NCBI GenBank assembly: GCA_045540015.1
Contig: JAZQGP010000013.1
Location: forward strand, 128,251 to 192,250
DNA from: Eubacteriales bacterium
GTDB lineage: Bacteria > Bacillota > Clostridia > Oscillospirales > CAG-382
Reading direction: 5' to 3'
DNA length: 64,000 bases
Both the position numbers and the translations under genes were made by a program. The notes below the pieces were generated by a model. That model had not been told where the DNA came from and did no database searches. It saw only the letters and a program-made list of their open reading frames with translations. This document shows positions 1-64,000 of the stretch, one piece after another (position 1 is the first letter of the stretch; each line of letters starts with the position of its first letter).

Positions 1-140
1 TTAACAGTAACGTCGTGAGAAACGGCGGTGATGCTCGAGCTTATGGTACTTTTGGAGGCATCCTTTTTTGCCGAACGGTATTTGGACTTTGTTTGCTGAA
101 TGTTCTGCATATTTTTAAGGTTTTTGGTTTCTGTCGGCAT
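1..140 (-). CDS. hypothetical protein, N-terminal part (gene runs off left edge)
   Basis: Minus-strand ATG (cat at 138-140) is preceded by AAGGAGG (149-155 on the plus strand). The frame stays open to the window edge (MPTETKNLKNMQNIQQTKSKYRS...). No recognisable family. Confidence 0.3.
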   Translation of the reverse strand, partial: MPTETKNLKNMQNIQQTKSKYRSAKKDASKSTISSSITAVSHDVTV

Positions 141-303
141 GAAATCCGCCTCCTTTCATAAATGATATAATATATATTATCATTATACAGTAAATAATTA
201 AAGTTGTAAATATGAATTTTACAAATTTATCTTGCATTTTACATTAATTAATGCTATAATCTGTATAAAATGTAATAATTTCACGGAAGAAGGAGTTTTT
301 TGG

Positions 304-1026
304 TTGAGCGAATATATAAACGAGAACGCTGACAGCTTCAACGAAGAACCGCCGAAAAAGGGGTTTACAATCGGAAAGCTTATCAAATGGGTGTTTTTGC
401 TGCTGATTATTACGGTGTATGTAATTCTTGCGGCAAGATGTGTTCAGACGAGTGACCATAAAATAGTTAAAGAGGTTCTTGTAAACGATAAATTCCTTGA
501 GGCTTATGAAAGTGCACCCGAAGAGTTCACCGTTGAAAAATACGGAATAGAAAAATCCTGGGCAGACATCAGAGAAGGAAGACTTCTGGAATTCAACAAC
601 TTATATTATGTGCCGATGGCATCCCAGATGCAGATTTCGGTGAAATTCAACATGGATCTTGCGCAGTGCGAATACGATGAGGAAATACCGTTCAGATTCC
701 GCCTGCGCGATGAGAACGGAACCGAGTATACTGACTATTGGTACAGGTTTGCGGAAAAAATGGGTTACGGGTATGTAAGAATTTGTTTTGAGGACATAAG
801 ACTCAAAAAGTCCGAAGCAGAAATCGCAGCCGAGGAAACAGGAGAGGAAGAAAATTCCGGCAGCAATATCGGTTTTTACGGAATTGACAAGAACAGAAAA
901 AAATACACGCTATGCGTTGATATGGTAAATGCTGACGGTTCTTACAGCGAGATTTGCTCTGTAAGAATATACGGCGGCTCTGCCGTATCAAAAGAAATTG
1001 GTTTTAAACCGGAAAAGACAAAATAA
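304..1026 (+). CDS. hypothetical membrane-anchored protein
   Basis: Track ORF 232-1026. TTG at 304 lies 7 nt after GAAGGAG, which is more plausible than the track start. One N-terminal TM helix (WVFLLLIITVYVILAA). No family recognised. Confidence 0.45.
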   Translation: MSEYINENADSFNEEPPKKGFTIGKLIKWVFLLLIITVYVILAARCVQTSDHKIVKEVLVNDKFLEAYESAPEEFTVEKYGIEKSWADIREGRLLEFNNLYYVPMASQMQISVKFNMDLAQCEYDEEIPFRFRLRDENGTEYTDYWYRFAEKMGYGYVRICFEDIRLKKSEAEIAAEETGEEENSGSNIGFYGIDKNRKKYTLCVDMVNADGSYSEICSVRIYGGSAVSKEIGFKPEKTK

Positions 1027-1047
1027 TTCTTCACGAGAGGGAAAACG

Positions 1048-2061
1048 ATGAAAAAAGTAACCATGGCGGATATAGCTAAGAAAACAGGCTATTCCATTAA
1101 TACAGTTTCACATGCACTCAAAGGCAAAACCGATATTTCAAAGCCAACACGCGAGCTTATAAAAAAGACCGCCGACGAGCTCGGATATATTGGAAATTCC
1201 TCTGCAAGCTATCTTCGAAGCGGAAAGAGCAAAAGTGTTGCTCTTATATTCGGAGATATTTCAAATCCGCATTTTTCGGTTATGGTTAAGGAAGCAGAGG
1301 GAAAACTCAGAGAATACGGCTATACCGCGTTTGTTCTCAACACGGATGAGGATGAGGGCAGAGAAAAGGAAGCAATCCTGCTTTCTTTAAGCAAAAATGT
1401 TGACGGTATCATTATTTGCCCCTGCCAGAAGTCGAGAGATAACATTGAATTTATGAAGAAAACCGAGGTTCCGTATGTTCTTGTCGGCAGACGCTTTGAC
1501 GGCGAAAACGACGACTATGTTGTATGTGATGACAGAAACGGTGGATTTCTTGCGGCACAGCAGCTTATTTCCGAAGGTCATGAAAAAATACTGTTTCTCA
1601 ACGGCGACGAATATATTTCCAGTGCGAAGGAAAGACTTGAGGGAGCCAAAGAGGCTGTTAAAAAGTCAGGCCTCAAGGCGGATTGCCTTTGCGTTGAAAG
1701 TGTGCCTGCGGTTACCTTCTCGGATACCAAGCATATGAAAGAGCTGCTTGTTAAAAATGCAGACTGTACAGGCATTATTGCATTCAGCGACCTTGTTGCA
1801 ATGCAGGTTTGCTATGCGGCAGGTCTTGCAGGAAAAAGCGTTCCCGAGGATCTGAGCATTATAGGCTTTGACAATATTGTGTCAAAGTTCTGCCTGCCCG
1901 TGCATCTTTCGTCCGTAACTTCATCAAAAACAAAAATGTCCCTTGAGGCAGTTGATATACTTATGGGAAAAATCGAGGATGAAACCGCATCAGGAAGACA
2001 GGTTGTGCTTCCGACACAAATCATTTTACGTGAAACCACAAAAACATCCGGCAAGCAATGA
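1048..2061 (+). CDS. LacI family transcriptional regulator
   Basis: N-terminal HTH (TMADIAKKTGYSINTVSHALKG) followed by a periplasmic-binding-fold sugar-sensor domain of typical LacI/PurR length (337 aa). Confidence 0.9.
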   Translation: MKKVTMADIAKKTGYSINTVSHALKGKTDISKPTRELIKKTADELGYIGNSSASYLRSGKSKSVALIFGDISNPHFSVMVKEAEGKLREYGYTAFVLNTDEDEGREKEAILLSLSKNVDGIIICPCQKSRDNIEFMKKTEVPYVLVGRRFDGENDDYVVCDDRNGGFLAAQQLISEGHEKILFLNGDEYISSAKERLEGAKEAVKKSGLKADCLCVESVPAVTFSDTKHMKELLVKNADCTGIIAFSDLVAMQVCYAAGLAGKSVPEDLSIIGFDNIVSKFCLPVHLSSVTSSKTKMSLEAVDILMGKIEDETASGRQVVLPTQIILRETTKTSGKQ

Positions 2062-2093
2062 TAAAAATACTTTAAAAAGTTACAAGGTGGGTC

Positions 2094-2122
2094 TTGACAA
2101 CCTGCCTTGTTTGTGATAAAAT
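2094..2122 (+). promoter_or_regulatory. sigma-70-type promoter of GRE operon 1
   Basis: TTGACA (2094-2099), 17-nt spacer, extended -10 TGATAAAAT (2114-2122). Confidence 0.55.
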
Positions 2123-2123
2123 G

Positions 2124-2139
2124 TCATTAACGATAATGA
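2124..2139. promoter_or_regulatory. candidate LacI-family operator (imperfect palindrome)
   Basis: TCATTAACGATAATGA pairs at 7 of 8 palindromic positions around a central CG. It lies immediately downstream of the -10 box and next to the LacI gene. Confidence 0.4.
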
Positions 2140-2161
2140 GCATTAACATGAGGTGATAGAT

Positions 2162-4132
2162 ATGTTTGAGAAGCTTTACGACTATGTATTAAACAAAGAA
2201 CATCATAAATTCCGCAAAAAAGCGGAAATCAAGTTTGATGAAAAGCTCTCCGATATTGAGCGTATGACATTGCGCTTTGAGGCACTTTGCAAGGCAGAAG
2301 AGCCTGTTATACTTGAGGGCGAGCAGATTTGCTTTATCAGAACAGTTGAAAACATTCCCGACATTTATACACAGGAGGAATGGGCAAAGATCAAAAGCGC
2401 GCATTTTATCCATGAGCTCGGCTATCTTTCCAACCTTTCTCCTGACTATGAAAATGTTATAAGCACGGGTCTTCTTGCTCTCAGAGAAACTGCCGATAAA
2501 TACGGCAAACGTGCAATTGATGCAATAATAGACCTTTCCGACAGATATAAGTCAAAAGCAGAAGAAATTGGAAGAAACGATATTGTAAAGGTGCTCGAAA
2601 GGGTTCCGAGATACGGAGCTCAGTCTTTCAGAGAGGCATTGCAGTTCTTTCGCATTGTTCACTATTCTCTTTGGCTTGAGGGTAACTACCACAACACGGT
2701 AGGAAGATTTGACAAATATATGTACCCATATCTCAAGGCTGATATGGAAAAGGGACTTTATACGAGAGAAAGCGCATACGAGCTTCTTTGCGACTTTTTC
2801 CTTTCCTTCAACAAAGACAGCGATTTGTATGTCGGCGTTCAGCAGGGTGATAACGGTCAGAGTATGGTGCTTGGCGGTATTGACGAAAACGGAAACGAGG
2901 TTTTCAATCTTCTTTCCGAGCTTTGTCTTGAGGCAAGCGGAAGACTTCTGATGATTGACCCGAAAATAAACCTCAGAGTAGGCAAGAATACGCCCATTGA
3001 GGTTTATAATAAGGCAAGCGAGCTTACAAAGGCAGGGCTTGGCTTCCCGCAGTATTCAAATGATGATGTTGTAATAGACGCGCTTGTGAAAATGGGCTAT
3101 GACAGAAAGGACGCGAGCGACTATGTTGTTGCTGCATGCTGGGAGTTTATAATCCCAAAAGTCGGTGCGGATATTGCAAACATCGGAGCGCTTTCTTTCC
3201 CGAAGGTTGTTGATGTGTGCCTGCACCGTGACCTTGAAAGCTGCAGTACATACGAGGAATTTTTCACTTGCATAAAAAATGAGATAAAAGCTCAGTGCGA
3301 TGCAATATGCAAGGGTATAAACAACCTTTATTTTGTTCCGTCTCCCTTTATGAATATCTGCATGAAGAGCGGCATTTATAGCGGCGGAAAATACAACAAT
3401 TTCGGTATTCATGGTACCGGTGTTGCAACGGCAACAGACTCGCTGTTTGCTATCAAGGAGCATGTTTTCGGTAGTGGAAAGGTTACAAAGAAACAGATTA
3501 TTGATGCTGTTGACAGCGACTTTGCAAATGATGCCGACCTTCTTGCGCTTTTAAGAAATGAAACAGGCAAGATGGGCTGCGACATAGACGAGGTTGACGA
3601 GATAAGCGTTATGCTTCTTGATATGTTTAGTGAGGCTCTTCGCGGAAAGACTAACTGCAGAGGCGGAATTTACAGAGCAGGTACGGGCAGTGCGATGTTC
3701 TACCTTTGGCACGCTGATGAGCTTGGTGCTTCTCCCGACGGCAGAAGAAAAGGAGAACCCTTTGGCACAAACTTCTCTCCCAGTCTTTTTGCAGATATTA
3801 AAGGACCTTTCTCTGTTATAAAGTCCTTTACCAAACAGCATTTTGTAAACTGCATGAACGGCGGTCCGTTGACGCTTGAATTTCACGGTGCTATGTTCTC
3901 TGATCCTGAGAGTGTCGGAAAGGTTGCAATGCTTGTCAAGAGCTTTATTGACATGGGCGGTCATCAGATGCAGCTCAATGCCGTAAATCTCGAAAAAATG
4001 AAGGACGCAAAGGCTCATCCCGAAAAGCACAGACAGCTTGTTGTTCGTATATGGGGCTGGAGCGCATACTTTGTTGAGCTTGATGAGCGTTATCAGAACC
4101 ATGTAATGCGCCGTCAGGAATACAGCATATGA
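2162..4132 (+). CDS. glycyl radical enzyme, short PFL2/dehydratase-like family (~656 aa)
   Basis: C-terminal glycyl-radical motif variant VVRIWGWSAYFVEL. Cys loop VVAACWEF, with Glu two residues after the Cys. The next gene is a GRE activase whose start overlaps this stop. ATG at 2162 follows GAGGTG; the track start 2153 is GTG. Confidence 0.8.
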   Translation: MFEKLYDYVLNKEHHKFRKKAEIKFDEKLSDIERMTLRFEALCKAEEPVILEGEQICFIRTVENIPDIYTQEEWAKIKSAHFIHELGYLSNLSPDYENVISTGLLALRETADKYGKRAIDAIIDLSDRYKSKAEEIGRNDIVKVLERVPRYGAQSFREALQFFRIVHYSLWLEGNYHNTVGRFDKYMYPYLKADMEKGLYTRESAYELLCDFFLSFNKDSDLYVGVQQGDNGQSMVLGGIDENGNEVFNLLSELCLEASGRLLMIDPKINLRVGKNTPIEVYNKASELTKAGLGFPQYSNDDVVIDALVKMGYDRKDASDYVVAACWEFIIPKVGADIANIGALSFPKVVDVCLHRDLESCSTYEEFFTCIKNEIKAQCDAICKGINNLYFVPSPFMNICMKSGIYSGGKYNNFGIHGTGVATATDSLFAIKEHVFGSGKVTKKQIIDAVDSDFANDADLLALLRNETGKMGCDIDEVDEISVMLLDMFSEALRGKTNCRGGIYRAGTGSAMFYLWHADELGASPDGRRKGEPFGTNFSPSLFADIKGPFSVIKSFTKQHFVNCMNGGPLTLEFHGAMFSDPESVGKVAMLVKSFIDMGGHQMQLNAVNLEKMKDAKAHPEKHRQLVVRIWGWSAYFVELDERYQNHVMRRQEYSI

Positions 4133-4899
4133 CAAAGGGTGTTGTTTTTGATATAAAAGAGTGCTCGGTTCATGACGGACCGGGTGTGAGAACAACGGTG
4201 TTTCTTAAAGGGTGTCCTTTAAGATGCGTGTGGTGTCACAATCCCGAAGGGTTAAGCACGAAAAAACAGCTCATGTACAAGGAAAACAAGTGCGTTCACT
4301 GTAATAACTGTAAAAAGGCGTGTGACCACGAGGAATGTAAAGCTTTCGGCAGATGCATACACGCGTGTCCCTGCGGATGTCTTTCGGTAAGCGGAAGAGA
4401 GTATACGGCTGAGGAACTGTGTGCCGAGGTGCTTCGCAATAAGAGCTTTTTCGATTCGACCGGCGGCGGTGTTACCTTTTCAGGCGGCGAGCCGCTTATG
4501 CAAAGTGAATTTTTACTTGAGTGTCTTGATGGGCTTTCGTGCACCGGAAGAGCTGTTGAAACGTGCGGGTATGCTGAAAGTGCCGTGTTTAAAAGCGTTA
4601 TTGAAAAGTGTGATTATGTTATCATGGATATAAAGCTTGCAGACGGTGATTTGCATAAAAAGTATACAGGAGTTCCGAACGGGCAGATACTTGAAAACGC
4701 AAGGCTTCTCCAAAGCAGCGGTAAAGCGCATCTGTTCAGAACACCGCTTATTCCGGGAATTACCGATACAGATGAAAATCTTTCGGCAATAGAAAGAATA
4801 ATCGGCACATCACCTTGGGAAAAACTTAAATACAATGCTCTCGCAGGAGCAAAATATGAAATGCTCGGCATGGAGTATCCGTTTGAAAAGTTGAAATAA
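4129..4899 (+). CDS. glycyl-radical enzyme activating protein (radical SAM)
   Basis: CPLRCVWCHNPE radical-SAM cluster motif. An additional ferredoxin-like Cys-rich insert (CVHCNNCKKAC...CIHACPCGC). ATGA overlap with the GRE gene. Confidence 0.9.
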   Translation: MTKGVVFDIKECSVHDGPGVRTTVFLKGCPLRCVWCHNPEGLSTKKQLMYKENKCVHCNNCKKACDHEECKAFGRCIHACPCGCLSVSGREYTAEELCAEVLRNKSFFDSTGGGVTFSGGEPLMQSEFLLECLDGLSCTGRAVETCGYAESAVFKSVIEKCDYVIMDIKLADGDLHKKYTGVPNGQILENARLLQSSGKAHLFRTPLIPGITDTDENLSAIERIIGTSPWEKLKYNALAGAKYEMLGMEYPFEKLK

Positions 4900-4943
4900 T
4901 AATGGTTTGAAAACAAATTAATGTCTTGAAAGGAAGAAGAATC

Positions 4944-6854
4944 ATGAATTTCAGTGCTGTACTTAAAACTGCGTCGGGCAAAGAACCGAAGGCGCAGGTT
5001 ACCGAGAAAAAGCTTGGCAATGGCGTAGCTGCCGTATATGTAAAGGGCAAAGCAGAAGAAAACCTTGACATGGAATTCGGTGCACGCTGTAAGATTGAGT
5101 TTGACAAGGAAGTTGAAAAATGCGTTTGTGTACACAGACACAGCGAATACTGGTGTATGCCCATTTTCAAGGATAACCCCTGCGAGATTCCGGACGAAAC
5201 CCAGGGCTTTGTTGCAAGACACACAGACGGAAGATACACGGTTATTCTTCCTGTTGTTTCTGCAATCTATAAGTGTGTACTCACTTCGATTCCCGATGCA
5301 AATGAATTTTGTGCAAGACTTTTCTCGTATGTTGAAACACTCAACGAGTGCGACGCACTTGCGTTTGTATACGGCGAGACGGATAACCCCTACAAGATGA
5401 TGAATGACTGCTTCAGAGAGGCAATCAAGGAGCTTGGTATTCCTACTAAGATGCTTGAGGAAAGAGAATATCCCGAAATGTTCGAATATCTTGGCTGGTG
5501 CAGCTGGGATGCTCTTCAGATAAGAGTAAGCGAAGAAGGACTTTTAGAAAAGTGCCGCGAATTCAAGGAAAAGAACATTCCCGTTCGCTGGGCGATTGTT
5601 GACGACATGTGGGCGGATATTCCAAAGTTCAGAAAAGAAACCTATTCAAGCAGACAGGAAATGTTCCAGCTTATGCATTCAAGTCCCATTGCGTCCTTTG
5701 AAGCGGATCCCGTGCGTTTTCCTGACGGCTTAAAGCATGCCATTACCGAAATGAAAAAGTATATGACGTGGGTTGGCATGTGGCATCCGACAACGGGATA
5801 TTGGTACGGTGTTGATCCCGAAAGCAAGCTTTACGAAACTTTAAAAGCAGATCTTTTCAAAACCGAAAACGGCAGATATATTCCCCGTCCCGATTATGAC
5901 GGCTTCTATAAATTCTTTGATTCCTTCCATACCTTCCTTGAGGACTGCGGTGCTGACTTTGTGAAGGTTGACAACCAGAGCATGACAAAGCGTTTTTATA
6001 AAAAGACGCATCCCGTAGGTCAGGTTGCACGTTTCCAGCACAAAGCACTTGAAGACAGCACCACAAAGCATTTCGGAAACCGCCTTATTAACTGCATGGG
6101 CTGTGCAAGCGATAACGTTTGGAATCGTCCTTCAAGTCCTGTATCACGTTGCTCCGATGACTTCCAGCCCGAAAACAGAGACTGGTTCACAAAGCACATC
6201 TTGCAGTGCTCATACATGAGCTATCTCCAGGGGCAGATTATTTCCTGCGACTGGGATATGTGGTGGACAGATGATGCACAGGGAAGCAAGAACAGTCTTC
6301 TTCGTGCAATAAGCGGCGGTCCTATCTATGTAAGTGATGAAATCGGCAGAAGCCGCAGAGAGCTTCTCATGCCTCTTTGCCTTGACGACGGTAGAATTTT
6401 AAGATGTGATAAGCCTGCAATGCCTGCTCTTGACTGCATGTTTGATGCTCCCGAGCACAGCGGACGTATATTCAAGGTTCAGAATACACTTAAAGGAAAC
6501 GGCGCGATTGCAGCCTTCAATCTCAATTCTGATAACAGTAAAGCTGTCGGTACAATAAGTCCCGATGATGTTGAGGGACTTTGCGGCGAAGAATTTGCGG
6601 TATACGAGCACTTTGCACATAAGTTCTACACGATGAAGCGTGGCGAAAAGCTTGAAGTTGAGTTTACAGACCGCGACGATTTCAGACTTTATACCTTTAC
6701 TCCCATTGTAAACGGCTTTGCGGCAATCGGAAGAACTGATAAGTTTATGTCGCCTCTTACAATAAAGAAGGTTGACGGCAAGAAGATTGAGCTTTATGAG
6801 AGCGGAATGTGCGCTTACTATGACAACGGAAAGTTTGTTGAAGAAGAAATTTGA
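4944..6854 (+). CDS. GH36-clan raffinose synthase/Sip1-like glycoside hydrolase
   Basis: Motifs YLGWCSWDAL, WAIVDDMWAD and FVKVDNQS are typical of the raffinose-synthase/seed-imbibition (alpha-galactosidase-related) family. ATG at 4944 follows GAAAGGAAG. Confidence 0.75.
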   Translation: MNFSAVLKTASGKEPKAQVTEKKLGNGVAAVYVKGKAEENLDMEFGARCKIEFDKEVEKCVCVHRHSEYWCMPIFKDNPCEIPDETQGFVARHTDGRYTVILPVVSAIYKCVLTSIPDANEFCARLFSYVETLNECDALAFVYGETDNPYKMMNDCFREAIKELGIPTKMLEEREYPEMFEYLGWCSWDALQIRVSEEGLLEKCREFKEKNIPVRWAIVDDMWADIPKFRKETYSSRQEMFQLMHSSPIASFEADPVRFPDGLKHAITEMKKYMTWVGMWHPTTGYWYGVDPESKLYETLKADLFKTENGRYIPRPDYDGFYKFFDSFHTFLEDCGADFVKVDNQSMTKRFYKKTHPVGQVARFQHKALEDSTTKHFGNRLINCMGCASDNVWNRPSSPVSRCSDDFQPENRDWFTKHILQCSYMSYLQGQIISCDWDMWWTDDAQGSKNSLLRAISGGPIYVSDEIGRSRRELLMPLCLDDGRILRCDKPAMPALDCMFDAPEHSGRIFKVQNTLKGNGAIAAFNLNSDNSKAVGTISPDDVEGLCGEEFAVYEHFAHKFYTMKRGEKLEVEFTDRDDFRLYTFTPIVNGFAAIGRTDKFMSPLTIKKVDGKKIELYESGMCAYYDNGKFVEEEI

Positions 6855-6882
6855 ATAAAAAATTCCCATTGTTAAAAATGAG

Positions 6883-6916
6883 CCTCCCTGAATAAACTAT
6901 ATCAGGGAGGTTTTAT
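6883..6916 (+). terminator. intrinsic terminator after GH36 gene
   Basis: 9-bp stem CCTCCCTGA / TCAGGGAGG followed by TTTT. Confidence 0.55.
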
Positions 6917-6917
6917 T

Positions 6918-7118
6918 ATGGATATCAATGAAAGAAAAACGGCATCACCAAAGACGGACGACGAATACGAGGAACTTATAAACAGACTTGACAAAGTGGC
7001 GTCCATGAACGAGTATACAGGCTCAAGAGTAACACCCGAGCCGGAATATGACAGTACAGAGCATTTTTTTAACAAAGAAAAGGCGAGAAGCGAAAGCAGA
7101 AAACGTCAGAATAAATGA
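6918..7118 (+). CDS. small hypothetical acidic/basic protein (66 aa)
   Basis: ORF with GGGAGG 8 nt upstream. No family recognised. Confidence 0.4.
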   Translation: MDINERKTASPKTDDEYEELINRLDKVASMNEYTGSRVTPEPEYDSTEHFFNKEKARSESRKRQNK

Positions 7119-7239
7119 AATAATAACACGGCGGGACATGCAAAAATCCAAAAAAGGGAATTGTTTAAAAGAAGCGTGTAACAAACCGATTTGCAGGTGC
7201 ATATACTGACATTGAAAAGTAAAATGCGGAGGTGTCGTG

Positions 7240-7386
7240 ATGAGAAGAAGCTGTGCTGTTATAGGAATGTGCCTGCTTTCGGCGGGAGTGGGAATACTTA
7301 TATCTGTTTTTCTTCCTCCTGTGATACTGGTGTGCATTGAAGCACTGCTTCTTATTCTTGCGGGGCTCCTTTGCTTTAAGTGCTGA
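7240..7386 (+). CDS. small hydrophobic protein (48 aa), below ORF-track cutoff
   Basis: ATG at 7240 lies 6 nt after GGAGGTG. Product MRRSCAVIGMCLLSAGVGILISVFLPPVILVCIEALLLILAGLLCFKC has two predicted TM segments. Confidence 0.35.
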   Translation: MRRSCAVIGMCLLSAGVGILISVFLPPVILVCIEALLLILAGLLCFKC

Positions 7387-7565
7387 AAACAAAAGGTGAA
7401 CTTGGAGGTAATGCCATGAAAATTGTACTTATTAAGCCGCCGAAGGTGCTCGTTCCCATTCTCAAGCTGTTTTTAAAGTAAAAAACAATTGAATAAAAAG
7501 CATAAACTCCTTTTCACGCTCATACATATTGAGTAAATGAGTAAAAGTGCAAAGGAGTTGTTTTT

Positions 7566-9116
7566 ATGGAAAAATACAGGCTTCCCGAAAGGAATATTAT
7601 GTTTTCGGACAGAAACGAGTTTGATACTGTGGTTGCGGTGACGCTTGATGAATACTGCCCGAATGCAGTGAAAATTGTCAGGTGCGATATGTATCCGGTT
7701 CTTTCGGAATGGCGTCTTACGGAAAACGGCATAGAATACTCGGGAAAAAACATTTTTCGTGTTGTGTATGTTTCAGACTACAACGATAGTCTCAGAAGCG
7801 TGAATTTTGAGCAGGATTTTGGCGGAGTAATGAAAGTGAATGCGACCTTGCCGGAGGATGATCTCAAAGTTTGTATGTCTGCCGGAAGCGTTCAGTCCTC
7901 GGCAAAAATAATGTCGGCAAGACAGCTCGAGCTTAAAGGCAGAGTGATGCTTTCCGGAACAGTTACGAGCAGTGGCGAATTGCAGCTGTACGGCAATGAG
8001 GCACAGAACAACGAAAACATATGTATGCTTGAAGAGACACTTGAAATGTGCGAAAGAATAAGGATAGACTGCGAAAAAGCGCAGGTTGAGAGCGATATTT
8101 CTTTGTCCCAGGGAGAAATGAGTGTAGGTGAAATGCTGTATACCGAAATAAATCCTTTTGTTACGCAAAGCGAATGCTTCGACGGAAGAATGTCGGTTTC
8201 GGGAAATGTTTATGCAAGATTTGTGTATGTTCCCGAAAGACAGTCTGATTCACCCGACACACAGGAAAGTGAGCCTGTATGCGTAACGAGAACCATTCCG
8301 TTTGAAACTCAGATATATAACGACGGCATAAATGAAAACGGATATGCTTTTGTTAAAGCCGTGCCGATATATGCAAAAACAGGGGTTTCCTATGATCCGT
8401 ACGGTGAAAACAGGGTACTGTCGCTTTCGGCGGATATGGAAATTTCGGGGTTCGTCTATGAATGCGAAAAGGCGTGTGTATGTACAGATGTTTTCGGAGT
8501 AGGAAAAAAGGTAAATGCCGAGATTGTTCCCGTGACATTTGAAAGAATATCCGACACCGTTAAGGAGAACATATATATTTCCGAAAAGCTTCATGCGGAC
8601 CCGAGGAGCTTTTCAAGCATTACCGACTGCGGAATGAATGTGAGAGTTACGGGCACAGAGGTTTCTGAGGGTAAAATGTACGCAGCTTTGCGTGCGGACG
8701 TTAATCTTTTCGGTGTAGGAGAAAACGGCGGTGCAAGCTTTGTACAGAGTGGATTTAACATGAAGACCCCTGTCGACACCTCGGTAAATCCAAGTGAGAT
8801 TAAGGCAGATATGCTGGTGCAGGTAAAGGATGTGCAGTGCGAAATAAAGAGCGGAGAGCTGATCGTGCAGGCAAACGCAGAGCTTTGCGGTGTACTGACA
8901 GAAAAAACAACGGCAAATGCCGTTGGTGCTGTAAGCATATCGGAGGATGAAAACGACTGTGAAAAGGGGCAGATAATTGTGTATTATCCCGAAGACTCGG
9001 ACACTGTCTGGAGCATTGCAAAGAGTTATTCTGTTAATCCCGAGATGCTGAAAATGGCAAATGGAATTGATGGTGACAGCCTTTTGGGAGTAAAGACAGT
9101 GCTTATAACAAAGTAA
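7566..9116 (+). CDS. DUF3794-like repeat protein with C-terminal LysM domain (SafA-like, spore/cell-wall associated)
   Basis: C-terminal LysM (IIVYYPEDSDTVWSIAKSYSVNPEMLKMANGI...). The N-terminal region has the architecture seen in clostridial DUF3794/LysM proteins. Confidence 0.7.
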   Translation: MEKYRLPERNIMFSDRNEFDTVVAVTLDEYCPNAVKIVRCDMYPVLSEWRLTENGIEYSGKNIFRVVYVSDYNDSLRSVNFEQDFGGVMKVNATLPEDDLKVCMSAGSVQSSAKIMSARQLELKGRVMLSGTVTSSGELQLYGNEAQNNENICMLEETLEMCERIRIDCEKAQVESDISLSQGEMSVGEMLYTEINPFVTQSECFDGRMSVSGNVYARFVYVPERQSDSPDTQESEPVCVTRTIPFETQIYNDGINENGYAFVKAVPIYAKTGVSYDPYGENRVLSLSADMEISGFVYECEKACVCTDVFGVGKKVNAEIVPVTFERISDTVKENIYISEKLHADPRSFSSITDCGMNVRVTGTEVSEGKMYAALRADVNLFGVGENGGASFVQSGFNMKTPVDTSVNPSEIKADMLVQVKDVQCEIKSGELIVQANAELCGVLTEKTTANAVGAVSISEDENDCEKGQIIVYYPEDSDTVWSIAKSYSVNPEMLKMANGIDGDSLLGVKTVLITK

Positions 9117-9121
9117 AAAAC

Positions 9122-9146
9122 AAAGGGGCGACATGCCCCTTTTTCT
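9122..9146. terminator. bidirectional intrinsic terminator
   Basis: AAGGGGC-gacat-GCCCCTT hairpin flanked by A-run and T-run, between convergent genes. Confidence 0.6.
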
Positions 9147-9484
9147 TATAAAAATATTGATATCCTTATAAGTACCATGTAAAGCACTGTTGAAAGCCCT
9201 ATGCTTAAAAGCGTGTTGCCCTTTATGTAGTGAAGCACCGCTGCAAAGGCAACTGCAATAAGCTCGGGAATTCCGTGTGAACCTGATAGAAAATGCACGT
9301 TTCTCAGACAGAATATCACAAGTGTTGCAATAACTGTCGGCGGAAGAACTTTTCCGAGATAATCGACTATTGCAGGAACCTTTCTCTTTCCTCCAAACAG
9401 CAGGAACGGTATAAACCTCGTAAGAGCCGTGGACAAAGCACAAACCGCGATTATGGCAACGGCGTAGATTGTTTTGTCATTCAT
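9146..9484 (-). CDS. azlD: branched-chain amino acid transporter AzlD-like
   Basis: 112-aa polytopic membrane protein that overlaps the stop of the AzlC-like gene, the typical azlCD pair. Confidence 0.75.
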   Translation of the reverse strand: MNDKTIYAVAIIAVCALSTALTRFIPFLLFGGKRKVPAIVDYLGKVLPPTVIATLVIFCLRNVHFLSGSHGIPELIAVAFAAVLHYIKGNTLLSIGLSTVLYMVLIRISIFL

Positions 9485-10182
9485 ACCGATGCCTCCTTTT
9501 TGCCGTTTCGTTCATCGGGATGTATGCTTTTAGTGAATATCAGAATTGCCGACGAAAGCAGGAGCGACGGGAAAATAAAGTTGTCAGGACCGAGAAGTAT
9601 GAGGAAAAGTGCCGAGGAAACAAGCCCTGTAATTGCAGGAAGCTTGTACGAATTTTTCTTCCACTGTTCGACAAACAACACAACAAACAGCGCTGTCATT
9701 GAAAAGTCAACACCCGTAAAGTCAAACGGGAGATTGCTGAGAAGTGAGCCTATGCATGAGCCGATTATCCAGTATGAGTGGTCAAAAAGCGAGATAAACA
9801 GCATTGACAGCGGATGTGCGTTGTCGTGCTCGGTAAAGCATAAAACCGAATATGTCTCGTCCGTAAGCTCGTAAATCGGAATAAACTTTTTCTTTCCGAG
9901 TATCTGGAAGCGCGTTATAAATGAAAGCCCGTAGAATATGTGTCTGCTGTTGAGAAGAATTGTCATGACACATGCAGTTGCAAGGGTGGTGTTTCCTGCT
10001 GCGAGAAAATCGCACATGAGAAACTGACCGGAGCCTGCGTATATGAAAAGGCTGGAGAAAAACGCCCACGGCAGACCGTAGCCTGCTTGCCTGAGCAATA
10101 TCCCGAAGGCGGTGCCTAAAAACAGGTAGCCGAACAAAACGGGAAGCGAGCGCTTGAATGAATAGAGAATTATCTTTTTCAA
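9481..10182 (-). CDS. azlC: AzlC family branched-chain amino acid permease component
   Basis: FKRSLPVLFGYLFLGTAFGIL...GSGQF motif region. TTG start at 10182 lies 8 nt after AAGGAG; the track start 10224 is probably too long. Confidence 0.8.
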   Translation of the reverse strand: MKKIILYSFKRSLPVLFGYLFLGTAFGILLRQAGYGLPWAFFSSLFIYAGSGQFLMCDFLAAGNTTLATACVMTILLNSRHIFYGLSFITRFQILGKKKFIPIYELTDETYSVLCFTEHDNAHPLSMLFISLFDHSYWIIGSCIGSLLSNLPFDFTGVDFSMTALFVVLFVEQWKKNSYKLPAITGLVSSALFLILLGPDNFIFPSLLLSSAILIFTKSIHPDERNGKKEASV

Positions 10183-10306
10183 GGTGAAATCTCCTTGTGT
10201 TTTTAGATTTACACAGTATATCACCGAAATCTCCGGTTATCAAGCTGTATTTGTAAATAAAAGTCGCATTTTGCATATAATACGGCAAAAAAGAGATAAA
10301 AAGGTA

Positions 10307-10335
10307 TTGCAAAAAAAGCAAAATAGAGGTATAAT
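10307..10335 (+). promoter_or_regulatory. sigma-70-type promoter
   Basis: TTGCAA, 17-nt spacer, TATAAT (10330-10335), upstream of the DUF1858 gene. Confidence 0.5.
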
Positions 10336-10370
10336 ATATCTGTAAATTTATTATTTCTCGGAGGTTTATC

Positions 10371-10574
10371 ATGAAAGAAGTAACAAAAGACACAATCGTA
10401 GGCGATATTCTTGACATCGCGCCCGAAGCAGCACCGCTTTTCCTTGAAATCGGAATGCACTGCCTTGGCTGTCCTTCGGCAAGAGGCGAGAGCATAGAAA
10501 TGGCATGCGCTGTTCACGGAGTTGACGCAGACGAGCTTGTTGAAAAAATCAACACACTGCTTTCATCAAAGTAA
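10371..10574 (+). CDS. DUF1858 domain protein (hybrid-cluster-protein-associated redox disulfide domain)
   Basis: 67 aa with MHCLGCPSARGESIE, a CxxC motif typical of DUF1858. Confidence 0.75.
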   Translation: MKEVTKDTIVGDILDIAPEAAPLFLEIGMHCLGCPSARGESIEMACAVHGVDADELVEKINTLLSSK

Positions 10575-11317
10575 TGAGCCGAGAGTTGACTAAACCGTCA
10601 GTCCGGCTGAGTGCGGCGGCTGAAATGGCCGCCGCTGCTTTGTCATGTGAGAAAAAAACGAAACGAGCACTTGATGTCGGTTGCGACCATGCAAAGCTTG
10701 CGGTATACCTTGTGCAGTCGGGACTGTTTTCTCATGTGACAGCGTCTGATGTTGCCGACGGTCCGTGTGAAAAGGCAAGACAAACGGTCAGAGAAAGAAC
10801 GCTGAGAGGCGAAAGCCTTGAAAAATATATAACCGTTGTAAAGTCAGACGGACTTTGCGGATTTGAAAACGAGCATTTCGACTGTGTTTTCATACTCGGA
10901 ATGGGCGGTGAGCTTATTTCGGATATACTCGAAAAGGGCAGCTTTACAAGATGTGATGAAAATCGCGAGAAAATACGGTATATCCTTCAGCCCATGACAA
11001 GCGAGGACAAGCTTCGCGAATATCTGTATGAAAACGGCTACAGAATAGATGACGAAACAATGGTTTGTGACAAATCAAGAGTGTACGCAATTCTTTCGGT
11101 GTGCTTTGACGGCGAAAAACGAAAGGGTACTAAGAGCGAATATCTTCTCGGAAAAGCAAATATAGAAAGACGTACAGAGCTGTTTGAAAGACAGCTTGAC
11201 AGGAGAATACGCATTACAAAAAAAGCTCTTGAAGAAAGACTGCAGAACGGACTTGAGTCTGATGAGCTTAAAACACTTCTTGATGAGCTTCTCGTGATAA
11301 AGGAGAATAAAAAATGA
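10574..11317 (+). CDS. trmK: tRNA (adenine22-N1)-methyltransferase TrmK-like
   Basis: LDVGCDHAKLAVYLV SAM-binding start. Followed by a Nif3-family gene, the conserved trmK(yqfN)-yqfO pair. Confidence 0.75.
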   Translation: MSRELTKPSVRLSAAAEMAAAALSCEKKTKRALDVGCDHAKLAVYLVQSGLFSHVTASDVADGPCEKARQTVRERTLRGESLEKYITVVKSDGLCGFENEHFDCVFILGMGGELISDILEKGSFTRCDENREKIRYILQPMTSEDKLREYLYENGYRIDDETMVCDKSRVYAILSVCFDGEKRKGTKSEYLLGKANIERRTELFERQLDRRIRITKKALEERLQNGLESDELKTLLDELLVIKENKK

Positions 11318-12081
11318 TAACTGTAAGAGATATAGACATTCTTTTGAGCGCGGTTGCTCCGAAGTCGCTTTCGGAGGAATGGGACAACGACGGCGTTATG
11401 CTGTGTTCGAGCCTTGATAAACCTGTGAAAAAAGTGCTTTGTGCACTTGAAGTTACAGAGGAAGTGTCAAAATATGCCTGTGAAAACGGCTTTGACCTTG
11501 TTGTAACGCATCACCCGCTTATCTTCAGGAAAATTTCAAGGCTTGACGAGAGCAATTTTAACGTGTTTGCACCGTTTTTTGAAAAAGGAATAAGCGTGCT
11601 TTCGTATCATACAAGGCTTGACAGCGCAGAGGGCGGAGTGAACGACTGTCTTGCAGGGCTTATCGGCATGACGGATGTTTGCGGCTTTGGCGGAGAATCC
11701 GGCTGCATAGCCAGAATCGGAAAAGTGATACCAATGTCATTTGAGCAGTTTGGGGAGCATCTGCTGTCAAAGCTTAATTGTGTAAATATCCGTGCGTGTG
11801 ATTCAGGAAAAGCAATAGAAAAGGTTGCGCTTGTCGGCGGCTCGGGTAAAGACTATATTTTTGATGCTGTGCGTTCGGGTGCAGATGCTTTTGTTACAAG
11901 CGAAATACCGCACCACATGTACGAAGAAGCAAAAAAGCTCGGCATAAGTCTTTTTGACTGCGGTCACTATTACACAGAAAACTGCATTGCCGAAAAGCTC
12001 GCAGAGCTTATAAAAGAAAAGTATCCCGAACTTTGCGTACAGGCTTTTGATGTACAAAGTCCGTATGTTTGTATACAGTAA
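11314..12081 (+). CDS. Nif3-like dinuclear metal center protein
   Basis: VVTHHPLIF motif, ~255 aa, coupled to trmK by an ATGA overlap. Confidence 0.85.
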   Translation: MITVRDIDILLSAVAPKSLSEEWDNDGVMLCSSLDKPVKKVLCALEVTEEVSKYACENGFDLVVTHHPLIFRKISRLDESNFNVFAPFFEKGISVLSYHTRLDSAEGGVNDCLAGLIGMTDVCGFGGESGCIARIGKVIPMSFEQFGEHLLSKLNCVNIRACDSGKAIEKVALVGGSGKDYIFDAVRSGADAFVTSEIPHHMYEEAKKLGISLFDCGHYYTENCIAEKLAELIKEKYPELCVQAFDVQSPYVCIQ

Positions 12082-12096
12082 ACCGGAGGAATAAAA

Positions 12097-13908
12097 GTGC
12101 CATTTGATGCAGGCGTTATGGCTGCGGTTGTAAAGCAGCTTCGCGAAAGTGCACTCGGTGCAAGAATAGATAAAATATATCAGCCCGAAAGGGATGAAAT
12201 TATACTGAATATAAGGGGTGTATCTCAGTCAAGACGTCTCTTGCTTTCGGCGTGTCCGGGTAACGCAAGGGTTGGATACTGCTCTGCAGACCGAGAGAAT
12301 CCGCAGACACCGCCAATGTTTTGTATGCTTCTCAGAAAGCATTTGTCAGGCGGACATATAACAGATGTCAGACAAATCGGCTTTGACAGAGCGATTGAGA
12401 TACGGATAAGTGCAAACGACGAAATGGGCTTTGCGTCGGACAAATATCTTATTTGTGAAATCATGGGAACGTACAGCAATATAGTATTCCTTGACGAGAA
12501 CAGGAAGATTATTTCCGTTTTACATCCCGTGAGTCTGTCTGTCAGTAACAAGCGGCAGGTTTTGTGCGGCTTTGTCTATGAAGATCCGCCAAAGCAAGAG
12601 GGAAAAATCGGAGCACTTGATATAACGAGCGAGGAATTCGATGCAAAAATCAAGAGCGATATTGAAAGCGGAAAAGCAGGTGCTGCAGACAAATACCTCA
12701 TTTCCTCGTTTGCAGGACTTTCGCCTCTTACTGCAAGAGAAATCGTATACAGAGCAAGCGGTTCTACGGGCACTCCTTTGACTGAAATTGACACAGACAA
12801 GCTTCGCTTTAATTATTTTCTTTTGTACGGAAATGTGGCAAAGAATGAGTTTTGTCCTTGCCTTATAAGGGATGCATCGGGAAACGTGGTTGACTTTTCG
12901 TTTTGCGAAATACGTCAGTACGGAGCAAATTACGCTTGTGTGATGTATGAAAACGTAAGCGAAATGCTTGATGCTTTCTTTGAAAAACGCGACAGGCAGG
13001 AAAGCGTAAAGCACAGAGGTCAGGATATTTTAAGATTACTTACAAATGCCGAAACGCGAATTTCAAAGAAAATTGCGCTTCAGCGTGAGTCACTCTCAGA
13101 GTGTGCCGGAAAAGACGAATGGAAAAAAACAGGCGAGCTTATAACGGCTAACATGTATCTTCTCAAAAAAGGTATGGACAAGGCAAGTCTTATCGATTAC
13201 AGCGACGAAAGCATGCCGACGGTTGAAATAGAGCTTGACACAAGGCTGACACCTGCCCAGAACGCGCAGAGGTATTTCAAGAAGTACAATAAGGCAAAAT
13301 CTGCCGAGATTATGCTAACCGAGCAAATCGCACAGGGTGAAAAGGAGCTTTCTTATTTAGACACTATTTTTGACAGCCTTACAAAAGCCGAAACGGAAGC
13401 AGACCTTTCTCAGATAAGAAACGAGCTTGCAATGACAGGCTACGGCAAGAAGCTTGAAAACATGAGAAAAAGCCTTAATAAGTCCAAAAAGGACTATAAG
13501 GCAACCATGAAAACCGTATATAAGCCGATGCGTTTTGAAACGAGCGGCGGATATGAGGTACTGTGCGGAAAGAACAATCTGCAGAATGACTATGTTACAA
13601 CTGTTGCGGCATCCAAGGACGATTACTGGTTCCATGTTAAAAACGCTCCCGGCTCTCACGTTGTAATGAGATGCGGCAAAGACGATCCGAGCGCCGAGGA
13701 TTTTACGCAGTGCGCCATGATTGCGGCTTTTTACAGCTCTCAGAAGGAGCTTCCGCAGGCACCTGTTGACTATACAAGAGTCAGAAACGTCAAAAAGCCG
13801 TCAGGCTCAAAGCCGGGATTTGTTATATATGAGTCAAATTACACGGCTTACGTAACGGCAAATGCCGAAGTGGTTGAAAAACTCAAAACAAGTGACAAGA
13901 GAGAGTGA
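12097..13908 (+). CDS. rqcH: ribosome quality control NFACT protein RqcH / FbpA-like
   Basis: N-terminal NFACT-N (MPFDAGVMAAVVKQLRE...IDKIYQPERDEI), coiled-coil middle region, and C-terminal NFACT-R (WFHVKNAPGSHVV). Confidence 0.85.
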   Translation: MPFDAGVMAAVVKQLRESALGARIDKIYQPERDEIILNIRGVSQSRRLLLSACPGNARVGYCSADRENPQTPPMFCMLLRKHLSGGHITDVRQIGFDRAIEIRISANDEMGFASDKYLICEIMGTYSNIVFLDENRKIISVLHPVSLSVSNKRQVLCGFVYEDPPKQEGKIGALDITSEEFDAKIKSDIESGKAGAADKYLISSFAGLSPLTAREIVYRASGSTGTPLTEIDTDKLRFNYFLLYGNVAKNEFCPCLIRDASGNVVDFSFCEIRQYGANYACVMYENVSEMLDAFFEKRDRQESVKHRGQDILRLLTNAETRISKKIALQRESLSECAGKDEWKKTGELITANMYLLKKGMDKASLIDYSDESMPTVEIELDTRLTPAQNAQRYFKKYNKAKSAEIMLTEQIAQGEKELSYLDTIFDSLTKAETEADLSQIRNELAMTGYGKKLENMRKSLNKSKKDYKATMKTVYKPMRFETSGGYEVLCGKNNLQNDYVTTVAASKDDYWFHVKNAPGSHVVMRCGKDDPSAEDFTQCAMIAAFYSSQKELPQAPVDYTRVRNVKKPSGSKPGFVIYESNYTAYVTANAEVVEKLKTSDKRE

Positions 13909-13912
13909 TAAT

Positions 13913-15037
13913 ATGAGAAAGACAATAAATGTGGCTGTTGTCGGAAAAGGTTCAATGGGCAGAACTCATTCCGCATCAATAAAATTGCTTGACTACTGCT
14001 ATAGAAATCTTCCTTTTGAAGTAAAGCTTCATACGCTTGTGACAAGAAATCCCGAAACTGCAAGAAATGATGCCGACAGCCTCGGCTTTGAAAATTTTTG
14101 CCTTGACTATGACAAAATGCTGAAAAATCCGAAAATAGACGTTGTTGACATCTGTACGCCGAACAATGTGCATTTTGAGCAGATTTCAAAAGCAGTAAAG
14201 GCAGGAAAGCATATTTTATGTGAAAAGCCGCTTGCAATATCGGCAAGCGAAGCGAGAGAAATTCTGAAGCTTACAGAGAATGAGGAAAAATGCTATGGAA
14301 TGGTGTTCAACAATCGCCATCTGCCGAGTGCAATAAGAGCACGAGAGCTTGTGCGAGAGGGCAGAATAGGACGTGTTCTCACATTTCGCTGTGTGTATCT
14401 GCATTCCTCGGGAACAGATCCCGAAAAGAACGCAGGCTGGAAGCAAAATAAGGATATCTGCGGTGGCGGTGTGCTGTTTGACCTCGGCTCGCACGCAATT
14501 GATCTTTTGCACTTTGTCCTCGGAGACGATGAACAGTATGAATTTGACGAAGTAAAGGCAATGAGCCAAATTGGCTTTGAAATGCGCCGCGGCATGGACG
14601 GAAAAGACTGGAAAACAAATGCGGATGAGGCTTTTTACATTCTTGCACGCATGAAAAACAGCGCCGTCGGAAGCATAGAAGCAAGCAAAATTGCAGTGGG
14701 TGCAAATGACGATCTGATACTTGAAATAAGAGGAACCAAGGGCGCAATAAAGTTTGACCTCATGCAGCCGAATTACCTTGAGTTTTGTGATAATACCGCA
14801 GACGGTGTGCCTCACGGCGGGCTTCGGGGCTTTACAAAAATTGAATGCGTTAACCGATATGACTTAGAGCAAAGTGTATTTCCCGGAATGAGAGCACCGA
14901 TAGGTTGGCTTCGCGGTCATATCCACAGCATGTACAACTATTTTGACTGCGTTTATCGCGGAAAACAACCCTCTCCGTCCTTTAAAGACGGCGCATATGT
15001 GAACGAAATTATGGAAATGGCGTACAATAGGGCATAA
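13913..15037 (+). CDS. Gfo/Idh/MocA family oxidoreductase
   Basis: N-terminal Rossmann fold INVAVVGKGSMGRTH, and EKPLA motif (CEKPLAIS). ATG at 13913 lies just after the rqcH stop; track start 13862 overlaps rqcH. Confidence 0.85.
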   Translation: MRKTINVAVVGKGSMGRTHSASIKLLDYCYRNLPFEVKLHTLVTRNPETARNDADSLGFENFCLDYDKMLKNPKIDVVDICTPNNVHFEQISKAVKAGKHILCEKPLAISASEAREILKLTENEEKCYGMVFNNRHLPSAIRARELVREGRIGRVLTFRCVYLHSSGTDPEKNAGWKQNKDICGGGVLFDLGSHAIDLLHFVLGDDEQYEFDEVKAMSQIGFEMRRGMDGKDWKTNADEAFYILARMKNSAVGSIEASKIAVGANDDLILEIRGTKGAIKFDLMQPNYLEFCDNTADGVPHGGLRGFTKIECVNRYDLEQSVFPGMRAPIGWLRGHIHSMYNYFDCVYRGKQPSPSFKDGAYVNEIMEMAYNRA

Positions 15038-15136
15038 AACAGAGTGCAAAATGTGCGATAGGTCGCGAAAAATCGCACATATCAAGAGGCAATATAGCAA
15101 AAAACGTAAATGTTGTGTGTAATTTTTGTTGTTCTA

Positions 15137-15165
15137 TTGAAATTGAAATAATTATATGATACAAT
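15137..15165 (+). promoter_or_regulatory. sigma-70-type promoter of NYN gene
   Basis: TTGAAA (15137-15142), 17-nt spacer, extended -10 TGATACAAT (15157-15165). Confidence 0.5.
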
Positions 15166-15218
15166 ATATGGTTGTATGGCTTGTGCAGGAATAATATGGG
15201 CAAGGAGGACTGATATTT

Positions 15219-16016
15219 ATAGGCAAACTGTTAAAACGGCTTTTCGCAGAAAGTGCGGCAAAGCCTAAAGCGGCAGTTTTTGTTGATTATGAGCATTGGT
15301 ATATTTCGCTTGATAAAAACTTTCGCATAAAGCCTGACATTGAAAGCTTTATGAATGAGCTGAATGAAAAGTATGACGTTGCACATATATCCTTTTTCGG
15401 TAATTTTTCAAACACGTCGCTCAACAGCGAAATGCACAGGATACGCGGTTTTACAAACAAGATAGTAGAAACTGATAACGGCAAAGATTTTTATAAAAAA
15501 GATTATACGGATTTTATTATTCTCGACCACATTTATCAAAGCGCATATACGGACAAGAGCATTGACACGTATGTTGTTTTTACCGGTGACGGTCATTTTT
15601 CCTCTGCGGTTCTGTTTTTGAAGAACGTGTGCAGAAAGAACGTTGTTGTGTACGGTGTCAAAGGAGCTTTTTCGGGTCAGTTAAAGCAAGCGGCAAGCTC
15701 TTATTGCGAACTTCCCGAAGAGGAGCAAAAGCTACTCCCGTATTTCCGTATGATTATATCAAGCCTGTATGCTCTTGAAAACGAAAACAAAAACGCATAT
15801 CCGTCATTTATAAAAACCGTCAAAGCCGTAGCCGAAAAGTACAACGCCGATGAAGCGCTTGTAAAAACGGCACTCGAAAAGCTTATGTCCGACGGATATA
15901 TAACCCAGTATGTAAAGAAAATCAAGGGCAGAGCCGTAAAGCTTCTTGCAACAGATTACGGCAAAGCCGAAAAAGACGGTCTTTTCAGACCGGGAAATAT
16001 TGTAAAGCCCTTTTGA
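15219..16016 (+). CDS. NYN (LabA-like) domain protein; start codon uncertain or non-canonical
   Basis: NYN-type core (AVFVDYEHWYISL...VVFTGDGHFSSAV). The conserved N-terminus lies upstream of the first ATG (15351), in a frame open from 15195. AAGGAGG sits at 15202-15208. Only ATA (15213, 15219) or CTG codons are in frame. Confidence 0.6.
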   Translation: MGKLLKRLFAESAAKPKAAVFVDYEHWYISLDKNFRIKPDIESFMNELNEKYDVAHISFFGNFSNTSLNSEMHRIRGFTNKIVETDNGKDFYKKDYTDFIILDHIYQSAYTDKSIDTYVVFTGDGHFSSAVLFLKNVCRKNVVVYGVKGAFSGQLKQAASSYCELPEEEQKLLPYFRMIISSLYALENENKNAYPSFIKTVKAVAEKYNADEALVKTALEKLMSDGYITQYVKKIKGRAVKLLATDYGKAEKDGLFRPGNIVKPF

Positions 16017-16082
16017 AGCACAGATGCTTGCACAAGCTGTTTTTAATATAAATACAAAAACAAACCCGAAAGGTGAAGGATT

Positions 16083-17816
16083 ATGAAAAAAATGATGCTT
16101 GGTAACGAAGCTGTTGCACGTGGACTGTATGAAGCAGGCTGCCGCTACGTTTCAAGTTACCCCGGAACTCCGAGTACGGAAATTACGGAATTTGTCTCGG
16201 AATACAATGAAGTTTATGCAGAATGGGCGCCTAATGAAAAGGTTGCGGCAGAAAGTGCATACGGTGCTGCAATAAGCGGTGCAAGAGCTTTTTGTGCAAT
16301 GAAGCATGTTGGCCTTAATGTTGCGGCTGACCCCTTATTTGTAATGTCTTATACAGGAATAAACGGCGGTCTTGTTGTGGCTGTAGCAGATGACCCCGGA
16401 ATGCATTCTTCTCAGAATGAGCAGGATTCAAGACACTATGCAATATCCGCAAAGCTTCCTATGCTTGAACCGACAGACTCTGCGGAATGTCTTGCGTTTA
16501 CAAAGCTTGCGTTTGAAATATCTGAAAAATTTGATACTCCCGTTATTTTAAGACTTTCAACAAGAGTTTCTCACTCTCAGAGCTTTGTCGAGCTTTCGGA
16601 TAGGGAAGATGTTGCACTCAAGCCTTATACAAAGGACCCTGCAAAATTCGTTATGGCTCCTGCAAATGCAATTAAGCGCCATGTTGTTGCAGAAGCAAGA
16701 CTCAAGGAAATTGCAGAATATGCAAACACAATGAGCGAAAACAAAGCAGAGTATCATGACAAGAAAACAGGCGTTATCTGTGCAGGCTCTACATACGCAT
16801 ATGCAAGAGAAGCTCTCGGAGATACGGTTTCGTATCTGAAGCTTGCACTTGTAAACCCGCTTCCCGAAAAGCTTATACGCGATTTTGCATCGAGTGTTGA
16901 AAAGGTTATTGTAATAGAAGAGCTTGATCCCGTTATTGAAACTTATGTAAAGGCTCTCGGAATAGAGTGTTCAGGTAAGGATGTCCTTCCAAATCTCGGA
17001 GAGTTTTCTCAGGAGCTTTTGGAAAAATGCCTTCTCGGTAAAATCAATGAAAGCTGTTCAATAGATGAAGAAATTCCGGTAAGACCGCCCGTTATGTGTC
17101 CCGGATGTCCGCACAGAGGACTTTTCTATGTTCTCAAAAAGCTTGGAGTTACAGTAAGCGGCGATATCGGATGCTATACTCTCGGTTCAGCACCGCCTCT
17201 TACCGCTATTGATACAACTCTTTGCATGGGTGCTTCAATTTCCGCACTTCACGGAATGAACAAGTGCCTTGGCATTGACCCGAAAAAATCCGTTGCGGTA
17301 ATCGGTGACTCCACCTTTGCTCACTCCGGTATGACAGGTCTTATGAACCTCGTTTACAACAAGGCTCAGAGTACCGTTATTATTTCGGATAACAGCATTA
17401 CCGGCATGACAGGTCATCAGCAGAATCCCTTTACGGGCAAAACCCTTAAGGGTGAAGATACATATCAGATTAAAATTGAAGAAGTTTGCCGTGCTCTCGG
17501 TGTAAAGGATGTAAAGATCATAGACCCCAATAACATGAAGGAGCTTGAAGCAGGCATAAAGGACTCTCTTTCGAGAGAAGAAGTTTCCGTTATTATTGCA
17601 AGACGTCCCTGTGTTCTTTTGAAGAGCGTTAAAAAGGACAAGCTTTATGAGATAGATGCGGATAAGTGCAAGAGCTGTAAGGCTTGCATGAAGATAGGAT
17701 GTCCCGCAATAAGCATGTGCGAGGGTAAGGCTGTTATTGATACATCACTATGCACAGGCTGCGGACTTTGCGAAGAAATGTGTGCCTTTGGCTGTATCAC
17801 AGGAAAGTCGAGATAA
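16083..17816 (+). CDS. iorA: indolepyruvate ferredoxin oxidoreductase subunit alpha
   Basis: N-terminal MLGNEAVARGLYEAG...YPGTPSTEI, a TPP-binding region, and two C-terminal 4Fe-4S motifs (CKSCKACMKIGCP, CTGCGLCEEMC). Confidence 0.9.
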   Translation: MKKMMLGNEAVARGLYEAGCRYVSSYPGTPSTEITEFVSEYNEVYAEWAPNEKVAAESAYGAAISGARAFCAMKHVGLNVAADPLFVMSYTGINGGLVVAVADDPGMHSSQNEQDSRHYAISAKLPMLEPTDSAECLAFTKLAFEISEKFDTPVILRLSTRVSHSQSFVELSDREDVALKPYTKDPAKFVMAPANAIKRHVVAEARLKEIAEYANTMSENKAEYHDKKTGVICAGSTYAYAREALGDTVSYLKLALVNPLPEKLIRDFASSVEKVIVIEELDPVIETYVKALGIECSGKDVLPNLGEFSQELLEKCLLGKINESCSIDEEIPVRPPVMCPGCPHRGLFYVLKKLGVTVSGDIGCYTLGSAPPLTAIDTTLCMGASISALHGMNKCLGIDPKKSVAVIGDSTFAHSGMTGLMNLVYNKAQSTVIISDNSITGMTGHQQNPFTGKTLKGEDTYQIKIEEVCRALGVKDVKIIDPNNMKELEAGIKDSLSREEVSVIIARRPCVLLKSVKKDKLYEIDADKCKSCKACMKIGCPAISMCEGKAVIDTSLCTGCGLCEEMCAFGCITGKSR

Positions 17817-17829
17817 GGAGGAAAAGACA

Positions 17830-18408
17830 GTGAGTAAAACAACAAATATACTTATTGCCGGTGTCGGCGGACAGGGAACACTGCTTGCAAGCCGTATTCT
17901 CGGACATGTCTTTATTTCCGAAGGTCATGACGTTAAGGTTTCCGAGGTACACGGTATGAGCCAGAGAGGCGGCTCGGTTGTAACTTATGTAAAATATGGA
18001 GAAAAGGTTGAGTCACCTGTTATATGTAAGGGTGAGGCAGACTTCCTTATTTCCTTTGAGCTTTGTGAAACAGCACGCTGGCTTCCTTTTCTTAAAAAAG
18101 ACGGCATCGTAGTAACAAGCACTCAGAAAACAAATCCTATGCCCGTAATTATGGGTGTTAAGGAATATCCGTCGGATATCGAGGGGAAAATAAAAGCACT
18201 TGGAATTAATCTTATGAGCGCGGATGCACTCGGGCTTGCCGAAAAGTGCGGAACCTCAAAGGCAGCAAACGTTGTTCTTATCGGCATGTTTGCAAAGCAC
18301 TCAGACCTTCCAAAAGAAGTGTTTGTAAAGGCAGTTGAAGAATGTGTTCCCGAAAAAACAAGAAGCATAAATCTTGCGGCTTTTGAAGCGGGATACAGTC
18401 TTGATTAA
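17830..18408 (+). CDS. iorB: indolepyruvate oxidoreductase subunit beta
   Basis: NILIAGVGGQGTLLASRILG motif. GTG at 17830 follows AGGAGG; track start 17737 overlaps iorA. Confidence 0.85.
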   Translation: MSKTTNILIAGVGGQGTLLASRILGHVFISEGHDVKVSEVHGMSQRGGSVVTYVKYGEKVESPVICKGEADFLISFELCETARWLPFLKKDGIVVTSTQKTNPMPVIMGVKEYPSDIEGKIKALGINLMSADALGLAEKCGTSKAANVVLIGMFAKHSDLPKEVFVKAVEECVPEKTRSINLAAFEAGYSLD

Positions 18409-18468
18409 TATAAAGCAAAAGCCAATATTTAATTGTTTAAAATTTCATAATGAAAGAGGCATATAGTT

Positions 18469-19671
18469 ATGGCAGACAAAGAAAGAAGAGTTGGTACGGT
18501 TTCCAGAGGAATCCGTTGCCCCATTATCCGTGAGGGAGACAATCTTGCAGAGATTGTTGCAACAAGCGTTCTTGAAGCAGCAGAAATTGAAGGCTTTGAG
18601 ATTCGTGACCGCGATGTTATTTCGATAACAGAGTCTATTGTTGCACGTGCACAGGGAAACTACGCGTCGGTTGACGATATTGCAGCCGATGTAAGAGCAA
18701 AGCTTGGCGGAGAAACTATAGGTGTTATTTTCCCGATACTTTCCAGAAACCGCTTTGCAATCTGTCTTCGCGGTATCGCAAAGGGCGCAAAGAAGGTTGT
18801 TCTCATGTTCAGCTATCCTTCGGACGAGGTTGGTAATGAGCTTGTCAGCCTTGATAAACTTGACGAAGCAGGCGTAAATCCTTATTCGGATGTACTTACA
18901 CTCGAAAAGTACCGCGAGCTTTTCGGAGTTAATAAGCATGAATTTACAGGCGTTGACTACGTTGAGTATTACGGAAATCTTATCCGTGAAAGCGGTGCTG
19001 AGGTTGAAATAATCTTTGCAAATCAAGCAAAAGCTATTCTTGATTATGCCGATTGTATTCTTAACTGTGATATCCACACAAGAGCACGCACAAAGCGTAT
19101 TCTTAAAGCGGCAGGAGCAAAAGTTGTTGTCGGACTTGACGAAATTCTTAACGCTCCCGTAAACGGCAGCGGATGCAATGAAAAATACGGTCTTCTCGGT
19201 TCTAATAAGTCAACCGAAGATAAGGTGAAGCTCTTCCCGAGAGAATGTAAGGATTTGGTCCTTGATATTCAGGAAAGAATTAACAAGGCAACCGGCAAGC
19301 ACGTAGAGGTTATGGTGTACGGCGACGGTGCGTTCAAAGATCCCCAAGGTAAAATCTGGGAACTTGCAGACCCGGTTGTTCCTCCTGCATTTACCGACGG
19401 TCTTATCGGTACTCCGAACGAATTGAAGCTTAAATATCTTGCAGATAACGATTTCAAGGATTTGTCGGGTGACGCTCTTAAGGAAGCAATTTCCAACAGC
19501 ATTAAAGCGAAAGACGGCAGCAGCCTTGTAGGTAATATGGCTTCTCAAGGAACAACTCCCAGACAGCTTACCGACCTTATCGGTTCTCTCTGCGATCTTA
19601 CAAGTGGCTCCGGTGATAAGGGAACACCTGTAGTTTTTGTACAGGGATACTTTGATAATTATACAAACTGA
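18469..19671 (+). CDS. F420-0:gamma-glutamyl ligase (CofE)-family protein
   Basis: 400-aa protein whose N-terminus (GIRCPIIREGDNLAEIV...ISITESIVARAQG) resembles the CofE/F420-ligase fold seen in Firmicutes homologues. Function here is unknown. Confidence 0.55.
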   Translation: MADKERRVGTVSRGIRCPIIREGDNLAEIVATSVLEAAEIEGFEIRDRDVISITESIVARAQGNYASVDDIAADVRAKLGGETIGVIFPILSRNRFAICLRGIAKGAKKVVLMFSYPSDEVGNELVSLDKLDEAGVNPYSDVLTLEKYRELFGVNKHEFTGVDYVEYYGNLIRESGAEVEIIFANQAKAILDYADCILNCDIHTRARTKRILKAAGAKVVVGLDEILNAPVNGSGCNEKYGLLGSNKSTEDKVKLFPRECKDLVLDIQERINKATGKHVEVMVYGDGAFKDPQGKIWELADPVVPPAFTDGLIGTPNELKLKYLADNDFKDLSGDALKEAISNSIKAKDGSSLVGNMASQGTTPRQLTDLIGSLCDLTSGSGDKGTPVVFVQGYFDNYTN

Positions 19672-19695
19672 TAAGATATACGGAGGAACTAAGTT

Positions 19696-20697
19696 ATGCA
19701 GAACAATGTACGTCCTGAGACAATGGAAAGAATAACAACTCCTGAGCTTGCAAACGCTTTTATAGAAGAGCAGGTAAAGGAAATAAAGGCACAGGTGGGC
19801 GACAAGAAGGTTCTTTTGGCACTTTCCGGCGGTGTTGACTCATCGGTGGTTGCGGCACTTCTTATCAAGGCTATAGGAAAGCAGCTTGTGTGTGTTCATG
19901 TAAACCACGGACTTATGCGTAAGGGTGAAAGCGAACAGGTTATTGAGGTTTTCCGTAACCAGCTTGATGCAAACCTTGTTTATGTTGATGCAACCGACCG
20001 TTTTCTTGATTTGCTTGCAGGTGTTTCTGAACCCGAAAAGAAGAGAAAGATTATCGGCGGTGAGTTTATCAAGGTGTTTGATGAGGAGGCAGGAAAGCTT
20101 GAAGGCATTTCCTTCCTTGCGCAGGGTACAATATACCCCGATATCCTTGAAAGCGTAAAGCAGGCAGAGGGCAAAAAGGCAGTAAAGTCTCACCATAACG
20201 TAGGCGGACTTCCTGAGGAAATGCAGTTTGAGCTTGTAGAACCCATAAAGCTTCTTTTTAAAGATGAGGTTCGAGTTGTGGGTGAAGCTCTTGGTCTTCC
20301 TCATGCAATGGTATACCGTCAGCCGTTCCCGGGACCGGGTCTTGGCGTAAGATGCCTTGGCGCAATTACACGCGACAGACTCCATGCTCTCAGAGAAGCA
20401 GACGCAATTCTTCGCGATGAATTTGATAAAAACGGACTTGCTGAAAAGGTATGGCAGTATTTTGTAATAGTCCCCGACATGAAGAGTGTTGGTGTTAAAG
20501 ATGATAGCCGATATGAAGGCTGGCCTGCAATTATCAGAGCTGTCAATACAAAGGACGCTATGACCGCGTCAATAGAGGAAATTCCTTATTCAGTTCTTCA
20601 TATGGTTACAAGCCGTATAACAAGCGAGGTTGAGGGCATTAACCGTGTTCTTTATGATTTGACACCTAAGCCTACGGGTACTATTGAGTGGGAATGA
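19696..20697 (+). CDS. guaA: GMP synthase ATP-pyrophosphatase/dimerisation domains only (no GATase domain)
   Basis: PP-loop LALSGGVDSSV and the canonical C-terminus ...PTGTIEWE. At 333 aa it lacks the N-terminal glutamine amidotransferase domain. Confidence 0.85.
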   Translation: MQNNVRPETMERITTPELANAFIEEQVKEIKAQVGDKKVLLALSGGVDSSVVAALLIKAIGKQLVCVHVNHGLMRKGESEQVIEVFRNQLDANLVYVDATDRFLDLLAGVSEPEKKRKIIGGEFIKVFDEEAGKLEGISFLAQGTIYPDILESVKQAEGKKAVKSHHNVGGLPEEMQFELVEPIKLLFKDEVRVVGEALGLPHAMVYRQPFPGPGLGVRCLGAITRDRLHALREADAILRDEFDKNGLAEKVWQYFVIVPDMKSVGVKDDSRYEGWPAIIRAVNTKDAMTASIEEIPYSVLHMVTSRITSEVEGINRVLYDLTPKPTGTIEWE

Positions 20698-20797
20698 TCC
20701 CACGTATTTAGGGGCAACTCAAAGTTTCTCCCCGGGGCAAAAATCTTTTTCCTCGCTCCCGCTCGGAGAAGAAGAAAAAATATAGTAAAAAAATTAG

Positions 20798-20830
20798 AAC
20801 TTGTTCGTTTCGAACAAGGTCTTTTCTTTT
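20798..20830 (+). terminator. intrinsic terminator of guaA
   Basis: Stem CTTGTTCG / CGAACAAG with loop TTT, followed by CTTTTCTTTT. Confidence 0.6.
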
Positions 20831-20840
20831 CCCATTTCGA

Positions 20841-21120
20841 CCTTGTTTCCTTCTCTTTCTTTCTTTCTCCTTTCTCTCCCAAAAAGAAGAAGTAGAAGAA
20901 GGTGAAAATGGCTTTATTCCTTGATTTTTCCCTCTTTTTTATTTCTTTTTGAGAAGATTTATCTTTCTCTTTTTCTTTCCTTTTCAGGAGATGAGAAGAA
21001 CTTCTTTTTTCTCATTTCTTTTCTCCTTTTTTGAAGAAGAAAAAGAAGGGAAAGGGAAAAGGAAGAGAGAAAATGTTTTTGCCTTTTTTTGAAAAAAAGA
21101 GGAAAAAGAAAATTTGCAAC
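20841..21120. repeat. ~280-bp strand-asymmetric purine/pyrimidine low-complexity tract
   Basis: Alternating blocks of CT-only sequence (ttccttctctttctttctttctcctttctctccc) and GA-only sequence (gaagaagaaaaagaagggaaagggaaaaggaagagagaaaa). Track ORFs here are low-complexity artefacts. Confidence 0.8.
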
Positions 21121-21128
21121 GACATAGT

Positions 21129-21315
21129 ATTTTCCGAAAAAGTGATTTTTCGGAAAGAAAATCCGGGAAAATATATAAAATAAAGGCAAAAAAGAAAGAA
21201 AAAATACGAAAATACATGTAAAATCGGGAATAAAATCCCGAAAAAATAAAAATTCGGGAACATTTTCCCGAAAAAATCAATTTTTCGGGAGTTTTTCGGA
21301 AATTTTTCGGAAAAG
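21129..21315. repeat. array of >=10 TTTTCGGRA / TYCCGAAAA motifs (3 palindromes plus 3 direct repeats phased at 11 bp)
   Basis: Palindromes TTTCCGAAAAA-gtga-TTTTTCGGAAA (21132-21157), TCGGGA-ataaaa-TCCCGA (21225-21242) and TTCGGGAA-cattt-TTCCCGAA. Direct repeats TTTTTCGGGAG / TTTTTCGGAAA / TTTTTCGGAAA begin at 21280, 21291 and 21302 and abut the tnsA-like RBS. Confidence 0.75.
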
Positions 21316-21329
21316 GAAGGAGAAAGACT

Positions 21330-21683
21330 ATGAGAACGAAAAACATTAAAGACAGGTGCACCAAAAGAAAACTAAAAAAGTGCGAGGAGATAGCAAAAAC
21401 ATATGACAAGATACAAACGGCATATGCAGATGTTCTTGACAGAGACCCGAATGTCAAAAGCATCAGATGTAATGTCCCTCTCGACGACGAAAACTATATG
21501 ACAGATTTTCTATGCACCAAACAAGACGGAGATTTAATGGTAAGAGAGTGTGTGTTCAGAAGTAAACTGTCGCTTCCAAGAACTTGTAAATTGTTGGATA
21601 TCAGCCGAGAGTATTGGCTTAAAAGAGGAGTGACCGACTGGGCGATAGTTATAGAAAAGGAGGATATCAATGCAGAAGAATGA
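21330..21683 (+). CDS. short TnsA-N-terminal-like (PD-(D/E)xK fold) protein
   Basis: The pattern YMTDFLCTKQDGDLMVRECVF...REYWLKRGVTDWAIVIEKE resembles the TnsA endonuclease N-domain. It sits directly upstream of tnsB and overlaps its start. The canonical E-x-K lysine and the C-terminal domain are absent. Confidence 0.5.
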   Translation: MRTKNIKDRCTKRKLKKCEEIAKTYDKIQTAYADVLDRDPNVKSIRCNVPLDDENYMTDFLCTKQDGDLMVRECVFRSKLSLPRTCKLLDISREYWLKRGVTDWAIVIEKEDINAEE

Positions 21684-23391
21684 TATATTGAAAACAAAAG
21701 ACGGTGTTTTTCGCATTTTGAAAATAGACGGCGACAGAGTGTTTGCCATTGACTGCCAAAAACGGACGATGCCTAAATTCTATCCGACAGAGTTCTTCGA
21801 CAACGCAGAAACGGCAGACAACAGTATAGTTGTGCCCCGTTCTGACTTTGACTCCCTCTTACCAAAAGAAAGAAGTATTGCACAGCAGCGGTTTTCAATG
21901 ATTGCTTCGGCTGTGGCGGTTGTAGATGATGAGAATAAGAGAAATGAGATGATAAGACATTCGTCGAAAATGTTTGGTGTATGCAAAACTACAATCAGAA
22001 ACTATTTGTGTACTTATCTTGTCAGTCAGGACATTTCAAGTCTTGTTTGTCGGAAGAAGAAAGAAAAAGAACTGACTAAAGATCAGCGAAATATGCGCTG
22101 GGCACTTAACAAGTCTTTCTATACACAACATAAAAACTCCCTCTCGACGGCCTACACGATGATGTTGAAAGAGAAATACTGCAATGCAGAAGGCGAATTG
22201 ACGGAAGATTATCCGACTTTTAATCAGTTCAGATATTTTTACCGCAAAACCCGTAAACTTGAAAACTTCTATATAAAGAGAGACGGTATAAAGGACTATC
22301 AAAGAAACAACCGCCCTCTCGTCGGCAATGGAGTTCAAGAGTTTGCACCGTGTATCGGAACGGCAATGCTTGACAGCACTATCTGTGATATTTACCTTGT
22401 CGATGATGCCGGAAGGCTTATCGGCAGACCTGTCCTTGTTGCTGCTTGTGATGCTAATACTTCAATGTGTCTTGGATATTCTCTCCTTCTTGAAGGCGGT
22501 ACATATTCTTTGCAAAATCTTATGCTTAATATTCTCGAAGATAAGGTTACCCTTTGCGAGAGGATGGGTATAAGCATTACAAAGGAACAATGGGACGTGA
22601 ACCAGTTGCCAAGCGTGCTCATAACCGATGGCGGAAGTGAGTACAAAGGACAGCAGTTTTCCCAAATTGCTGAACTTGGAGTTACACTTGTAAATCTTCC
22701 TCCGTACCGCCCTGACCTCAAAGGCAGTGTCGAAAAGTTCTTTGACCTTGTTCAAAGTTCATATAAAGAGGTGCTGAAAGGTAAGGGTGTCATAATGCCC
22801 GACTACCAGGAAAGAGGAGCACACGATTACCGCAAAGATGCCGTTCTTACCCTCTCGGAGTTTGAAAGGATAATTGTTCGGTGCATCATTTATTACAACA
22901 GCGAAAGGGTAATAAAAAACTTTCCGTATACTTCCAAGATGTTAGAGGCAGGAGTAAAACCCTACGCCAATGAAATATGGAACTTCAAGAAAAATGATGA
23001 GGCTGACAATCTGATTTCTGTCACACATAAAGAGTTGATTTTAACATTGCTTCCAAGGACAACGGCTAAGTTCACAAGATTTGGCTTAAAGGTAAATGGA
23101 CTTAAGTACTATGCTGACGGTTACACCGATGAATTTCTTTCAGGCGGCGAAGTGACTGTTTCCTACAACCCTGACAACTGCGGCAAAGTCTGGCTTAAAG
23201 AAGAGAATGGTACGTTTGTGGAGTTCTCTTTAATAGAAAGCCGTTATGATGATATGTCCCTCTCGGAGGTCAAAGATATACAGCAGAAACAAAGACAGAT
23301 GGAAAACGATGCAATAAGAGAAAATTATACCGCGAAAATTGAACTGCTTTCTTTTTTGAAACGGTGTCTGCAAAGTCGTCGGGTGACGTAA
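21670..23391 (+). CDS. tnsB: DDE (rve/Mu-type) transposase TnsB/TniA, zero-frame product
   Basis: DDE triad context: LDSTICDIYLVD, LITDGGSEYKG, KGSVEKFF. N-terminal HTH-like region. Order tnsB-tnsC-tniQ. Confidence 0.85.
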   Translation: MQKNDILKTKDGVFRILKIDGDRVFAIDCQKRTMPKFYPTEFFDNAETADNSIVVPRSDFDSLLPKERSIAQQRFSMIASAVAVVDDENKRNEMIRHSSKMFGVCKTTIRNYLCTYLVSQDISSLVCRKKKEKELTKDQRNMRWALNKSFYTQHKNSLSTAYTMMLKEKYCNAEGELTEDYPTFNQFRYFYRKTRKLENFYIKRDGIKDYQRNNRPLVGNGVQEFAPCIGTAMLDSTICDIYLVDDAGRLIGRPVLVAACDANTSMCLGYSLLLEGGTYSLQNLMLNILEDKVTLCERMGISITKEQWDVNQLPSVLITDGGSEYKGQQFSQIAELGVTLVNLPPYRPDLKGSVEKFFDLVQSSYKEVLKGKGVIMPDYQERGAHDYRKDAVLTLSEFERIIVRCIIYYNSERVIKNFPYTSKMLEAGVKPYANEIWNFKKNDEADNLISVTHKELILTLLPRTTAKFTRFGLKVNGLKYYADGYTDEFLSGGEVTVSYNPDNCGKVWLKEENGTFVEFSLIESRYDDMSLSEVKDIQQKQRQMENDAIRENYTAKIELLSFLKRCLQSRRVT

Positions 23392-23471
23392 ATATAAAGG
23401 GAATTCGCAAGGCAAAACAGTCCGCCAAGAGAAAATTACACCGCGATATTGGAGGTGAACTTGATGACTGA
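23352..23471 (+). other. slippery heptamer T_TTT_TTG plus a 37-codon -1-frame extension of tnsB ending inside the tnsC start
   Basis: The -1 frame is open from 23343 to TGA 23469-23471. It encodes ETVSAKSSGDVNIKGIRKAKQSAKRKLHRDIGGELDD. The stop overlaps the tnsC ATG (ATGACTGA). Confidence 0.5.
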
Positions 23472-24687
23472 TATTATAAGCATAATGCCCAAAATGCTGA
23501 CAGGAGAAGAACTTGATAAGGCTCTTGAAATATTACCCGAATACGACGAGAGCATCGTAGAAAAGAGTGTTCCCGAAAGACTTGTTGCACTTCAGGATAT
23601 TTACAGAGTTTTTATTCCGTCGGCAATGTCAAGAGAGATTTACACCAAAATGTACTTGTCTCTTCTTCGGTCGTTACAGAAAAAGCAGTCACTTCTTGCC
23701 GTCAGACAGTACAGCGAAAACAGCAAAATGATACGGCAGAAATCTTATGAAAGTATTATTGGAGGAAGCGACAGTTTCACCATTATCGGAGAAAGCGGTA
23801 TTGGCAAAAGTTCAGCCGTCAGCCGTGTTGTCAACATACTTGCAGAAAGTCCTGTCATTGAGATCAACAATTCAAAAGTCATTCCTTGCCTGCAGGTTCA
23901 GGCACCTGCCGACTCATCAATCAAAGGCTTATTGCTTGAGATTTTACGAAAGGCTGACGAAGTACTTGAAACCAAATACCACGAAAACGCAATTCGTTCT
24001 CACGCAACGACGGATATGCTCATCGGAACTGTCAGTCAGGTGGCACTTAACCACATTGGACTTCTTATTGTTGACGAAATACAGAATGTGGTGAACAGTA
24101 AAAGCGGAAGAAACATTGTGGGGGCTTTGACGCAGTTAATCAACAACAGCGGAGTTTCCGTTGCAATGGTCGGCACACCCGAAAGCACTGTGTTTTTTGA
24201 CAGCACAATGATGCTTGCAAGGCGTTCTCTCGGTCTTAATTATTCGGCTATGGAATACACCGATGAATACAGAAACTTTTGCAGAGTGCTTCTCGGATAT
24301 TGCTATGTAAAAGAGCCTGTGACAGTTAACGAAGAACTACTACTGTGGCTTTATAATCACTCAAAAGGAAACGCAAGTGCTGTGGCAAATCTCATTCACG
24401 ACGGGCAGGAAATGGCCATTCTCGAAGGCACAGAACGGCTTGATATCGCAATTCTCACCAAGGTATTTGACAGCAGAATGACAATGCTCCACGATTATAT
24501 TGCTCCCGAAAAAACAAAAGCCTCACCGCCCAAAAGAAAGAAGACGGAATGGCTTGAAATAACAGATGATTTTGTGAGTGATAATATCAGCATTCTTGAG
24601 ATTTCTTCAAACGCCAAGAAGAACAGTTGCAATATAGTTTCAGAACTGCAAAAGGCGGGCATTGAAATATTGGAGGTGGCAATATGA
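23464..24687 (+). CDS. tnsC: AAA+ ATPase TnsC/TniB
   Basis: Walker A GESGIGKSSAV and Walker B LLIVDEIQN. ATG at 23464 lies 6 nt after GGAGGTG. Confidence 0.85.
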   Translation: MTDIISIMPKMLTGEELDKALEILPEYDESIVEKSVPERLVALQDIYRVFIPSAMSREIYTKMYLSLLRSLQKKQSLLAVRQYSENSKMIRQKSYESIIGGSDSFTIIGESGIGKSSAVSRVVNILAESPVIEINNSKVIPCLQVQAPADSSIKGLLLEILRKADEVLETKYHENAIRSHATTDMLIGTVSQVALNHIGLLIVDEIQNVVNSKSGRNIVGALTQLINNSGVSVAMVGTPESTVFFDSTMMLARRSLGLNYSAMEYTDEYRNFCRVLLGYCYVKEPVTVNEELLLWLYNHSKGNASAVANLIHDGQEMAILEGTERLDIAILTKVFDSRMTMLHDYIAPEKTKASPPKRKKTEWLEITDDFVSDNISILEISSNAKKNSCNIVSELQKAGIEILEVAI

Positions 24688-26027
24688 TAGCATTCTTTCC
24701 AGAGGCTTACCCCGATGAACTTCTTTATTCTTTACTTTCCCGTTATCACCAAAGGTCAGGCAATGCAAGGTTTGTTTTCACTGCAGAGGAACTTTATCGA
24801 AACGGAAAAATTACGCACCCGTCAATTGAGTTTGTAAACCGTTATACCGATGATGCAATGTTGTGGCTCACAAAAGAAATGCCGTGGGAAACCGTGGCTG
24901 AAAAGTATACTATGTTTCCTGCCCTCATTCGCTTTCTCCCTTTCAAAAGAAGAAGAGAAGCGGAAGAAGGAGTAAGAAGTCAAAACGGGAACTGGAAAAA
25001 TATAATGAATCTTCCCGTTCTTAAGGAGAAAAGATTTCTTCGTTTTTGTCACGAGTGTGCAAAAGAAGACAGAGAGAAATATGGTGAAACCTACTGGCAC
25101 AGAGAGCATCAGATACCGAGAGTTCGGGTGTGCCCAAAGCATCGAACTTATCTTGAAAATAGTAGCATTCCCATCGGATCAAAGACTACACCGGGACTGT
25201 TTGATGCAGAGAGTAATGTTCCTGAAAGCATAGGCGTAAAGTATTGCGAAAACCAAAGAGAAATAGAATTCACGCAGTACGTTTTAGAAGTGTTCAAATG
25301 TTCCGTTGACATTGAAACAAATTTCGATGTTGGTGATTACTTATACTCCAAATTGCCACGAAAGTACAAGAACAAGTCAGGATTGATGTGCCACATTTCG
25401 CAGTTTTATGAAGACTATACAAGGTTTTATGACGGAATGCCCGTGATGTCGAAGTCATATTTGCAAAAGATTTTTAACGGCTATATGTACGATGTATATA
25501 ATATACTTCAAATTGCTTTCTTTATTGGTGTTTCTGTATATGACATTACTCACATTCCCTCTCAAAAACGGGAATACGATGAACTCTACAATTGTCTTGC
25601 AGAAAAGCACAATCTTGACTATTCGGTTGTTGCTGATATTGCCGAAGAAATCATAAAACAAAAAGCCCCGAAAGTTTCTAATATTTCAGGACCGCGAAGG
25701 AAAGCATATGAAAAGCTTGATGAGGAATTATTGCCAAAGGTCAAGGCTGTTGTCGACGAAATAATAGGGAAGGAAGGTAAGCCGGAAAGAGTATCGCCGA
25801 CCAAGATACAAAGATTTATGGGACTTCCGCAAAAGCAGTTTAATAAACTCCCGAAGTGTAAGGCGTATATTGAAAGCAAAGCCGAAACGCAGGAACAATT
25901 CTGGAAAAGGAAAGTTGATTGGGCAGTGAGGAAAATACAAAAAGCAAACGGGACAGTGACGGTGTCGAAGGTAATGAAGAGGGCGAATATGAGGAAAAGG
26001 GAGATAGAAAAAATGCTTGTTATTTAG
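24684..26027 (+). CDS. tniQ: TniQ/TnsD-family target-selection protein
   Basis: N-terminal TniQ signature FPEAYPDELLYSLLSRY. Zn-finger-like FCHECAKED...RVCPKH. ATGA overlap with tnsC. Confidence 0.85.
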   Translation: MIAFFPEAYPDELLYSLLSRYHQRSGNARFVFTAEELYRNGKITHPSIEFVNRYTDDAMLWLTKEMPWETVAEKYTMFPALIRFLPFKRRREAEEGVRSQNGNWKNIMNLPVLKEKRFLRFCHECAKEDREKYGETYWHREHQIPRVRVCPKHRTYLENSSIPIGSKTTPGLFDAESNVPESIGVKYCENQREIEFTQYVLEVFKCSVDIETNFDVGDYLYSKLPRKYKNKSGLMCHISQFYEDYTRFYDGMPVMSKSYLQKIFNGYMYDVYNILQIAFFIGVSVYDITHIPSQKREYDELYNCLAEKHNLDYSVVADIAEEIIKQKAPKVSNISGPRRKAYEKLDEELLPKVKAVVDEIIGKEGKPERVSPTKIQRFMGLPQKQFNKLPKCKAYIESKAETQEQFWKRKVDWAVRKIQKANGTVTVSKVMKRANMRKREIEKMLVI

Positions 26028-26089
26028 CTTTCGTCGTTGTCACATTCGTACCTGAAAACGGCACAAACGTGGCAATAATCCGAAGGTCG

Positions 26090-26116
26090 CCCATTCAAAT
26101 CCTGCCCCTGCAACCA
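26090..26116 (+). other. tRNA 3'-end-like fragment (T-loop, T-stem 3' arm, acceptor 3' arm, ACCA)
   Basis: The sequence cattcaaatCCTGCCCCTGCAACCA contains T-loop TTCAAAT, T-stem arm CCTGC, acceptor arm CCCTGCA and A-CCA. No matching 5' acceptor or T-stem arm exists upstream, so it is not an intact tRNA. Confidence 0.45.
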
Positions 26117-26123
26117 AACAAGA

Positions 26124-26160
26124 ACGGTAATTTTGATACAAAGTTACCGTTCATTTTTTA
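26124..26160 (+). terminator. weak intrinsic terminator
   Basis: Stem ACGGTAA / TTACCGT with a 13-nt loop, then TCATTTTTTA. Confidence 0.35.
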
Positions 26161-26294
26161 TGCCGAAAACGCCTATATACAAGGGTTTTCCGAAACAAGA
26201 AAAGTTTTATTGTTCTTCTAATCGTGATGTTTTGTAATGAAATAATCCTTGTTTTGCTTTCCCAAAATTCACTCAGAAACTTTTCTCTAAAAAT

Positions 26295-26345
26295 AAATGC
26301 ACCGCTTTTGACTTGAAATTTCGTTGAAGCGGTGCATTTTGTTAA
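26295..26345. terminator. bidirectional intrinsic terminator (serves the minus-strand GT4 gene)
   Basis: 13-bp stem AAATGCACCGCTT / AAGCGGTGCATTT with T-runs on both strands. Confidence 0.65.
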
Positions 26346-26443
26346 TTACACTTATGAAGATGATTTTTTAATTGTTGCTTATACGCCCTTATTCGTATCT
26401 TTTATATCTATATATTTCATAGTTAACTCGATAGCGTCAATAT

Positions 26444-27706
26444 TTATTTTTTTCGTTTGTTTGAAAGTTTTTCAAGGTTTTCCATTATTTCACTATTCAT
26501 TCTCTTAAATCTGTCTGAAGGTTTGGTTCGGCGCAAGTTTAATCCGTTATTATAGCGTTCAATAACTACTTCATATTGTCCCATAGCCGCCTTTACTGAA
26601 TCCTCCCAAGATAAATAAAGTTCTTCACTTGCACACTGTCCGACAGCGTGCATTTTTTCTTTTTTATCGTAAAGAGATATCAGACATTTGGATAAAGCTT
26701 CTGAGGATTCATCCACTAAAAATCCGTTTCTACCATCGGTCACTCCTTCAGCAGCACAACTGTTTTTTATTAACACTGCACCCAAGCTGCAAGCTGCCGC
26801 CTCTCGAACTACCAATCCATTTGTATCATAGGATGATGGAAACAAAAACAGATCGGCTCTGCAATACCAAGCACGAAGCACCTCACGATCCCGTATAGCA
26901 CCGGTGAAAATACATTTGTCTTTAATGCCCATCGTTTCTGTATAGTCTTTTATTTCATCCAAGTCATCACCGTCACCTATAAATACCATACGGAAATCCT
27001 TACCTTGCTTTGCGAGTAGAGCGAGAGCATCCACCGATAAGCGTATTCCTTTATACCACATCATACGCCCCACATAAAGGTAGATAGGCACATCTTTAGG
27101 AAGGCAGTACTTTTTTGTGGCTTCCTTGATTTTGGTGTCATATACTCGCTGACACGGAAGATCTACACCATTAGGCATTACAATATATTCCCCTTCGTAT
27201 CCAAGAGATCGTAGATTCTCTCCTGCACCATGGCTTACCGTCCATACCTCATCACAAGCGTTAATATTTGAAACAATTGCTTTTTTGCAAGCACTTTGTA
27301 AAGGCCTACTTTTTATTATATTGGCTATATCAACATCAAATTTAGTATGATATGTGAGAACAATCGGCACATTAAGCATTTGCCTCAGTTCTCTTGCCAT
27401 AAAGGTCGACATAATTGGGCAATGACTGTGCAGCAGTGATACATGGTACTGATTGGAGGCTCTTACAACCTCCGGTGAAAATGGAATTCCTGCCATATAT
27501 CCGTCCATCTTTCTAAAGGTAACACTCGGATATCGTACAATCGGAAAAGAATATTTGTTGTCTTCGGCTTGGGGATGCGAAGGAGTTACTACCATTGCTC
27601 CGACACCGTTATTTTTGATATTTTCGGCATAATTCAGTACTGTATTTGCCACACCGTCGATTTGAGACGGAAAAGAATCATTTAATAGACATATGGTTTT
27701 AAGCAT
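26444..27706 (-). CDS. GT4-family glycosyltransferase (glycolipid-synthase-like)
   Basis: GT-B fold with N-terminal DGVANTV and a C-terminal E-x7-E-like region (PSSYDTNGLVVREAAAC). It resembles diacylglycerol glucosyltransferases. Confidence 0.8.
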   Translation of the reverse strand: MLKTICLLNDSFPSQIDGVANTVLNYAENIKNNGVGAMVVTPSHPQAEDNKYSFPIVRYPSVTFRKMDGYMAGIPFSPEVVRASNQYHVSLLHSHCPIMSTFMARELRQMLNVPIVLTYHTKFDVDIANIIKSRPLQSACKKAIVSNINACDEVWTVSHGAGENLRSLGYEGEYIVMPNGVDLPCQRVYDTKIKEATKKYCLPKDVPIYLYVGRMMWYKGIRLSVDALALLAKQGKDFRMVFIGDGDDLDEIKDYTETMGIKDKCIFTGAIRDREVLRAWYCRADLFLFPSSYDTNGLVVREAAACSLGAVLIKNSCAAEGVTDGRNGFLVDESSEALSKCLISLYDKKEKMHAVGQCASEELYLSWEDSVKAAMGQYEVVIERYNNGLNLRRTKPSDRFKRMNSEIMENLEKLSNKRKK

Positions 27707-27860
27707 TTCATTTGTTGCCTCCTTTTCATATCATTGTAACATAAAAAAATAAACTGAAAAGAAACTAAAGAAACAAATATCATAACAGTGCTTTTTGCCG
27801 TCCTTGCCTTGACACTGGGTAGCATATAATATAAAATATTATAAACAAATTTTTGAATTA

Positions 27861-27892
27861 GTTTAGATTCAGTTTATTTATCAGGTATATAA
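27861..27892 (+). promoter_or_regulatory. operator-like motif (site a) plus -10 box upstream of the two-component operon
   Basis: GTTTAGATTCAGTTTATT, 8 nt, then TATAAT (27887-27892). Confidence 0.55.
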
Positions 27893-27922
27893 TGAAATAA
27901 CCGAAATAAAAGGAGATAAATT

Positions 27923-28597
27923 ATGTTTCACATTCTTGTTGTTGATGATGACCGTCATACCAGGATGCTTCTTGAAGCCATTTTGAAAGCGGAAAATTAT
28001 ACCGTATTCACTGCATCGAACGGAGAAGATGCCCTTAGTGTAATGGACAAAGAGCATATTGATCTTGTGGTGCTTGATATTATGATGCCGAAAATGGACG
28101 GCTATGAATTCACAAAGTTTCTTCGTGAAACGGATAATAATTTGCCAATCCTTATGGTATCTGCAAGACAGCTTCCTGCGGACAAGCGTAAGGGCTTCCT
28201 TGTGGGAACTGATGATTACATTACAAAGCCTATTGACGAAGAGGAAATGCTACTTCGTATAAAGGCTCTCCTTCGCCGTGCACAGATTGTTAACGAACAG
28301 AAGATGAAAATCGGCGAGGTTATTCTTGACTATAATTCCTTTTCCGTAAGCAGGAACGGAGAAACACAGGTATTGCCGCAAAAGGAGTTTCTGCTTCTGT
28401 ATAAGCTGCTTTCATACCCCGGACAGATTTTTACACGAATTCAGCTTATGGACGAAATTTGGGGAGCTGAAAGTGATACCGGGTGGGAAACTGTTACGGT
28501 ACACGTAGGACGACTTCGCAAACGCTTTGAAAACTGGAAGGAGTTTGAAATAGAGTCTGTAAGAGGACTCGGATACAGGGCGGTAAAGAGAGTATGA
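27923..28597 (+). CDS. OmpR/PhoB-family response regulator
   Basis: Receiver domain (VVDDD...DLVVLDIMMPKMDG) plus a winged-helix output domain (...VRGLGYRAV). Confidence 0.9.
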   Translation: MFHILVVDDDRHTRMLLEAILKAENYTVFTASNGEDALSVMDKEHIDLVVLDIMMPKMDGYEFTKFLRETDNNLPILMVSARQLPADKRKGFLVGTDDYITKPIDEEEMLLRIKALLRRAQIVNEQKMKIGEVILDYNSFSVSRNGETQVLPQKEFLLLYKLLSYPGQIFTRIQLMDEIWGAESDTGWETVTVHVGRLRKRFENWKEFEIESVRGLGYRAVKRV

Positions 28598-29655
28598 AAA
28601 AAGAAGAACGCAGACACAGACTGGCATTGACTTTGTTGGTTGCGGCATTTGTTTTCTGCATTATTCTCGTTGCCGTGATATTATCCGCAATTACAGTTTA
28701 TATTCTTTTGGATACGGGAGTTATTTCCACCATCGACGGAAGACCCGAGCCTATGCATACACTTATATTTATGGGACTTATCAGTCTTGTTATGGGCTCT
28801 GCGTTAACAGCGGTGATAAGTAAAATTTCCTTAAAGCCGGTAAACCGCATTATCGATCAGATGAACAGACTTGCTTCCGGAGATTTTAAGGCAAGACTGA
28901 AGATAGGAAAGCCGATAAATGCACATCCAACCTTTGTTGAAGTAACCGAGAGTTTTAACAAAATGGCACAGGAGCTTGAAAATACCGAAATGCTTCGCGG
29001 AGATTTTATAAACAACTTCTCACACGAATTCAAAACTCCCATAGTTTCAATTGCAGGCTTTGCAAAGCTTTTAAAACGCGGAAATCTCACCGAAGAACAG
29101 AAAAAAGAATATATTGACATAATTGAAGAGGAGTCAATGCGCCTTGCTGCAATGGCTACCAACGTTCTGAATTTGACAAAATACGAAAATCAAACAATTC
29201 TCACTGACGTAACAAGTTTTAATCTTTCCGAGCAGCTGCGTTCAAGCATCTTGTCTCTTGAAGGAAAATGGTCTAAAAAGAGTATTGATTTTAATCTTGA
29301 TTTCGGGGAACACATAATACAGGGAAACAAAGATATGCTCAAGCATGTCTGGATCAATCTTGTTGACAATGCCATTAAGTTCTCAAGCGGTGGCGGAACG
29401 GTCGAAATAGGAATAAGGGAACGAAGCGGATATTATGAAGTTTCCGTGCAGAATTGTGGCAGTGAAATTACACCCGAACAACAGAAAAAGATATTTAATA
29501 AATTCTATCAGGCAGATGAATCGCACGCATCTGAAGGTAACGGCGTTGGTCTTGCTCTTGTGAAGGGCATTTCTGAGCTTCACGGTGGAAAGGTTACCGT
29601 ACACTCCGAAGACGGCACTACTACCTTTACGGTAAGCCTGCCCAAAGAGCAATAA
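28594..29655 (+). CDS. sensor histidine kinase (two TM segments with a ~12-aa loop, HAMP, HisKA, HATPase)
   Basis: H-box FSHEFKTPI, N-box DNAIKFS, G-box GNGVGLALV. The very short extracytoplasmic loop suggests intramembrane sensing. Confidence 0.9.
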   Translation: MKKEERRHRLALTLLVAAFVFCIILVAVILSAITVYILLDTGVISTIDGRPEPMHTLIFMGLISLVMGSALTAVISKISLKPVNRIIDQMNRLASGDFKARLKIGKPINAHPTFVEVTESFNKMAQELENTEMLRGDFINNFSHEFKTPIVSIAGFAKLLKRGNLTEEQKKEYIDIIEEESMRLAAMATNVLNLTKYENQTILTDVTSFNLSEQLRSSILSLEGKWSKKSIDFNLDFGEHIIQGNKDMLKHVWINLVDNAIKFSSGGGTVEIGIRERSGYYEVSVQNCGSEITPEQQKKIFNKFYQADESHASEGNGVGLALVKGISELHGGKVTVHSEDGTTTFTVSLPKEQ

Positions 29656-29656
29656 A

Positions 29657-29689
29657 GCTTAGATTCAGTTTAGAAAAGCAGAATATTAT
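29657..29689 (+). promoter_or_regulatory. operator-like motif (site b) plus -10 box immediately after the kinase stop
   Basis: GCTTAGATTCAGTTTAGA, 9 nt, then TATTAT (29684-29689). Confidence 0.45.
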
Positions 29690-29731
29690 TAAAAATAGTG
29701 CCGCAAGTTTTTTATATTTCTCCTTATACGT

Positions 29732-29776
29732 AAAACAGACAGTTACGGTTTCATAGCTGTCTGTTTTGTTTTTTAT
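29732..29776 (+). terminator. intrinsic terminator
   Basis: Stem AAAACAGACAG / CTGTCTGTTTT followed by GTTTTTT. Confidence 0.65.
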
Positions 29777-29806
29777 ATATGCCGACAACTCAATTGAAAT
29801 AAAAAA

Positions 29807-29839
29807 GTTTCGTTTCAGTTTAGAAACAGATATTACACT
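29807..29839 (+). promoter_or_regulatory. operator-like motif (site c) plus -10 box upstream of the ABC exporter genes
   Basis: GTTTCGTTTCAGTTTAGA, 9 nt, then TACACT. Confidence 0.55.
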
Positions 29840-29871
29840 ACCTATGCAAAAATGAAAGGAGTTTTTATTTT

Positions 29872-31623
29872 ATGATTCGTATCCTGAAGAAATTAAGGAA
29901 AAATGACGTGCTGTTGATTCTTGTTTCGGTCGTCTTTATCGCCGCTCAGGTATGGCTTGATTTGAAAATGCCCGACTATATGAGCGAGATCACGACTCTT
30001 GTGCAGACACCGGGCAATGAAATGCGGGACGTATTATTTGCCGGAGGAAAAATGCTTCTCTGTGCATTCGGCAGTCTTGTTTCGGCAGTCGCAGTTTCTA
30101 TTTTGTGCGCCAGAATTGCTACCGACTTCGGTGCTGATCTGCGTTCGGGGCTATATAACAAGGTTCTCTCATTTTCAAAGGGAGAAATCAGCAAGTTTTC
30201 CACCGCAAGTCTTATCACCCGAACCACCAACGATATTATGCAGGTACAAATGCTTATCATTATGGGCTTGCAGTCTATGATCAAGGCACCCTTGATGGGT
30301 ACTTGGGCGATTATTAAAATTGCGGGCAAAAACACCGAATGGACAATTACAACAGCCATAGCGGTCGCTTGCCTTTTGGTAGTTGTTGCACTGGCTATTG
30401 CGTTGATGCTTCCCAAATTCCGCAAGGTACAGAAGATGACTGATGACCTAAACCGTGTAACCCGAGAGAATCTCAGTGGTATCCGTGTTATCCGTGCCTA
30501 TAATGCCGAAGAATATCAACAGAGCAAATTTGATGCTACCAACACTGATCTTACAAAGGCACATTTGTTTACCGGCAGAGTTTCCGCGTTTATGATGCCT
30601 ACCATTCAAATGATTATGAGTGGACTCAGCCTTGCTATCTATTGGATCGGCGCAGCACTGATTGACAGTGCGGGAATGCAGGAAAAAATGGGGCTGTTTT
30701 CCGATATGATTGTATTTTCACAGTATGCAATGCAGGTCGTTATGGCGTTTATGATGCTGGTTATGCTCTTTATTATGCTTCCCCGTGCGTCCGTTTCGGC
30801 AAAGCGTATTCTTGAGGTTCTTGATACACCAATCTCTATTCATGACGGTGATGTTTCAGAAAGTAAAGCAAACCGTGAAGGTGAAATTGAATTCAAAAAC
30901 GTCAGCTTCCGTTATCCTGACGGCGAAGGTGATGTGATAGAGAACATCAGCTTTACGGCGAAAAAGGGAGAAACCGTTGCCATTATCGGCTCAACAGGAA
31001 GCGGAAAAACTACACTTATTGATTTGATTCCCCGTTTCTACGATGTAACAAGCGGCGAGGTACTCGTTGACGGCGTTAACGTAAAGAATTATAAATTAAA
31101 GACTCTTCGCAATAAAATCGGCTACGTTTCTCAAAAAGCTACCCTGTTTTCCGGAACGGTTCGCAGCAACGTTATCTTTGGCGATAGCGGACATAACCTC
31201 AATCAGAATTTTGTGGAATCCATTTACACCGCACAGGCGGCGGACTTTGTTGAGAAGATGGAAGGTAGCTATGACGGTGCCATTGCTCAGGGAGGTACAA
31301 ACCTTTCGGGTGGGCAAAAGCAGCGCCTTTCCATTGCCCGTGCTATCTGCCGCAGACCTGAAATTCTGATTTTTGACGATTCCTTCTCGGCACTTGACTA
31401 TAAAACAGATCGAGTGCTTCGCCAAAAAATGAATGAAGATTGCAAGAAGATAACCAAGCTGATCGTTGCACAGCGCATTGGTACCATTCGCGATGCAGAC
31501 CGCATCATTGTTCTGGACGAGGGCAAAATGGTCGGATACGGAAAGCATAAGGAGCTTATGGAAAACTGCGAGATTTACAGACAGATTGCCTTTTCACAAC
31601 TTTCAAAGGAGGAGCTTGCCTGA
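29872..31623 (+). CDS. ABC exporter, fused permease/ATPase (type I, heterodimer partner 1)
   Basis: Six-TM N-domain. Walker A GSTGSGKTT, signature LSGGQKQR, Walker B ILIFDDSFSALD. Confidence 0.9.
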   Translation: MIRILKKLRKNDVLLILVSVVFIAAQVWLDLKMPDYMSEITTLVQTPGNEMRDVLFAGGKMLLCAFGSLVSAVAVSILCARIATDFGADLRSGLYNKVLSFSKGEISKFSTASLITRTTNDIMQVQMLIIMGLQSMIKAPLMGTWAIIKIAGKNTEWTITTAIAVACLLVVVALAIALMLPKFRKVQKMTDDLNRVTRENLSGIRVIRAYNAEEYQQSKFDATNTDLTKAHLFTGRVSAFMMPTIQMIMSGLSLAIYWIGAALIDSAGMQEKMGLFSDMIVFSQYAMQVVMAFMMLVMLFIMLPRASVSAKRILEVLDTPISIHDGDVSESKANREGEIEFKNVSFRYPDGEGDVIENISFTAKKGETVAIIGSTGSGKTTLIDLIPRFYDVTSGEVLVDGVNVKNYKLKTLRNKIGYVSQKATLFSGTVRSNVIFGDSGHNLNQNFVESIYTAQAADFVEKMEGSYDGAIAQGGTNLSGGQKQRLSIARAICRRPEILIFDDSFSALDYKTDRVLRQKMNEDCKKITKLIVAQRIGTIRDADRIIVLDEGKMVGYGKHKELMENCEIYRQIAFSQLSKEELA

Positions 31624-33443
31624 TGGATAGCAAAAACAGAAATAACAGACCCGGTCCCGGCCCCGGACCTATGCCCGGCGGTCCCGAGAAGGCAAAGGAC
31701 ACCAAAGGCACCTGGGTTAAAATTATCAAGTATTGCCGCAAATATTGGACGGCAATGATTGTGGCAGTGCTTTCGGCAGGCATCGGTACGGTTCTCACCC
31801 TGCTTGGTCCGGATAAAATTTCAGACCTTACCAAAGTAATCGGTGAAGGTATTATGACCGGCATCGATATGGATAAGGTTGCTAAAATCGGCTTTACTTT
31901 GGTTGCATTTTATGCGTTTTCTTGGCTTCTTTCGGTATTACAGCAGTTCGTTATGAACCATGTAACGCAAAACGTATCAAAGAGCCTGCGTACCGATATT
32001 TCTAAGAAAATCAACCGTTTGCCAATGTGGTACTACAATACCACCTCCACAGGTGATGTGCTTTCCCGTGTCACCAATGACGTAGATATGATTGCGCAAT
32101 CGCTGAATCAGAGCGTAGGAACTTTAGTGCATTCGATTACCCTTTTTGTCGGCTCTATTATTATGATGCTTGTAACCGACGTTACAATGACGATCGCTGC
32201 GATTCTTTCCGTGCTTATCGGCTTCATTTTGATGGGTGCTATTATGGGGCGTTCCCAAAAATACTTCTCCCGTCAGCAAAAGGCTCTGGGTGCAGTAAAC
32301 GGTCAGATCGAAGAGATCTACTCCGGTCAAACCATTGTCCGTGCCTATAATGCTGAGGATAAGGCAAAAGAGGATTTTAACAAAATGAATTTCCATTTGC
32401 GTGACTGCGGTTTCAAGGCACAGTGCATTGCAGGTACAATGATGCCTATTATGGGCTTTATCGGCAACTTTGGCTATGTGGTCGTATGTGTTGTCGGTGC
32501 AATGCTGACGATGAACGGCAATATCGGTTTTGAGGTTATCGTTGCCTTTATGATGTATGTTCGTTACTTCACGCAGCCTCTTTCCCAAATGGCACAGGCA
32601 GCTCAGTCCCTACAGTCTGCCGCAGCCGCCGGTGAGCGTGTGTTTGAATTCCTTGAAGCAGAAGAAATGGCGGATGAAAGCAGTAAGACAACCGTTCTGG
32701 GCGATGTAAAAGGCACAGTTGAATTCGACCATGTAAGGTTTGGCTACGAGGACTCCGATAAAATAATTATCAAAGATTTTTCTGCCAAAGCAACGCCCGG
32801 TCAGAAGATTGCCATTGTCGGACCTACGGGAGCGGGTAAAACTACTCTTGTAAATCTGCTTATGCGTTTTCATGAGATTCAGAGTGGTGAAATCCGTATC
32901 GACGGCACGCCCACATCGGCTCTTACCCGCGAAAACGTGCATTCACAGTTCTGTATGGTCTTACAGGATACCTGGGTATTTGAAGGAACGGTGCGTGAAA
33001 ATCTGATGTATTGCTCTGAGGGTGCCACCGAGGAAAAAATGATTGCCGCTTGCAGGGCAGTTGGTCTTGACCATTTTATTCACACACTTCCCAAGGGATA
33101 CGACACTGTTCTTTCCGACAGCACCAACCTTTCGCAGGGGCAAAAACAACAGCTTACCATTGCCCGTGCTATGATTGCCGATAAGCCGATGCTGATTCTG
33201 GACGAGGCGACAAGCTCGGTTGATACAAGAACGGAGCTGCAGATTCAAAAGGCTATGGATGAACTGATGAAGAACAGAACCTCGTTTGTTATTGCACACA
33301 GACTTTCTACCATTAAAAACGCCGACCTTATTCTTGTTATCAAGGATGGCGATATTATTGAAAGCGGCAACCACGAAGAGCTTCTCTCACAGAACGGCTT
33401 CTATGCCGATCTATACAACAGCCAGTTTGAACAGGCATCGTAA
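31623..33443 (+). CDS. ABC exporter, fused permease/ATPase (heterodimer partner 2)
   Basis: Walker A GPTGAGKTT, signature LSQGQKQQ, Walker B LILDEATSSVD. Start overlaps the partner-1 stop. Confidence 0.9.
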   Translation: MDSKNRNNRPGPGPGPMPGGPEKAKDTKGTWVKIIKYCRKYWTAMIVAVLSAGIGTVLTLLGPDKISDLTKVIGEGIMTGIDMDKVAKIGFTLVAFYAFSWLLSVLQQFVMNHVTQNVSKSLRTDISKKINRLPMWYYNTTSTGDVLSRVTNDVDMIAQSLNQSVGTLVHSITLFVGSIIMMLVTDVTMTIAAILSVLIGFILMGAIMGRSQKYFSRQQKALGAVNGQIEEIYSGQTIVRAYNAEDKAKEDFNKMNFHLRDCGFKAQCIAGTMMPIMGFIGNFGYVVVCVVGAMLTMNGNIGFEVIVAFMMYVRYFTQPLSQMAQAAQSLQSAAAAGERVFEFLEAEEMADESSKTTVLGDVKGTVEFDHVRFGYEDSDKIIIKDFSAKATPGQKIAIVGPTGAGKTTLVNLLMRFHEIQSGEIRIDGTPTSALTRENVHSQFCMVLQDTWVFEGTVRENLMYCSEGATEEKMIAACRAVGLDHFIHTLPKGYDTVLSDSTNLSQGQKQQLTIARAMIADKPMLILDEATSSVDTRTELQIQKAMDELMKNRTSFVIAHRLSTIKNADLILVIKDGDIIESGNHEELLSQNGFYADLYNSQFEQAS

Positions 33444-33454
33444 GGAGATTTTTT

Positions 33455-34054
33455 ATGAGTCATAAATATATAGCAATTGAGCGAGAATACGGCAGCGGCG
33501 GCACGGAAATTGCCCGCCGCCTTGCCGAAGAATGTTCCGTTTCCTGTTACGGTCAGGAAATTCTTGAGGCAGTATCCAAAGAGTTTGGCGTTTCCATTGA
33601 AGAGATTCAAAAAAGCGAGGAAAACGTAACCAACAGCTTTCTTTATACTCTCTATGCCATCGGACAAATTCAGTCCGGAAATACGAGCGTTTTAACACAA
33701 GAAGGTAAACTCTTCGTAGCTGAACAAGAATTTATCCGCAAATCTGCTTTAAAAGGGTCAGCCATATATCTCGGGCACTGTGCATCGGAAGCACTTGACG
33801 GACTCGATGTGGTTCGCGTTTTTATTCGTTGCTCGGATAAGGATATAAAGGCAAAGCGTATTGAAGAGGAGTACGGCATACCTGCCGGAGAATGTGAAAG
33901 CGCCCGCAAGCGTTTTGATAATAAGCGCAGTAAATACTACTTTGCAAACACCGCAAAGAAATGGGAGGACCTTACAAATTACGACATTGTTCTGGACAGT
34001 GCAACTCTTGGAATTGACGGTTGCGTTTCCGTTTTGAAATGTATTATCGGGTAG
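33455..34054 (+). CDS. cytidylate-kinase-like family protein
   Basis: N-terminal IAIEREYGSGGTEIARRLAE, typical of the CMK-like AAA family common in Clostridia. Confidence 0.7.
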   Translation: MSHKYIAIEREYGSGGTEIARRLAEECSVSCYGQEILEAVSKEFGVSIEEIQKSEENVTNSFLYTLYAIGQIQSGNTSVLTQEGKLFVAEQEFIRKSALKGSAIYLGHCASEALDGLDVVRVFIRCSDKDIKAKRIEEEYGIPAGECESARKRFDNKRSKYYFANTAKKWEDLTNYDIVLDSATLGIDGCVSVLKCIIG

Positions 34055-34084
34055 TGAAGCTTCTATAAATCGAGGTGATGAAAT

Positions 34085-34495
34085 ATGAAAAGATGGTTTC
34101 AAAATTTAGGTGAGAAAATGCAAAGGTGGATGTATGGCAGATACGGATACGATGAGCTATCGAAGTTTCTGACAATATGTGCTTTTGTGCTTATCCTTCT
34201 TTCCGACGTTTCACCTATATTTAATACCTTGGCTCTTATTATGCTCATATGGTCGATGTTCCGCATTTATTCGAGAAATACTGCAAAAAGACAAGGTGAA
34301 CGTCAGAAATATCTGCAGATAAAGACAAAAATCAAGCAATTCTTTTTGAGGCACAGAAATATGTTCAGAGAACGCAAGACTCACATTTATTTCAAATGCC
34401 CGTCATGCAAGATTTATCTCAGAGTTCCCAAAGGCAAAGGAACAATAGAAATAACCTGCCCCAAGTGCAAAAACAAAGTTACCAAAAAAACATAA
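34085..34495 (+). CDS. membrane protein with C-terminal zinc ribbon (paralog 1)
   Basis: Two TM segments, then YFKCPSCKIYLRVPKGKGTIEITCPKCKNK. Paralogous to 38676-39098. Confidence 0.65.
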   Translation: MKRWFQNLGEKMQRWMYGRYGYDELSKFLTICAFVLILLSDVSPIFNTLALIMLIWSMFRIYSRNTAKRQGERQKYLQIKTKIKQFFLRHRNMFRERKTHIYFKCPSCKIYLRVPKGKGTIEITCPKCKNKVTKKT

Positions 34496-34504
34496 GGAGT
34501 TATT

Positions 34505-35338
34505 ATGTTTGGATACATACAGGCAAATACCTGCGACCTTTCAACAGATGAAAAGCTGAGATATAAATCGGTATATTGCGGAATATGTCACTCTATAGGT
34601 GACCGTTATGGAAATATTGCACGAATGGGACTAAGCTATGACCTGACGTTTCTTGCCCTGCTATGCTCATCTCTTTATGAGCCTGCTTGTGAATGTACTA
34701 AACGCAGGTGTGTGATTCACCCTTGCAAAAGTCACAGTTGTATTAACAATAAGTATATTGACTACGCAGCAGACATGACGGTTGCCCTGATGTATCATAA
34801 ATGTCTCGATGACTGGAATGACGATAGGAACATTGCAATGAAATGCTATGCCTCTCTGCTTTTAAGGTCATACAACACAATAAAAAAAGCTTGGCCTGAG
34901 CAATGCCGGTGTATCGAACGGGAGCTTGAAACCATTTCCGGTATAGAAAGAAATGATAACGGCGATGCCGATGCCGCATCAAAAAGCTTTGGCAGGCTTA
35001 TGGCATGTGTGTTTGCTCCGGAAAAGGACAATTGGAAGTCGTATCTTGAAGACATCGGATATGGACTTGGTAGGTATATATATATTGCAGATGCCGCAGT
35101 GGATCTGAAAAAAGATATAAAAAAAGGCAGCTATAATCCGTTAAAAGCAACTATGCCACAGCCCGAATTGGTAAAAAGCGCACTTAAAATTATGCTGGGA
35201 GAATCCTCAAAAGCATTTGAGGCATTGCCGCTTGAAGAAGATCTGGGGCTGCTAAGAAACATTTTGTATTCCGGGGTCTGGATAAAATACAACAGAGGAA
35301 TGCAAAAAAGGAAAGGAAGAAAAGTAAATGGTGAGTGA
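34505..35338 (+). CDS. DUF5685-like protein
   Basis: N-terminal MFGYIQANTCDLSTDEKLRYKSVYCGICHSIG...YDLTFLALL resembles the DUF5685 family, judged by recollection of the family pattern. Confidence 0.55.
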   Translation: MFGYIQANTCDLSTDEKLRYKSVYCGICHSIGDRYGNIARMGLSYDLTFLALLCSSLYEPACECTKRRCVIHPCKSHSCINNKYIDYAADMTVALMYHKCLDDWNDDRNIAMKCYASLLLRSYNTIKKAWPEQCRCIERELETISGIERNDNGDADAASKSFGRLMACVFAPEKDNWKSYLEDIGYGLGRYIYIADAAVDLKKDIKKGSYNPLKATMPQPELVKSALKIMLGESSKAFEALPLEEDLGLLRNILYSGVWIKYNRGMQKRKGRKVNGE

Positions 35339-36155
35339 TCCTTATCAGGTGCTTGGTGTTTCCAGAAATGCCACACAGGACGAAATCAAAAAAGCATATC
35401 GCAGAAAGGCAAAGGAATACCATCCCGACCTTCATCCGAATGACCCCACGGCAACGCAAAAAATGAACGAGGTAAATGTTGCTTACGATATGCTTATGAA
35501 TCCCGATAAATATGAGGCAAAACGTGCGCAGCAGCAACATCAGTCACAGAACCGTGGCTACGGTGGTTATGGAAACGGCGGATATTCGGGAAACTATAAC
35601 GGAAACCGTTACGGAGGAGGATATTCATCGGGCGGACAAGGCAGCTCTTCCGGCAGCAATAATTCCTCCGGCGGCTATCAGGGGCCGGGCGGATGGTCAA
35701 GCGATTTTGGAGGCTTCGGCTTTGAAGACATATTCGGATTTGGTTTTGAGCAGCAGAACGTATCATTAAATCCTCAATATGAATCGGGAGACAGTCCGCA
35801 GATACGAAGAGTGGTTGACGAGATCAACAACAGGCGTTATCAGGCTGCAATCGGAATATTGACATACATTCCGAGCTCCGGAAGAAATGCAAGATGGTTC
35901 TATTTGTCAGCACTTGCAAATCACGGTCTCGGAAACACTGTACAGGCAATCGATCATATGCAAAAAGCGGCACAGATGGAACCGGGAAATAACAATTATC
36001 GCCTGATATTACAAAAATTCAAAAAAGCTGAGCAAACTTATGAAAATAATGCTCAGGGCTTCAATATGAACATTATGAATATGCAAAAATTATGTTTTGG
36101 CTGTATGGCGGCTCAGTGTCTCTGCGGTCCGTTCGGATGCCTCAGGTGTATTTAA
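35328..36155 (+). CDS. J-domain protein with G/Y-rich linker, TPR-like region and Cys-rich C-terminal tail
   Basis: J domain DPYQVLGV...YHPDL. No CxxCxGxG zinc-finger domain. Tail [20 protein letters not shown]. Confidence 0.8.
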
Positions 36156-36171
36156 TGAAAGGAATAAAAAC

Positions 36172-37950
36172 ATGGGAAAAACGATAGGTATAGATCTTGG
36201 AACAACAAACAGCTGTGTGTCGGTAATTGAAGGCGGAAAGCCTGTTATAATACCGAACGAACACGGTGGAAGAACAACACCGAGCATCGTTGCCTTTACA
36301 CAAAACGGCGAACGGCTTGTGGGAGACACAGCAAGGAGGCAGGCAGTGGCAAATGCATCACGCACTGTTTCTTCGGTAAAACGCCACATGGGAACAGATT
36401 GGCATATAAATATCGATGGCAAAAGCTTCACTCCCCAGGAAATAAGTGCTATGATTCTCAGAAAATTAAGAAAGGATGCAGAGGAGTATCTCGGAACGGA
36501 GGTTACAGATGCTGTCATCACCGTTCCTGCATATTTTAACGACATCCAAAGACAAGCAACCAAGGACGCCGGAAGAATTGCGGGGCTTAATGTAAAACGA
36601 ATAATTAACGAGCCTACAAGTGCTGCCCTTGCTTACGGGCTTGACAACGGCACACCGCAGAAAATTATGGTTTATGACCTTGGAGGCGGAACCTTTGACG
36701 TATCAATAATTGAAATCGGTGAAGGCGTTATAGAGGTGCTTGCTACCAACGGTGACAATAATTTGGGCGGTGACGATTTTGATGCACGCATAACAGAACA
36801 TCTTCTCTCAGAAATCAAAAGACAGTATAAAGTTGATTTAAGATGTGATTTTTCTGCACTTAAGCGTGTGCAAGAGGCAGCAGAGCAAGCTAAAAAAGAG
36901 CTTTCTTCTACTGATAATTCGTATATTTCTCTGCCGTATCTCACACAGACAGGAAGCACGGTTGTGAACTTTGAATACACACTGACACGTTCTAAATTCA
37001 ACGAGCTTACACGCGATCTTGTTGACCGCACTTCAGGTCCTGTGCAAAATGCACTTAATGATGCCGGTATCGCACCTACCGAGCTTGGTAAGGTTATCCT
37101 TGTCGGAGGCTCAACACGTATTCCTGCCGTTCAGGAAAAGGTTCGTCAGCTTACCGGCATTGTTCCCTCAAAGAATATAAATCCCGATGAGTGCGTGGCA
37201 CAGGGGGCTGCGATTCAGGGTGATACACTTTCGGGAGGTGCTTTAACACTTTCGGGTTCTGATGGTAGCATCCTTCTTCTTGACGTAACGCCGCTGAGTC
37301 TGTCAATCGAAACGGTAGGCGGTGTCGCAACCCGTCTTGTCGAAAGAAATTCCACCTTGCCGATTCACTATTCACAGGTTTTCTCCACGGCAGCACCATT
37401 CCAGAGCAGTGTTGAAATCCACGTTTTGCAGGGTGAGCGCCCGATGGCAAAGGATAACAAGACCATCGGTAAATTTAAACTGAATGGAATAAAAAAAGCA
37501 CCTGCCGGTGTACCACAGATCGAAGTAACTTTTGACATTGATGCCAACGGCATTCTTAAGGTTTCGGCAAAAGATCTTGATACCGGCAAGGAGCAGTCAA
37601 TTACCATTTCCAATAACGAAAAAATGTCCGATGCCGAAATTGAGCAAGCCATTCGTGACGCTGAACAATATGCGGCGCAGGATAATATCCGCCGTGAAGC
37701 GCTGACTGTAACAAACGAAGCAAGTCATACCCTTGCCAAAGCAGAACAGGCATTGAACAAAGTCGGTAAAAAGCTTGAAAAGGAAGAGAAAAAGCAAATA
37801 AAATCTGACATTTCCGCTCTTCGCAAGCTTCTTGTGAAAACAAAACCCGAAAAGATGTCAAGCACCGAAATATCTGATATACGCTCAGCAATGGTACGTC
37901 TTGAGGCATCAAGTGCCAATGCACAAAGTATGGCACAGGAGGAGCAATAA
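36172..37950 (+). CDS. Hsp70/DnaK-family chaperone (not in an hrcA-grpE-dnaK-dnaJ context)
   Basis: [22 protein letters not shown], and substrate-binding domain [20 protein letters not shown] at 36172; the track TTG start 36097 overlaps the J-protein gene. Confidence 0.9.
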
Positions 37951-38050
37951 TATTTTAAACATAGGAGGCAGAGATACATAGAATGTGGAGCGAAGAAGAC
38001 GAAAAAAATATGAGAAAGATACTGTCCGCTACTGATGATGCAACATCGGA

Positions 38051-38707
38051 GTGGATACAAAAGAACTTAAGACACTTATGATGTACTATAAATGTGCCAT
38101 GCTGGAGATAGAAACGAAATTCAATGTGTTAAACGAAGAATATTCCCTGGAGCATGACCGTAATTCCATCAGCACCATTAAAACAAGGCTAAAGTCCCCT
38201 CAGAGTATCAGAGCAAAAATGCTGGCAAAGGATGTTCCGGTAACTCCTGATACTGTTGAAGAAACACTGAATGATATTGCAGGTGTAAGGGTGATCTGAT
38301 CCTTCCCTGAGGATGTTTACACATTGGCGGATGCTCTTCTCAAGCAGGACGATGTCATATTGATTGAGAAGAAGGACTATATTGCAAATCCAAAGCCCAA
38401 CGGCTACCGCAGTCTGCACATGATTGTGGCAATCCCCATATTTTTAGATCATGAAAAGCATTTGATAAAGGTTGAAATTCAACTTCGCACTATTGCAATG
38501 GATTTTTGGGCGACTCTTTAGCACCAGCTTTGCTACAAGAAGAACCACGATATTACCGAGGAAATGGCTTTGGAAATGTCGGCGTGTGCCGAACTCAGTG
38601 CAGCACTTGATGCACGCATGGACAGACTTCGTAAAAGTGTCTTTACAAGTTCATCTGAAAATATGGAAAGAAGTAATGCAGGTGAAGAAAAGATCACAAA
38701 AACTTAA
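38051..38707 (+). pseudogene. small alarmone synthetase (RelQ/RelP-like RelA/SpoT domain) with two in-frame stop codons
   Basis: A single reading frame carries DIAGVRVI-TGA-SFPEDVY...GYRSLHMIV...EIQLRTIAMDFWATL-TAG-HQLCYKK. TGA (38297-38299) sits where homologues have Cys, and TAG (38519-38521) where they have Glu. Confidence 0.75.
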
Positions 38708-39098
38708 AGAAAGAATAAAGAATCGTCTTGATCAAGCCTACGGCTTAGACGAAATTGTTTTTGAACTCGTTGCAATAGGACTGTTTTTTATACTGCTGGA
38801 TATATTTACAAATCTCGCATACATATCGTACTTCAGTATTATTTTTCTGCTTTTGGGATGTTTTCGTTGCTATTCTGCAAACATTGAGGCACGAAAAGAA
38901 GAATTACGGATTTATGAGAATTTCAAATCAGACTGTGCCGAATGGTTAAATAAACAGCAGGAAAATCTCAAAGACAAGATTACATACAAATACGTGAAAT
39001 GCCCTCATTGCGGTACGGTAATCAAACTGCCTCGCAGGCTTGGAGAGATAACAGTCACTTGTCCGAAATGTAACAATAAATTTAATAAGAATGTATAA
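38676..39098 (+). CDS. membrane protein with C-terminal zinc ribbon (paralog 2)
   Basis: YGLDE...FRCYSANIEARKEE...YVKCPHCGTVIKLPRRLGEITVTCPKCNNK aligns with 34085-34495. The ATG at 38676 is the only Met before the TM region. Confidence 0.6.
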   Translation: MQVKKRSQKLKERIKNRLDQAYGLDEIVFELVAIGLFFILLDIFTNLAYISYFSIIFLLLGCFRCYSANIEARKEELRIYENFKSDCAEWLNKQQENLKDKITYKYVKCPHCGTVIKLPRRLGEITVTCPKCNNKFNKNV

Positions 39099-39111
39099 AG
39101 GTGCAAATGTG

Positions 39112-39873
39112 ATGCAAAAGAAAAAAGAGTGTGTCAAAGTGAAAGAACCGATGTCAAATATCCGCAAAACTTACTTTGTAAGACTTATCGGCAGAAGCAT
39201 GGTTTTTGTTGTTGCGGTTTTTCTTTATTTGTTAAAGCCGGAAAGCATGAATGTTTTGTACGGCGGTAATTTTTTCAAGGAACTTTCACCCTTGCATATC
39301 TTGTGGTTAATATGGATAATTGATATGATTTACCAGCTCGTTCCTGTGAAAAACAAGCTTCCTCTCGGCAGTCAAAAGCTGTTTAAGGAACGATTCAAGC
39401 CCATTCGTGAAAAGATAAATTACGAATCACTGAAGGCTTATGTGATATCCACTACAAAATCAGCATATAAAGTATTTATACTTTGGGCAATGCTGATACT
39501 GATGCTTGGTATTCTGTACAATCTCGACGTACTTACCGCAGAGCACTTGTTTCTGGTTTGCGTAGCATTTTATGTTTGCGATCTTATATGTGTTCTCATA
39601 TGGTGTCCCTTCAGACTTATAATGAAAAACAAATGCTGTACAACCTGCAGAATATTTAACTGGGATCATCTTATGATGTTCACTCCCTTGCTTTTTGTCA
39701 ACAGCTTTTATTCGGTGTCGTTATTACTTTTAGCCTTTGCCGTTTGGGTTGTGTGGGAGCTGTGCGTGATGATGTACCCCGAACGCTTTTGGGAACATAC
39801 AAATGAAGCTCTACGTTGTTCGGAATGTACAGATAAGCTTTGTACGCAGTACTGCAGAAAGCTCAGACAATAA
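39112..39873 (+). CDS. polytopic membrane protein with Cys-rich motifs
   Basis: Several TM segments. CCTTCRIFNWDH and C-terminal CSECTDKLCTQYC. ATG at 39112 lies 7 nt after AAAGGTG. No family recognised. Confidence 0.5.
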   Translation: MQKKKECVKVKEPMSNIRKTYFVRLIGRSMVFVVAVFLYLLKPESMNVLYGGNFFKELSPLHILWLIWIIDMIYQLVPVKNKLPLGSQKLFKERFKPIREKINYESLKAYVISTTKSAYKVFILWAMLILMLGILYNLDVLTAEHLFLVCVAFYVCDLICVLIWCPFRLIMKNKCCTTCRIFNWDHLMMFTPLLFVNSFYSVSLLLLAFAVWVVWELCVMMYPERFWEHTNEALRCSECTDKLCTQYCRKLRQ

Positions 39874-39886
39874 ATACAGTCTTTTG

Positions 39887-39913
39887 AAGAGCCTCCAGGT
39901 GAGGCTCTTTTGT
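39887..39913 (+). terminator. intrinsic terminator
   Basis: Stem AGAGCCTC / GAGGCTCT with loop caggt, then TTTTGTT. Confidence 0.65.
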
Positions 39914-39931
39914 TATAAAAAATGAATTAAA

Positions 39932-39964
39932 GTTTCGTTTCAGTTTAGATTACCTTGTTATACT
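39932..39964 (+). promoter_or_regulatory. operator-like motif (site d) plus -10 box upstream of the flavodoxin-like gene
   Basis: GTTTCGTTTCAGTTTAGA, 9 nt, then TATACT. Confidence 0.55.
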
Positions 39965-40020
39965 TTTGCTGTAAAAAGACAAAGTACGACAATATCATAC
40001 AGTTATCGGGAAGGAGTAAG

Positions 40021-40527
40021 ATGATGAAATACGAAATAGCATACCTGAGTGTTTCGGGTAACACAGAAAAGCTTGCACACGGAATTGCCGACAGATTTCC
40101 GCACGAGGACACCTTTGTCACAGATTTATCCTGTGAAAGTATTACGAAGAAAGCGGATATATATATCATCGGCTTCGGTGTTGATAAAGGAACCATTCCT
40201 TTGAGGATTATCGAAGCACTGGAAGAAATTGAGGGCAAGCCGTATATGTTCTTTATAACAGGCTGTATGGAGCCGACAGAGGCATATAAAGAAAATGTCG
40301 AGCAGAAGCTTTTGCCGTTTTTGCCGGATGACGGAGATTACAGAGGTATCTTTATGTGCCGTGGAAAAATTTCAGATGAAGCGAGAAGTGCATTGAATAA
40401 AAAGCTTTATGAAGCACCTGAAAATCCGTCACTTGCCGAAATTTTACGTCAGGCAAAGCTGTCAGAAAACCATCCCGACAGTGTGGATGTTGAAAATGCA
40501 TACGCATTTGTCAGAGAGCGGATATAG
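40021..40527 (+). CDS. flavodoxin-family protein
   Basis: N-terminal IAYLSVSGNTEKLA FMN-binding loop. ATG at 40021 follows GGAAGGAG. Confidence 0.7.
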   Translation: MMKYEIAYLSVSGNTEKLAHGIADRFPHEDTFVTDLSCESITKKADIYIIGFGVDKGTIPLRIIEALEEIEGKPYMFFITGCMEPTEAYKENVEQKLLPFLPDDGDYRGIFMCRGKISDEARSALNKKLYEAPENPSLAEILRQAKLSENHPDSVDVENAYAFVRERI

Positions 40528-40574
40528 GCTTTCACCTATGAATACAAAAAACACAGGAACGAGAGGTAAATACC

Positions 40575-42401
40575 ATGCGTGAAGTGAAAAACCCAAAAAA
40601 ACCGTTGATGTTTTATTACGGTATTGCATTGCTTGTAATTATACTGTTTAATTCCATAGTAATGCCTATGATTGCCGAAGGACGTGTCAAGGAGGTTGAT
40701 TACGGAACCTTTATGGCAATGACTGAAGACAAAAATATTGGTCTTGTTAAAATCAGCGAAAGCGATAATCAGATTACCTTTACAGATAAAACACGAGAAA
40801 AAATATATAAAACGGGAATGATGAATGATCCGGAGATCACATCAAGGTTATATGAAGCAGGAGCAAGCTTTAAGGGAGAAATTATTGAAGAACCCAACTT
40901 TCTTGTAAGCTTTATTATGACATGGATACTGCCCATGGTGCTGTTTTTCGGGATAGGACAATTTATGTCAAAAAAGATGATGGATAAAGCAGGCGGCGGC
41001 TCGGGTGCCATGATGTTCAATATGGGTAAATCCAACGCCAAGGTCTATGTAAAATCCGAAAACGGCATAAAATTTGACGATGTTGAAGGCGTTGATGAGG
41101 CAGAGGAGAGCCTGCAGGAGGTTGTGGACTATCTTCACAATCCCAAGAAATACACCGAAATAGGAGCGCAAATGCCTAAAGGTATTCTTCTTGTAGGACC
41201 TCCCGGCACAGGTAAAACAATGCTTGCTAAGGCGGTTGCGGGCGAAGCAAATGTACCCTTCTTTTCAATGAGCGGCTCTGAATTTGTTGAAATGTTTGTA
41301 GGTATGGGTGCTTCAAAGGTGCGAGATCTCTTCAAGCAGGCTAAAGAAAAAGCTCCCTGCATTGTCTTTATTGATGAGATTGACGCTATTGGAGGAAAAA
41401 GAGCATCAGGTGGCATAAGCGGAGGACATGATGAGCGTGAGCAGACATTAAATCAGCTCCTCACCGAAATGGATGGCTTTGAGGGTAACAGCGGTGTTAT
41501 GATTCTTGCGGCAACCAACCGTCCCGAATCTCTTGACCCTGCACTTACCCGTCCCGGACGTTTTGACAGGCGTGTTCCCGTTGAGCTTCCCGATCTTAAG
41601 GGCAGAGAGGCAATTCTCAAGGTGCACTGCAAAAAAATCAAAACTGCTCCCGACATTGACTTTACACAGGTTGCACGCATGGCTTCGGGCGCATCCGGTG
41701 CCGAGCTTGCCAACATAGTAAACGAAGCAGCTTTGCGAGCTGTACGTGCCGGCAGAAAGGCAGCGACACAGGCAGATCTTGAGGAAAGCATAGAGGTTGT
41801 TATTGCGGGTTATCAAAAAAAGAATGCTATTCTCACCGACAAAGAAAAAATGGTGGTGGCATATCACGAAATAGGTCATGCGCTTGTTGCAGCAAAGCAG
41901 ACAAACTCTGCTCCCGTTCAAAAAATTACAATAGTTCCACGTACCTCTGGTGCTCTCGGTTACACAATGCAGGTTGATGAGGGAAATCATTACCTTATGA
42001 GTAAGGAAGAAATCGAAAATAAAATCGCAACCTACACAGGCGGAAGAGTGGCAGAGGAAATCGCCGTAGGCTACATTACAACAGGAGCTTCAAATGACAT
42101 TGAACAGGCAACAAGACTTGCCCGTTCCATGATTACACGTTTCGGTATGAGTAATAAATTTGGCATGATGGCTCTTGAAACTGTTACAAATCAGTATCTT
42201 GGCGGTGATGCTTCGCTTGCCTGCTCTGCGGAAACACAGACGGAAATAGACCGTCTTGCATCTGAGCTTATAAAACAACAATATGAAAAAGCAAAGAAGA
42301 TTATAACGGAAAATAAAACAAAGCTTGATGAGCTTGCAAAATATCTTTATACACACGAAACCATCACCGGAGAAGAATTTATGAATATTCTTAATAGCTG
42401 A
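40575..42401 (+). CDS. ftsH: ATP-dependent zinc metalloprotease FtsH
   Basis: Walker [12 protein letters not shown] region, and zinc site HEIGHAL. Confidence 0.95.
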
Positions 42402-42415
42402 AAGGAGCAGAATAA

Positions 42416-43312
42416 ATGAGAAAAGTAAAAATTATTACCGATTCCTGTGCCGACTTAAGTCCTAAGCAATTGAAGAAATATGACATAGACTATGTAAGAA
42501 TGTCAACGGTTCTTGACGGAGTTGAAAGCCCCGCACTTCTTACCTGGACAGAAAAGGAGGCACACGAGCTTTATGAAACAATACGGAAAGGAAAGCGTGT
42601 CACCACAGCTCAGGTTTCGGTCGAGGAGTTTAATGTAACCTTTAAAAAATATCTGAGCCACGGCTACGATATTGTATATATCGGCTGTTCGTCAAAGCAA
42701 TCGGGCTCTGTAAATACAGGGCGAATAGTTGCCGGGAAGCTTGTAGGACTATATCCCGAAGCAAAAATTTTCTGCATAGATTCACTTAATGCGAGTATCG
42801 GTGAAGGAATGCTTGCGATAGAGGCGGCAAAATGGGCATCGAAGGGCATAAACGCCGAGGAAATAGCCGAATATGTTACAGAGCTTCGAAAAAAAGTACA
42901 GCAATTTGTAACAGTACATACTCTTGAGCATCTGAAAAAGGCAGGGCGTGTAACGACCTCCTCTGCTTTTCTCGGAAATCTTATGGGTATAAAGCCCATA
43001 CTTGTTTCAGATGTCAACGGTGTACAGACCGCACTGAAAAAGGTCAAGGGGCGCAAAGCCTCCTTTAAGGAAATAGTATCCTTGCTTAAGGAAAATATTA
43101 CGGATGCCGAAAAACAGACGGTGTATATTGCACATGCCGACTGCGACAAAGCGGAGATAGATGAGCTGACAGCACTTGTGAAACAGGAGATTGGCTGCAG
43201 AAGTGTTGAGGTTTGTCTTATAGGTCCCATAATCGGTGCCTCAATCGGTCCGGATGCTGTGGGAGTTTGGGCATTTGGAAAACAAGTAACACATAAGGCT
43301 GAGGTAAAATAA
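42416..43312 (+). CDS. DegV family fatty-acid-binding protein
   Basis: VKIITDSCADLS N-terminus; ~298 aa. Confidence 0.85.
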   Translation: MRKVKIITDSCADLSPKQLKKYDIDYVRMSTVLDGVESPALLTWTEKEAHELYETIRKGKRVTTAQVSVEEFNVTFKKYLSHGYDIVYIGCSSKQSGSVNTGRIVAGKLVGLYPEAKIFCIDSLNASIGEGMLAIEAAKWASKGINAEEIAEYVTELRKKVQQFVTVHTLEHLKKAGRVTTSSAFLGNLMGIKPILVSDVNGVQTALKKVKGRKASFKEIVSLLKENITDAEKQTVYIAHADCDKAEIDELTALVKQEIGCRSVEVCLIGPIIGASIGPDAVGVWAFGKQVTHKAEVK

Positions 43313-43313
43313 A

Positions 43314-44954
43314 ATGAATAATATTTCGGTGCTTGACGGCTTCACCTTTGCAAAGATGGTAAAGTCGGGGTGTAATAATCTGCGGACTCATATGCAGACA
43401 GTAAACAACTTAAATGTATTTCCCATTCCCGACGGTGATACGGGCAGCAATATGCTAATGACTATCATAGGCGGAGCAGATAATGCCGGTGCAGGTACAA
43501 AAAGTATCAGTGAAACATCAAGGCGCATATCCGACGGAATGCTTCTGAGTGCAAGAGGAAATTCCGGTGTTATTCTGTCTCAGATTTTTGAGGGGATTGC
43601 AGGCGGCTTTGAAGGCATGGAAGAGGCAGGAAATCAGGAAATAATCAAGGCTCTGCAGACAGGAGTGAGGCATTCCTACAGGGCTGTTATGGATCCTTGT
43701 GAGGGAACAATGCTGACGGTTATGCGTTGTGCCTGCGAATACGCCGGCGGTAAAGCCGCACCATCAATACGGGAGCTGTTTTCCAACTTTTTATATGAAG
43801 CTAAACGAACTCTTGAAAAAACGCCTGATATGCTTCCCGTTCTGAAAAAAGCGGGGGTTGTGGATTCCGGCGGAGCAGGTCTTGTATATATTTTCGAAGG
43901 AATGCTTGGCGTACTTACAGGAGAACAGAGTGAAAGCGATTTTCAGACTGTTGCAGTAAATGATGATATGATTGATCTTAATCTGTTCACAGAGGACAGT
44001 GTTTTGAAATACGGCTATTGTACAGAGCTTTTATTGAGGCTTCAGAACTGTAAAACAGAGCCCGGAAGCTTTGACGTAGCTACTCTTACCGAATATCTCA
44101 AGGGTATCGGAGACAGCGTTGTTGCATTCAAAACCGGAAGTATTGTAAAAATACATATTCACACAATGACTCCGGACAGAGTTCTTGCATTCTGTCAAAG
44201 GTATGGAGAATTCCTGAAAATCAAGATTGAAAATATGTCACTTCAGCACAACAGTGCGGCTCTTGAAGGAATAAATGTTACCGTAAAGCCGCAAGGTGAA
44301 CGTAAAGCATACGCTGTTGTAACGGTAGCATCGGGCGACGGTATCAAAAAGCTTTTCTCTGAAAGAGGTGCAGACGTGATTGTGGATGGCGGACAGACAA
44401 TGAACCCGTCGGCAGAGGATTTTCTCCAAGCCTTCAATGAGGCAAATGCCGACACAATTTTTGTACTGCCAAATAACAGCAATATCATCCTCACCGCAAA
44501 GCAGGCTGCCGGAATTTACACCGATTCTGAAATTTATGTGCTTGAAAGCAAAACAATTGGCGACGGTTATGCTGCTATTTCCATGTTATCGACGGAATCG
44601 GGAAATACAAAGCAAATCGTACAGGAAATGACGGATGCAATGCAAAATGTTGTTACTGCTTGTATTTCAAAAAGTATAAAGGACACAGACGAAGTACGAG
44701 CAGGAGATTATATTGGCTTTGTGGGAAAGAATATTCTTTCGGCAAAGGAAAACCGTCTTGATGCCGTTAAGAGTACTGCTGATGCACTTGGAGCTTCGGA
44801 ATATGATATTTGCCTTATAATACGCGGAAAAAGCACAGATGAAGCCGAAGCCTTGCTTGCACAAGCATATGTAAAGTCGAAATGTCCCTTGACCGAGACT
44901 TATTTAATTGACGGAATGCAGGACATATATGACTACATTCTGATTTTAGAATGA
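43314..44954 (+). CDS. DAK2 domain fusion protein (YloV-like)
   Basis: N-terminal DhaL-like FPIPDGDTGSNM; ~546 aa architecture. Confidence 0.85.
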   Translation: MNNISVLDGFTFAKMVKSGCNNLRTHMQTVNNLNVFPIPDGDTGSNMLMTIIGGADNAGAGTKSISETSRRISDGMLLSARGNSGVILSQIFEGIAGGFEGMEEAGNQEIIKALQTGVRHSYRAVMDPCEGTMLTVMRCACEYAGGKAAPSIRELFSNFLYEAKRTLEKTPDMLPVLKKAGVVDSGGAGLVYIFEGMLGVLTGEQSESDFQTVAVNDDMIDLNLFTEDSVLKYGYCTELLLRLQNCKTEPGSFDVATLTEYLKGIGDSVVAFKTGSIVKIHIHTMTPDRVLAFCQRYGEFLKIKIENMSLQHNSAALEGINVTVKPQGERKAYAVVTVASGDGIKKLFSERGADVIVDGGQTMNPSAEDFLQAFNEANADTIFVLPNNSNIILTAKQAAGIYTDSEIYVLESKTIGDGYAAISMLSTESGNTKQIVQEMTDAMQNVVTACISKSIKDTDEVRAGDYIGFVGKNILSAKENRLDAVKSTADALGASEYDICLIIRGKSTDEAEALLAQAYVKSKCPLTETYLIDGMQDIYDYILILE

Positions 44955-44964
44955 GGAATGACCT

Positions 44965-45582
44965 ATGAAGCTATTAGTTTATGCTGTTTGTGCTATCGTT
45001 TCTTACCTTGTTGCCGGCTGGAATCCTGCTATAACCTTATCGAAAGCGATATATAAAAAGGATATACGAGAGTGCGGTAGCACAAACCCGGGCTTTACAA
45101 ATTTTAAACGCACCTTTGGAAATAAATGGGCATGGTGGGTACTTATTCTTGATTTGTCAAAGTCGGCAATAGTTACAGTATTATGTGCACTTCTTTTTGA
45201 ACACTGCTTCGGGAATTACCAATTGGGCGGTGCATATGCGTGGCTTTTTGCCCTGCTTGGTCATTCGTTCCCGATATGGTATGGCTTTAAGGGAGGTAAA
45301 GGCTTTCTTGTCAGTCTTTCTGCAGTTTTGATAATTGACCTGCGTGTAGGACTTATTGCAACTGCAATTATGGTCGTATTGCTTATTGTAACAAAATATA
45401 TGTCTGTTGCAACCGTTACTGCAATGCTTGTTTGCCCTATATTGCTTTACATATCAGGAGCATCGGCAACGGTCGTTTGCATATGTGCTGCCTGCGTTTT
45501 GTTTATAGCTGTTCGCCATAAAGAAAATTTTATCAGGCTTAAGAACGGTAAAGAATCAAGATTTACCGTAAGATCAAATTAA
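44965..45582 (+). CDS. plsY: glycerol-3-phosphate acyltransferase PlsY
   Basis: GSTNPGFTNF and GHSFPIWYGFKGGKG motifs. Confidence 0.85.
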   Translation: MKLLVYAVCAIVSYLVAGWNPAITLSKAIYKKDIRECGSTNPGFTNFKRTFGNKWAWWVLILDLSKSAIVTVLCALLFEHCFGNYQLGGAYAWLFALLGHSFPIWYGFKGGKGFLVSLSAVLIIDLRVGLIATAIMVVLLIVTKYMSVATVTAMLVCPILLYISGASATVVCICAACVLFIAVRHKENFIRLKNGKESRFTVRSN

Positions 45583-45604
45583 CATTATCACAGAGGTATT
45601 TCAA

Positions 45605-46258
45605 GTGTTTTCACGTTTGTTTTCAGGCTTCACAAGTGGATTACAGTCTCTGCTGTTTACAGCACCGGTAATATTATTGGCTGTTATATGCCATGAATGT
45701 GCTCACGGCTGGGTGTCTTATAAGCTGGGAGATCCTACTGCAAAAAATGCAGGGCGTCTTACGCTCAATCCGTTAAAGCATTTGGATCCGGTCGGAACAC
45801 TGTGTATGCTTTTCTTTCACGTTGGCTGGGCAAACCCTGTGCCAATAAATCCTATGTACTACAAAAACAGAAAAAAAGGCATTATCTATGTGTCGCTTGC
45901 CGGACCTGTTGCCAATTTTATACTTGCATTTATATCACTGCTTGTAGTGGCGATTACAATTCGTTTTGGAGCTGCTGATTCCACAGCCGGTTGGATAGTA
46001 TATCAGCTCTGCTATTACTCATCGGTAGTAAACATCGGACTCGGACTGTTTAATTTAATACCGATACCGCCGCTTGACGGTTCAAAGATAGTTGGAGAAT
46101 TATCAGACAAAGCACAAGAATTTTATTGGAGATATCAAAAATATTGGCAGATTGTTCTAATTATTTGTGTTGTTACGGGAATTCTCAGCAAACCGCTCGG
46201 TATACTTAACAGTACATTACTCAGAGCTATGTGGAAAATCATAAGCCTATTTATATAG
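45605..46258 (+). CDS. site-2 protease (M50) family protein
   Basis: HECAHG zinc motif in a polytopic membrane protein, and NLIPIPPLDG. Confidence 0.85.
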   Translation: MFSRLFSGFTSGLQSLLFTAPVILLAVICHECAHGWVSYKLGDPTAKNAGRLTLNPLKHLDPVGTLCMLFFHVGWANPVPINPMYYKNRKKGIIYVSLAGPVANFILAFISLLVVAITIRFGAADSTAGWIVYQLCYYSSVVNIGLGLFNLIPIPPLDGSKIVGELSDKAQEFYWRYQKYWQIVLIICVVTGILSKPLGILNSTLLRAMWKIISLFI

Positions 46259-46286
46259 CTTTTATCTCTAAGAAAGGAGTTTTAAT

Positions 46287-46862
46287 ATGAGAGAAACAAG
46301 AGATGAATATCAAGAAGAAGCAACTGCCGACACAAATAAAAAAACAAAAGGAAAAAATTGTTTTTATTTAAAAATTATAGCTCTTGCACTATGCTGCTCT
46401 TTTCTTGGCGGTGTAATTGGAAGTGCTGCCACCTTATTAACAAGTGATTTCCTTGTTGAAAAGAACATTACAGACATTATTGAGCAAAACAAGGACTTTA
46501 CAGTTGAAAGTCATATTAGATTAAGAACCCCTTTTACATTACATATGAGAATTGCCAAAAGCTTTATAGAAAACGAATTTCTAACGGAGCCATACATTGG
46601 AATTTCCGTTACCAATTCTGTCGAACCCAGAGGAGTCAAAATAGACGGCGTTGAAAAAGGAAGCCCTGCGGATAAAGCACATCTTTATGCAGGCGATATC
46701 ATAACAATGGTTGATAACAGCAGAATATACATTGCTGATGATCTGAAGGATTATATCAAAAAAGCCGGCATAGGTGATGAAATAAAGCTTACAGTATACA
46801 GAAACGGCTATACGATTGATTGTACGGTTACTGTAGGTGAGCATTCCCGTTTTGAAAAATAA
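46287..46862 (+). CDS. membrane-anchored PDZ domain protein
   Basis: One TM segment, then a PDZ domain (GVKIDGVEKGSPADKAHLYAGDIITMVDN). Confidence 0.7.
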   Translation: MRETRDEYQEEATADTNKKTKGKNCFYLKIIALALCCSFLGGVIGSAATLLTSDFLVEKNITDIIEQNKDFTVESHIRLRTPFTLHMRIAKSFIENEFLTEPYIGISVTNSVEPRGVKIDGVEKGSPADKAHLYAGDIITMVDNSRIYIADDLKDYIKKAGIGDEIKLTVYRNGYTIDCTVTVGEHSRFEK

Positions 46863-46893
46863 CTAAAATATCCGTTGAGAAGGGAAAGATGAT

Positions 46894-47628
46894 ATGTCTG
46901 TTATATGGCATTCTTTGGTTACAGTCCTGTTGATTTTTATCGTTTATATTGTTTTTTTAGCAATATGCAGCGTATTTATAAGTCCTGGAAAGGAATATAA
47001 CGTAAACAGCAATTTTTATCGTTTTCTTCTCAACAGTGCTTCTTTTGCTGCTCTGACGCTGTTGAGAATAAAGGTACATACAGACGGCTTGGAAAAAATG
47101 CCTGATGATGAAAAAATAATGTTTGTATGCAACCATCGTTCAAGCTATGACCCCATCGTAACTTGGTGGACTTTAAGAAAGTGGCAAATAGCTTTTATCT
47201 CTAAAGAATCTAACTTCAAAATTCCGTTTTTCGGAAGGATTATACGTAAGTGCTGCTTTATGGCAATCGACCGAGAGAATGCTCAGAATGCCATAGGAAC
47301 AATAAACAGGGCGGCGGATTTGTTGAAAAAGGAAGAGGTTTCAATTGGGGTTTATCCCGAGGGCACACGGAGTAAAAACTGTCAACTTTTGCCGTTTCAT
47401 GACGGTGTGTTCAGGATTGCTCAGAAGGCAGATAAGCCTATAGCAGTTCTTTGCATCACCGGAACAGAAAAAATAGCAGGAAATTTGCTAAAGCTCAAAT
47501 CCTCGGACGTTTATCTTTATGTTACGGAGCTTATTTCTGCAGACGAGGTAAAAAGGCTAAGAACCTTCTCTATCAGCGAGCGGGCACGAACAAAAATTAT
47601 AGAAAAAGCGGGAGCTATAAATGAATAA
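46894..47628 (+). CDS. plsC: 1-acyl-sn-glycerol-3-phosphate acyltransferase
   Basis: NHRSSYDP (HX4D) and YPEGTRS motifs. Confidence 0.85.
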   Translation: MSVIWHSLVTVLLIFIVYIVFLAICSVFISPGKEYNVNSNFYRFLLNSASFAALTLLRIKVHTDGLEKMPDDEKIMFVCNHRSSYDPIVTWWTLRKWQIAFISKESNFKIPFFGRIIRKCCFMAIDRENAQNAIGTINRAADLLKKEEVSIGVYPEGTRSKNCQLLPFHDGVFRIAQKADKPIAVLCITGTEKIAGNLLKLKSSDVYLYVTELISADEVKRLRTFSISERARTKIIEKAGAINE

Positions 47629-48463
47629 TACAGAATCAACCAAAATCAATATTCTTGTCACCTTGGATAAGAACTATATACCGTATCTTAATGTTATGCT
47701 CTATTCACTTATAAAAAGTAATCCCGACTGCTTTTTTGATGTGTATTTGCTGCACTCCTCGCTAAAGCAGCACAACACGTCTTCAACGATGCAAATTCTT
47801 GGCAAAAACGGAAATCTGATTATGATAAAAGCAAATAATATTGGTCTTGATGATGCACCTACCACAGCAAGATATCCAAAAGAAATATACTACCGAATTT
47901 TCGCCGCAAAGTATCTGCCAAGCCATCTCGACAGAGTGCTTTATCTTGACCCGGACATTATTGTAAACGGCTCGGTAAAGGAACTATATAAGCTTGACTT
48001 GAAGGACTATTATTTTGCGGCAGCATCACACACGGGAATTCTTATGACTGCTATCAACAGCATAAGGCTTGATATGGAAGACAACAGTCCTTATATAAAT
48101 TCGGGAGTTATGCTTATGAATCTTGAGCATCTTAGACGGGAGCAGAATATTGACGATGTCTTTTACTTTATAGAAAGAAGAAAAAGCCTGCTTATTCTTC
48201 CGGATCAGGACATCATAAGCAGTCTTTACGGCAGCAAAATATATGCACTCGATACCTTCCGTTACAACATGACGGAACGACTTTACAAAACACACGCTCC
48301 TTTTGAAAGAGGATTTGACCTTGATTGGGTGAAAAACAACTCCGTAATAATCCACTACTGCGGAAGAAACAAGCCGTGGAAAGACGGATATTCCGGACAG
48401 CTTGACATATTTTACAAAGAAACTGTTGCCGATATGAATAAAAGCATTTATCGTTTAACATAA
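47621..48463 (+). CDS. glycosyltransferase family 8
   Basis: VTLDKNYIPYL..., DxD (LDPDIIV), and the NSGVMLMNL motif. Confidence 0.8.
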   Translation: MNNTESTKINILVTLDKNYIPYLNVMLYSLIKSNPDCFFDVYLLHSSLKQHNTSSTMQILGKNGNLIMIKANNIGLDDAPTTARYPKEIYYRIFAAKYLPSHLDRVLYLDPDIIVNGSVKELYKLDLKDYYFAAASHTGILMTAINSIRLDMEDNSPYINSGVMLMNLEHLRREQNIDDVFYFIERRKSLLILPDQDIISSLYGSKIYALDTFRYNMTERLYKTHAPFERGFDLDWVKNNSVIIHYCGRNKPWKDGYSGQLDIFYKETVADMNKSIYRLT

Positions 48464-48482
48464 CTGAAGGAGAAATACTCAT

Positions 48483-49043
48483 ATGCACAGAGTTTTAAAA
48501 AAAGAGCAAATTCTTACAATTCCAAATTTGTTGAGTATTATAAGGTTGCTTCTTATTCCTCTTATTGTATATCTTTACTGCGTTCTTGAAAATCGCAATG
48601 CTGCAGTTATTGTAATTCTCATTTCGGGTCTTACCGATATTATTGACGGCTTTATCGCAAGACATTTCAATATGGTGTCCGATTTCGGAAAAATACTTGA
48701 TCCCATTGCAGACAAGCTGACGCAAGCAGCTGTAATGTTTTGTCTTATAAGCAGATATAAGCATATGACGGCATTGATAATTATACTTGTAATAAAAGAG
48801 CTTGTTTTAGCCGTTTTCGGATATCTTGCAATTAAAAAGAAAGACTCTGTAAATAGTGCCAAATGGTACGGGAAAGTAAATACAGTTATTCTGTACATTG
48901 TAATGATGGTGCTGATACTGATGCCGGACTTGCCGTATTATATAGCAAATCTATTGATATTTATTTGCGGTGCAGCTATGCTGTTATCTTTAATATTGTA
49001 TACACGATTTTATATAAACTTGCTTTTCAATAAAGCAAAATAA
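48483..49043 (+). CDS. pgsA: CDP-alcohol phosphatidyltransferase (PgsA-like)
   Basis: DGFIARHFNMVSDFGKILDPIADKL, the CDP-alcohol transferase signature. Confidence 0.8.
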   Translation: MHRVLKKEQILTIPNLLSIIRLLLIPLIVYLYCVLENRNAAVIVILISGLTDIIDGFIARHFNMVSDFGKILDPIADKLTQAAVMFCLISRYKHMTALIIILVIKELVLAVFGYLAIKKKDSVNSAKWYGKVNTVILYIVMMVLILMPDLPYYIANLLIFICGAAMLLSLILYTRFYINLLFNKAK

Positions 49044-49053
49044 GAGGTTATAT

Positions 49054-49866
49054 ATGCTGAAACGAACAATCACAGGCTTTTTTATAGTAGCTGCCATATA
49101 TATTATGATATATTTTTCTTATACTCCGTATGTGACATTGTTTGCCGCAGCAATACTGAGCGGATTTTCGGTGTATGAGATTTGCCGAGCAACAGAAACC
49201 ATAGAAAATGAAGGCTTCTTCACTTTTTCCATGCTTATTTCAATAGGACTTGTATTTTGCAATATACCTTTTTACAAAGAACTTGTCAGAGTTGTGTTTG
49301 TTTTAGCTGTAATTGTATTTGCTCTTATGATGATACGGATAAAGCACATAAAGCTTTCCTTTCCTGTTCAAGCGGTTATTCTTGAATTGATAATCATTAT
49401 TATGTTCAAAGCAATGCCCCAATTGATACAGCTTGAAAACGGAATATACTATCTTACCTTCGCAGTAACCCTGTGCTTTGTCACAGATGTGGCTGCATAT
49501 CTTGTCGGGCGAAGCTGCGGGCGTCACAAGCTCATTCCCAAAATCAGTCCCAACAAAACAGTGGAGGGTGCCGTTGCAGGAGTTGTTTTTGCAGTTTTGT
49601 TTATGAATTTTGCAGGCTTCCTGCTTGAATATTTTTCAGGTCTTAGCATAGATCATATACTTTTGACTGTTTACTCTCTGTGCACTTCGCTTGTCGCACA
49701 ATTCGGTGACCTTTCTATGTCTGCAGTGAAAAGGAGCTGCGGTATAAAAGATTTTGGAAACATACTGCCCGGACATGGCGGTATTCTGGACAGATTTGAC
49801 AGTCATCTTTTTTCTATTTCTTTTACTTTTCTATACTGTGTCTACACAGAAGGATTTATCAAGTAA
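49054..49866 (+). CDS. cdsA: phosphatidate cytidylyltransferase
   Basis: SAVKRSCGIKDFGNILPGHGGILDRFDS signature. Confidence 0.9.
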   Translation: MLKRTITGFFIVAAIYIMIYFSYTPYVTLFAAAILSGFSVYEICRATETIENEGFFTFSMLISIGLVFCNIPFYKELVRVVFVLAVIVFALMMIRIKHIKLSFPVQAVILELIIIIMFKAMPQLIQLENGIYYLTFAVTLCFVTDVAAYLVGRSCGRHKLIPKISPNKTVEGAVAGVVFAVLFMNFAGFLLEYFSGLSIDHILLTVYSLCTSLVAQFGDLSMSAVKRSCGIKDFGNILPGHGGILDRFDSHLFSISFTFLYCVYTEGFIK

Positions 49867-49885
49867 ACCTTCCGGAGGTTAAACT

Positions 49886-52800
49886 ATGAAAAAATACCGT
49901 GCCGGTATTGATATCGGCTCTACTACCGTCAAATTAGTAATACTTGACGAAAATGATAACATTATATTCGGCAGCTATAAACGCCACGCATCACATACAC
50001 AAAAAACGCTTTCCGAACTCTTAAAGGAGGCTGTGACAGTTGTCGGTGACTGTGAGCTGACAGTCAGAATTACAGGTTCCGGCTCAATAAATCTCGGCAA
50101 AGCCTTGAATATCGAGTTCGTTCAAGAGGTTGTGGCTGTTGCTGCCGCACTGAAAAAAGCGGCACCTCAAACCGACGTTGCAATAGAGCTTGGCGGCGAG
50201 GATGCAAAAATTATATATTTTGACGGTGGAATTGAGGAAAGAATGAACGGCGTTTGTGCAGGGGGAACAGGCTCTTTTATAGACCAGATGGCATCCCTTT
50301 TGCAGACAGATGCCGAAGGACTCAACAAGCAAGCCGAGAATTACAAACAGATATATCCTATTGCGGCACGCTGCGGTGTTTTTGCAAAAACAGACATACA
50401 GCCCCTTATAAACGAAGGTGCGACAAAGGCAGACCTTGCCGCCTCCATTTTTCAGGCGGTGGTCAATCAGACAATATCCGGACTTGCCTGCGGAAAGCCG
50501 ATACACGGCAATGTTGCGTTTCTCGGAGGTCCCCTGCACTTTTTGCCGGAGCTAAAAAAAGCATTTATCCGTACACTTGGTCTTACACCCGAAACAACTG
50601 TTGATCCCGAAAATTCCCATTTATTTGCCGCTATGGGTGCCGCACTTGAAAGCGGGGAAACTCATCCCGTGGCAATAGAGGCTTTGATAAGCAGACTTGA
50701 GAGCGGTGTTGAGATATCCTTCGAGATGCCCCGTCTTGCTCGGTTGTTTGAAAGCATGCAAGAATATGATGACTTTTGTAAGCGGCATAATAATGCTATC
50801 GTTCCCAAAGAAAGCCTTGCAGAATATGAGGGTAACTGTTTTCTCGGCATTGATGCCGGCTCTACCACAACAAAGCTGGCACTTATCGGAGAGAACGGCA
50901 GTCTTCTTTATTCCTTTTATGCAAACAATCAAGGAAATCCAATCGAAACTGCTAAAAAAGCCATTGCCGAGCTTCGGGAGGTATTTCCGGAAAGGGCAAA
51001 AATTGCAAGAGCCTGCTCCACAGGCTATGGTGAAGAGCTTTTGAAATCGGCTTTTTCATTGGACGAAGGCGAAGTAGAGACCATTGCCCACTGCACAGCC
51101 GCCTCATTTTTTGATCCAAAGGTTGATTGCGTGCTGGATATCGGCGGTCAGGATATGAAATGCATTAAGCTTAAGAACGGAGCCGTAGATAATATAATGC
51201 TTAACGAAGCCTGTTCTTCGGGGTGCGGCTCATTTATTGAAAATTTTGCAAACTCTCTGGGCTTTTCCGCTGAAGAATTTTCCGAGAAGGCTTTGTTTGC
51301 CAAAGCCCCCGTCGACCTTGGCACACGGTGTACCGTATTTATGAATTCCAATGTAAAGCAGGCACAAAAAGAGGGGGCTTGCGTTTCGGATATTTCTGCA
51401 GGACTTGCGTATTCCGTAATAAAAAATGCCCTCTACAAGGTAATTAAGCTTGCCGATGCAAAAGAACTTGGGGAGCATATTGTTGTTCAGGGAGGTACTT
51501 TTCATAACAAGGCAGTACTTCGTGCATTTGAGAAAATTTCGGGTACGGAGGTTATATGCCCCGATATCTCAGGAATTATGGGTGCCTTCGGTGCGGCTCT
51601 TATTGCAAGAGAGCATTATGACGGAACCGAAACTAAAATGCTTTCCTTTGATGAGATACAAAAGCTTACATATACCTCCCGAAGTACCCGCTGCAAGGGC
51701 TGCTCCAACAGCTGCTGTCTGACCGTAAACAGATTTGACGGCGGAAGAATACATATTACGGGAAACCGTTGTGAAAAGGGACTTGGCAACGGCGATAACA
51801 CGGAAAAAGTCCCCAATATGTTTGAGTACAAGCGAAAGAGAATTTTTGATTATCCGTCACTCTCGGAAACCGAAGCCAAAAGAGGAACGATAGGTATTCC
51901 GAGAGTACTTAATATCTATGAAAACTATCCGTTCTGGGCAACCTTCTTCAGAAGACTCGGCTTTCGCGTTGTGCTGTCACCCTTTTCTACAAGAAAAATA
52001 TATGAGCTTGGTATGGACTCAATTCCATCGGAATCTGAATGCTACCCTGCAAAGCTTTCTCACGGTCATGTTAAGTGGCTTATTGATAACGGTATCAAAA
52101 CAATTTTCCATCCTTGTGTATTTTATGAGCATAAGGAAACAAAAGGGGCACAAAATAACTTTAACTGTCCTATTGTTGTTTCATATCCCGAAAATCTGAA
52201 AAACAACGTGGAAGATGTGTCAAGCGGGAAAATTCGGTATATCCGTCCATTTCTTGCCTTTACAAGTGAAAAAATTGCAGCAGACCGTCTGGTGAAGATC
52301 TGTAAAAAAGAATGGGATATTCCGGAAAAAGAAGTAAGGTGGGCGGTAGAAGAAGCGTGGAAGGAACAGCAAAAAGCAAAGGAGGATATTGCCATTGCAG
52401 GCAGACGTGTTATTGAATCTCTTGATAAAAGCGGAAAATACGGAATTGTTCTTGCCGGTCGTCCATATCACATTGACCCCGAAATCAATCACGGAATCCC
52501 TGAGCTTATTGCCTCCTACGGTATTTCTGTGCTTACAGAGGACAGTCTTCCCATTGACTTTGATCCGGAGAGACCTTTACGTGTTGTTGACCAGTGGGTA
52601 TATCATTCCAGGCTATATTCAGCGGCAGAATATGTCAGCAGACGAAAAAATCTCGAGCTTATACAGCTAAACTCCTTTGGATGCGGTCTTGATGCTGTTA
52701 CTACCGACCAAGTTTGCGAAATACTTGAGAGTTCGGGAAAGCTTTACACACTTCTTAAAATCGACGAGGTCAATAATCTCGGTGCTGTCCGTATACGCAT

Positions 52801-54112
52801 CAGAAGTCTTATTTCTGCCATAAATATGCGAAAAAAGCAAAATATTGTTCCAAAGCCTGTGTCAATACGCTATGAACGAACTCCCTTTACAAAGGAAATG
52901 AGAGAAGACGGATATACTATTCTTGCACCGCAAATGAGTCCCATCCACTTTGACATTTTAGAGCCCGCCTTCAGAAAGCATGGCTACAACATGGTGGTGC
53001 TTGACAATGACAACCGCTCGGCGATTGATACGGGACTGAAATACGTTAACAACGATGCATGCTACCCGTCTGTTACAATTGTAGGTCAGTTTATGGAGGC
53101 TGTTCTTTCGGGGAAATACGATACCGATAATCTCGCCATTATAATGACACAGACAGGTGGCTGCTGCAGGGCAAGTAATTACGTTTCTTTTATCCGCAGA
53201 GCGCTTGATAAGGCAGGGTATTCCCATATCCCCGTTATTTCCCTCAACGCAAACGGAATGGAGAAAAACGAAGGATTTAAGTTGAAGCCCGGAGTAATCA
53301 TAGATGTAGCACACGCATTGGTTTACGGGGACCTGTTTATGCGGTGTCTGTACCGTGTGCGTCCATATGAAAAGGAGGTCGGTTCTGCAAATAAGCTGCA
53401 CAAAAAATGGCAGAATATCTGTATAGACTCAATTGTAAATCCGAATTCCGAATATACATATAAATCTGTATGCAAAGGCATCGTTGAAGCCTTTGACAGC
53501 TTTCCCATTGATACGACGATAAAAAAGCCCCGTGTCGGAATTGTGGGCGAAATTCTTGTCAAGTATATGCCTCTTGCAAATAATCATTTGGTAGAGCTTC
53601 TCGAAAGCGAGGGAGCTGAGGCTGTTGTTCCGGATATGATGGATTTTTTCAATTACAGTGTATATGGCTCACAATATAAAGCAAAGTATCTGGGGGCAAA
53701 AAAATCCTCTGCCTTCTTGTCAAAGTCGGCAATTAAACTTATTGAGAAGGTAAGAAAGCCTGCCATTGATGCTCTCAAAAACAGCAAGCGTTTCGATGCT
53801 CCGATATCAATTTATGAGATTGCAGAAATGACAAAGCCCTTTTTATCTCTCGGTAATCAATATGGAGAAGGCTGGTTCCTTACAGGTGAAATGGTAGAGC
53901 TTATTACTCACGGAACACCCAACATAGTATGTATTCAGCCCTTTGCATGCCTGCCAAATCACGTCGTGGGAAAAGGTGTAATAAAGGCACTCAAAAAAGA
54001 ATATCCGCAAAGTAATATCGCTGCGGTTGATTATGATCCCGGGGCAAGCGAGGTCAATCAGCTAAACAGAATAAAGCTTATGCTTTCAGCGGCAAAGAAG
54101 AATTTATCATAA
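49886..54112 (+). CDS. BCR/HAD-family fusion: two BadF/BcrA-type activase ATPase domains plus 2-hydroxyacyl-CoA-dehydratase-like domains (PlsA/PlsR-like)
   Basis: Two acetate/sugar-kinase-fold ATPase repeats (GIDIGSTTVKLV; GIDAGSTTTKLA) are followed by dehydratase-component-like domains. 1408 aa, embedded in a phospholipid gene cluster. Confidence 0.7.
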   Translation: MKKYRAGIDIGSTTVKLVILDENDNIIFGSYKRHASHTQKTLSELLKEAVTVVGDCELTVRITGSGSINLGKALNIEFVQEVVAVAAALKKAAPQTDVAIELGGEDAKIIYFDGGIEERMNGVCAGGTGSFIDQMASLLQTDAEGLNKQAENYKQIYPIAARCGVFAKTDIQPLINEGATKADLAASIFQAVVNQTISGLACGKPIHGNVAFLGGPLHFLPELKKAFIRTLGLTPETTVDPENSHLFAAMGAALESGETHPVAIEALISRLESGVEISFEMPRLARLFESMQEYDDFCKRHNNAIVPKESLAEYEGNCFLGIDAGSTTTKLALIGENGSLLYSFYANNQGNPIETAKKAIAELREVFPERAKIARACSTGYGEELLKSAFSLDEGEVETIAHCTAASFFDPKVDCVLDIGGQDMKCIKLKNGAVDNIMLNEACSSGCGSFIENFANSLGFSAEEFSEKALFAKAPVDLGTRCTVFMNSNVKQAQKEGACVSDISAGLAYSVIKNALYKVIKLADAKELGEHIVVQGGTFHNKAVLRAFEKISGTEVICPDISGIMGAFGAALIAREHYDGTETKMLSFDEIQKLTYTSRSTRCKGCSNSCCLTVNRFDGGRIHITGNRCEKGLGNGDNTEKVPNMFEYKRKRIFDYPSLSETEAKRGTIGIPRVLNIYENYPFWATFFRRLGFRVVLSPFSTRKIYELGMDSIPSESECYPAKLSHGHVKWLIDNGIKTIFHPCVFYEHKETKGAQNNFNCPIVVSYPENLKNNVEDVSSGKIRYIRPFLAFTSEKIAADRLVKICKKEWDIPEKEVRWAVEEAWKEQQKAKEDIAIAGRRVIESLDKSGKYGIVLAGRPYHIDPEINHGIPELIASYGISVLTEDSLPIDFDPERPLRVVDQWVYHSRLYSAAEYVSRRKNLELIQLNSFGCGLDAVTTDQVCEILESSGKLYTLLKIDEVNNLGAVRIRIRSLISAINMRKKQNIVPKPVSIRYERTPFTKEMREDGYTILAPQMSPIHFDILEPAFRKHGYNMVVLDNDNRSAIDTGLKYVNNDACYPSVTIVGQFMEAVLSGKYDTDNLAIIMTQTGGCCRASNYVSFIRRALDKAGYSHIPVISLNANGMEKNEGFKLKPGVIIDVAHALVYGDLFMRCLYRVRPYEKEVGSANKLHKKWQNICIDSIVNPNSEYTYKSVCKGIVEAFDSFPIDTTIKKPRVGIVGEILVKYMPLANNHLVELLESEGAEAVVPDMMDFFNYSVYGSQYKAKYLGAKKSSAFLSKSAIKLIEKVRKPAIDALKNSKRFDAPISIYEIAEMTKPFLSLGNQYGEGWFLTGEMVELITHGTPNIVCIQPFACLPNHVVGKGVIKALKKEYPQSNIAAVDYDPGASEVNQLNRIKLMLSAAKKNLS

Positions 54113-54131
54113 AAATGAAAGGAGAACAGAA

Positions 54132-55133
54132 ATGAAAAAAGAAACACGCAACCTGCTTATAGGCGCAGGAGCTGCAGCAGCAGGAATCGGTGCTGCCGTT
54201 ACAATTTCTCACAAGCTTACAAAAGAGCTTATTAGAATTGCAATGGATCGGGAAATGCCAAAAACAAATAACAAAAGCAAAAGAAAGCTTACAGGTACGA
54301 AAAAAGATACGGCAGATTACGAAATGGCTTTATCCAAAGCCTCCGAAATGCTTGAAAACAGCGGATGCGAACAGGTGGAAATAATCAGCCACGATGGTCT
54401 GAAGCTTGTTGGTCACTATCATAATTGTGAAAATCCCAAACGTGTAATTATAGCAATGCACGGTTGGCGTTCAAAGTGGTCAAATGATTTCTGTGCAATA
54501 TCGGATTTCTGGCATAACAACGATTGTTGTGTTCTGTATGCAGAGCAGCGTGGTCAAGGAAACAGCGACGGTGATTATATAGGATTTGGTCTTATGGAAC
54601 GTTACGACTGCCTTGATTGGATAAACTGGATAAATTCGAACATAACCGATGAACTTCCAATATATCTCTGTGGAGTGTCAATGGGTGCTACGACAGTACT
54701 TATGACGGCAGGGCTTGAGCTTCCGAAAAATGTAAGAGGAATAATTGCCGATTGCGGCTTTACATCACCTCATGCTATATGGAAGCATGTTGTTGAAAAT
54801 AATCTTCATATGCCATACGATGGTATCAGGAGCAATATAATAAATAAAATGTGCAAGAAAAAAATCAACATAGGCGCCAAAGATTATTCTGCAACCGATG
54901 CCATGAAAAAGTGTGAGATCCCGGTATTGTTTATACACGGAACCGATGACTGTTTTGTTCCTGTTGAAATGACCTATGAAAATTATAAAGCCTGTGCAGC
55001 ACCAAAAAGATTGCTTGTTGTTCCGGGTGCAGAGCATGCAATGAGTTACTTTGTCAATAAAACCGAATATGAAAATAAAGTTACTGAATTCTGGAAGGAT
55101 TTTGATATAGATGAACAATTTTTACAAAATTAA
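54132..55133 (+). CDS. membrane-anchored alpha/beta hydrolase
   Basis: Nucleophile elbow GVSMGA and an HG oxyanion motif (MHGWRS). Confidence 0.75.
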   Translation: MKKETRNLLIGAGAAAAGIGAAVTISHKLTKELIRIAMDREMPKTNNKSKRKLTGTKKDTADYEMALSKASEMLENSGCEQVEIISHDGLKLVGHYHNCENPKRVIIAMHGWRSKWSNDFCAISDFWHNNDCCVLYAEQRGQGNSDGDYIGFGLMERYDCLDWINWINSNITDELPIYLCGVSMGATTVLMTAGLELPKNVRGIIADCGFTSPHAIWKHVVENNLHMPYDGIRSNIINKMCKKKINIGAKDYSATDAMKKCEIPVLFIHGTDDCFVPVEMTYENYKACAAPKRLLVVPGAEHAMSYFVNKTEYENKVTEFWKDFDIDEQFLQN

Positions 55134-55845
55134 CCATACAATCAAATACTCTGAGACCGACAGTGACTATCGAGTGCGGCTTGATTATATAATGGCTCAT
55201 TTTCAGGATATAACAGGGCTTCACTCGGGTGAAATGGAGATTGACGGTAAAACAATGCTCGAAAAGTCTAATGCCTTTTGGGTTCTGACCAAGCTTAAAA
55301 TGAAAATTGAGCGATTGCCCGAGTTTGACGAAACGGTGGAAATTGAAACCTGGCCTACAACAGCAAAGGGAGTCCGCTTCGGGCGGGACTATATCATCAG
55401 CAAAGACGGAACGCCTCTTATTTCGTGTACCAGTGAATGGTGTACGTTGGATTTTGATACTCACAGACCAAGGAAAGCGGAAACAGTTCACTATCCGCAT
55501 TCTATGCCTCACCGTGACTACAAATGCGATGCCGGTGAGATTATACGTCTAAAAGAGGTTGTTGAAGAAGACAACCTTCATCACACATATATATCCTCGT
55601 TTGTTGATATTGATACAAATCATCACACCAACAATGTAGCATATATAAGAATGTTCTTAAATTGCTTTTCACCGCAAGAGTTCTCAGCTATATACCCCGA
55701 TGAATTTCAGATATCTTTCTTTTCACAATCATTTTACGGAGAAGAAATATCTGTTTATAAGAAAAAAACCGATTACGGATATTACGTTGAAGGAAAAAAA
55801 GACGGAATCAGTATATTTGCCTGTATACTTACCTTGAAAAAGTGA
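55111..55845 (+). CDS. acyl-ACP thioesterase
   Basis: Double hot-dog architecture. The N-terminus (IKYSETDSDYRVRLDYIMAHFQDI) is typical of the FatA/B-like bacterial family. Confidence 0.8.
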   Translation: MNNFYKINHTIKYSETDSDYRVRLDYIMAHFQDITGLHSGEMEIDGKTMLEKSNAFWVLTKLKMKIERLPEFDETVEIETWPTTAKGVRFGRDYIISKDGTPLISCTSEWCTLDFDTHRPRKAETVHYPHSMPHRDYKCDAGEIIRLKEVVEEDNLHHTYISSFVDIDTNHHTNNVAYIRMFLNCFSPQEFSAIYPDEFQISFFSQSFYGEEISVYKKKTDYGYYVEGKKDGISIFACILTLKK

Positions 55846-55852
55846 TATTGTT

Positions 55853-55890
55853 CAAACCGGACTTATAGAAAGCCCGGTTTGTTTCGTTTC
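55853..55890 (+). terminator. intrinsic terminator
   Basis: Stem CAAACCGG / CCGGTTTG, then a T-rich run that overlaps site e. Confidence 0.45.
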
Positions 55891-55913
55891 AGTTTAGAAA
55901 ACAGCTTTATAAT
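55881..55913 (+). promoter_or_regulatory. operator-like motif (site e) plus -10 box
   Basis: GTTTCGTTTCAGTTTAGA, 9 nt, then TATAAT (55908-55913). Confidence 0.55.
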
Positions 55914-56015
55914 ACTTTAAAAGTTGTTTCAGTTAGCATTCAGTCAATGAGTGTGACAAAAAAGAGCCCTGTTGCGATTTATTGCTTTGGGTGTGCAACT
56001 CCAGGGAGATATGAA

Positions 56016-56165
56016 ATGTATAGAAAAGAACGGGAAATTGTTGTCGGCATAGCATTGGTAATTTGTCTGTTTGTGGCATTGACTCATTTTGATTTAAAGA
56101 ACACTTTTCAAAGGATGATGTATACTCGAAAATATCGACAAACATATTGTGAAAAGATAACATAA
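56016..56165 (+). CDS. small single-TM protein (49 aa)
   Basis: ATG lies 7 nt after GGGAG. Product MYRKEREIVVGIALVICLFVALTHF.... First ORF downstream of site e. Confidence 0.3.
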   Translation: MYRKEREIVVGIALVICLFVALTHFDLKNTFQRMMYTRKYRQTYCEKIT

Positions 56166-56410
56166 ACTACATGACCACTCATCCTATCAATTGCGATGTA
56201 GAGCTTCTCAGACTACCAACAGCAGATTATGATTTGTGCTGTGCTTTGCTTACTATACTGTTGAGAGAAGACTATTTCGATAATGGTGCTTTTGAAAGAA
56301 GATAGCGAAAAGGACAGGTTAAACCGATAGTTGAACGGATAATATTTTTGATGTCGCATCAATGATACAAGAAAACACGCAAAAAAACTATACAATGAGA
56401 ATCTAATTTG

Positions 56411-56443
56411 AAATCAAAAGAAGCAGCACTCCTGTGCTGCTTC
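56411..56443 (-). terminator. intrinsic terminator (minus strand)
   Basis: 10-bp stem GAAGCAGCAC / GTGCTGCTTC with loop tcct, and a T-run on the minus strand. Confidence 0.6.
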
Positions 56444-56458
56444 TCGTCACCTATCCCC

Positions 56459-56749
56459 CTAAACCTCCCAAACCGCATTATCAAGCCAAGCATCCGCTTC
56501 CTCAAAGGACATCAATCTGTACTCATCCTTTTCTTTCAGATCTTCTTTTGTCAGAACACCATTTTCGACTTCATCCTTGTGCCATTCGGGATTTAACTTC
56601 CACATAGTTTCGAGTATGTACTCATCGTCTTCCGTCTTATAAAGAATCTCGGTAAAGTAGATAAACTCCTGCCAGCTAAAGCGGTCGATAGAGTCAATAA
56701 ATTCGAGGCTTTCCTTTTCGAACTCTCTTCCGTTAATCGTAATAATCAT
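56459..56749 (-). CDS. small acidic hypothetical protein (96 aa)
   Basis: ORF starting MIITINGREFEKESLEF.... Highly acidic. No family recognised. Internal Met chosen (track start 56866). Confidence 0.45.
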   Translation of the reverse strand: MIITINGREFEKESLEFIDSIDRFSWQEFIYFTEILYKTEDDEYILETMWKLNPEWHKDEVENGVLTKEDLKEKDEYRLMSFEEADAWLDNAVWEV

Positions 56750-56916
56750 TTTCCCATTTCCTTTCGTTTTGTTTTTAATATGAGAGAAAGCGAGAGGGAA
56801 AAGTGTTCGATTTGCATTTTTCGTGGTAATCTTTTCTTTCATACTCACTATAGAAGATATACACAACAGGCGCCAAAGTGAATCTTCAAAGACAAAACAA
56901 GAAAGAGAGGAAAGAA

Positions 56917-57402
56917 ATGATAGTAAAAGGAGTCCTGTGCCAACCTAATGAGATTGGCAAGGTAATACGTGTCTCAACCGAGTCGGGTATGTTAAAGGCG
57001 GCCATAAACGCAACACAATACGAAATGACGTATTTTAAGGATAAGACCGTTGCATTTGTAGTTGACGAGTTCGCGAAAATCTTAGGCAAAAGGTTTAACA
57101 GGGCAATTTTCAAGGACGGGTCCGACGTTCCCGAAACTGTTCTGCAAGGCGATTTTTTGATCGTAGGTGTGCCCGAAGACGGTTTCAGAGATCTAAGCGA
57201 CGATGAAATCAAAAGATACTTAGATCTCTTTGAATTGCCGCAAAAGTTTTTTACGAAGACGGCGAACTTTGTGTATTCAAGTTTCGACCGAATGAAGGTA
57301 AATCGCAAAACAGCAAACTACTCGAAGATATATGGGACAAAAAATATGACCCGCAGGAAGCAGGCAGAACCGACGAACAACAAAAACGCAACCGTAGAAT
57401 GA
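56917..57402 (+). CDS. DUF3846-like protein (mobile-element associated)
   Basis: The pattern ...VVDEFAKILGKRFNRAI...GDFLIVGVPEDGFRDLSDDEIKRY matches the DUF3846 layout seen on plasmids and ICEs, judged by recollection of the family. Confidence 0.5.
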   Translation: MIVKGVLCQPNEIGKVIRVSTESGMLKAAINATQYEMTYFKDKTVAFVVDEFAKILGKRFNRAIFKDGSDVPETVLQGDFLIVGVPEDGFRDLSDDEIKRYLDLFELPQKFFTKTANFVYSSFDRMKVNRKTANYSKIYGTKNMTRRKQAEPTNNKNATVE

Positions 57403-57563
57403 ATAAGAATTTACAAGAACTGTTGTGTGTACTTCCGGAGCAACTGCATAATTATTTCAGTAACTTCGTTGACTCCGTTTTTGATTTACACGAATACGAA
57501 AAGAAATCTGCTTTTCAGTCAGGTGTAGAGTTCGGGCGAGAAATGTTTAATGCAACACAATAA
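57399..57563 (+). CDS. small hypothetical protein (54 aa), below ORF-track cutoff
   Basis: ATGA-coupled to the previous gene. Product MNKNLQELLCVLPEQLHNYFSNFVDSVFDLHEYEKKSAFQSGVEFGREMFNATQ. Confidence 0.4.
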   Translation: MNKNLQELLCVLPEQLHNYFSNFVDSVFDLHEYEKKSAFQSGVEFGREMFNATQ

Positions 57564-57596
57564 CAATTAAGCCAAACAAAAACAAGTATGCGAATC

Positions 57597-57629
57597 AAAA
57601 CCACCAGTTGAACTGGTGGTTTTGATTTT
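57597..57629 (+). terminator. intrinsic terminator
   Basis: AAAA-CCACCAG-ttgaa-CTGGTGG-TTTTGATTTT. Confidence 0.65.
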
Positions 57630-58121
57630 CCCATTTCGACCTTGTTTCCCTTCTCTTTCTCTCTCCTTTCTCTCCCAAAAAGAAGAAACAGAAGAAAGAG
57701 AAAATGGCGTTATGAAATTATCATCTACATTGCTGAAGAAGTCCTAAAACAAAAAGCCCCGAAAGTTTCCAAAATTTCAGGACCGAGAAGACGAGAGTAT
57801 GAAAAACTTGACGATGAATTATTTCCGAAAGTAAAATTAATGGTAGATGAAATAGTAGGGAAGGATGGCAAACCTGAAAGGGTGTCGCCGACCAAGATTC
57901 AAAGGCTTATGGGACTTCCGCAAAAGCAATTTCAAAAACTTCCGAAGTGTAGAAAGTATATCGAAAGCAAAGCCGAAACTCAGGAAGAATATTGGAAAAG
58001 AAAAGTGGAATGGGCAGTGAGGGAAATACAAAAAGCAAACGGGACAGTGACGGTGTCGAAGGTAATGAAGAGGGCGAATATGAGGAAGGAACAATTGGTG
58101 TGTCTGAATTGGAAAGAATAG
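57626..58121 (+). pseudogene. decayed second copy of the Tn7-like element: ~80-bp left segment fused to the 3' third of tniQ
   Basis: 57626-57706 is near-identical to 20827-20906. 57720-58088 encodes a peptide ~80% identical to TniQ residues ~315-440 (KQKAPKVS.ISGPRR...ANGTVTVSKVMKRANMRK). tnsA, tnsB, tnsC and the 5' two-thirds of tniQ are absent. Confidence 0.8.
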
Positions 58122-58272
58122 TGTCATTGAGAAACACTGAGAGTGGAGTTGTAGCTAAAACTCCAAACAAATATAAGGTAGAGAGTGCATGGTTTTTTTG
58201 GAATTTTAAGCAATATTCTTATGATGTGCAATGACGGATTAAAGTTGTGTAGTATTAGTGAAGTTTTATTTA

Positions 58273-59070
58273 TCAACGCTTGTTGGGAACATCCGTGATA
58301 TTGTATCCAAAAATGTTTTTATACAGGCGGCTGACGTAATTAGGATCTGAGTATCCGTATAGTGCTGCTGCTTCGTACAGAGGCAGTTTTTTTGTTTCCA
58401 TGAGAGTCTTTATGCTTTTGAGCTTTTCGGAATTTATGTATTTCATCAAGGTTATGCCCTCGTTCTTTTTGAAGATGCTGCACAGATATGTCGGGGTAAT
58501 TCCAAGGTGTTTTGCTATGTCCTTCTGCATTATCGGCTCGGTTATGTGTTTGCTGAGGTATTTCTTTGCTTTATATACATAAATGTAATCGCCCGGCAAT
58601 TCATCGGATAATGTTTTACGGTTGCACTCGTCTATTTTGCAAAGTAAATCCAGGATTTCAGCGGCGCACTTTGTGGGGGAATGCTCGCATATAATGCTGT
58701 TGTGAATAAGCCAGTCTATTTTTCGGCAGATATCAGATGTTTTGTTTTTTTTCTGTGTGACAACGGGCAGAAGAATTCCGCCGTTGTATTTGTCAACCCA
58801 TTCAAGATTTATGCCGACAGTATGATGACGGTGATACCCTTTTGATGTAATGTCTATTTGTCGGTCTCTGACAAGACAGGTGATGTCATTTTCTTCTGCA
58901 ACGTATTGATTTTCACCATCACAAATTGTAATTGAGCCTTTCTCTATATATGAAATCTCAATAAAGTTTTTCTGCGGGTAAAACCGATTGCGATAATCGG
59001 TTGTTCCGTATATATGCGCAAACCTTAATGTCGGCATGGATGTTACTTCTATGGCTTTCACTTGAATCAC
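58273..59070 (-). CDS. AraC family transcriptional regulator
   Basis: N-terminal cupin-like sensor and C-terminal dual HTH (QKDIAKHLGITPTYLCSIFKK...YGYSDPNYVSRLYK). Divergent from GRE operon 2. Confidence 0.9.
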   Translation of the reverse strand: MIQVKAIEVTSMPTLRFAHIYGTTDYRNRFYPQKNFIEISYIEKGSITICDGENQYVAEENDITCLVRDRQIDITSKGYHRHHTVGINLEWVDKYNGGILLPVVTQKKNKTSDICRKIDWLIHNSIICEHSPTKCAAEILDLLCKIDECNRKTLSDELPGDYIYVYKAKKYLSKHITEPIMQKDIAKHLGITPTYLCSIFKKNEGITLMKYINSEKLKSIKTLMETKKLPLYEAAALYGYSDPNYVSRLYKNIFGYNITDVPNKR

Positions 59071-59130
59071 CTTCCATTACGGATTATAAATCAATATGTT
59101 GATTTTGTCAAGATTTCGTAAATATAACAA

Positions 59131-59159
59131 TTGACTTTTTTACTGCAAAAAAATATACT
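59131..59159 (+). promoter_or_regulatory. sigma-70-type promoter of GRE operon 2
   Basis: TTGACT (59131-59136), 17-nt spacer, TATACT (59154-59159). Confidence 0.5.
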
Positions 59160-59194
59160 GACAGTACAAATAATAGGATTGCGGAGGGATTTTT

Positions 59195-61300
59195 ATTAAA
59201 CTCTTTGAAAAACTTAATTCAGAACTTCGTCAAGAATATACCGGAACTTATGCCGATTTCTATTACAGATATCTCGGCTACAAATCGGATATGACTGCTT
59301 CTTATCAGATGTTCCGTGCAAACGGTATATATTCGCTTTTCACAAGCGGAAAACCCGTAATACTCAAAAGTGAACTTATAGCAGGAAACAAAGCCTTGCT
59401 TTACTGTGAAGTAGAAAAGTTCCGTCTTGATTATGCAAAACAGCAACTTGCACTTTTCGGAGCAAGAACGTTCAGAACAAATGCTGACCACTATGCACCT
59501 GACTATGACCGCATTTTAAGTGTAGGAATCTGCGGACTTGAAAAGGAAATAGACATTTCTCTTGAAAAACATAGGGACGATGATAAAAAGTGCGAAACAC
59601 TGCGTTCGATGAAGCGTGTGCTTTGCGGTTTTAAAAAAATGATTGAAAACTATGTTGAAAGCGCAAAGGAATGCATGCAGAATCCGGAATACAATCCCGA
59701 ATATCTTGATTTTATCATAAACAACTGCACTGCAATACTTGAACATAAGCCGCAGAGCTTTGCCGAGGCACTTCAGCTTGTGTGGTTCTGCCATAATTCA
59801 TTCGTTATGGAAGGCAGAAATGCCATGGCTCTCGGACGCCTTGACCAGTATCTGTATCCTTTCTATAAGGCTGATATTGAAAACGGTGTTATAACGGAGG
59901 AAGAGGTAACGGAACTTCTTGAGAATGTATTTATAAAACTCAAATACGATGTTGTAAATATTTGTATAGGCGGTCAGAATTCAAAGGGCGAATGTATGGT
60001 TAACGGACTAAGCTACTGTATAGTGGAGGCTGTTAAAAACTGTAACATACCCGGTCCCAATCTGTCTCTTAGATATACTGAAAACACACCTGACGATTTT
60101 CTTGACAAATGCCTTATATCCATAGGAACAGGTCTTGGGTATCCCGCCATAATGAATGATGATGTTAATATTGCGGCGTTAAAAAAATACGGATATGAGG
60201 AAGAAGACATTTACAATTATTCAATGGTCGGCTGCATAGAAAACTTTATAACCGGAATGCAGCCTCCGTGGACAGACTCACGTTTTGACACTCCGAGATT
60301 TTTTGATTATGTATTCAATAACGGAGAAAGTAAGAAGAACGTGTCCTTCGGTATTGATACAGGAGATGTTGAAAATATAAAATCCATGGATGAATTTATG
60401 GCAGTGTTTGAAAAGCAACTCAGTGCCGGTGTTGAAGAGTATGTTGCGTGTTTCTATGCAAAGAATGACTCTGTAAATCAGCGTTATTATCCCGAGCCCT
60501 TCCTGTCGCTTTTCTGCTATGACTGTATCGGCAGAGGACTTGACATAAACAACGGCGGTGCAAAATATCCCTTTGCTCACGGTGTAGGTCTTATGGGAAT
60601 AGGAACTACTGCAGATTCACTTGCTGCAATAGAAAAGGTGGTTTTTGTAGATAAGAAGGCAAGTCTTACAGACCTTAAAAATGCCATGAACAGTAATTTT
60701 GAAGGGTATGAAGATTTGCATAAAGAGCTTCTTGATGCTCCGAAATACGGAAACAACGATGATTTTGTCGACAAGTATGCGGTATGGTTTGTAGATTTTT
60801 TCGGTTCGTGTTTCAGTAAATACAAAACCCGTGACGGTGGAGGCATTTATATTTCGGCGGCGGCAAATGTCAATAATATATATGCGGGCAGTATGATAAA
60901 TGCAACACCCGACGGAAGAAAACGTGGTCAGCCTCTTTCGGATGCCGCTTCTCCGACGTACGGACGTGATGTCAAGGGTGCGACATCTACAATGAGCAGT
61001 GTGTCGAAACCCGACTACACGAAGATTGCCTGCGGAAGCGTTGTCAACCAGAAGTTTTCGCCTGAAATGTTCAACGAAACGAACAGAAAGAAGCTCGCTT
61101 CACTTATCCGCACATACTTTAAAAAAGGCGGTCAGGAAATACAGATAAATGCAACGTCAAGAGAAGTTCTTGTTGATGCCATGAACAACCCCGATAAATA
61201 CAGAAGCCTTGTTGTCCGTGTTTCAGGATTTTCAGCATTCTATGTTGACCTTGACAAAGCAGTTCAGCTTGACATTCTTAACCGTACTCAGCAGGGGTAA
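59195..61300 (+). CDS. glycyl radical enzyme, short PFL2/dehydratase-like family (paralog 2); probable ATT start
   Basis: Glycyl motif VVRVSGFSAFYVDL and Cys loop MVGCIENF. The frame is open from 59177. GGAGGG (59183-59188) lies 6 nt before ATT 59195. The encoded IKLFEKL... aligns with the MFEKL... start of paralog 1. The first ATG is at 59291. Confidence 0.75.
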   Translation: MKLFEKLNSELRQEYTGTYADFYYRYLGYKSDMTASYQMFRANGIYSLFTSGKPVILKSELIAGNKALLYCEVEKFRLDYAKQQLALFGARTFRTNADHYAPDYDRILSVGICGLEKEIDISLEKHRDDDKKCETLRSMKRVLCGFKKMIENYVESAKECMQNPEYNPEYLDFIINNCTAILEHKPQSFAEALQLVWFCHNSFVMEGRNAMALGRLDQYLYPFYKADIENGVITEEEVTELLENVFIKLKYDVVNICIGGQNSKGECMVNGLSYCIVEAVKNCNIPGPNLSLRYTENTPDDFLDKCLISIGTGLGYPAIMNDDVNIAALKKYGYEEEDIYNYSMVGCIENFITGMQPPWTDSRFDTPRFFDYVFNNGESKKNVSFGIDTGDVENIKSMDEFMAVFEKQLSAGVEEYVACFYAKNDSVNQRYYPEPFLSLFCYDCIGRGLDINNGGAKYPFAHGVGLMGIGTTADSLAAIEKVVFVDKKASLTDLKNAMNSNFEGYEDLHKELLDAPKYGNNDDFVDKYAVWFVDFFGSCFSKYKTRDGGGIYISAAANVNNIYAGSMINATPDGRKRGQPLSDAASPTYGRDVKGATSTMSSVSKPDYTKIACGSVVNQKFSPEMFNETNRKKLASLIRTYFKKGGQEIQINATSREVLVDAMNNPDKYRSLVVRVSGFSAFYVDLDKAVQLDILNRTQQG

Positions 61301-61305
61301 CGGCT

Positions 61306-62061
61306 ATGCTTAATATATCAAATATACAGCATTTCTCTGTAGGTGACGGAGAAGGAATACGCACGACAGTATTCTTTAAAGGATGCAATCTTCGCTGTCC
61401 GTGGTGTCACAATCCTGAAAATCTTGAAAGCGAGCCTGCGATACTTTGCTATAACAACGGCAAAACAGAAGTCAGGGGAGAAAAGGTTACGATTGAACAA
61501 ATATTACCTGAGCTTCTCGAGGATAAGGATTTTTATGACGGAAGCGGAGGGGGAGTAACTTTTTCGGGCGGAGAGGTTATGCTTTGTGCGGAAGAAGCGG
61601 CAGTTCTTGCTAAAGCCCTGAATGAAAACGGAGTGTCGGTGCTTATAGATACGGCAGGCTGTGTGCCGTATGAAAAGTTTGGTGTCCTTAACCCCTATGT
61701 TTCGGGATATCTGTTTGACTTCAAGACTGCGGATGAAGAAAAGTATAAAAGTATAGGCGGCAACCTTTCTCTTGTGACGGAAAATATAGAAAAGCTGAAA
61801 AAAGACGGTGTTCCCATGCATATACGGATTCCCGTAATACCGGGATTTAATTCGGATAAAGATTCGTCAGAACGCATATGCAGATATCTTGAACAAATCG
61901 GCATTGAAAGTGTGCACCTTTTGCCGTTTCACAGACTGGGTAAATCAAAATATGAGGCTATGAACCTTGAATATAAATATGCAGATGTTCTGCCTTTTAC
62001 AAAGGAAGAAATTTGTGAAATCGAAAGCATTTATTCGCAATATTTTAAATTAGAAAGATAG
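61306..62061 (+). CDS. glycyl-radical enzyme activating protein (radical SAM)
   Basis: CNLRCPWCHNPE motif. 251 aa, without the extra ferredoxin-like insert seen in the first activase. Confidence 0.9.
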   Translation: MLNISNIQHFSVGDGEGIRTTVFFKGCNLRCPWCHNPENLESEPAILCYNNGKTEVRGEKVTIEQILPELLEDKDFYDGSGGGVTFSGGEVMLCAEEAAVLAKALNENGVSVLIDTAGCVPYEKFGVLNPYVSGYLFDFKTADEEKYKSIGGNLSLVTENIEKLKKDGVPMHIRIPVIPGFNSDKDSSERICRYLEQIGIESVHLLPFHRLGKSKYEAMNLEYKYADVLPFTKEEICEIESIYSQYFKLER

Positions 62062-62080
62062 ATTTTGGAGGAATTTAATT

Positions 62081-63175
62081 ATGAAAGTAAAAGCAGCAGT
62101 ATTTATGGGCCCGGGTAAAGATTTTGACGTTCGTGAATTTGACGTGACACAGCCGCCTTCGGGCTATGCTCAGATGGAGCTTATCGCAAGCGGAATATGC
62201 GGCACGGATTTGCATATGCATAACGGAAAGCTTGCCACTGGTTTTCCATCAATAAAAGGACATGAATTTGTAGGTAAAATTGTTGAGGCAAACGAAGATG
62301 AACTGAAAAAGTTTGACATGAAAATCGGTGACGCAGTAATTGCGGATATCGCAGTACCCTGTGGAGAATGTATCCTCTGTAAGAACGGCGATGATGCAAA
62401 CTGCGTTAATATGAAGGTTACAAACGGCGGAAGCATTGACGTTGCTCCTTATCTTTACGGCGGATTTGCAGAGATGAATTACACACCTCTTACAAATCTT
62501 ATTAAAATCCCCGAATCTGTAAACCCCTCTGCGGCAGCAGTTTTTGCATGCCCCGGACCTACTGCAGTTCATGCAACCGAACTTGCCAAAAAAGCGGGAG
62601 TAGACTTTACAAAAATAAATACGGCAGTTGTCCAGGGCCTTGGTCCTGTAGGAACATTTGCAGTTATTTATCTTAAGGCACTTGGCGTAAAGAATGTATA
62701 TGCTATAACCGCAGGTAACGATATAACCCGTGAAAATACAGCACTCAGTCTCGGTGCAGACAGAATTTTCAACCTAACAAGAGAGGGCGTTGAAAAGGTT
62801 ACAGAGGAATTGAAAAAGGAAAACGGCGGTCTTGGCGTTGACCTTTGCTTTGAAGCATCCGGTGCCCCGAGTGCTATTTTGCAGGGCTTTGACATTCTCA
62901 GAAACAGAGGTGTATATCTTGTGCCCGGTCAGTACAGTGCATCGGGAGGAATTGAAATCCAACCTCAGATGATTACATTCAAAGCACTGCATATTATCGG
63001 CTCTTCACAGTACTCAGTATGTGATGTGCGAACATACCTTGATTTTTTGGCAAAGCATACGGAGCTTATTGATAAGATTGAAAAGCTTTCCACAAAGTTT
63101 AAGGTATCAGAAATCAATGAAGCCATTGCCTATGCCAAGAGCGGCAAAAACGTAAAAACTGTATTGGTGAAATAA
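62081..63175 (+). CDS. zinc-dependent (MDR-family) alcohol dehydrogenase
   Basis: GICGTDLHM, GHEFVGKIVE, a structural-Zn Cys cluster (CGECILCKNGDDANC), and Rossmann fold GLGPVG. Confidence 0.85.
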   Translation: MKVKAAVFMGPGKDFDVREFDVTQPPSGYAQMELIASGICGTDLHMHNGKLATGFPSIKGHEFVGKIVEANEDELKKFDMKIGDAVIADIAVPCGECILCKNGDDANCVNMKVTNGGSIDVAPYLYGGFAEMNYTPLTNLIKIPESVNPSAAAVFACPGPTAVHATELAKKAGVDFTKINTAVVQGLGPVGTFAVIYLKALGVKNVYAITAGNDITRENTALSLGADRIFNLTREGVEKVTEELKKENGGLGVDLCFEASGAPSAILQGFDILRNRGVYLVPGQYSASGGIEIQPQMITFKALHIIGSSQYSVCDVRTYLDFLAKHTELIDKIEKLSTKFKVSEINEAIAYAKSGKNVKTVLVK

Positions 63176-63176
63176 T

Positions 63177-63950
63177 ATGGATGTTATAATATTCGGCGGT
63201 CAGAGCAATATGCAGGGGCAGAGTGAATGCCTTTCTGAAGAAGCGATTGTAGAAAATGCGTATGAATATAAATTCCTGAAAGACGAACTTGTGCCCCTTA
63301 AAAATCCTGTCGGCGAAAACATCACATATGATTTCAAAGAGGGATATTTGCGTGTAAAGGGAGCACCGTCTGATGAGTGGCGTGATACGCATGTACTGGG
63401 AAGTGCCTGCTATAATCATACAAATCTTGTTCCCGAATTCTGCAGAGCATATATTAGGGAGAACAGCAGAGAAGTTGTTGCTGTTCATGCCGCAAAAGGC
63501 AATACCGAAATTTCCTACTGGCTTCCCGGAAGTGTGGGATATGAAGCACTGGTAAAAAAATCCAAAGCTGCTGTTGAAAAAGTTTGTTCCGAACATATCT
63601 ACTTTGTGTGGCTTCAGGGCGAAAGCGATGCTATAGCAGGTAAGAGTATTGCATACTATAAGGAATGTCTTGCAAAGCTCTGTAACGCACTCAAAAAAGA
63701 TGTCGGCATAGAAAAATTCGGCATCATAAGAGTCGGAAGATTTACAAACGATGAAAGAGACGACAGGATAATATTGGCACAGAGCGAAATATGCAGAGAA
63801 AACGAAGATTTTCTTATGCTGACGGAGATAGCAACTGAACTTAATGAAAATCCTGAATATATGAATCCATTTGTCAAAGGACATTTCAGTGCAAAAGGGC
63901 TTGAGATGCTTGGGCGTGAAGCAGGAAAAACACTCGGAAGACTGTGTTAA
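63177..63950 (+). CDS. SASA-family (sialate O-acetylesterase-like) esterase
   Basis: N-terminal IIFGGQSNMQGQ catalytic-serine motif and WLQGESD. Confidence 0.7.
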   Translation: MDVIIFGGQSNMQGQSECLSEEAIVENAYEYKFLKDELVPLKNPVGENITYDFKEGYLRVKGAPSDEWRDTHVLGSACYNHTNLVPEFCRAYIRENSREVVAVHAAKGNTEISYWLPGSVGYEALVKKSKAAVEKVCSEHIYFVWLQGESDAIAGKSIAYYKECLAKLCNALKKDVGIEKFGIIRVGRFTNDERDDRIILAQSEICRENEDFLMLTEIATELNENPEYMNPFVKGHFSAKGLEMLGREAGKTLGRLC

Positions 63951-64000
63951 AAATAAAATAATTGTTGACAAATACATTAACGTTATGGTATGATAAAATT

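What the first reader, a model, noticed from the sequence alone, without database searches (positions are those of the whole stretch)
1048..6854. Operon pairing an unusually short glycyl radical enzyme with a GH36/raffinose-synthase-like hydrolase under a LacI regulator
The GRE is ~656 aa, whereas characterised GREs (PFL, glycerol/propanediol dehydratases, CutC, HypD, IslA) are ~750-900 aa. It nevertheless keeps a Cys loop (AACWE, with Glu at Cys+2 as in 1,2-eliminases) and a C-terminal glycine motif in a variant form (RIWGWSAYF instead of RVxG[FY]SA). Its activase carries the extra ferredoxin-like insert. Co-transcription with an alpha-galactosidase-clan enzyme suggests a pathway: a glycoside is cleaved, and the released polyol or deoxy-sugar-type aglycone is then processed by radical elimination. 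A promoter and a LacI-type palindrome sit upstream (2094-2139). The substrate cannot be read from the sequence.
Basis: partly seen in the sequence, partly recalled or inferred. Interest (0 to 1): 0.65.

Follow-up and report, generated by a model that had tools for sequence, protein, structure and literature searches.

The report
Uncharacterised short sugar-linked glycyl radical enzyme
A LacI-controlled operon in an uncultured gut Clostridium encodes a compact glycyl radical enzyme from a widespread clade that nobody has characterised, plus its activase and an alpha-galactosidase-type hydrolase, and gene neighbourhoods across many species suggest a still-unknown oxygen-free radical reaction on a simple plant sugar.

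Summary
A LacI repressor, a 656-aa glycyl radical enzyme (GRE), its activase and a GH36 Sip1-type hydrolase form one unit, with a strong promoter, a conserved operator and a terminator.

The short length is a family trait: more than 120 homologue clusters are 634-686 aa. The predicted fold still matches full-length GREs (TM 0.80 over the query). The losses are N-terminal helices.

The enzyme fails every curated GRE equivalog cut-off. It sits in a deep clade marked by a Cys loop A-A-C-W-E, a Gly motif R-[IV]-W-G-W-S, and Asn in place of the beta1 histidine.

GRE plus activase is the constant core (72 of 83 loci). The GH36 is the commonest partner (26 of 83) but is neither obligatory nor dedicated.

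Clade members at 45-55% identity keep the same conserved-residue signature. They sit next to monosaccharide transporters (17 of 41 lineages), araD (4 of 41), and in one locus araA-kinase-araD. GH51 and GH43 genes also recur.

Most likely it performs CxE-type radical C-O cleavage on a free, neutral arabinose- or galactose-type sugar. Glycerol is unlikely. The substrate remains unproven.

No publication on this clade was found. A cultured carrier exists (Ructibacterium gallinarum DSM 107454). Interest is moderate to high.

The parts
1048..2061 (+). LacI-family repressor (337 aa)
   Evidence: Pfam LacI HTH (E 1e-10) plus Peripla_BP_1/3/4. It is below all NCBIfam equivalog cut-offs; the best hit is RbsR at 199 bits against 382. 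The best PDB relatives are CcpA-type regulators. A LacI gene sits in the same position in L015, L016, L020, L025, L026, L080, L166 and L170.
2094..2122 (+). Sigma-70-type promoter: TTGACA, 17-nt spacer, TAAAAT, with an extended -10 TG
   Evidence: It matches 11 of 12 consensus positions and is the best + strand site in 900-7600. TTGACA and a -10 box are conserved at the same place in the orthologous LacI-linked loci.
2124..2139 (.). LacI-type operator: 16-bp palindrome TCATTAACGATAATGA with a central CG
   Evidence: Inverted repeat I3, 6-nt arms at 100% complementarity. The consensus ACATTAACG(A/T)TAATGT lies directly after the -10 box in 9 of 9 LacI-linked loci, and is duplicated in L044 and L055.
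2162..4132 (+). Short glycyl radical enzyme (656 aa), ACWE / RIWGWS clade
   Evidence: Pfam PFL-like plus Gly_radical. It is below all NCBIfam GRE cut-offs. The AlphaFold2 model has pTM 0.87, and Foldseek gives TM 0.80 over the query to GD, PflD, PD and CutC. Homologues are 634-686 aa.
3131..3145 (+). Cys loop A-A-C326-W-E328 (thiyl radical Cys and Cys+2 Glu)
   Evidence: Direct translation. It aligns to GD C433/E435 and to PflD GCVE. It is invariant in the clade.
4046..4072 (+). Glycyl radical motif R-I-W-G632-W-S-A-Y-F
   Evidence: Direct translation. It aligns to RVAGYSAQF of GD. R-[IV]-W-G-W-S is the clade signature.
2420..2449 (+). Beta1 segment GYLSN91LSPDY, where the conserved beta1 His of canonical GREs is Asn
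   Evidence: Multiple alignment with E. coli PflD (GQGH158IIIDY) and YbiW. Asn is found throughout the ACWE clades and His in canonical GREs.
4129..4899 (+). GRE-activating radical SAM enzyme (256 aa) with a compact Cys-rich insert
   Evidence: TIGR02494 scores 263 bits against a cut-off of 174. The CX3CX2C Cys are at 29/33/36, and the insert Cys at 55, 58, 61, 65, 70, 76 and 80 are conserved in 71-73 of 75 homologues. The gene is adjacent to the GRE in 72 of 83 loci.
4944..6854 (+). Cytoplasmic GH36 glycosidase of the Sip1 / alkaline alpha-galactosidase / raffinose-synthase type (636 aa; the ORF opens at TTG 4926)
   Evidence: Pfam PF05691 E 3e-63. The best PDB hit is Arabidopsis AtRS6 (7exf), E 5e-53. 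The Asp of KVDNQ (nt 5964-5978) aligns with the Asp that is mutated to Ala in 7exg, which I take to be the nucleophile. RCSDDF (nt 6147-6164) aligns with RASDDF. No N-terminal signal-like segment is visible by eye; no predictor was run.
6883..6917 (+). Intrinsic terminator CCTCCCTGA-N10-TCAGGGAGG-TTTTATT
   Evidence: Read from the sequence. The scanner missed it because the loop is 10 nt.

Best explanation
This is a LacI-repressed operon. Its core is a functional but uncharacterised glycyl radical enzyme (GRE) with its own activase, co-transcribed with a cytoplasmic GH36 (Sip1-type) glycosidase.

Proposed working:
1. An inducer sugar releases LacI from the operator that overlaps the transcription start.
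2. The activase, a radical SAM enzyme with a compact ferredoxin-like insert, installs a radical on Gly632.
3. The radical passes to Cys326.
4. The thiyl radical abstracts H from a carbinol carbon of a neutral, monosaccharide-sized sugar of the arabinose/galactose type. That sugar is either freed inside the cell by the GH36 (or by GH51/GH43 in other species) or imported directly (MFS or CUT2 ABC transporters in other lineages).
5. Glu328 deprotonates the hydroxyl, and the ketyl radical expels a neighbouring C-O substituent.
6. If the ring oxygen leaves, as in PflD/YbiW, the product is a ketose, for example L-ribulose or D-tagatose. If a hydroxyl leaves, as in diol dehydratases, the product is a deoxy-keto sugar.
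7. H-atom return gives a keto sugar that kinases, aldolases, reductases or AraD encoded elsewhere take over.

Shown: gene content, motifs, fold, operator, clade placement and neighbourhood statistics. Inferred: the substrate class, the bond cleaved and the product.
For: A functional GRE:
- Cys326, Glu328 and Gly632 are invariant.
- The Gly_radical domain is matched over its full length.
- An activase is adjacent in 72 of 83 loci.
- The model has pTM 0.87 and TM 0.80 over the query to GD, PflD, PD and CutC.

Not a known family:
- Every NCBIfam equivalog is far below its cut-off: HypD 271 of 1100, PflD 259 of 1109, CutC 208 of 1050, PFL 64 of 994.
- It is 25-28% identical to YbiW and PflD.
- It forms a separate clade in a neighbour-joining tree.
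- The 2026 review of all characterised GREs lists nothing like it.

Sugar link:
- The GH36 is in the same operon in 26 of 83 loci. GH51 is in 5, GH43 and GH78 in 3 each, and DUF4867 (a ketose-associated cupin) in 4, once between the GRE and its activase.

Monosaccharide and arabinose/galactose link:
- The 45-position conserved-residue signature is nearly unchanged between the window enzyme and members at 45-55% identity.
- Among 41 such lineages, CUT2 ABC transporters occur in 11, MFS sugar porters in 6, araD in 4 and galM in 3.
- In L155 the GRE, activase and an MglB-like ABC transporter lie divergent from araA (718 bits against a cut-off of 622), a kinase and araD.
- Some regulators have the GntR-HTH plus LacI-domain architecture of AraR.

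A keto product:
- AKR or SDR genes (L008, L082, L150, L161), FGGY kinase, and DeoC/LacD or class II aldolases (L069, L012) lie in or next to the operon.

Regulation.
Against: - No substrate was tested, and neighbourhoods in these CAZyme-dense genomes are heterogeneous.
- araA/araD adjacency is seen only in distant clade members (45-55% identity), never in the 83 loci of the window's own subclade.
- The transporter binding proteins are closest to RbsB, AlsB and MglB, all below their cut-offs. No AraF model appeared among their hits.
- The beta1 His that serves as general acid in glycerol dehydratase, and that is kept in PflD and YbiW, is Asn here. The leaving-group chemistry may therefore differ.
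- Ordinary metal-dependent isomerases already convert arabinose and galactose, so the need for a radical enzyme is unexplained.
- AlphaFold2 gives pLDDT below 50 for the Gly loop (624-640) and for 510-541.
- Residues were mapped by alignment, not seen in a pocket.
Confidence: 0.55

Rival explanations
1. One reading: the GH36 cleaves a galactosyl-polyol such as galactosyl-glycerol or galactinol, and the GRE is a glycerol/diol-dehydratase-like enzyme that dehydrates the released polyol aglycone to an aldehyde or ketone.
For: - Glycerol dehydratase 1r8w is the best sequence hit (E 1e-75) and the best structural hit.
- The CxE motif is present.
- The GH36 is of the Sip1/galactinol type.
- GDSL lipase-like genes occur in 6 operons, which could fit galactolipid deacylation.
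- AKR, SDR or Zn-ADH neighbours in a few loci could reduce an aldehyde.
Against: - The glycerol-contacting residues of GD (positions recalled from memory) are replaced: H164 to N, S282 to N, D447 to N, Y640 to G.
- TIGR01774 scores 299 bits against a cut-off of 678.
- No 1,3-propanediol dehydrogenase, CoA-acylating aldehyde dehydrogenase, microcompartment shell gene or GlpF appeared among the annotated neighbours in 163 loci.
- Transporters linked to the clade are monosaccharide types.
- The GH36 is absent from two thirds of the loci.
Confidence: 0.12
2. A non-phosphorylated version of the PflD/YbiW 'anhydroglycolysis' isomerases. In this reading the GRE opens the ether ring of a free anhydro-sugar, or cleaves an O-methyl sugar or cyclitol ether. 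These are substrates that truly need radical chemistry.
For: - PflD (8yjo, 8id0) is the second-best sequence and fold match.
- That class uses the same CxE motif on sugar rings.
- HAD Cof-type phosphatase genes lie next to the GRE in 3-5 loci, as ybiV lies next to ybiW in E. coli.
- Monosaccharide transporters are linked to the clade.
- Ether cleavage would explain why a radical enzyme is needed.
Against: - It is 25-28% identical to YbiW and PflD, and NF007437 scores 259 bits against a cut-off of 1109.
- There is no PTS, kinase or FSA-type aldolase as a conserved partner.
- The beta1 His kept by PflD and YbiW is Asn here.
- Nothing in the neighbourhoods points to a source of anhydro- or methyl-sugars.
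Confidence: 0.1
3. A radical hexuronate decarboxylase that feeds the arabinose pathway, for example D-galacturonate to L-arabinose plus CO2. This would be a new use of GRE decarboxylase chemistry.
For: - The clade sits in arabinose-type contexts without replacing araA. In L155, araA, a kinase and araD lie divergent from the GRE, activase and transporter.
- Arg505, and Lys410 in most members, are conserved basic residues. Arg505 lies on the strand that carries GD Y640, and both could bind a carboxylate.
- From my recollection of HPAD, GRE decarboxylases also carry a Glu at Cys+2 (not checked here).
Against: - The linked transporters are sugar-porter and CUT2 types, typical of neutral sugars.
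- No pectinase or uronate isomerase genes recur next to the GRE.
- The orientation of R505 was not verified.
- Purely speculative chemistry.
Confidence: 0.06
4. It is simply what databases call it, a pyruvate formate-lyase, or else a decayed non-catalytic GRE remnant whose short length reflects degeneration.
For: - Source names for homologues are 'pyruvate formate-lyase' or 'formate C-acetyltransferase'.
- Some paralogues inside the clade really have lost the Cys and the Gly.
Against: - PFL needs two adjacent Cys (own knowledge of the family), and this enzyme has a single Cys in A-A-C-W-E.
- TIGR01255 scores 64 bits against a cut-off of 994.
- Cys, Glu and Gly are invariant, and about 250 residues are invariant over 42 homologues at 68-100% identity.
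- A dedicated activase is present in 72 of 83 loci.
- The regulated promoter and operator are conserved.
- The fold is retained.
Confidence: 0.02

Closest known systems
B12-independent glycerol dehydratase (Clostridium butyricum DhaB1, PDB 1R8W) and GRE 1,2-propanediol dehydratase (5I2G)
   Same: They are the best sequence hit (E 1e-75) and fold hit (TM 0.80 over the query). They share the PFL-like barrel, the Cys loop with Glu at Cys+2, the C-terminal glycyl radical domain, and an activase with a Cys-rich insert.
   Different: - The enzyme is about 130 aa shorter through N-terminal deletions.
- It is about 23% identical in the Foldseek alignment to GD and PD.
- The residues I recall as glycerol-binding in GD are replaced (H164N, S282N, D447N, Y640G).
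- Trp flanks both the Cys and the Gly.
- There are no aldehyde-handling or microcompartment genes.
- The context is sugar genes rather than glycerol genes.
GRE sugar isomerases PflD and YbiW (1,5-anhydromannitol-6-P and 1,5-anhydroglucitol-6-P to 1-deoxyfructose-6-P; PDB 8YJO, 8ID0, 8ID7)
   Same: According to the 2026 review, these are the only GREs known to act on sugar rings. They share the CxE chemistry. They are the second-best sequence and fold matches. A HAD Cof phosphatase neighbour occurs in some loci, as ybiV does next to ybiW.
   Different: - Identity is 25-28%.
- PflD and YbiW are 765-810 aa and keep the beta1 His and the GCVE/RVAGYS motifs.
- They are fed by a PTS and act on 6-phosphates.
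- The short clade is linked to ABC or MFS uptake and to cytoplasmic glycosidases, with no kinase or PTS as a fixed partner.
Plant alkaline alpha-galactosidase / raffinose synthase family (GH36; Arabidopsis AtRS6, PDB 7EXF); the archaeal GalS-type alpha-galactosidases are a further comparison recalled from memory
   Same: The operon's third enzyme matches Pfam Raffinose_syn. It aligns over residues 103-533 at E 5e-53, with the KxD and RxxxD catalytic motifs and DDxW and DWDM conserved.
   Different: - It is a bacterial cytoplasmic protein of 636 aa, against 749 aa for AtRS6.
- Its specificity is unknown. Alpha-galactoside and beta-L-arabinopyranoside are both open.
- It is not dedicated to the GRE: 3 of 4 sampled homologue loci lack it.
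LacI/GalR-family sugar operon repressors such as CcpA and RbsR
   Same: It has the N-terminal LacI HTH plus a periplasmic-binding-protein fold. Its 16-bp palindromic operator has a central CG and overlaps the promoter.
   Different: It is below all equivalog cut-offs, its effector is unknown, and the operator consensus ACATTAACGWTAATGT was found only for this GRE regulon here.

Membership tests
Glycyl radical enzyme superfamily (PFL-like branch) | PFL-like barrel domain plus C-terminal glycine radical domain | tested here: met
   Pfam PF02901 E 4e-79 and PF01228 E 6e-18, covering profile positions 4-106 of 106. Foldseek probability is 1.0 and TM 0.80 over the query to GD, PflD, PD and CutC.
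Glycyl radical enzyme superfamily (PFL-like branch) | Conserved radical Gly in an RVxG[FYW] fingerprint and a catalytic Cys on the Cys loop | tested here: met
   RIWG632WS and AAC326WE. Both align to GD and PflD and are invariant in homologues. The variant residues are Trp at Gly-1, Gly+1 and Cys+1.
Glycyl radical enzyme superfamily (PFL-like branch) | Cognate radical SAM activase encoded nearby | tested here: met
   The activase overlaps the GRE stop codon. TIGR02494 scores 263 bits against a cut-off of 174. It is adjacent in 72 of 83 loci.
Glycyl radical enzyme superfamily (PFL-like branch) | Gly loop and Cys loop fingers meeting in the barrel centre | tested here: inconclusive
   The AlphaFold2 model is confident for most of the barrel, but pLDDT is below 50 for 624-640 (the Gly loop, drawn as a helix) and for 510-541. 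Coordinates could not be inspected.
GRE 1,2-eliminase / isomerase classes (CxE GREs) | Glu two residues after the catalytic Cys | tested here: met
   C326-W-E328. The review describes the CXE motif as retained in the eliminases and isomerases it covers.
GRE 1,2-eliminase / isomerase classes (CxE GREs) | Beta1-strand His (GD H164) acting as general acid for the leaving group | tested here: not met
   This position aligns to Asn91. Asn is found throughout the ACWE clades, and His in PflD, YbiW and canonical GREs. CutC is said to carry Asp at this position (recalled from memory), so the feature is not universal.
B12-independent glycerol dehydratase | Family-level sequence score (TIGR01774 PFL2-3 subfamily cut-off) and glycerol-binding residues | tested here: not met
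   The score is 299 bits against a cut-off of 678. GD S282, D447 and Y640 align to N178, N340 and G509, and H164 to N91. Only H281 is kept, as H177. The GD residue roles are recalled from memory.
B12-independent glycerol dehydratase | Genomic association with 1,3-propanediol dehydrogenase or other glycerol genes | tested here: not met
   None was seen among the annotated neighbours in 163 loci.
PflD / YbiW anhydro-sugar-phosphate isomerases | Equivalog-level similarity (NF007437) and a PTS/aldolase context | tested here: not met
   The score is 259 bits against a cut-off of 1109. Identity to E. coli PflD is 28% and to YbiW 25%. It forms a separate clade. There are no PTS genes, unlike frwBCD-pflDC.
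Pyruvate formate-lyase (the name given by databases) | Two adjacent catalytic Cys and the TIGR01255 equivalog score | tested here: not met
   There is a single Cys in AACWE. The score is 64 bits against a cut-off of 994.
HypD, CutC, HpsG/HpfG, IAD, HPAD | NCBIfam equivalog cut-offs | tested here: not met
   Scores against cut-offs are 271 of 1100, 208 of 1050, 198-245 of 1000, 166 of 1100 and 143 of 1150.
GRE activases with a ferredoxin-like auxiliary-cluster insert | Insert after the CX3CX2C motif carrying two CX2CX2CX3C motifs (8 Cys) | tested here: inconclusive
   An insert is present. The first motif is canonical (C55, C58, C61, C65). The second is reduced to C70-x5-C76-x3-C80-P. Seven Cys are conserved in 71-73 of 75 homologues, and a His in the H-x-x-C70 stretch is kept in the members inspected. 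The number of clusters cannot be tested here.
GH36 (Sip1 / raffinose-synthase subgroup) | PF05691 domain with the catalytic nucleophile (KxD) and acid/base (RxxxD) Asp residues | tested here: met
   E 3e-63. KVD343 aligns with the Asp mutated to Ala in 7exg, and RCSDD406 aligns with RASDD.
GH36 (Sip1 / raffinose-synthase subgroup) | Alpha-galactosidase activity or specificity | not testable with these tools
   This needs an enzyme assay. Beta-L-arabinopyranosidase activity, which is also known in GH36, is not excluded. A weak NCBIfam hit of a related neighbour family (cluster c39) points to BAD_1528.
LacI/GalR repressor-operator system | LacI HTH plus sugar-binding domain, and a palindromic operator with a central CG at the regulated promoter | tested here: met
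   The operator is conserved in 9 of 9 LacI-linked orthologous loci.

The most novel reading that the evidence does not exclude
The clade is the first glycyl radical enzyme family that acts directly on a free, unphosphorylated common plant monosaccharide. Examples would be radical ring-opening of L-arabinopyranose or D-galactopyranose to the ketose, or radical dehydration to a deoxy-keto sugar. Either would define a new anaerobic route of pentose or hexose catabolism in gut Clostridia. It would be the tip of a radiation of short GREs embedded in glycan-utilisation loci: two are present in this window and three in Ructibacterium gallinarum.
Probability: 0.3. Interest if true: 0.85.

Novelty: new variant of a known kind. 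Interest (0 to 1): 0.62.

Why it matters
Glycyl radical enzymes underlie several gut-microbial reactions that affect the host, including trimethylamine, p-cresol, skatole and H2S precursors, and hydroxyproline use. Every newly assigned clade so far has revealed new chemistry.

This clade is found in at least 141 species-level genomes of ruminant, chicken, horse and human gut Clostridia, plus many metagenome lineages. It has a trimmed architecture and its own motif set, and no member has been characterised.

Its consistent placement beside glycosidases, monosaccharide transporters and arabinose genes suggests that radical chemistry takes part in mainstream plant-sugar fermentation. So far that has been seen only for the niche anhydro-sugar phosphates handled by PflD and YbiW.

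The question is directly testable for four reasons:
- The operon is small.
- The operator and repressor offer a way to find the inducer.
- Cultured carriers exist (Ructibacterium gallinarum DSM 107454, Bacterium 1xD8-48).
- The list of candidate substrates is short.

Tried and rejected
- **Truncation or artefact.** Rejected: more than 120 homologue clusters have the same length, and the 90%-identical locus L170 has the identical four-gene layout between housekeeping genes.
- **Membership in a characterised GRE family.** Rejected by the NCBIfam cut-offs, PDB identities and the tree.
- **Literature.** Eight full-text searches and the 2026 Drennan-lab review found no description of a short GRE, or of a GRE with the CWE/RVWG motifs. 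The primary PflD/YbiW paper is not in the library, so their phosphate-binding residues could not be mapped.
- **Sulfoquinovose idea.** DUF4867 is SftX of sulfoglycolysis. Dropped: DUF4867 occurs in only 4 loci, the family is broadly associated with ketose metabolism, and no sulfo-pathway genes are present.
- **Hydroxyproline from extensin glycans.** Considered because HypD is the second-best equivalog. Rejected because the transporters and regulators are sugar types and the score is 271 of 1100.
- **Unknown proteins next to GH36 homologues.** The 645-aa and 717-aa proteins in L169 and L168 were tested as possible cryptic GREs. They show no similarity.
- **Look-up of the window GRE's own contig.** Not on record.
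- **Rfam scan of 1-8000.** No riboswitch or leader.
- **ORF calling.** My longest-ORF gene caller failed on GC-rich loci such as the L121-L165 group by picking antisense ORFs. Those loci were re-read by hand or with tblastn.
- **Deeper alignment for a second structure run.** Not done, to spare the expensive search. The Gly-loop geometry therefore stays unresolved.

Full report
**1. What is in the sequence**

Four co-directional genes occupy 1048-6854.
- The first is a LacI-family regulator (Pfam LacI plus Peripla_BP).
- The second is a glycyl radical enzyme (GRE) with PFL-like (E 4e-79) and Gly_radical (E 6e-18) domains.
- The third is a GRE activase. TIGR02494 scores 263 bits against a cut-off of 174.
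- The fourth matches Pfam Raffinose_syn (E 3e-63).

The GRE most likely starts at ATG 2162, behind GAGGTG, which gives 656 aa. Its stop overlaps the activase start (ATGA, 4129-4132). The hydrolase most likely starts at ATG 4944, which gives 636 aa.

Three regulatory elements frame the unit.
- A near-consensus promoter, TTGACA-17-TAAAAT with an upstream TG, lies at 2094-2122.
- A 16-bp palindrome, TCATTAACGATAATGA, lies at 2124-2139.
- A terminator lies at 6883-6917.

No Rfam element was found.

**2. The short length is a family trait and the fold is kept**

The best 120 homologue clusters (68-100% identity) are 634-686 aa. A full scan of 1.84 billion representatives shows full-length alignments to proteins of about 640-710 aa down to roughly 32% identity. 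Canonical GREs of 750-820 aa align only from query residue about 130 onwards.

Alignment with E. coli PflD and YbiW places the losses in the N-terminal helical region. About 65 residues equivalent to PflD 75-150 are missing. Smaller gaps lie near PflD 178-200 and 222-233.

An AlphaFold2 model built on 42 sequences has pLDDT 82.9 and pTM 0.87. It matches glycerol dehydratase, PflD, propanediol dehydratase and CutC with probability 1.0. TM is 0.80 over the query and 0.66-0.70 over the targets.

The weak parts of the model are 225-232, 510-541 and the Gly loop 624-640, which has pLDDT below 50. The loop geometry is therefore not settled. The Gly_radical profile is, however, matched end to end.

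**3. It belongs to no characterised family**

All NCBIfam equivalogs are far below their cut-offs: HypD 271 of 1100, PflD 259 of 1109, CutC 208 of 1050, PFL 64 of 994 and TIGR01774 299 of 678. Identity to E. coli PflD is 28% and to YbiW 25%.

A neighbour-joining tree of 109 full-length sequences (the window enzyme, E. coli PflD and YbiW, and 106 representatives) separates four groups:
- (i) the window's clade, with A-A-C-W-E, R-[IV]-W-G-W-S, Asn at the beta1 position and lengths of 641-709 aa;
- (ii) a sister clade with ACWE, RVWGFS and Asn;
- (iii) GCWE/RVWGF forms of 720-770 aa;
- (iv) canonical GCVE/RVAGYS/His enzymes, which include PflD and YbiW.

The June 2026 review of the superfamily lists every characterised GRE. 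None is short, none carries these motifs and none is linked to glycosidases. Eight literature searches found nothing on this clade.

**4. Active-site columns**

This mapping is by alignment only. The roles of the glycerol dehydratase (GD) residues other than C433, E435 and H164 are recalled from memory.

| GD residue | Window residue |
|---|---|
| H164 (PflD H158) | N91 |
| H281-S282 | H177-N178 |
| Y339 region | invariant G-D230-N-G-Q233-S |
| C433 / E435 | C326 / E328, with W327 between |
| D447 | N340 |
| Y640 | G509, with invariant R505 four residues upstream on the same strand |

The glycerol pocket of GD is therefore not conserved. The replacements are smaller or polar, as expected for a larger polyhydroxylated ligand.

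**5. Neighbourhoods of the window's subclade**

The set is 83 loci: 79 of the 80 species-representative genomes (one gave no callable GRE ORF), 3 metagenome contigs and the window itself.

Predicted operon mates of the GRE:

| Partner | Loci (of 83) |
|---|---|
| Activase | 72 |
| GH36 Sip1-type | 26 |
| LacI | 7 |
| GDSL esterases | 6 |
| GH51 arabinofuranosidase | 5 |
| DUF4867 | 4 |
| GH43 | 3 |
| GH78 | 3 |
| GH94 | 3 |
| HAD Cof phosphatase | 3 |

An AraC-type regulator lies within five genes in 24 loci, usually upstream on the opposite strand. About 25 loci hold only the GRE and activase.

DUF4867 is a cupin of unknown function. It is usually found beside aldose-ketose isomerases and FGGY kinases (PMC11968277). 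In L033 it lies between the GRE and its activase.

A few loci add enzymes that could process a keto sugar.
- L008 and L082 carry an SDR plus an AKR.
- L012 carries a class II aldolase plus a DHDPS-family aldolase.
- L069 (Ructibacterium gallinarum DSM 107454) carries a DeoC/LacD aldolase, a Zn-ADH, an FGGY kinase and an SMP30-like protein.

In the window and in its 90%-identical relative L170, the four-gene unit is an island between housekeeping genes.

Seen from the GH36 side, only 1 of 4 sampled homologue loci carries the GRE. That locus, L166, has the same LacI-GRE-activase-GH36 order. The GH36 is therefore a frequent partner but not a dedicated one.

Its catalytic Asp residues align with those of Arabidopsis AtRS6.

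**6. Distant members of the same clade**

Eighty metagenome loci at 44-55% identity fall into 41 lineages at 85% identity. Neighbours by lineage:

| Neighbour | Lineages (of 41) |
|---|---|
| CUT2 monosaccharide ABC transporter | 11 |
| LacI-type or GntR-HTH/LacI-domain (AraR-architecture) regulator | 7 |
| MFS sugar porter (XylE-like) | 6 |
| araD | 4 |
| galM | 3 |
| GH51 | 2 |

One araD, in L136, scores 391 bits on TIGR00760 against a cut-off of 389. The AraR-type architecture rests.

In L155 the GRE, its activase and an MglB-like ABC transporter lie divergent from araA, an FGGY kinase and araD. That araA scores 718 bits against a cut-off of 622.

Forty-five conserved positions were compared, including all the mapped active-site columns. 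They are nearly unchanged between the window enzyme and these distant members. The sister clade differs at most of them. This supports treating the clade as isofunctional and carrying the context over to the window enzyme.

**7. Interpretation**

The data support a functional CxE-type radical enzyme whose substrate is monosaccharide-sized, probably neutral, and tied to arabinose/galactose-type plant glycans. The substrate would reach the enzyme either by cytoplasmic glycosidases (GH36 here) or by direct uptake.

Known GRE mechanisms point to carbinol H-abstraction, deprotonation by Glu328 and beta C-O scission. Loss of the ring oxygen would give a ketose. Loss of a hydroxyl would give a deoxy-keto sugar.

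Which bond breaks and which sugar is used are inferred, not shown. The His-to-Asn change and the lack of an obvious need for radical chemistry on ordinary aldoses remain unexplained.

The rival readings are a polyol dehydratase, an anhydro- or methyl-ether sugar cleaving enzyme, a uronate decarboxylase, and PFL or a decayed remnant. Each is listed with its evidence in the Rival explanations section.

**8. Regulation**

The operator consensus ACATTAACG(A/T)TAATGT sits immediately after the -10 box in all nine LacI-linked loci examined, from different species. It occurs twice in L044 and L055. This is strong comparative support for repression by the adjacent LacI.

A second, weaker copy lies inside another promoter-like site at the very end of the window, at 63974-63989.

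**9. Verdict**

This is an uncharacterised, widespread and architecturally trimmed GRE clade, which I class as a new variant of a known kind. It is worth experimental follow-up, and cultured hosts are available.

Noticed in passing
window 59291-63950: A second, unrelated short GRE is present: 669 aa, 27% identical to the first, with GCIE and RVSGFS motifs. Glycerol dehydratase 1r8w hits it at E 1e-106, aligned from GD residue 160. It is followed by an activase without the insert (61306-62061, 251 aa), a Zn-dependent alcohol dehydrogenase (62081-63175) and an SGNH/acetylxylan-esterase-like protein (63177-63950).
   Followed up: partly
window 63966-63996: A promoter-like site (TTGACA ... GATAAAAT) contains an operator-like sequence, ACATTAACGTTATGGT, which has 2 mismatches to the GRE operon operator core. 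The gene it would control lies beyond the window end. It could be a second target of the same LacI.
   Followed up: partly
window 2082-2110: An 11-nt inverted repeat (ACAAGGTGGGT / ACCTGCCTTGT, 82% complementary) flanks the -35 hexamer of the GRE promoter, just after the LacI stop codon. It could be a weak terminator for lacI or a second regulatory site.
   Followed up: no
proteins P0132, P0165, P0172, P0183, P0186, P0188 (representatives): These paralogues branch inside the window's clade at normal length (634-681 aa) but have lost the catalytic Cys, and most have lost the radical Gly. They may be non-radical pseudo-enzymes derived from the short GRE.
   Followed up: partly
L069 (Ructibacterium gallinarum DSM 107454) 23-14747: Three short GREs, only about 25% identical to one another, lie in one locus. 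One is the 65% orthologue of the window enzyme, next to its activase and a GH36 Sip1-type gene. The locus also holds a DeoC/LacD aldolase, GH43, a Zn-ADH, an FGGY kinase and an SMP30-like protein. This suggests a wider radiation of short GREs in sugar loci.
   Followed up: partly
L028, L035, L042, L048, L059: In some Acutalibacteraceae and Oscillospiraceae the short GRE and its activase sit beside a second activase gene. In four of these loci this is followed by nrdD (anaerobic ribonucleotide reductase) and a thioredoxin-reductase-like gene, so two glycyl-radical systems are clustered.
   Followed up: no
window 232-1026: A 264-aa ORF with no Pfam hit lies directly upstream of lacI. A homologue lies in the same position in L015 (same cluster, c77). 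An unannotated 240-aa gene occupies that position in L170, but its homology was not tested. It may belong to the unit.
   Followed up: no
window 7566-9116: A SipL (SPOCS domain) plus LysM sporulation protein lies downstream, followed by AzlCD-like genes. The host is therefore probably a spore-forming member of the Clostridia.
   Followed up: no
window 1858-1885 (- strand): A perfect 12 of 12 sigma-70 consensus (TTGACA-16-TATAAT) lies antisense inside the lacI coding region. It is probably chance, but it is the best match in the region.
   Followed up: no
L169 7923-9860; L168 7943-10096: In loci where the GH36 Sip1-type gene lacks the GRE, it overlaps the start of another gene: a 645-aa protein with no Pfam hit in L169, and a DUF6259 protein in L168. 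Neither is related to the GRE.
   Followed up: partly

Follow-up and report, generated by a model that had tools for sequence, protein, structure and literature searches.

The Tn7-like genes directly behind guaA in the analysed 64,000-nt stretch of Eubacteriales DNA (hereafter, the window) raise the question of whether the 3' end of guaA is a homing site, and whether an element with a TnsA-like protein of only 117 aa still moves by cut-and-paste. The element probably belongs to a large Tn7-like clade, found in the Oscillospirales (Clostridia of gut and rumen), whose members use the guaA 3' end as their homing site. The upstream gene (19696–20697; this and all features below are on the + strand) was matched by Pfam GMP_synt_C and NCBIfam TIGR00884 (447 bits), which upholds its naming as guaA in the earlier note, but it encodes the ATP-pyrophosphatase (GuaA C-terminal) subunit only. 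All four tns ORFs (21330–26027) point away from guaA and form a compact machinery of ~4.7 kb, and profiles matched four of the four proteins, in agreement with the identities TnsA, TnsB, TnsC and TniQ proposed before. The translational coupling suggested for the four genes holds for tnsA/tnsB and tnsC/tniQ, which overlap, but not for tnsB/tnsC, which do not overlap in the zero frame. The order tnsA-B-C-Q is the same in all relatives examined.

The product of tnsB (21670–23391) is a DDE transposase matching Tn7 TnsB (7PIK) in a phmmer search (1.7e-40, residues 140–569), with D, D and E aligned and conserved, and it contains the Pfam Mu-transpos_C domain. The AAA+ regulator encoded by tnsC (23449–24687) contains TniB (9e-14) and AAA_22 (1e-13) domains, and the 447-aa target selector encoded by tniQ/tnsD (24684–26027) contains TniQ (2e-20) and the TnsD C-terminus (2e-7). 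The searches revealed 654 TniQ homologues; a scan of JGI metagenomes with TniQ patterns gave no match. The TnsB of relatives has 600 aa, and the counterpart of its conserved final 37 residues runs in the −1 frame of the window, past a T-run at 23352–23358 and up to the start of tnsC, so the window tnsB has either suffered a 1-base frameshift or been misassembled. The tnsA, tnsC and tniQ ORFs are intact; the window copy may nevertheless be inactive, because it has no cargo and its tnsB is frameshifted. Cas domains were absent from the ORFs between 16 and 40 kb of the window and TRF found no CRISPR-like array at 15–40 kb (the hairpin array described below is not CRISPR-like), as the earlier note had it.

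The first gene of the operon (21330–21683) encodes a homologue of the TnsA catalytic domain. The Pfam Tn7_TnsA-like_N profile matched the 117-aa protein below the cutoff (E 3.5e-4), a PDB profile comparison matched 1F1Z at E 5.7e-5, hhalign gave a probability of 97%, and the AF2 model (pLDDT 94.8) had 1T0F and 1F1Z as its top Foldseek matches (TM 0.76, E 5e-5); this model was built on 42 diverse sequences, whereas an alignment of 10 close sequences gave a pLDDT of 43. The protein stops at the end of the catalytic domain, and the C-terminal domain of TnsA is missing. TnsA residues E63, D114, Q130 and K132 align with Q29, D59, E73 and V75, and the full set of canonical residues E63, D114 and K132 together with the C-terminal domain is not present. 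The motif RECVF had been placed at the E-x-K of TnsA; its position matches Q130-x-K132, with E73 standing for Q130 and V75 for K132. The doubt expressed earlier about 5'-end cleavage is justified, because both the canonical lysine and the entire C-terminal domain are missing. Residues D59, E73 and K17 are invariant in 42 TnsA-like sequences (37–60% identity), and the alignment points to a possible altered active site in this minimal TnsA. Counted as a family, the short TnsA has 614 close homologues and forms 655 clusters at 50% identity, and almost all of these proteins are similarly short.

In at least eight other genome contexts, relatives of the element lie behind guaA and are oriented as in the window, with TniQ identity down to 29%, and this, with the fixed junction, strongly supports the use of guaA as the attachment gene, which the earlier note had put forward. 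The hosts of the guaA-linked loci (L048-52, L054, L059/60, L062, L063, G346 and G105; in G041, guaA is at the contig edge) have different genes upstream of guaA, and guaA itself is split in some and fused/full-length in others. Loci L048-52 have an E1-dehydrogenase context and a TniQ 53% identical to that of the window; L054 has purA, a full-length guaA and FokI restriction-modification cargo; in G346 and G105, TniQ shares 29–39% identity and is encoded on the same strand as a full-length guaA, 4.3 kb downstream of it. Most relatives come from metagenome contigs that are short and end within the hairpin array. Comparison between loci indicates that the guaA stop codon of the window is followed by a 7-nt host spacer, TCCCACG (20698–20704), and that the element starts from base +8; the junction is thus at 20704/20705, not at about 20.8 kb as first supposed. 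The first base of the element is T (TGT in four loci), the distance from the guaA stop to the GGCAAAA box is 38 nt in seven loci and 37 nt in one more, and in the pairs L062/L063 and L059/L047 the elements are identical from +5 to +8 on, whereas guaA and the first bases differ. The earlier note had envisaged, as the contrary outcome, homologous elements with neither an association with guaA nor a conserved junction; guaA linkage was found in many loci and the junction is constant. The element lies directly downstream of guaA in one orientation, with its tnsA-proximal end facing the gene, which is the Tn7/glmS geometry described there.

The 3' end of guaA is conserved (...KPTGTIEWE-stop) and is the presumed recognition site of TniQ. 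The literature searched, papers and supplements, does not name guaA as a Tn7-like attachment site, and we read the element as a new guaA-targeting variant of Tn7, possibly a replicative one. The last 12 nt of guaA (GAGTGGGA(A/G)TAA) double as the integration core of tyrosine-recombinase elements; the core GA[AG]TGGGA[AG]T[AG][AG] is present in a single copy on contig C13, with three chance matches on other contigs. Elements with an integrase and NikA adjoin the core in G003, G007 and G028, and in L058 and L047 direct repeats of the core flank an integrase element inserted at guaA. The guaA linkage of some loci could be indirect, through recombinase elements at the same core.

From the element terminus to tnsA there are ~620 nt of structured non-coding DNA, which include a ~420-nt module bounded by the only inverted end pair, located between guaA and tnsA. 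The guaA-proximal end E1 (20705–20758; nhmmer E 3e-12) holds two TTTxTCC-type boxes and GGCAAAAAT; its inverted copy E2 (21061–21124; nhmmer E 1e-7), ~350 nt inward of E1 (up to ~1.1 kb in relatives), also has two repeated boxes and ends with ...TGCAACGACA, immediately before the tnsA leader, its ..ACA being the counterpart of the TGT termini. Thirteen ends from relatives formed an ungapped alignment with 71% column identity, the distance from the E2 box to the terminus is 26 nt in 13 loci, and nhmmer detected only four copies of the ends across the 2.35-Mb genome. The intrinsic terminator of the element (hairpin 1 and T-run, 20796–20830) has a stem GACCTTG...CAAGGTC that is kept, with the T-run, in the window, copy 2, L027, L048, L054, L058, L059, L062 and G346, while the inner stems vary. 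The hairpin at 20796–20822 had been ascribed to the host as the guaA terminator; it belongs to the element and is conserved in every family member. GACCTTG was also considered as a repeated binding site and dropped, as it is not enriched. The terminator is followed, in this subfamily, by an array of polypyrimidine-loop-polypurine hairpins (20831–21060; fold z = −2.9), which measures 150–900 nt in relatives and is absent in G346; the module folds into a closed multi-hairpin structure. By a run-based scan, full arrays occur only twice in the 2.35-Mb genome, both in module copies, and there is one weak 4-run match on contig C28. The tnsA leader (21125–21329), in which TTTTCCGAAAAA palindromes are accompanied by three 11-bp repeats (TTTTTCGGAAA) that extend to the RBS, is probably an operator/promoter region, and its motif differs by subfamily (CCGAAAA, CCCAAAA or GCTAAAA).

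The module is joined to the tns operon in the same register in every family member examined, across host families. It also occurs without tns genes in G000, G005, G010 and G001; the gene-less copies end at GACA/CCA in G000 (copy 2), G005 and G010, and the modules of G000 (copy 2), L027 and G001 lie behind a promoter, not behind guaA. Neither further tns genes nor an integrase island were found beside module copy 2 of G000. Rfam and ARAGORN searches assigned no family to the intergenic module or to the orphan tRNA 3'-end-like fragment at 26085–26116 (T-loop to ACCA, read from the sequence and common to L019), in which ARAGORN predicted no tRNA. We know of no described Tn7-like element with an end pair around a non-coding module instead of the tns genes.

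The far boundary lacks a comparable structure. No distal (left) end was found in 8–10 kb downstream in eight loci or on the contig of the window, and nhmmer revealed no third end copy anywhere in the G000 assembly. The right boundary of the window element lies no more than 2 kb past tniQ, because two-component genes near guaA are conserved in the host of L048, and no end was seen there. At the candidate boundaries inspected by eye (window, L019 and the gene-less modules, the far boundary being undefined), no 5-mers match. The inverted repeats and 5-bp duplication that the earlier note expected from alignment were thus recovered in part: the E1/E2 repeats exist, but not around the tns genes, and no duplication was identified. 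In G346, the far boundary, 28.5 kb off, is a direct repeat of the guaA core, E1 and terminator (93% over 137 nt), not an inverted end; the repeat flanks the tns genes and cargo, with serine recombinases inside. The L019 unit is 82% identical to that of the window over the full 5.2 kb in a host of another bacterial family, which implies recent mobility of the entire unit. In a decayed second copy in the window (57626–58121), ~88 nt from the beginning of the array are joined to what is left of a TniQ C-terminus (77–79% aa identity to residues 308–441). The cargo of relatives (FokI R-M, Shedu, type ISP, KAP NTPase, SLFN) is typical of Tn7-like elements and runs past the sampled flank.

Several other boundary candidates were set aside. 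Neither the TTTTCGGAAA repeat cluster nor TG-N7-ATAGTA has an inverted copy in any locus or on contig C13 that would make it a terminus (searched by motif clusters, by blastn-short and by a fuzzy regex that allowed up to seven mismatches). Hairpin 2, with the palindrome CCGAAAAC..GGGTTTTCCG (26120–26196), is 88% identical to G005, and synteny with G005 picks up again there; a simple insertion of 20829–26116 behind a guaA terminator, by comparison with G005, was rejected, since the module in G005 is itself gene-less and permuted, and the hairpin belongs to the element. The palindrome CCGAAAAC..GGGTTTTCGG (26162–26196) is weakened as the native guaA terminator by the presence of its motif in the integrase-element arms of G003, G007 and G028.

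By analogy with TnsD at glmS, TniQ would bind the conserved coding end of guaA (..KPxGTIEWE-stop) and, via TnsC, would set TnsB strand transfer 7 bp beyond the stop; the element terminator would end guaA transcription and shield the tns operon. Movement is probably replicative and not cut-and-paste, because the minimal TnsA has neither the lysine nor the C-terminal domain, and neither a distal end nor a 5-bp duplication was seen; that replicative transposition is linked to loss of TnsA cleavage is already established (PMC11406308, section 2.7). The E1–E2 module could move or persist by itself. A bolder proposal, which we regard as tentative and unlikely, is that only E1-terminator-array-E2 is end-bounded DNA, that the tns operon and cargo lie outside it and enter guaA as donor backbone, and that the cleavage-impaired TnsA leads to replicative, cointegrate-type integration of a circular element, with the mini-transposon as an attachment device. 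On the same proposal, cointegrates and their resolution would have left as footprints the direct repeat of E1 and terminator at the far boundary of G346, the second array of L048, and the modules that stand alone, and the hairpin array may act in this integration as a required structure of DNA or RNA.

An ordinary cut-and-paste element, with E1 as the right end, the left end beyond the sampled 8–10 kb or decayed in the window, E2 as an internal extra copy of a nested mini-element, and a minimal TnsA active with D59, E73 and a relocated lysine K17, seems somewhat unlikely. The invariance of these three residues suggests a preserved active site, the gene-less modules fit a mobilised nested mini-element, and the cargo of relatives extends beyond the sampled flank, Tn7-like elements often being 10–100 kb long (PMC8649781); yet the G000 assembly contains no third end, the G346 boundary is a direct repeat, and the window has no end within the 2 kb past tniQ where its boundary lies. 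A rather doubtful alternative sees a dead, fixed relic in the window copy and, in the E1-array-E2 module, a mere neighbour, either host-domesticated or an independent small mobile or RNA-encoding unit. The frameshifted tnsB, the lack of cargo and distal end, the decayed copy at 57.6 kb, the closed fold of the module and its occurrence without tns genes in four genomes, three times behind its own promoter, are consistent with this; against it stand the identical module-operon register in different host families, the confinement of arrays to module copies save the weak C28 match, the other three intact tns ORFs and the recent mobility indicated by L019. It is very unlikely that the tns module does not target guaA and is a passenger or neighbour of tyrosine or serine recombinase elements at the 12-nt core, or a circle recombining at the E1-terminator region, as might be suggested by the integrase and NikA elements abutting the core, the core repeats around the L058 island and the G346 repeat, which opens with the core, since the interval from guaA to the flank is free of recombinase genes in the window (20698–27900), L048, L054 and L059, the element starts 7 nt past the core after a host-specific spacer and not at the core itself, the L058/L047 island was clearly inserted later between guaA and a pre-existing E1, and the TnsD-type TniQ is conserved throughout.

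The reading of a guaA-homing Tn7-like element agrees with Tn7 at attTn7/glmS in its homologous TnsB with the DDE triad, AAA+ TnsC and TniQ/TnsD selector, in its single orientation a few bases past the stop of a housekeeping gene, with the tnsA-proximal end towards the gene and tns reading away, and, in relatives, in defence-gene cargo. Unlike Tn7, it targets guaA, with a junction 7 nt past the stop, and has no TnsE; its TnsA has 117 aa versus 273, with Val in place of K132 and no C-terminal domain; and structured DNA precedes tnsA, with the inverted end partner upstream of tnsA and no distal end or 5-bp duplication seen. Where 5'-strand cleavage is missing or doubtful, as in type V-K CAST, Tn5053/Tn402 and TnsA catalytic mutants, transposition is predicted to be replicative and to yield cointegrates (PMC11406308), and the G346 direct repeats and stand-alone modules would fit cointegrates and their resolution products. 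In contrast to these Tn7-like elements without active TnsA, the window element keeps a TnsA-fold protein with two invariant acidic residues and TnsD-like targeting; it differs from type V-K CAST in the absence of Cas12k and CRISPR, and from Tn5053/Tn402 (TniA, TniB, TniQ, TniR) in having a TnsA-fold gene and no adjacent resolvase in the window, L048, L054 and L059. The integrative or mobilisable tyrosine-recombinase elements at the guaA 3' end share the same gene end and the same genomes (G003, G007, G028, L058, L047), but they have a recombinase and the 12-nt core in guaA, no tns genes, and start at the core. TnsC senses distorted DNA, and Tn7 reportedly inserts beside triplex or structured DNA (Rao, Miller and Craig in 2000). 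The window element likewise has polypurine/polypyrimidine tracts beside a Tn7-type end, but these are inside the element and form inverted, not mirror, repeats; any link to targeting would be conjectural.

Protein-guided safe-harbour sites of the Tn7 type include glmS, tRNA genes, comM, yhiN, guaC, ffs and others; guaA would join them, in the abundant and little-studied Clostridia of gut and rumen. The guaA locus appears as an arena where mobile elements compete, with recombinase islands using the same 12 nt. The minimal TnsA offers a test of which parts of TnsA serve 5' cleavage and TnsC contact, and the universally conserved guaA end, combined with the compact machinery, makes the system a candidate site-specific integration tool for Firmicutes. 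Should the two functional ends truly be on the same side of the transposase genes, the Tn7 family would have a mode of mobility that is so far undescribed.

The assembly around the window amounts to 2.35 Mb in 57 contigs. Four ORFs on the forward strand (21330–21683, 21670–23391, 23449–24687 and 24684–26027) follow a 333-aa ORF (19696–20697) whose product carries GMP_synt_C and PP-loop domains (Pfam); since NCBIfam assigns this product only to the C-terminal (ATP-pyrophosphatase) part of GuaA, it is a stand-alone subunit. The stand-alone form was also encountered at L048, L058 and L059 among the loci of relatives, and other hosts of the transposon clade have a fused GuaA of 511–519 aa. Pfam searches matched the products of the four ORFs to Tn7_TnsA-like_N (weakly), Mu-transpos_C, TniB/AAA_22, and TniQ with the TnsD C-terminus, respectively, in agreement with the tnsA-like/tnsB/tnsC/tniQ module that the earlier note had placed behind guaA; the TnsB counterpart matches Tn7 TnsB (7PIK, 1.7e-40) and keeps all three DDE residues. 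Cas genes and a CRISPR array had been described as lacking, and the searches indeed revealed no Cas domains in the ORFs neighbouring the element and no CRISPR-like array between window positions 15 and 40 kb. The named relatives of the element come from MAGs of Feifaniaceae and Oscillospiraceae.

Judging by sequence comparison and structure prediction, the 117-aa product of the first ORF is a minimal TnsA. Searches recovered 614 close homologues, those listed being almost all 114–125 aa long, as well as matches to 655 clusters at 50% identity. A 42-sequence alignment underlay the homology searches and the modelling: the family profile recovered Tn7 TnsA (1F1Z, 5.7e-5), hhalign indicated a relationship to Bacillus cereus TnsA (97% probability), and the AlphaFold2 model (pLDDT 94.8) had the TnsA structures 1T0F and 1F1Z as its best Foldseek matches (TM 0.76, E 5e-5). 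The TnsA catalytic residues E63, D114, Q130 and K132 align with Q29, D59, E73 and V75; residues D59, E73, K17 and W104 are invariant down to 37% sequence identity, and a metal site is probably retained. By contrast, K132, the canonical lysine, is lost, and K17 might serve as a stand-in for it. Unlike Tn7 TnsA, which possesses both this lysine and a C-terminal domain, the protein ends at the point where that domain would start; the resemblance to TnsA and the mismatch at the lysine position (RECVF) noticed earlier are both borne out, and the C-terminal domain is absent as well.

The recurrence of guaA supports the homing of the element to the 3' end of this gene, suggested earlier for the window. 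The TniQ protein has 654 homologues, and guaA lies in the same orientation at every relative with the left flank available: a split guaA downstream of 2-oxoacid dehydrogenase genes at L048–L052 (TniQ 53% identical), purA and full-length guaA at L054 (TniQ 51%), where the cargo is a FokI restriction–modification system, F420-ligase and guaA, as in the window, at L059 and L060, and a guaA fragment at the contig start at L062 and L063. More distant cases are the genomes G346 (TniQ 29–31%) and G105 (TniQ 39%), where tniQ lies 4.3 kb downstream of full-length guaA on the same strand. Also consistent with homing are L058 and L047, where another integrative element is interposed (see below), and G041, the host of L019 (82% identical to the window element), where guaA is located 327 nt from a contig edge. 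The relatives are mostly short metagenome contigs broken within the hairpin array described below. Few species representatives carry the element (6 out of 401 genomes in the order). Full-text literature searches on guaA with Tn7-like, TnsD or TniQ turned up no account of Tn7-like elements using guaA for attachment, and guaA is absent from the attachment genes named in Faure et al. 2023 with its supplements, Benler et al. 2021, PMC11406308 (the 2024 Annual Review of Biochemistry article on CASTs) and the 2025 archaeal Tn7 preprint, which name glmS, tRNA genes, comM, guaC, yciA, ffs, rsmJ and nrdD.

The junction with the host DNA had been placed at about 20.8 kb; shared-sequence breakpoints and a fixed box distance move the start of the element to 20705, about 7 nt past the guaA stop. 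In the pairs L062/L063 and L059/L047, guaA differs and the sequences are identical from +5 to +8 onward, which argues that host DNA ends about 7 nt past the stop; the first conserved box (GGCAAAA) lies 38 nt past the stop in seven loci and 37 nt past it in an eighth, all eight loci have T at base +8, and the element starts with TGT in L062, L063, L058 and G346. The hairpin at 20796–20822 (a GACCTTG...CAAGGTC stem with a T-run), formerly taken for the guaA terminator, belongs to the element itself, since it was found in all relatives, with variable inner stems.

The first ~55 nt of the element (E1, 20705–20758) recur as an inverted copy (E2, 21061–21124), whose terminus ...ACA abuts the start of the tnsA leader (TAGTATTTTCC...). 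Thirteen ends from relatives form an ungapped alignment with 71% column identity and share two GGATAAA-type boxes, TTTGCC and the terminal TG...ACA, and the subfamily of the window element presents the same picture. The expected terminal inverted repeats do exist, as a pair lying upstream of tnsA: nhmmer searches found a single E1 and a single E2 at each locus, and no third end within 8–10 kb downstream of tniQ. The interval from E1 to E2 holds the terminator and arrayed polypyrimidine–loop–polypurine hairpins; the array is ~150 to ~900 nt long in relatives and missing in G346. Elsewhere in the genome such arrays were not found, the one exception being a weak 4-run match on contig C28. The only four end copies in the whole assembly belong to two copies of this module, the second of which (positions 223960–224425 of the window's contig, outside the window) is a complete E1–terminator–array–E2 unit with its own promoter and no tns genes. 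Such gene-less modules end precisely at GACA|CCA in this copy, G005 and G010, and the copy in G001 is truncated. The promoter before the second copy is sigma-70-like (TTGCAT..17..TATAAT) and also precedes the module in L027 and G001, and the second copy is followed by the arm of an integrase-type element (a palindrome and TTTGACAAC repeats). At L056, the array of the window is joined to a different transposon subtype, and recombination therefore occurs at the array/transposon border. Additional arrays were seen at L048 (11757–12673; 900 nt, 350 nt downstream of tniQ, with no recognisable E1 or E2) and, small, at L058 (14126–14272).

The tnsA leader (21125–21329) contains a motif that makes up palindromes and 11-bp direct repeats across the RBS. 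This motif tracks the subfamily (TTTTCCGAAAAA in the window, TTTTCCCAAAAA in L025 and G346, TTTCGCTAAAAA in L059) and resembles an operator serving a protein of the element more than it does a transposon terminus.

Past the tniQ stop, the immediate sequence is unrelated among family members. Synteny with G005 restarts at ~26117 (88% identity), and two-component genes at 27.9–29.7 kb are also found near guaA in the host of L048; the window copy is therefore almost devoid of cargo. The pair, an OmpR-type regulator and a kinase (27923–29655 in the window, 18533–20289 at L048), shows 60–69% amino acid identity and opposite orientation, and the two hosts, both with the pair within a few kb of guaA, are distantly related. 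Directly past tniQ lies an orphan fragment resembling a tRNA 3' end (26085–26116; T-loop, acceptor 3' strand and ACCA); it and the hairpin after tniQ are common to L019, and no tRNA genes were found in the window. A frameshift mutation, slippage or an error in the assembly could underlie the state of tnsB in the window: TnsB of relatives has 600 aa, with a tail overlapping the tnsC start, and in the window this tail follows a T-run (23352–23358) in the −1 frame, so that the last 37 codons are out of frame (region 23343–23460). At L056 and L025, the tail (ETVSAKxxGD..GGELDD) is part of a single 600-aa frame overlapping the tnsC ATG, which favours a frameshift mutation or a homopolymer error in the assembly over slippage programmed throughout the family. 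A decayed second copy (57626–58121) fuses ~88 nt of array start to the last ~130 tniQ codons (77–79% amino acid identity); it is preceded by an unrelated terminator and followed by an AraC-type gene on the minus strand.

The island of G346 (L070/L071, contig C33) comprises the tns operon and 22 kb of cargo, including Shedu, a type ISP-like enzyme, P-type ATPases and serine recombinases, with its far boundary 28.5 kb downstream of guaA. It closes with a direct repeat of 137 nt (93% identical) containing the guaA core (the last 12 nt of the gene), 7 nt, E1 and the terminator; TTGGCAAC direct repeats are located ~110 nt before it.

On the strength of geometry and recurrence, the best-supported reading of targeting is that the conserved coding end of guaA would be recognised in a TnsD-like manner and that TnsC would guide insertion to a point 7 bp past the stop. 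As to the movement itself, a replicative rather than cut-and-paste mode would fit the minimal TnsA without the lysine and C-terminal domain, the lack of any distal end or 5-bp duplication among the sequences examined, the gene-less modules and the direct repeat that closes the G346 island; PMC11406308 reviews what follows when TnsA cleavage is lost. In its strong form this mode is still rather improbable. The classical alternative, a distal end beyond the sampled flanks, may apply to relatives that carry long cargo; it fits the window and G346 poorly.

The same guaA core, GAGTGGGA(A/G)TAA, is the integration core of mobilisable elements with a tyrosine integrase and NikA (L008 in G003, L011 in G028, L020 in G007, L058 and L047), and guaA is already known as a site for recombinase islands. 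At L058 and L047, another integrative element, bordered by direct repeats of this core, lies between guaA and the Tn7-like element; the one at L058 encodes a tyrosine integrase, and at L047 the part sampled showed no integrase. Because recombinase elements use the same core and are inserted between guaA and the Tn7-like element at these two loci, the guaA end is a contested landing site.

Follow-up and report, generated by a model that had tools for sequence, protein, structure and literature searches.

An 18-base motif that recurs at promoters in a 64-kb stretch of Eubacteriales DNA (the window) appears to mark a conserved and so far undescribed membrane-lipid circuit, and not only a drug-pump switch, since it precedes genes for building and maintaining the membrane in many gut Clostridia. 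Judged from sequence and co-occurrence, the motif is very probably bound by the OmpR/PhoB-family response regulator (RR) encoded beside it. The consensus box is GTTT(C/A)G(T/A)TTCAGTTTAGA, followed by nine nucleotides (N9) and then a -10 hexamer.

Results

Motif copies in the window

The exact 18-mer, GTTTCGTTTCAGTTTAGA, was found by window search at positions 29807, 39932 and 55881, all on the plus strand. Plus-strand variants at 29657 (three mismatches) and 27861 (four mismatches) were recovered as originally predicted. The original prediction counted five promoters and placed every copy on the plus strand. A sixth copy, GTTTCTTTTCAGTTTATT, was overlooked; it lies on the minus strand (27765-27748; 24.1 bits) and is followed by N9 and TACAAT (27738-27733), upstream of a divergent GT4 glycosyltransferase gene. 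Matches with three or fewer mismatches to the 18-mer numbered six in the window against 0.16 expected, and six were reached in none of 100 shuffles. A TAnnnT hexamer stands exactly 9 nt 3' of the motif in all six copies. The spacers at the five sites first described (TATCAGGTA, AAAGCAGAA, AACAGATAT, TTACCTTGT and AAACAGCTT) are each 9 nt, including the one previously given as 8 nt, and the hexamers read TATTAT, TACACT, TATACT, TATAAT and TATAAT, as stated before. The core TTCAGTTTA occurs seven times in the window, six of them within the motif.

Scanning the window with a position weight matrix (PWM) gave six strong sites, at 23-35 bits, together with a weak remnant, GTTGCGTTTCCGTTTTGA (34020-34037, plus strand; 15.2 bits), which lacks a -10 and lies upstream of a Zn-ribbon gene. 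First-order Markov re-samplings of the window gave 0-5 matches even at 8 bits. Information content beyond the motif and -10 was approximately zero across 172 unique sites, which agrees with the earlier observation that the flanks are unrelated and that this is no dispersed repeat.

Site A (GTTTAGATTCAGTTTATT, N9, TATAAT; 27861-27893, plus strand) would be an autoregulatory promoter of the RR and histidine kinase (HK) genes. It scores lowest by PWM (23.0 bits), and the RR's own promoter thus carries the weakest variant, as had been proposed. Site B (GCTTAGATTCAGTTTAGA, N9, TATTAT; 29657-29689, plus strand; 24.8 bits) lies directly 3' of the HK stop codon. The exact motif followed by N9 is found on the plus strand at site C (29807-29839; TACACT; 34.3 bits), the putative promoter of an ABC operon, at site D (39932-39964; TATACT; 35.3 bits) and at site E (55881-55913; TATAAT; 33.9 bits). 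A terminator-like hairpin (approximately 39885-39909) is located immediately 5' of site D, and site E is 3' of a hairpin at 55853-55881.

Promoter architecture

The motif is a direct repeat, GTTTCGT-TTCA-GTTTAGA, with an 11-nt period, and takes the place of a -35 box. Promoter statistics were collected from a protein-anchored set comprising the window and 11 loci fetched via the HK protein alone (63-89% identity; 262 kb in total), with sites counted at 17 bits or above. These 12 loci form the only unbiased set, which is small and phylogenetically related. It contained 47 sites, with TAnnnT at exactly N9 in 45. The match to a -35 box was only three of six positions in 41 sites and three or fewer in 43, an extended -10 TG was present in 12, and a purine was found 7 nt 3' of the -10 in 37. 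The -10 itself is sigma-A-like (TATAAT-type). Where they were compared with gene tables, the sites proved intergenic, save for slight overlaps with gene calls that are themselves doubtful or too long, and the earlier statement that the copies are intergenic holds to that extent. The 11-bp repeats, the fixed N9 and orientation and the poor -35 are features of a class II (pho-box-type) promoter. The original suggestion of class II activation, with half-sites 11 nt apart replacing the -35, is consistent with the 11-nt repeat and with 45 of 47 sites at N9.

The box may be read as two 7-bp direct repeats, GTTT(C/A)G(T/A) and GTTTAGA, with TTCA between them, at approximately -39 to -22. A phosphorylated RR dimer bound head-to-tail on the box would most likely recruit RNA polymerase (class II activation).

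The response regulator and histidine kinase

The RR (27923-28597, plus strand) consists of a receiver and a winged helix, with D52 as the predicted phospho-acceptor. Matches to Pfam Response_reg (1.4e-31) and Trans_reg_C (4e-18) place it in the OmpR/PhoB family, and it matches the RegX3, MtrA, DrrD and PhoP structures over its full length. In 65 orthologues the region of the recognition helix, TVTVHVGRLRKRF, shows at least 95% invariance, paralleling the invariance of the box. The RR scored below every NCBIfam equivalog cutoff (PhoB, MtrA, VanR, YycF/WalR, CseB, OmpR, CpxR and others), the best being PhoB at 176.5 against 296.2 bits. The HK was likewise below the equivalog cutoffs (PnpS, VanS, WalK and others; best PnpS, 188 against 400).

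The 353-aa HK (28594-29655, plus strand) carries Pfam HAMP, HisKA and HATPase domains after two N-terminal hydrophobic segments. In a Kyte-Doolittle profile, windows of 19 residues exceed 1.6 at start positions 7-29 and 53-62, and so span approximately 7-47 and 53-80. The loop between the segments is approximately 15 aa, and HAMP begins at residue 75. Conservation across 119 homologues was 0.36 in the loop against 0.89 in DHp. Intramembrane-sensing HKs have two transmembrane helices joined by a linker of under approximately 25 aa and are without an extracytoplasmic domain; by hydropathy, with two hydrophobic segments and a short loop, the HK fits this type. A kinase of this build probably responds to a stimulus located within or at the membrane.

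The RR-HK operon is also preceded by a sigma-70-like promoter, TTGACA-17-TAAAAT (27809-27837, plus strand), identified by consensus match only (11 of 12 positions). It is likely a basal, RR-independent start for the operon. The two-component system (TCS) itself would belong to the regulon, with positive feedback atop this basal promoter.

Linking the box to the regulator

Approximately 185,000 species genomes were scanned for the motif and -10, with N9, TAnnnT and a near-consensus sequence required. At least 118 loci were obtained, nearly all from Clostridia among the matches listed; logo and spacing statistics from these loci are circular because the scan preset those features. An RR orthologue (55-91% identity), an HK orthologue or both were present in 75 of the 118 8-kb blocks among the matches listed. 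In the same blocks, 29 of 63 RR orthologues had a site with five or fewer mismatches 50-87 nt upstream; once the selected sites were excluded, approximately 1% of control segments had a comparable site. The motif was found in all 11 loci chosen by HK protein alone, and a copy preceded the RR gene in 10 of these. The adjacent OmpR-type RR, originally named as the obvious candidate, thereby gains support from both the listed blocks and the HK-selected loci, and appears by far the best candidate.

Recurrent targets across species

The genes downstream of 212 sites were tallied, with a family assignable for all but 48. Among the matches listed, the first gene behind the box encoded the RR at 40 sites, DegV at 18, an ABC protein at 18-19, FtsH at 14, FakA at 11 and the Zn-ribbon protein at 11. 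Further recurrent families were PlsX, PlsY, PlsC/acyltransferases, CdsA, the BcrAD+DUF2229 protein and DAG kinase, together with PLD-like, patatin, VTT/DedA, ClpP and RelA_SpoT proteins. At least one recurrent target family was found in 111 of 118 blocks among the matches listed. The box and similar targets recur in Lachnospiraceae, Oscillospiraceae/Ruminococcaceae, Christensenellales and others, so that the system appears to be a conserved regulon for membrane lipids and membrane quality control. Upstream of orthologous ABC genes, the arrangement motif, ABC1, ABC2 (and in places the CMK-like gene) was seen in many species. In the regulon first proposed, the TCS and the ABC pair plus CMK-like gene are therefore recurrent members; the exporter is not its centre, and lipid genes and FtsH dominate.

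Predicted targets in the window

The divergent GT4 gene (26444-27706, minus strand; Pfam Glycos_transf_1 and Glyco_transf_4) encodes a candidate glycolipid synthase whose best NCBIfam match, alpha-monoglucosyldiacylglycerol synthase, is below cutoff. The closely related locus L119 has an exact consensus at the same place before its GT4 gene, and L126 also has a site there. Downstream of site C, Pfam assignments identify two MsbA-like half-transporter ABC exporters and a Cytidylate_kin2-family protein (29872-34054, plus strand). The ABC proteins are ABC_membrane and ABC_tran (TMD-NBD) fusions of 583 and 606 aa, with MsbA models as the best NCBIfam matches, below cutoff. From spacing only, the ABC operon probably continues into genes for a Zn-ribbon membrane protein, DUF5685, a DnaJ-domain protein and Hsp70 (34085-37950, plus strand). 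Other species also have this module behind the motif, and the orthologous Zn-ribbon gene there carries a full motif of its own.

Site D is followed by a co-directional, tight cluster of 14 genes (40021-55845, plus strand) with gene gaps of 48 nt or less. By Pfam these encode a flavodoxin, FtsH, DegV/FakB, FakA, PlsY, an M50-like protein, a PDZ protein, a PlsC-type acyltransferase, GT8, a CDP-alcohol phosphatidyltransferase, CdsA, a 1408-aa BcrAD_BadFG+DUF2229 protein (PlsA-like), an alpha/beta hydrolase and an acyl-ACP thioesterase. The flavodoxin at 40021, previously put forward as a target, does stand behind site D; it is merely the first gene of this lipid cluster. Terminator-like sites inside the cluster were not above chance, and gene spacing suggests a single transcription unit, which would serve exogenous fatty-acid activation and phospholipid synthesis, plus FtsH.

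Single-gene PlsA is a protein of approximately 1400 aa of the 2-hydroxyacyl-CoA dehydratase family, in which BcrAD_BadFG activase modules are fused to a dehydratase-like part. The 1408-aa protein is a putative PlsA-like plasmalogen synthase: its gene measures 4227 bp against 4248-4920 bp in characterised single-gene plsA, and the fit is one of size and BcrAD_BadFG/DUF2229 domains.

A 49-aa membrane peptide (56016-56165, plus strand) had been included in the regulon behind site E. Its ORF had zero homologues among 5.8 billion proteins and no Pfam match, and tblastn and blastn searches with the region downstream of site E against related loci gave no match beyond the motif itself. The ORF is doubtful as a gene, while site E itself counts among the predicted promoters of the regulon.

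A candidate small RNA at site B

The copy at 29657 seems not to serve the exporter. It has its own -10, followed by a short CU-rich stretch and a strong terminator, and the arrangement is repeated in six other loci; this site seems instead to drive a terminated RNA of approximately 75 nt with a CU-rich (anti-Shine-Dalgarno-like) tract. The candidate RR-dependent small RNA (29696-29775, plus strand; approximately 75-80 nt) comprises an unpaired CU-rich tract, UAUUUCUCCUUAUAC, a 16-bp terminator hairpin (29730-29769) and a U-run, and has no ORF. Base-pairing small RNAs are independently transcribed, terminated and non-coding, with a conserved accessible seed.

The same layout of box, -10, CU tract and terminator was found in L119, L126, L127, L128 and L131. 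When those loci were used to build a covariance model, which the terminator dominates, it matched L068 at 4163-4243 (48 bits), again with the motif 5'. This brought the layout to seven loci in total, from at least six lineages. Other covariance matches (19-33 bits) were ordinary terminators beside boxes, leaving L068 as the only convincing new copy. An Rfam gathering scan of the whole window returned nothing, and permissive Rfam scans of 29640-29800 and 55850-56250 gave sub-threshold noise only. A metagenome scan for box, -10, gap and CAGACAGTTA produced one match, a chance one without the full box. A duplex-energy search against the start regions of the window gave no specific small-RNA target, and such a search is non-discriminating because any Shine-Dalgarno sequence pairs with the CU tract.

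Discussion

Comparison with known systems

The E. coli pho box is an 18-bp element of two 7-bp direct repeats (CTGTCAT) with a 4-bp spacer, and replaces the -35 approximately 10 bp upstream of the -10. PhoB, its winged-helix dimer activator, autoregulates its own operon and receives the phosphate signal via PhoR/Pst. The window system shares the 18-bp element, the 11-bp period, the -35 replacement and the autoregulation site, whereas its repeat sequence and regulon differ. At 176 bits against the PhoB equivalog cutoff of 296, the RR is not PhoB.

CiaR promoters have the form TTTAAG-N5-TTTAAG-N10-(-10), and csRNAs were predicted from an intergenic regulator box followed by a terminator, a logic applied likewise here (PMC3091779). 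Read as GTTTCG-N5-GTTTAG-N10-(-10), the window box has the geometry of CiaR promoters, and both systems combine envelope genes with short terminated RNAs bearing a Shine-Dalgarno-complementary tract, the RNA here being a candidate (PMC3091779). The CiaR recognition helix, VVEVYVSKVRKKL, differs from TVTVHVGRLRKRF, as does the half-site sequence. The kinase of the window has only an approximately 15-aa loop, and the predicted targets of its system are lipid-synthesis genes, not htrA, dlt and lic. With this helix, a GTTTCG-N5-GTTTAG box and no csRNA match in Rfam, the system was not assigned to CiaRH/csRNA.

SaeRS of S. aureus resembles the window pair in its two-helix intramembrane-sensing kinase of approximately 350 aa with a very short linker and in its OmpR-type RR. 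SaeR binds the direct repeat GTTAA-N6-GTTAA, with an 11-bp period. In S. aureus, Fak and cellular free fatty acids modulate SaeRS, whose regulon consists of virulence factors (PMC5539427); here, by contrast, it is fakA and degV themselves that have the box in front of them. Among the PDB matches listed at E <= 1e-20 SaeR was absent, a result that says little.

HexRK of C. difficile and YrkPQ of B. subtilis are TCSs that lie beside, and control, a glycolipid glycosyltransferase operon (PMC10128005). The likeness lies in the membrane and envelope biogenesis regulon and the neighbouring glycolipid glycosyltransferase (PMC10128005). The HexR regulon is small (hexSDF), its binding motif is unreported, and HexK has an extracytoplasmic domain of approximately 120 aa compared with the approximately 15-aa loop here (PMC10128005). 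Because the two kinases are built differently, orthology with HexRK was rejected.

FapR and FabT are one-component repressors of Firmicute lipid synthesis that sense malonyl-CoA or acyl-ACP, and plsX and plsC belong to the FapR regulon. Through its transmembrane segments, DesK detects the physical state of the membrane; its partner DesR is NarL-type and has essentially one target. These systems likewise control fatty-acid or phospholipid genes, but none of them relies on an OmpR-type activator whose box precedes fak, pls, plsA and ftsH genes. Bce-type modules pair a TCS with the BceAB transporter, which has a separate ATPase and an FtsX-family permease with a large extracellular domain. In the window, by contrast, both transporters are TMD-NBD fusions, and among the related loci ABC_tran plus FtsX stands behind a box only in L125; the system was not assigned to this type.

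Preferred reading and alternatives

We consider it probable that the box is bound by the adjacent RR, and that an intramembrane-sensing TCS governs membrane-lipid homeostasis in this way, by class II activation of the pho-box/CiaR kind. The same RR, whether phosphorylated or not, could instead repress, occupying the -35/spacer region until a signal de-represses. A site at -39 to -22 does overlap a region that RNA polymerase must occupy, the extended -10 TG in 12 of 47 promoters could allow -35-independent, activator-free firing, and the RR-HK operon owns a separate consensus-like promoter. Such an operator is unlikely, however, given that orientation and -10 distance are fixed in 45 of the 47 unbiased sites, as expected for a polymerase-contacting activator and needless for steric repression. 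Most of the promoters have neither -35 nor TG and would thus be weak unaided, their architecture is that of pho-box and CiaR-activated promoters, and autoregulatory sites are typical of positive feedback. A module for detoxification of drugs or antimicrobial peptides (a Bce-like TCS plus ABC exporter), with the lipid genes as secondary passengers, would account for the TCS adjoining an ABC exporter in the window and in many species, for an HK type often paired with transporters, and for the ABC_tran+FtsX pair behind the L125 box. We judge it distinctly unlikely, because an ABC gene is the first target at only 18-19 of 212 sites and lipid genes and FtsH are commoner. Many RR-HK loci are without a nearby ABC gene and are followed instead by PlsX, DegV-FakA or FtsH, and the exporters are MsbA-like half-transporters, not of BceAB type.

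The link to the RR is correlative, resting on co-localisation, and another transcription factor or an alternative sigma factor might recognise the box, with the proximity of the TCS incidental. This is very improbable in view of RR/HK orthologues in 75 of 118 listed blocks and of a box in every one of the 11 loci selected by HK, as a rule just upstream of the RR gene; an 11-bp-period direct repeat is moreover the signature of OmpR/PhoB winged-helix dimers. The alternative-sigma version was rejected on account of the sigma-A-like -10. Three copies identical across 18 nt might also suggest a dispersed repeat, a mobile-element remnant or chance. That can be given almost no credence: the flanks are without information, 0.16 chance matches are expected, and the position of the motif relative to orthologous genes is conserved across many species; the dispersed-repeat reading was rejected on these grounds.

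Beyond activation by the adjacent RR, a broader proposal stands at about even chances, namely that a single intramembrane-sensing TCS is shared by gut Clostridia and, acting through one invariant box, serves them as master activator of membrane biogenesis. Such an activator would switch on FakA/FakB, PlsX/PlsY/PlsC/CdsA, plasmalogen synthesis plus flavodoxin, and glycolipid synthesis. It would also drive lipid-remodelling enzymes, the MsbA-like exporter, FtsH, ClpP and the membrane-anchored DnaJ/Hsp70 module. In one sub-clade, a csRNA-like small RNA would add a post-transcriptional arm.

Significance

The known Firmicute lipid regulators FapR and FabT have been studied in bacilli and cocci. 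In the literature searched, no TCS is known to control fak, pls or plsA genes directly. A literature search that covered few subscription journals found no earlier description of the motif or of TCS control of fak/pls in Clostridia. The small RNA, if true, would extend the streptococcal CiaRH design of a TCS plus anti-Shine-Dalgarno small RNA to Clostridia. Box promoters are candidate membrane-stress biosensors, and in annotating thousands of uncultured metagenome-assembled genomes the box offers a means of predicting regulons. A defined box, a candidate regulator and a predicted regulon spanning several orders open to direct testing the question of how dominant gut anaerobes control membrane-lipid synthesis, the incorporation of host or dietary fatty acids and plasmalogen production.

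Copies of the box in the window

Copies of the 18-nt box were located by motif search, which returned the exact 18-mer GTTTCGTTTCAGTTTAGA on the forward strand at 29807, 39932 and 55881 and a three-mismatch variant at 29657 (+). A four-mismatch variant at 27861 (+) was recognized by sequence inspection. The original prediction had described these five copies, and the observation stands with two corrections. It had placed every copy on the forward strand, overlooking a sixth, GTTTCTTTTCAGTTTATT, on the reverse strand (27765-27748). Past this copy come 9 nt and TACAAT, and then AGGAGG as ribosome-binding site ahead of where a divergently oriented GT4 glycosyltransferase gene starts (26444-27706, reverse strand). 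It had also given the gap to the -10 hexamer as 9 nt at four sites, which is correct, and as 8 nt at the fifth; base-by-base reading gave 9 nt at all five. The sixth site was confirmed by L119, a close relative with an 89% identical histidine kinase (HK), in which the exact consensus lies upstream of its own GT4 gene.

With three or fewer mismatches allowed, the window has six matches where 0.16 would be expected by chance, a count not reached in any of 100 shuffles. The core TTCAGTTTA occurred seven times in the window, six of them within the motif. A position weight matrix (PWM) scan of the window gave six strong sites of 23 to 35 bits and a weak remnant of 15 bits without a -10 (34020-34037). 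First-order Markov re-samplings of the window produced just 0 to 5 PWM hits at 8 bits.

Promoter geometry at kinase-anchored loci

Because the genome-scan pattern had fixed both sequence and N9 spacing in advance, 11 loci were gathered via HK homologues alone (63-89% identity) and scanned with the 18-nt PWM only, giving a motif-unbiased set. At least one site was present in all 11 loci, and in 10 a site lay directly upstream of the response regulator (RR) gene. Together with the window (262 kb), these loci contained 47 sites at 17 bits or more. TAnnnT stood at exactly N9 in 45/47 sites, at N8 in one, and was absent in one. At spacings of 16-18 nt, the best match to a -35 was 3/6 in 41/47 sites; TG was found 5' of the -10 in 12/47 and a purine 7 nt past it in 37/47. 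Transcription from the six window sites would accordingly be predicted to begin near 27726 (-), 27900, 29696, 29846, 39971 and 55920. Set against the gene tables, the HK-anchored sites were intergenic. Exceptions were confined to slight overlap with the end of a gene, with one questionable gene call of 42 aa (L126) and with an RR gene called too long (L129).

Genome survey of box targets

One genome per species (185,579 species) was scanned with the pattern GTTTMGWTTCAGTTTAGA-N9-TANNNT. At least 118 loci matched, almost all from Clostridia and a few from cultured strains. Cultured carriers include Lachnospiraceae bacterium AC2029 (JNLK01), Ruminococcus sp. Marseille-P6503 (NZ_UWPB01), Lachnospiraceae bacterium 48-33 (JBCLQI01) and Bariatricus sp. 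HCP28S3_D3. Groups among the matches listed were Lachnospiraceae, Oscillospiraceae/Ruminococcaceae, Christensenellales, Monoglobales-like and Acetivibrionales-like. Among the 118 8-kb blocks of the matches listed, 75 had RR orthologues (55-91% identical to the window RR), HK orthologues or both, and at least one recurrent target family was present in 111. Two loci labelled Bacteroidota (L052, Segatella copri bin; L116, Muribaculaceae bin) encode Clostridia-type RR/HK orthologues of ~75% identity plus DegV and are probably mis-binned contigs. In a Treponemataceae bin (L009) the box sits only 50 nt short of the contig end; that contig, 4 kb long, has no RR, HK or target-gene match.

First downstream genes were clustered, named by Pfam and re-mapped by tblastn, covering 212 sites among the matches listed. 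The first gene was RR at 40 sites, DegV at 18, FtsH at 14, FakA at 11 and a Zn-ribbon protein at 11. The box was also recovered upstream of orthologous ABC genes, which came first at 18/212 sites and head the recurring chain ABC1>ABC2>CMK-like (a Cytidylate_kin2-family protein). Rarer first genes encoded RelA_SpoT, acyltransferases, PlsA-like proteins (BcrAD_BadFG+DUF2229), radical-SAM/SPASM, CmpB-like and CrtO-like proteins, flavodoxin, DAG kinase, PlsX, PlsY and acyl-CoA synthetase fusions. Those initially without a family included PLD-like (cardiolipin-synthase-like), patatin phospholipase, VTT/DedA and ClpP genes, and for 48/212 sites no downstream family could be given from Pfam clusters and tblastn. 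Typical lipid chains were DegV>FakA>PlsY>PlsA-like, FakA>PlsX>DegV and FtsH>DegV>FakA>PlsY; Zn-ribbon>DnaJ>Hsp70 and RR>HK>X were also typical.

In this motif-selected set, the unselected columns retained W at 0, 19 and 20, TGn 5' of the -10, T-A-A within the -10, and a purine at the presumed start. Flanks outside the motif and -10 carried practically no information. Some intergenic regions contain opposite-strand box pairs, overlapping to ~30 nt apart, that drive divergent genes such as radical-SAM/SPASM and DAG kinase (L006 3371/3402; L042 5848/5879; L106 5236/5255; L124 9051/9059 and 11230/11247). This arrangement suggests shared or competing regulator occupancy.

The response regulator as candidate activator

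The two-component system (TCS) was identified by domain annotation as an OmpR/PhoB-type RR (27923-28597, +) and a 353-aa HAMP-HisKA-HATPase HK (28594-29655, +). Among 63 RR orthologues from motif-selected blocks, 29 had a site with five or fewer mismatches lying 50-87 nt ahead of the start codon. Such matches occurred in ~1% of random control segments, selected sites set aside, and many of the sites were variants outside the search pattern, e.g. GTTTATTTTCAGTTTAGT and GTTTTGATTCAGTTTATC. The C-terminal DNA-binding region of the RR (LPQKEFLLLYKLL...IFTRIQLMDEIWG...GWETVTVHVGRLRKRF) was at least 95% invariant across 65 orthologues differing by up to 39% overall, which would fit the invariance of the box.

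The box comprises 7-bp direct repeats, GTTT(C/A)G(T/A) and GTTTAGA, with TTCA between them. Always in one orientation, it spans roughly -39 to -22 and keeps 9 nt to a -10 of sigma-A type; no usable -35 accompanies it. This layout is the pho-box design. The CiaR design, hexamer-N5-hexamer-N10-(-10), exactly equals the box shifted by one base (PMC3091779). By analogy with these two designs, a phosphorylated RR dimer most probably binds the box head-to-tail and brings about class II activation. The main rival is that the RR acts as a repressor at the box. Repression seems rather improbable, being disfavoured by the strict phasing of the box to the -10 and by the weakness of the box promoters, which have no -35. 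Under class II activation, the RR would positively autoregulate its own operon over a basal promoter (TTGACA-17-TAAAAT, 27809-27837, +). The proposal that an RR box takes the place of the -35 at several promoters has strong comparative evidence behind it. RR binding, whether the RR activates or represses, how far the operons extend, the signal and the small RNA described below are all inferred computationally.

The HK N-terminus has two hydrophobic segments and a ~15-aa loop by hydropathy. Conservation was highest in the cytoplasmic DHp (0.89) and HAMP (0.76) regions versus lowest in the short loop (0.36), a pattern that speaks against a site for an extracellular ligand. The kinase belongs to the intramembrane-sensing type. 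Judging by the nature of the targets, its signal would be tied to membrane state or lipid supply.

Site B and a candidate small RNA

Site B (29657, +) begins one base past the HK stop codon and is followed by TATTAT. After this -10 come ~35 nt that include an unpaired tract, UAUUUCUCCUUAUAC; a 16-bp hairpin (29730-29769) follows with a U-run behind it, and no ORF lies between the site and the hairpin/U-run. The predicted RNA of ~75-80 nt would span 29696-29775. Site C (29807), 150 nt past site B, serves the ABC operon. The same post-HK layout was found in L119, L126, L127, L128 and L131: box, N9, -10, a putative transcript of 63-87 nt that carries an unpaired CU-rich tract and ends in a terminator, and usually a second box 120-150 nt on. 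A covariance model from these five sequences and the window found one further copy (48 bits, E 2.7e-6) in L068, 'Ca. Ornithomonoglobus', whose HK is only 58% identical. That copy begins directly after a box and -10, and a second box follows in front of clpP. L121, L129 and L130 had neither a post-HK box nor a CU tract.

In the seven-way alignment the transcript was better conserved than the spacer past the terminator, with compensatory changes in the hairpin. The candidate resembles the CiaR-dependent csRNAs. It matched no Rfam family; looking for targets by duplex formation was not informative, and scanning metagenomes for the box/-10/CU-tract layout gave nothing real. The chance that it is a genuine small RNA is put at slightly below even.

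The terminator hairpin, AACAGAC(A/G)GTTATG...CATAGC(T/C)GTCTGTT, is unusually conserved across lineages with HKs 58-89% identical (window, L119, L128, L068, L129 11075-11109, L130 ~3590-3625), even where the small-RNA promoter upstream is missing. Since intrinsic terminators normally drift, it may do more than terminate.

Transporter and chaperone genes

Two TMD-NBD ABC half-transporters (29872-33443, +) had MsbA models as best, sub-cutoff, matches. They are followed by Cytidylate_kin2, Zn-ribbon membrane, DUF5685, DnaJ-domain and Hsp70 genes, in that order. In one species (L125, 11155-14741) the post-HK box precedes a 145-aa membrane protein and a BceAB-like pair (ABC_tran + FtsX permease) in place of the MsbA-like pair, from which the transporter arm of the regulon appears exchangeable.

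The four genes for the Zn-ribbon membrane protein (~136 aa), DUF5685, DnaJ-domain protein and Hsp70 paralogue recur as a module behind the box (window 34085-37950, L036, L076, L103, L119, L126, L127, L128), often with a RelA_SpoT small alarmone synthetase-like gene next. The module looks like a membrane-anchored chaperone system. Its own box survives in the window just as a decayed remnant (34020-34037).

The lipid cluster behind site D and the region behind site E

A flavodoxin gene does lie behind site D (39932) at 40021, as predicted, but is merely the first of a tight co-directional 14-gene lipid cluster (40021-55845, intergenic gaps ≤48 nt). The order is flavodoxin, FtsH, DegV (FakB), FakA, PlsY, M50-like, PDZ protein, PlsC-type acyltransferase, GT8, CDP-alcohol phosphatidyltransferase, CdsA, a 1408-aa BcrAD_BadFG+DUF2229 protein, alpha/beta hydrolase and acyl-ACP thioesterase. 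Terminator-like sites within the cluster were not in excess of chance, and hairpins bound it just 5' of site D and just 5' of site E. Compared on size and domain family alone, the 1408-aa protein is as in the single-gene plasmalogen synthase PlsA, of the 2-hydroxyacyl-CoA dehydratase family with genes of 4.2-4.9 kb (PMC12838417, PMC9702350).

FtsH and the PlsA-like gene are repeatedly predicted to share transcription or regulation with a Flavodoxin_3 (BilS-like) gene (window 40021-40527 and 49886-54112; L126, L127, L131). In relatives a rubredoxin gene is next after the GT4 gene. Flavodoxin and rubredoxin may supply low-potential electrons to the activase portion of this putative plasmalogen synthase.

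Site E (55881, +) has the exact box and TATAAT at N9. A 49-aa peptide had been predicted as its target; this is not borne out, the ORF having zero homologues among 5.8 billion proteins and nothing downstream of site E being conserved in related loci. The sequence from 56170 to 59070 contains, among others, short unconserved ORFs, a DUF3846 protein and an AraC-family regulator. We would guess that the region past site E may be an insertion that parted the promoter from its original target.

Relation to known systems

Both RR and HK missed every NCBIfam equivalog cutoff, and the closest solved structures were generic OmpR-family members. The window lacks the BceAB transporters that a Bce-type module needs. 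FapR and FabT, for their part, are repressors of the one-component kind. HexRK of C. difficile is likewise encoded beside an operon for a glycolipid glycosyltransferase and governs genes of membrane biogenesis, but HexK has a ~120-aa extracytoplasmic domain and the HexRK regulon is small (PMC10128005). The kinase architecture is also that of SaeRS, which has a fatty-acid kinase link; there, however, Fak acts upon the TCS, not the TCS upon Fak (PMC5539427). In full-text literature of incomplete coverage, no paper with the motif was found, nor any account of TCS control over fak, pls or plsA genes in Clostridia. The mechanism is of a familiar kind; within that coverage, the system, box and regulon appear undescribed.

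Comparative evidence strongly backs the idea of an RR box. The scope first given to its regulon, that of an exporter switch plus flavodoxin and peptide, was wrong: the predicted regulon is a conserved one that covers membrane lipids and membrane quality control.
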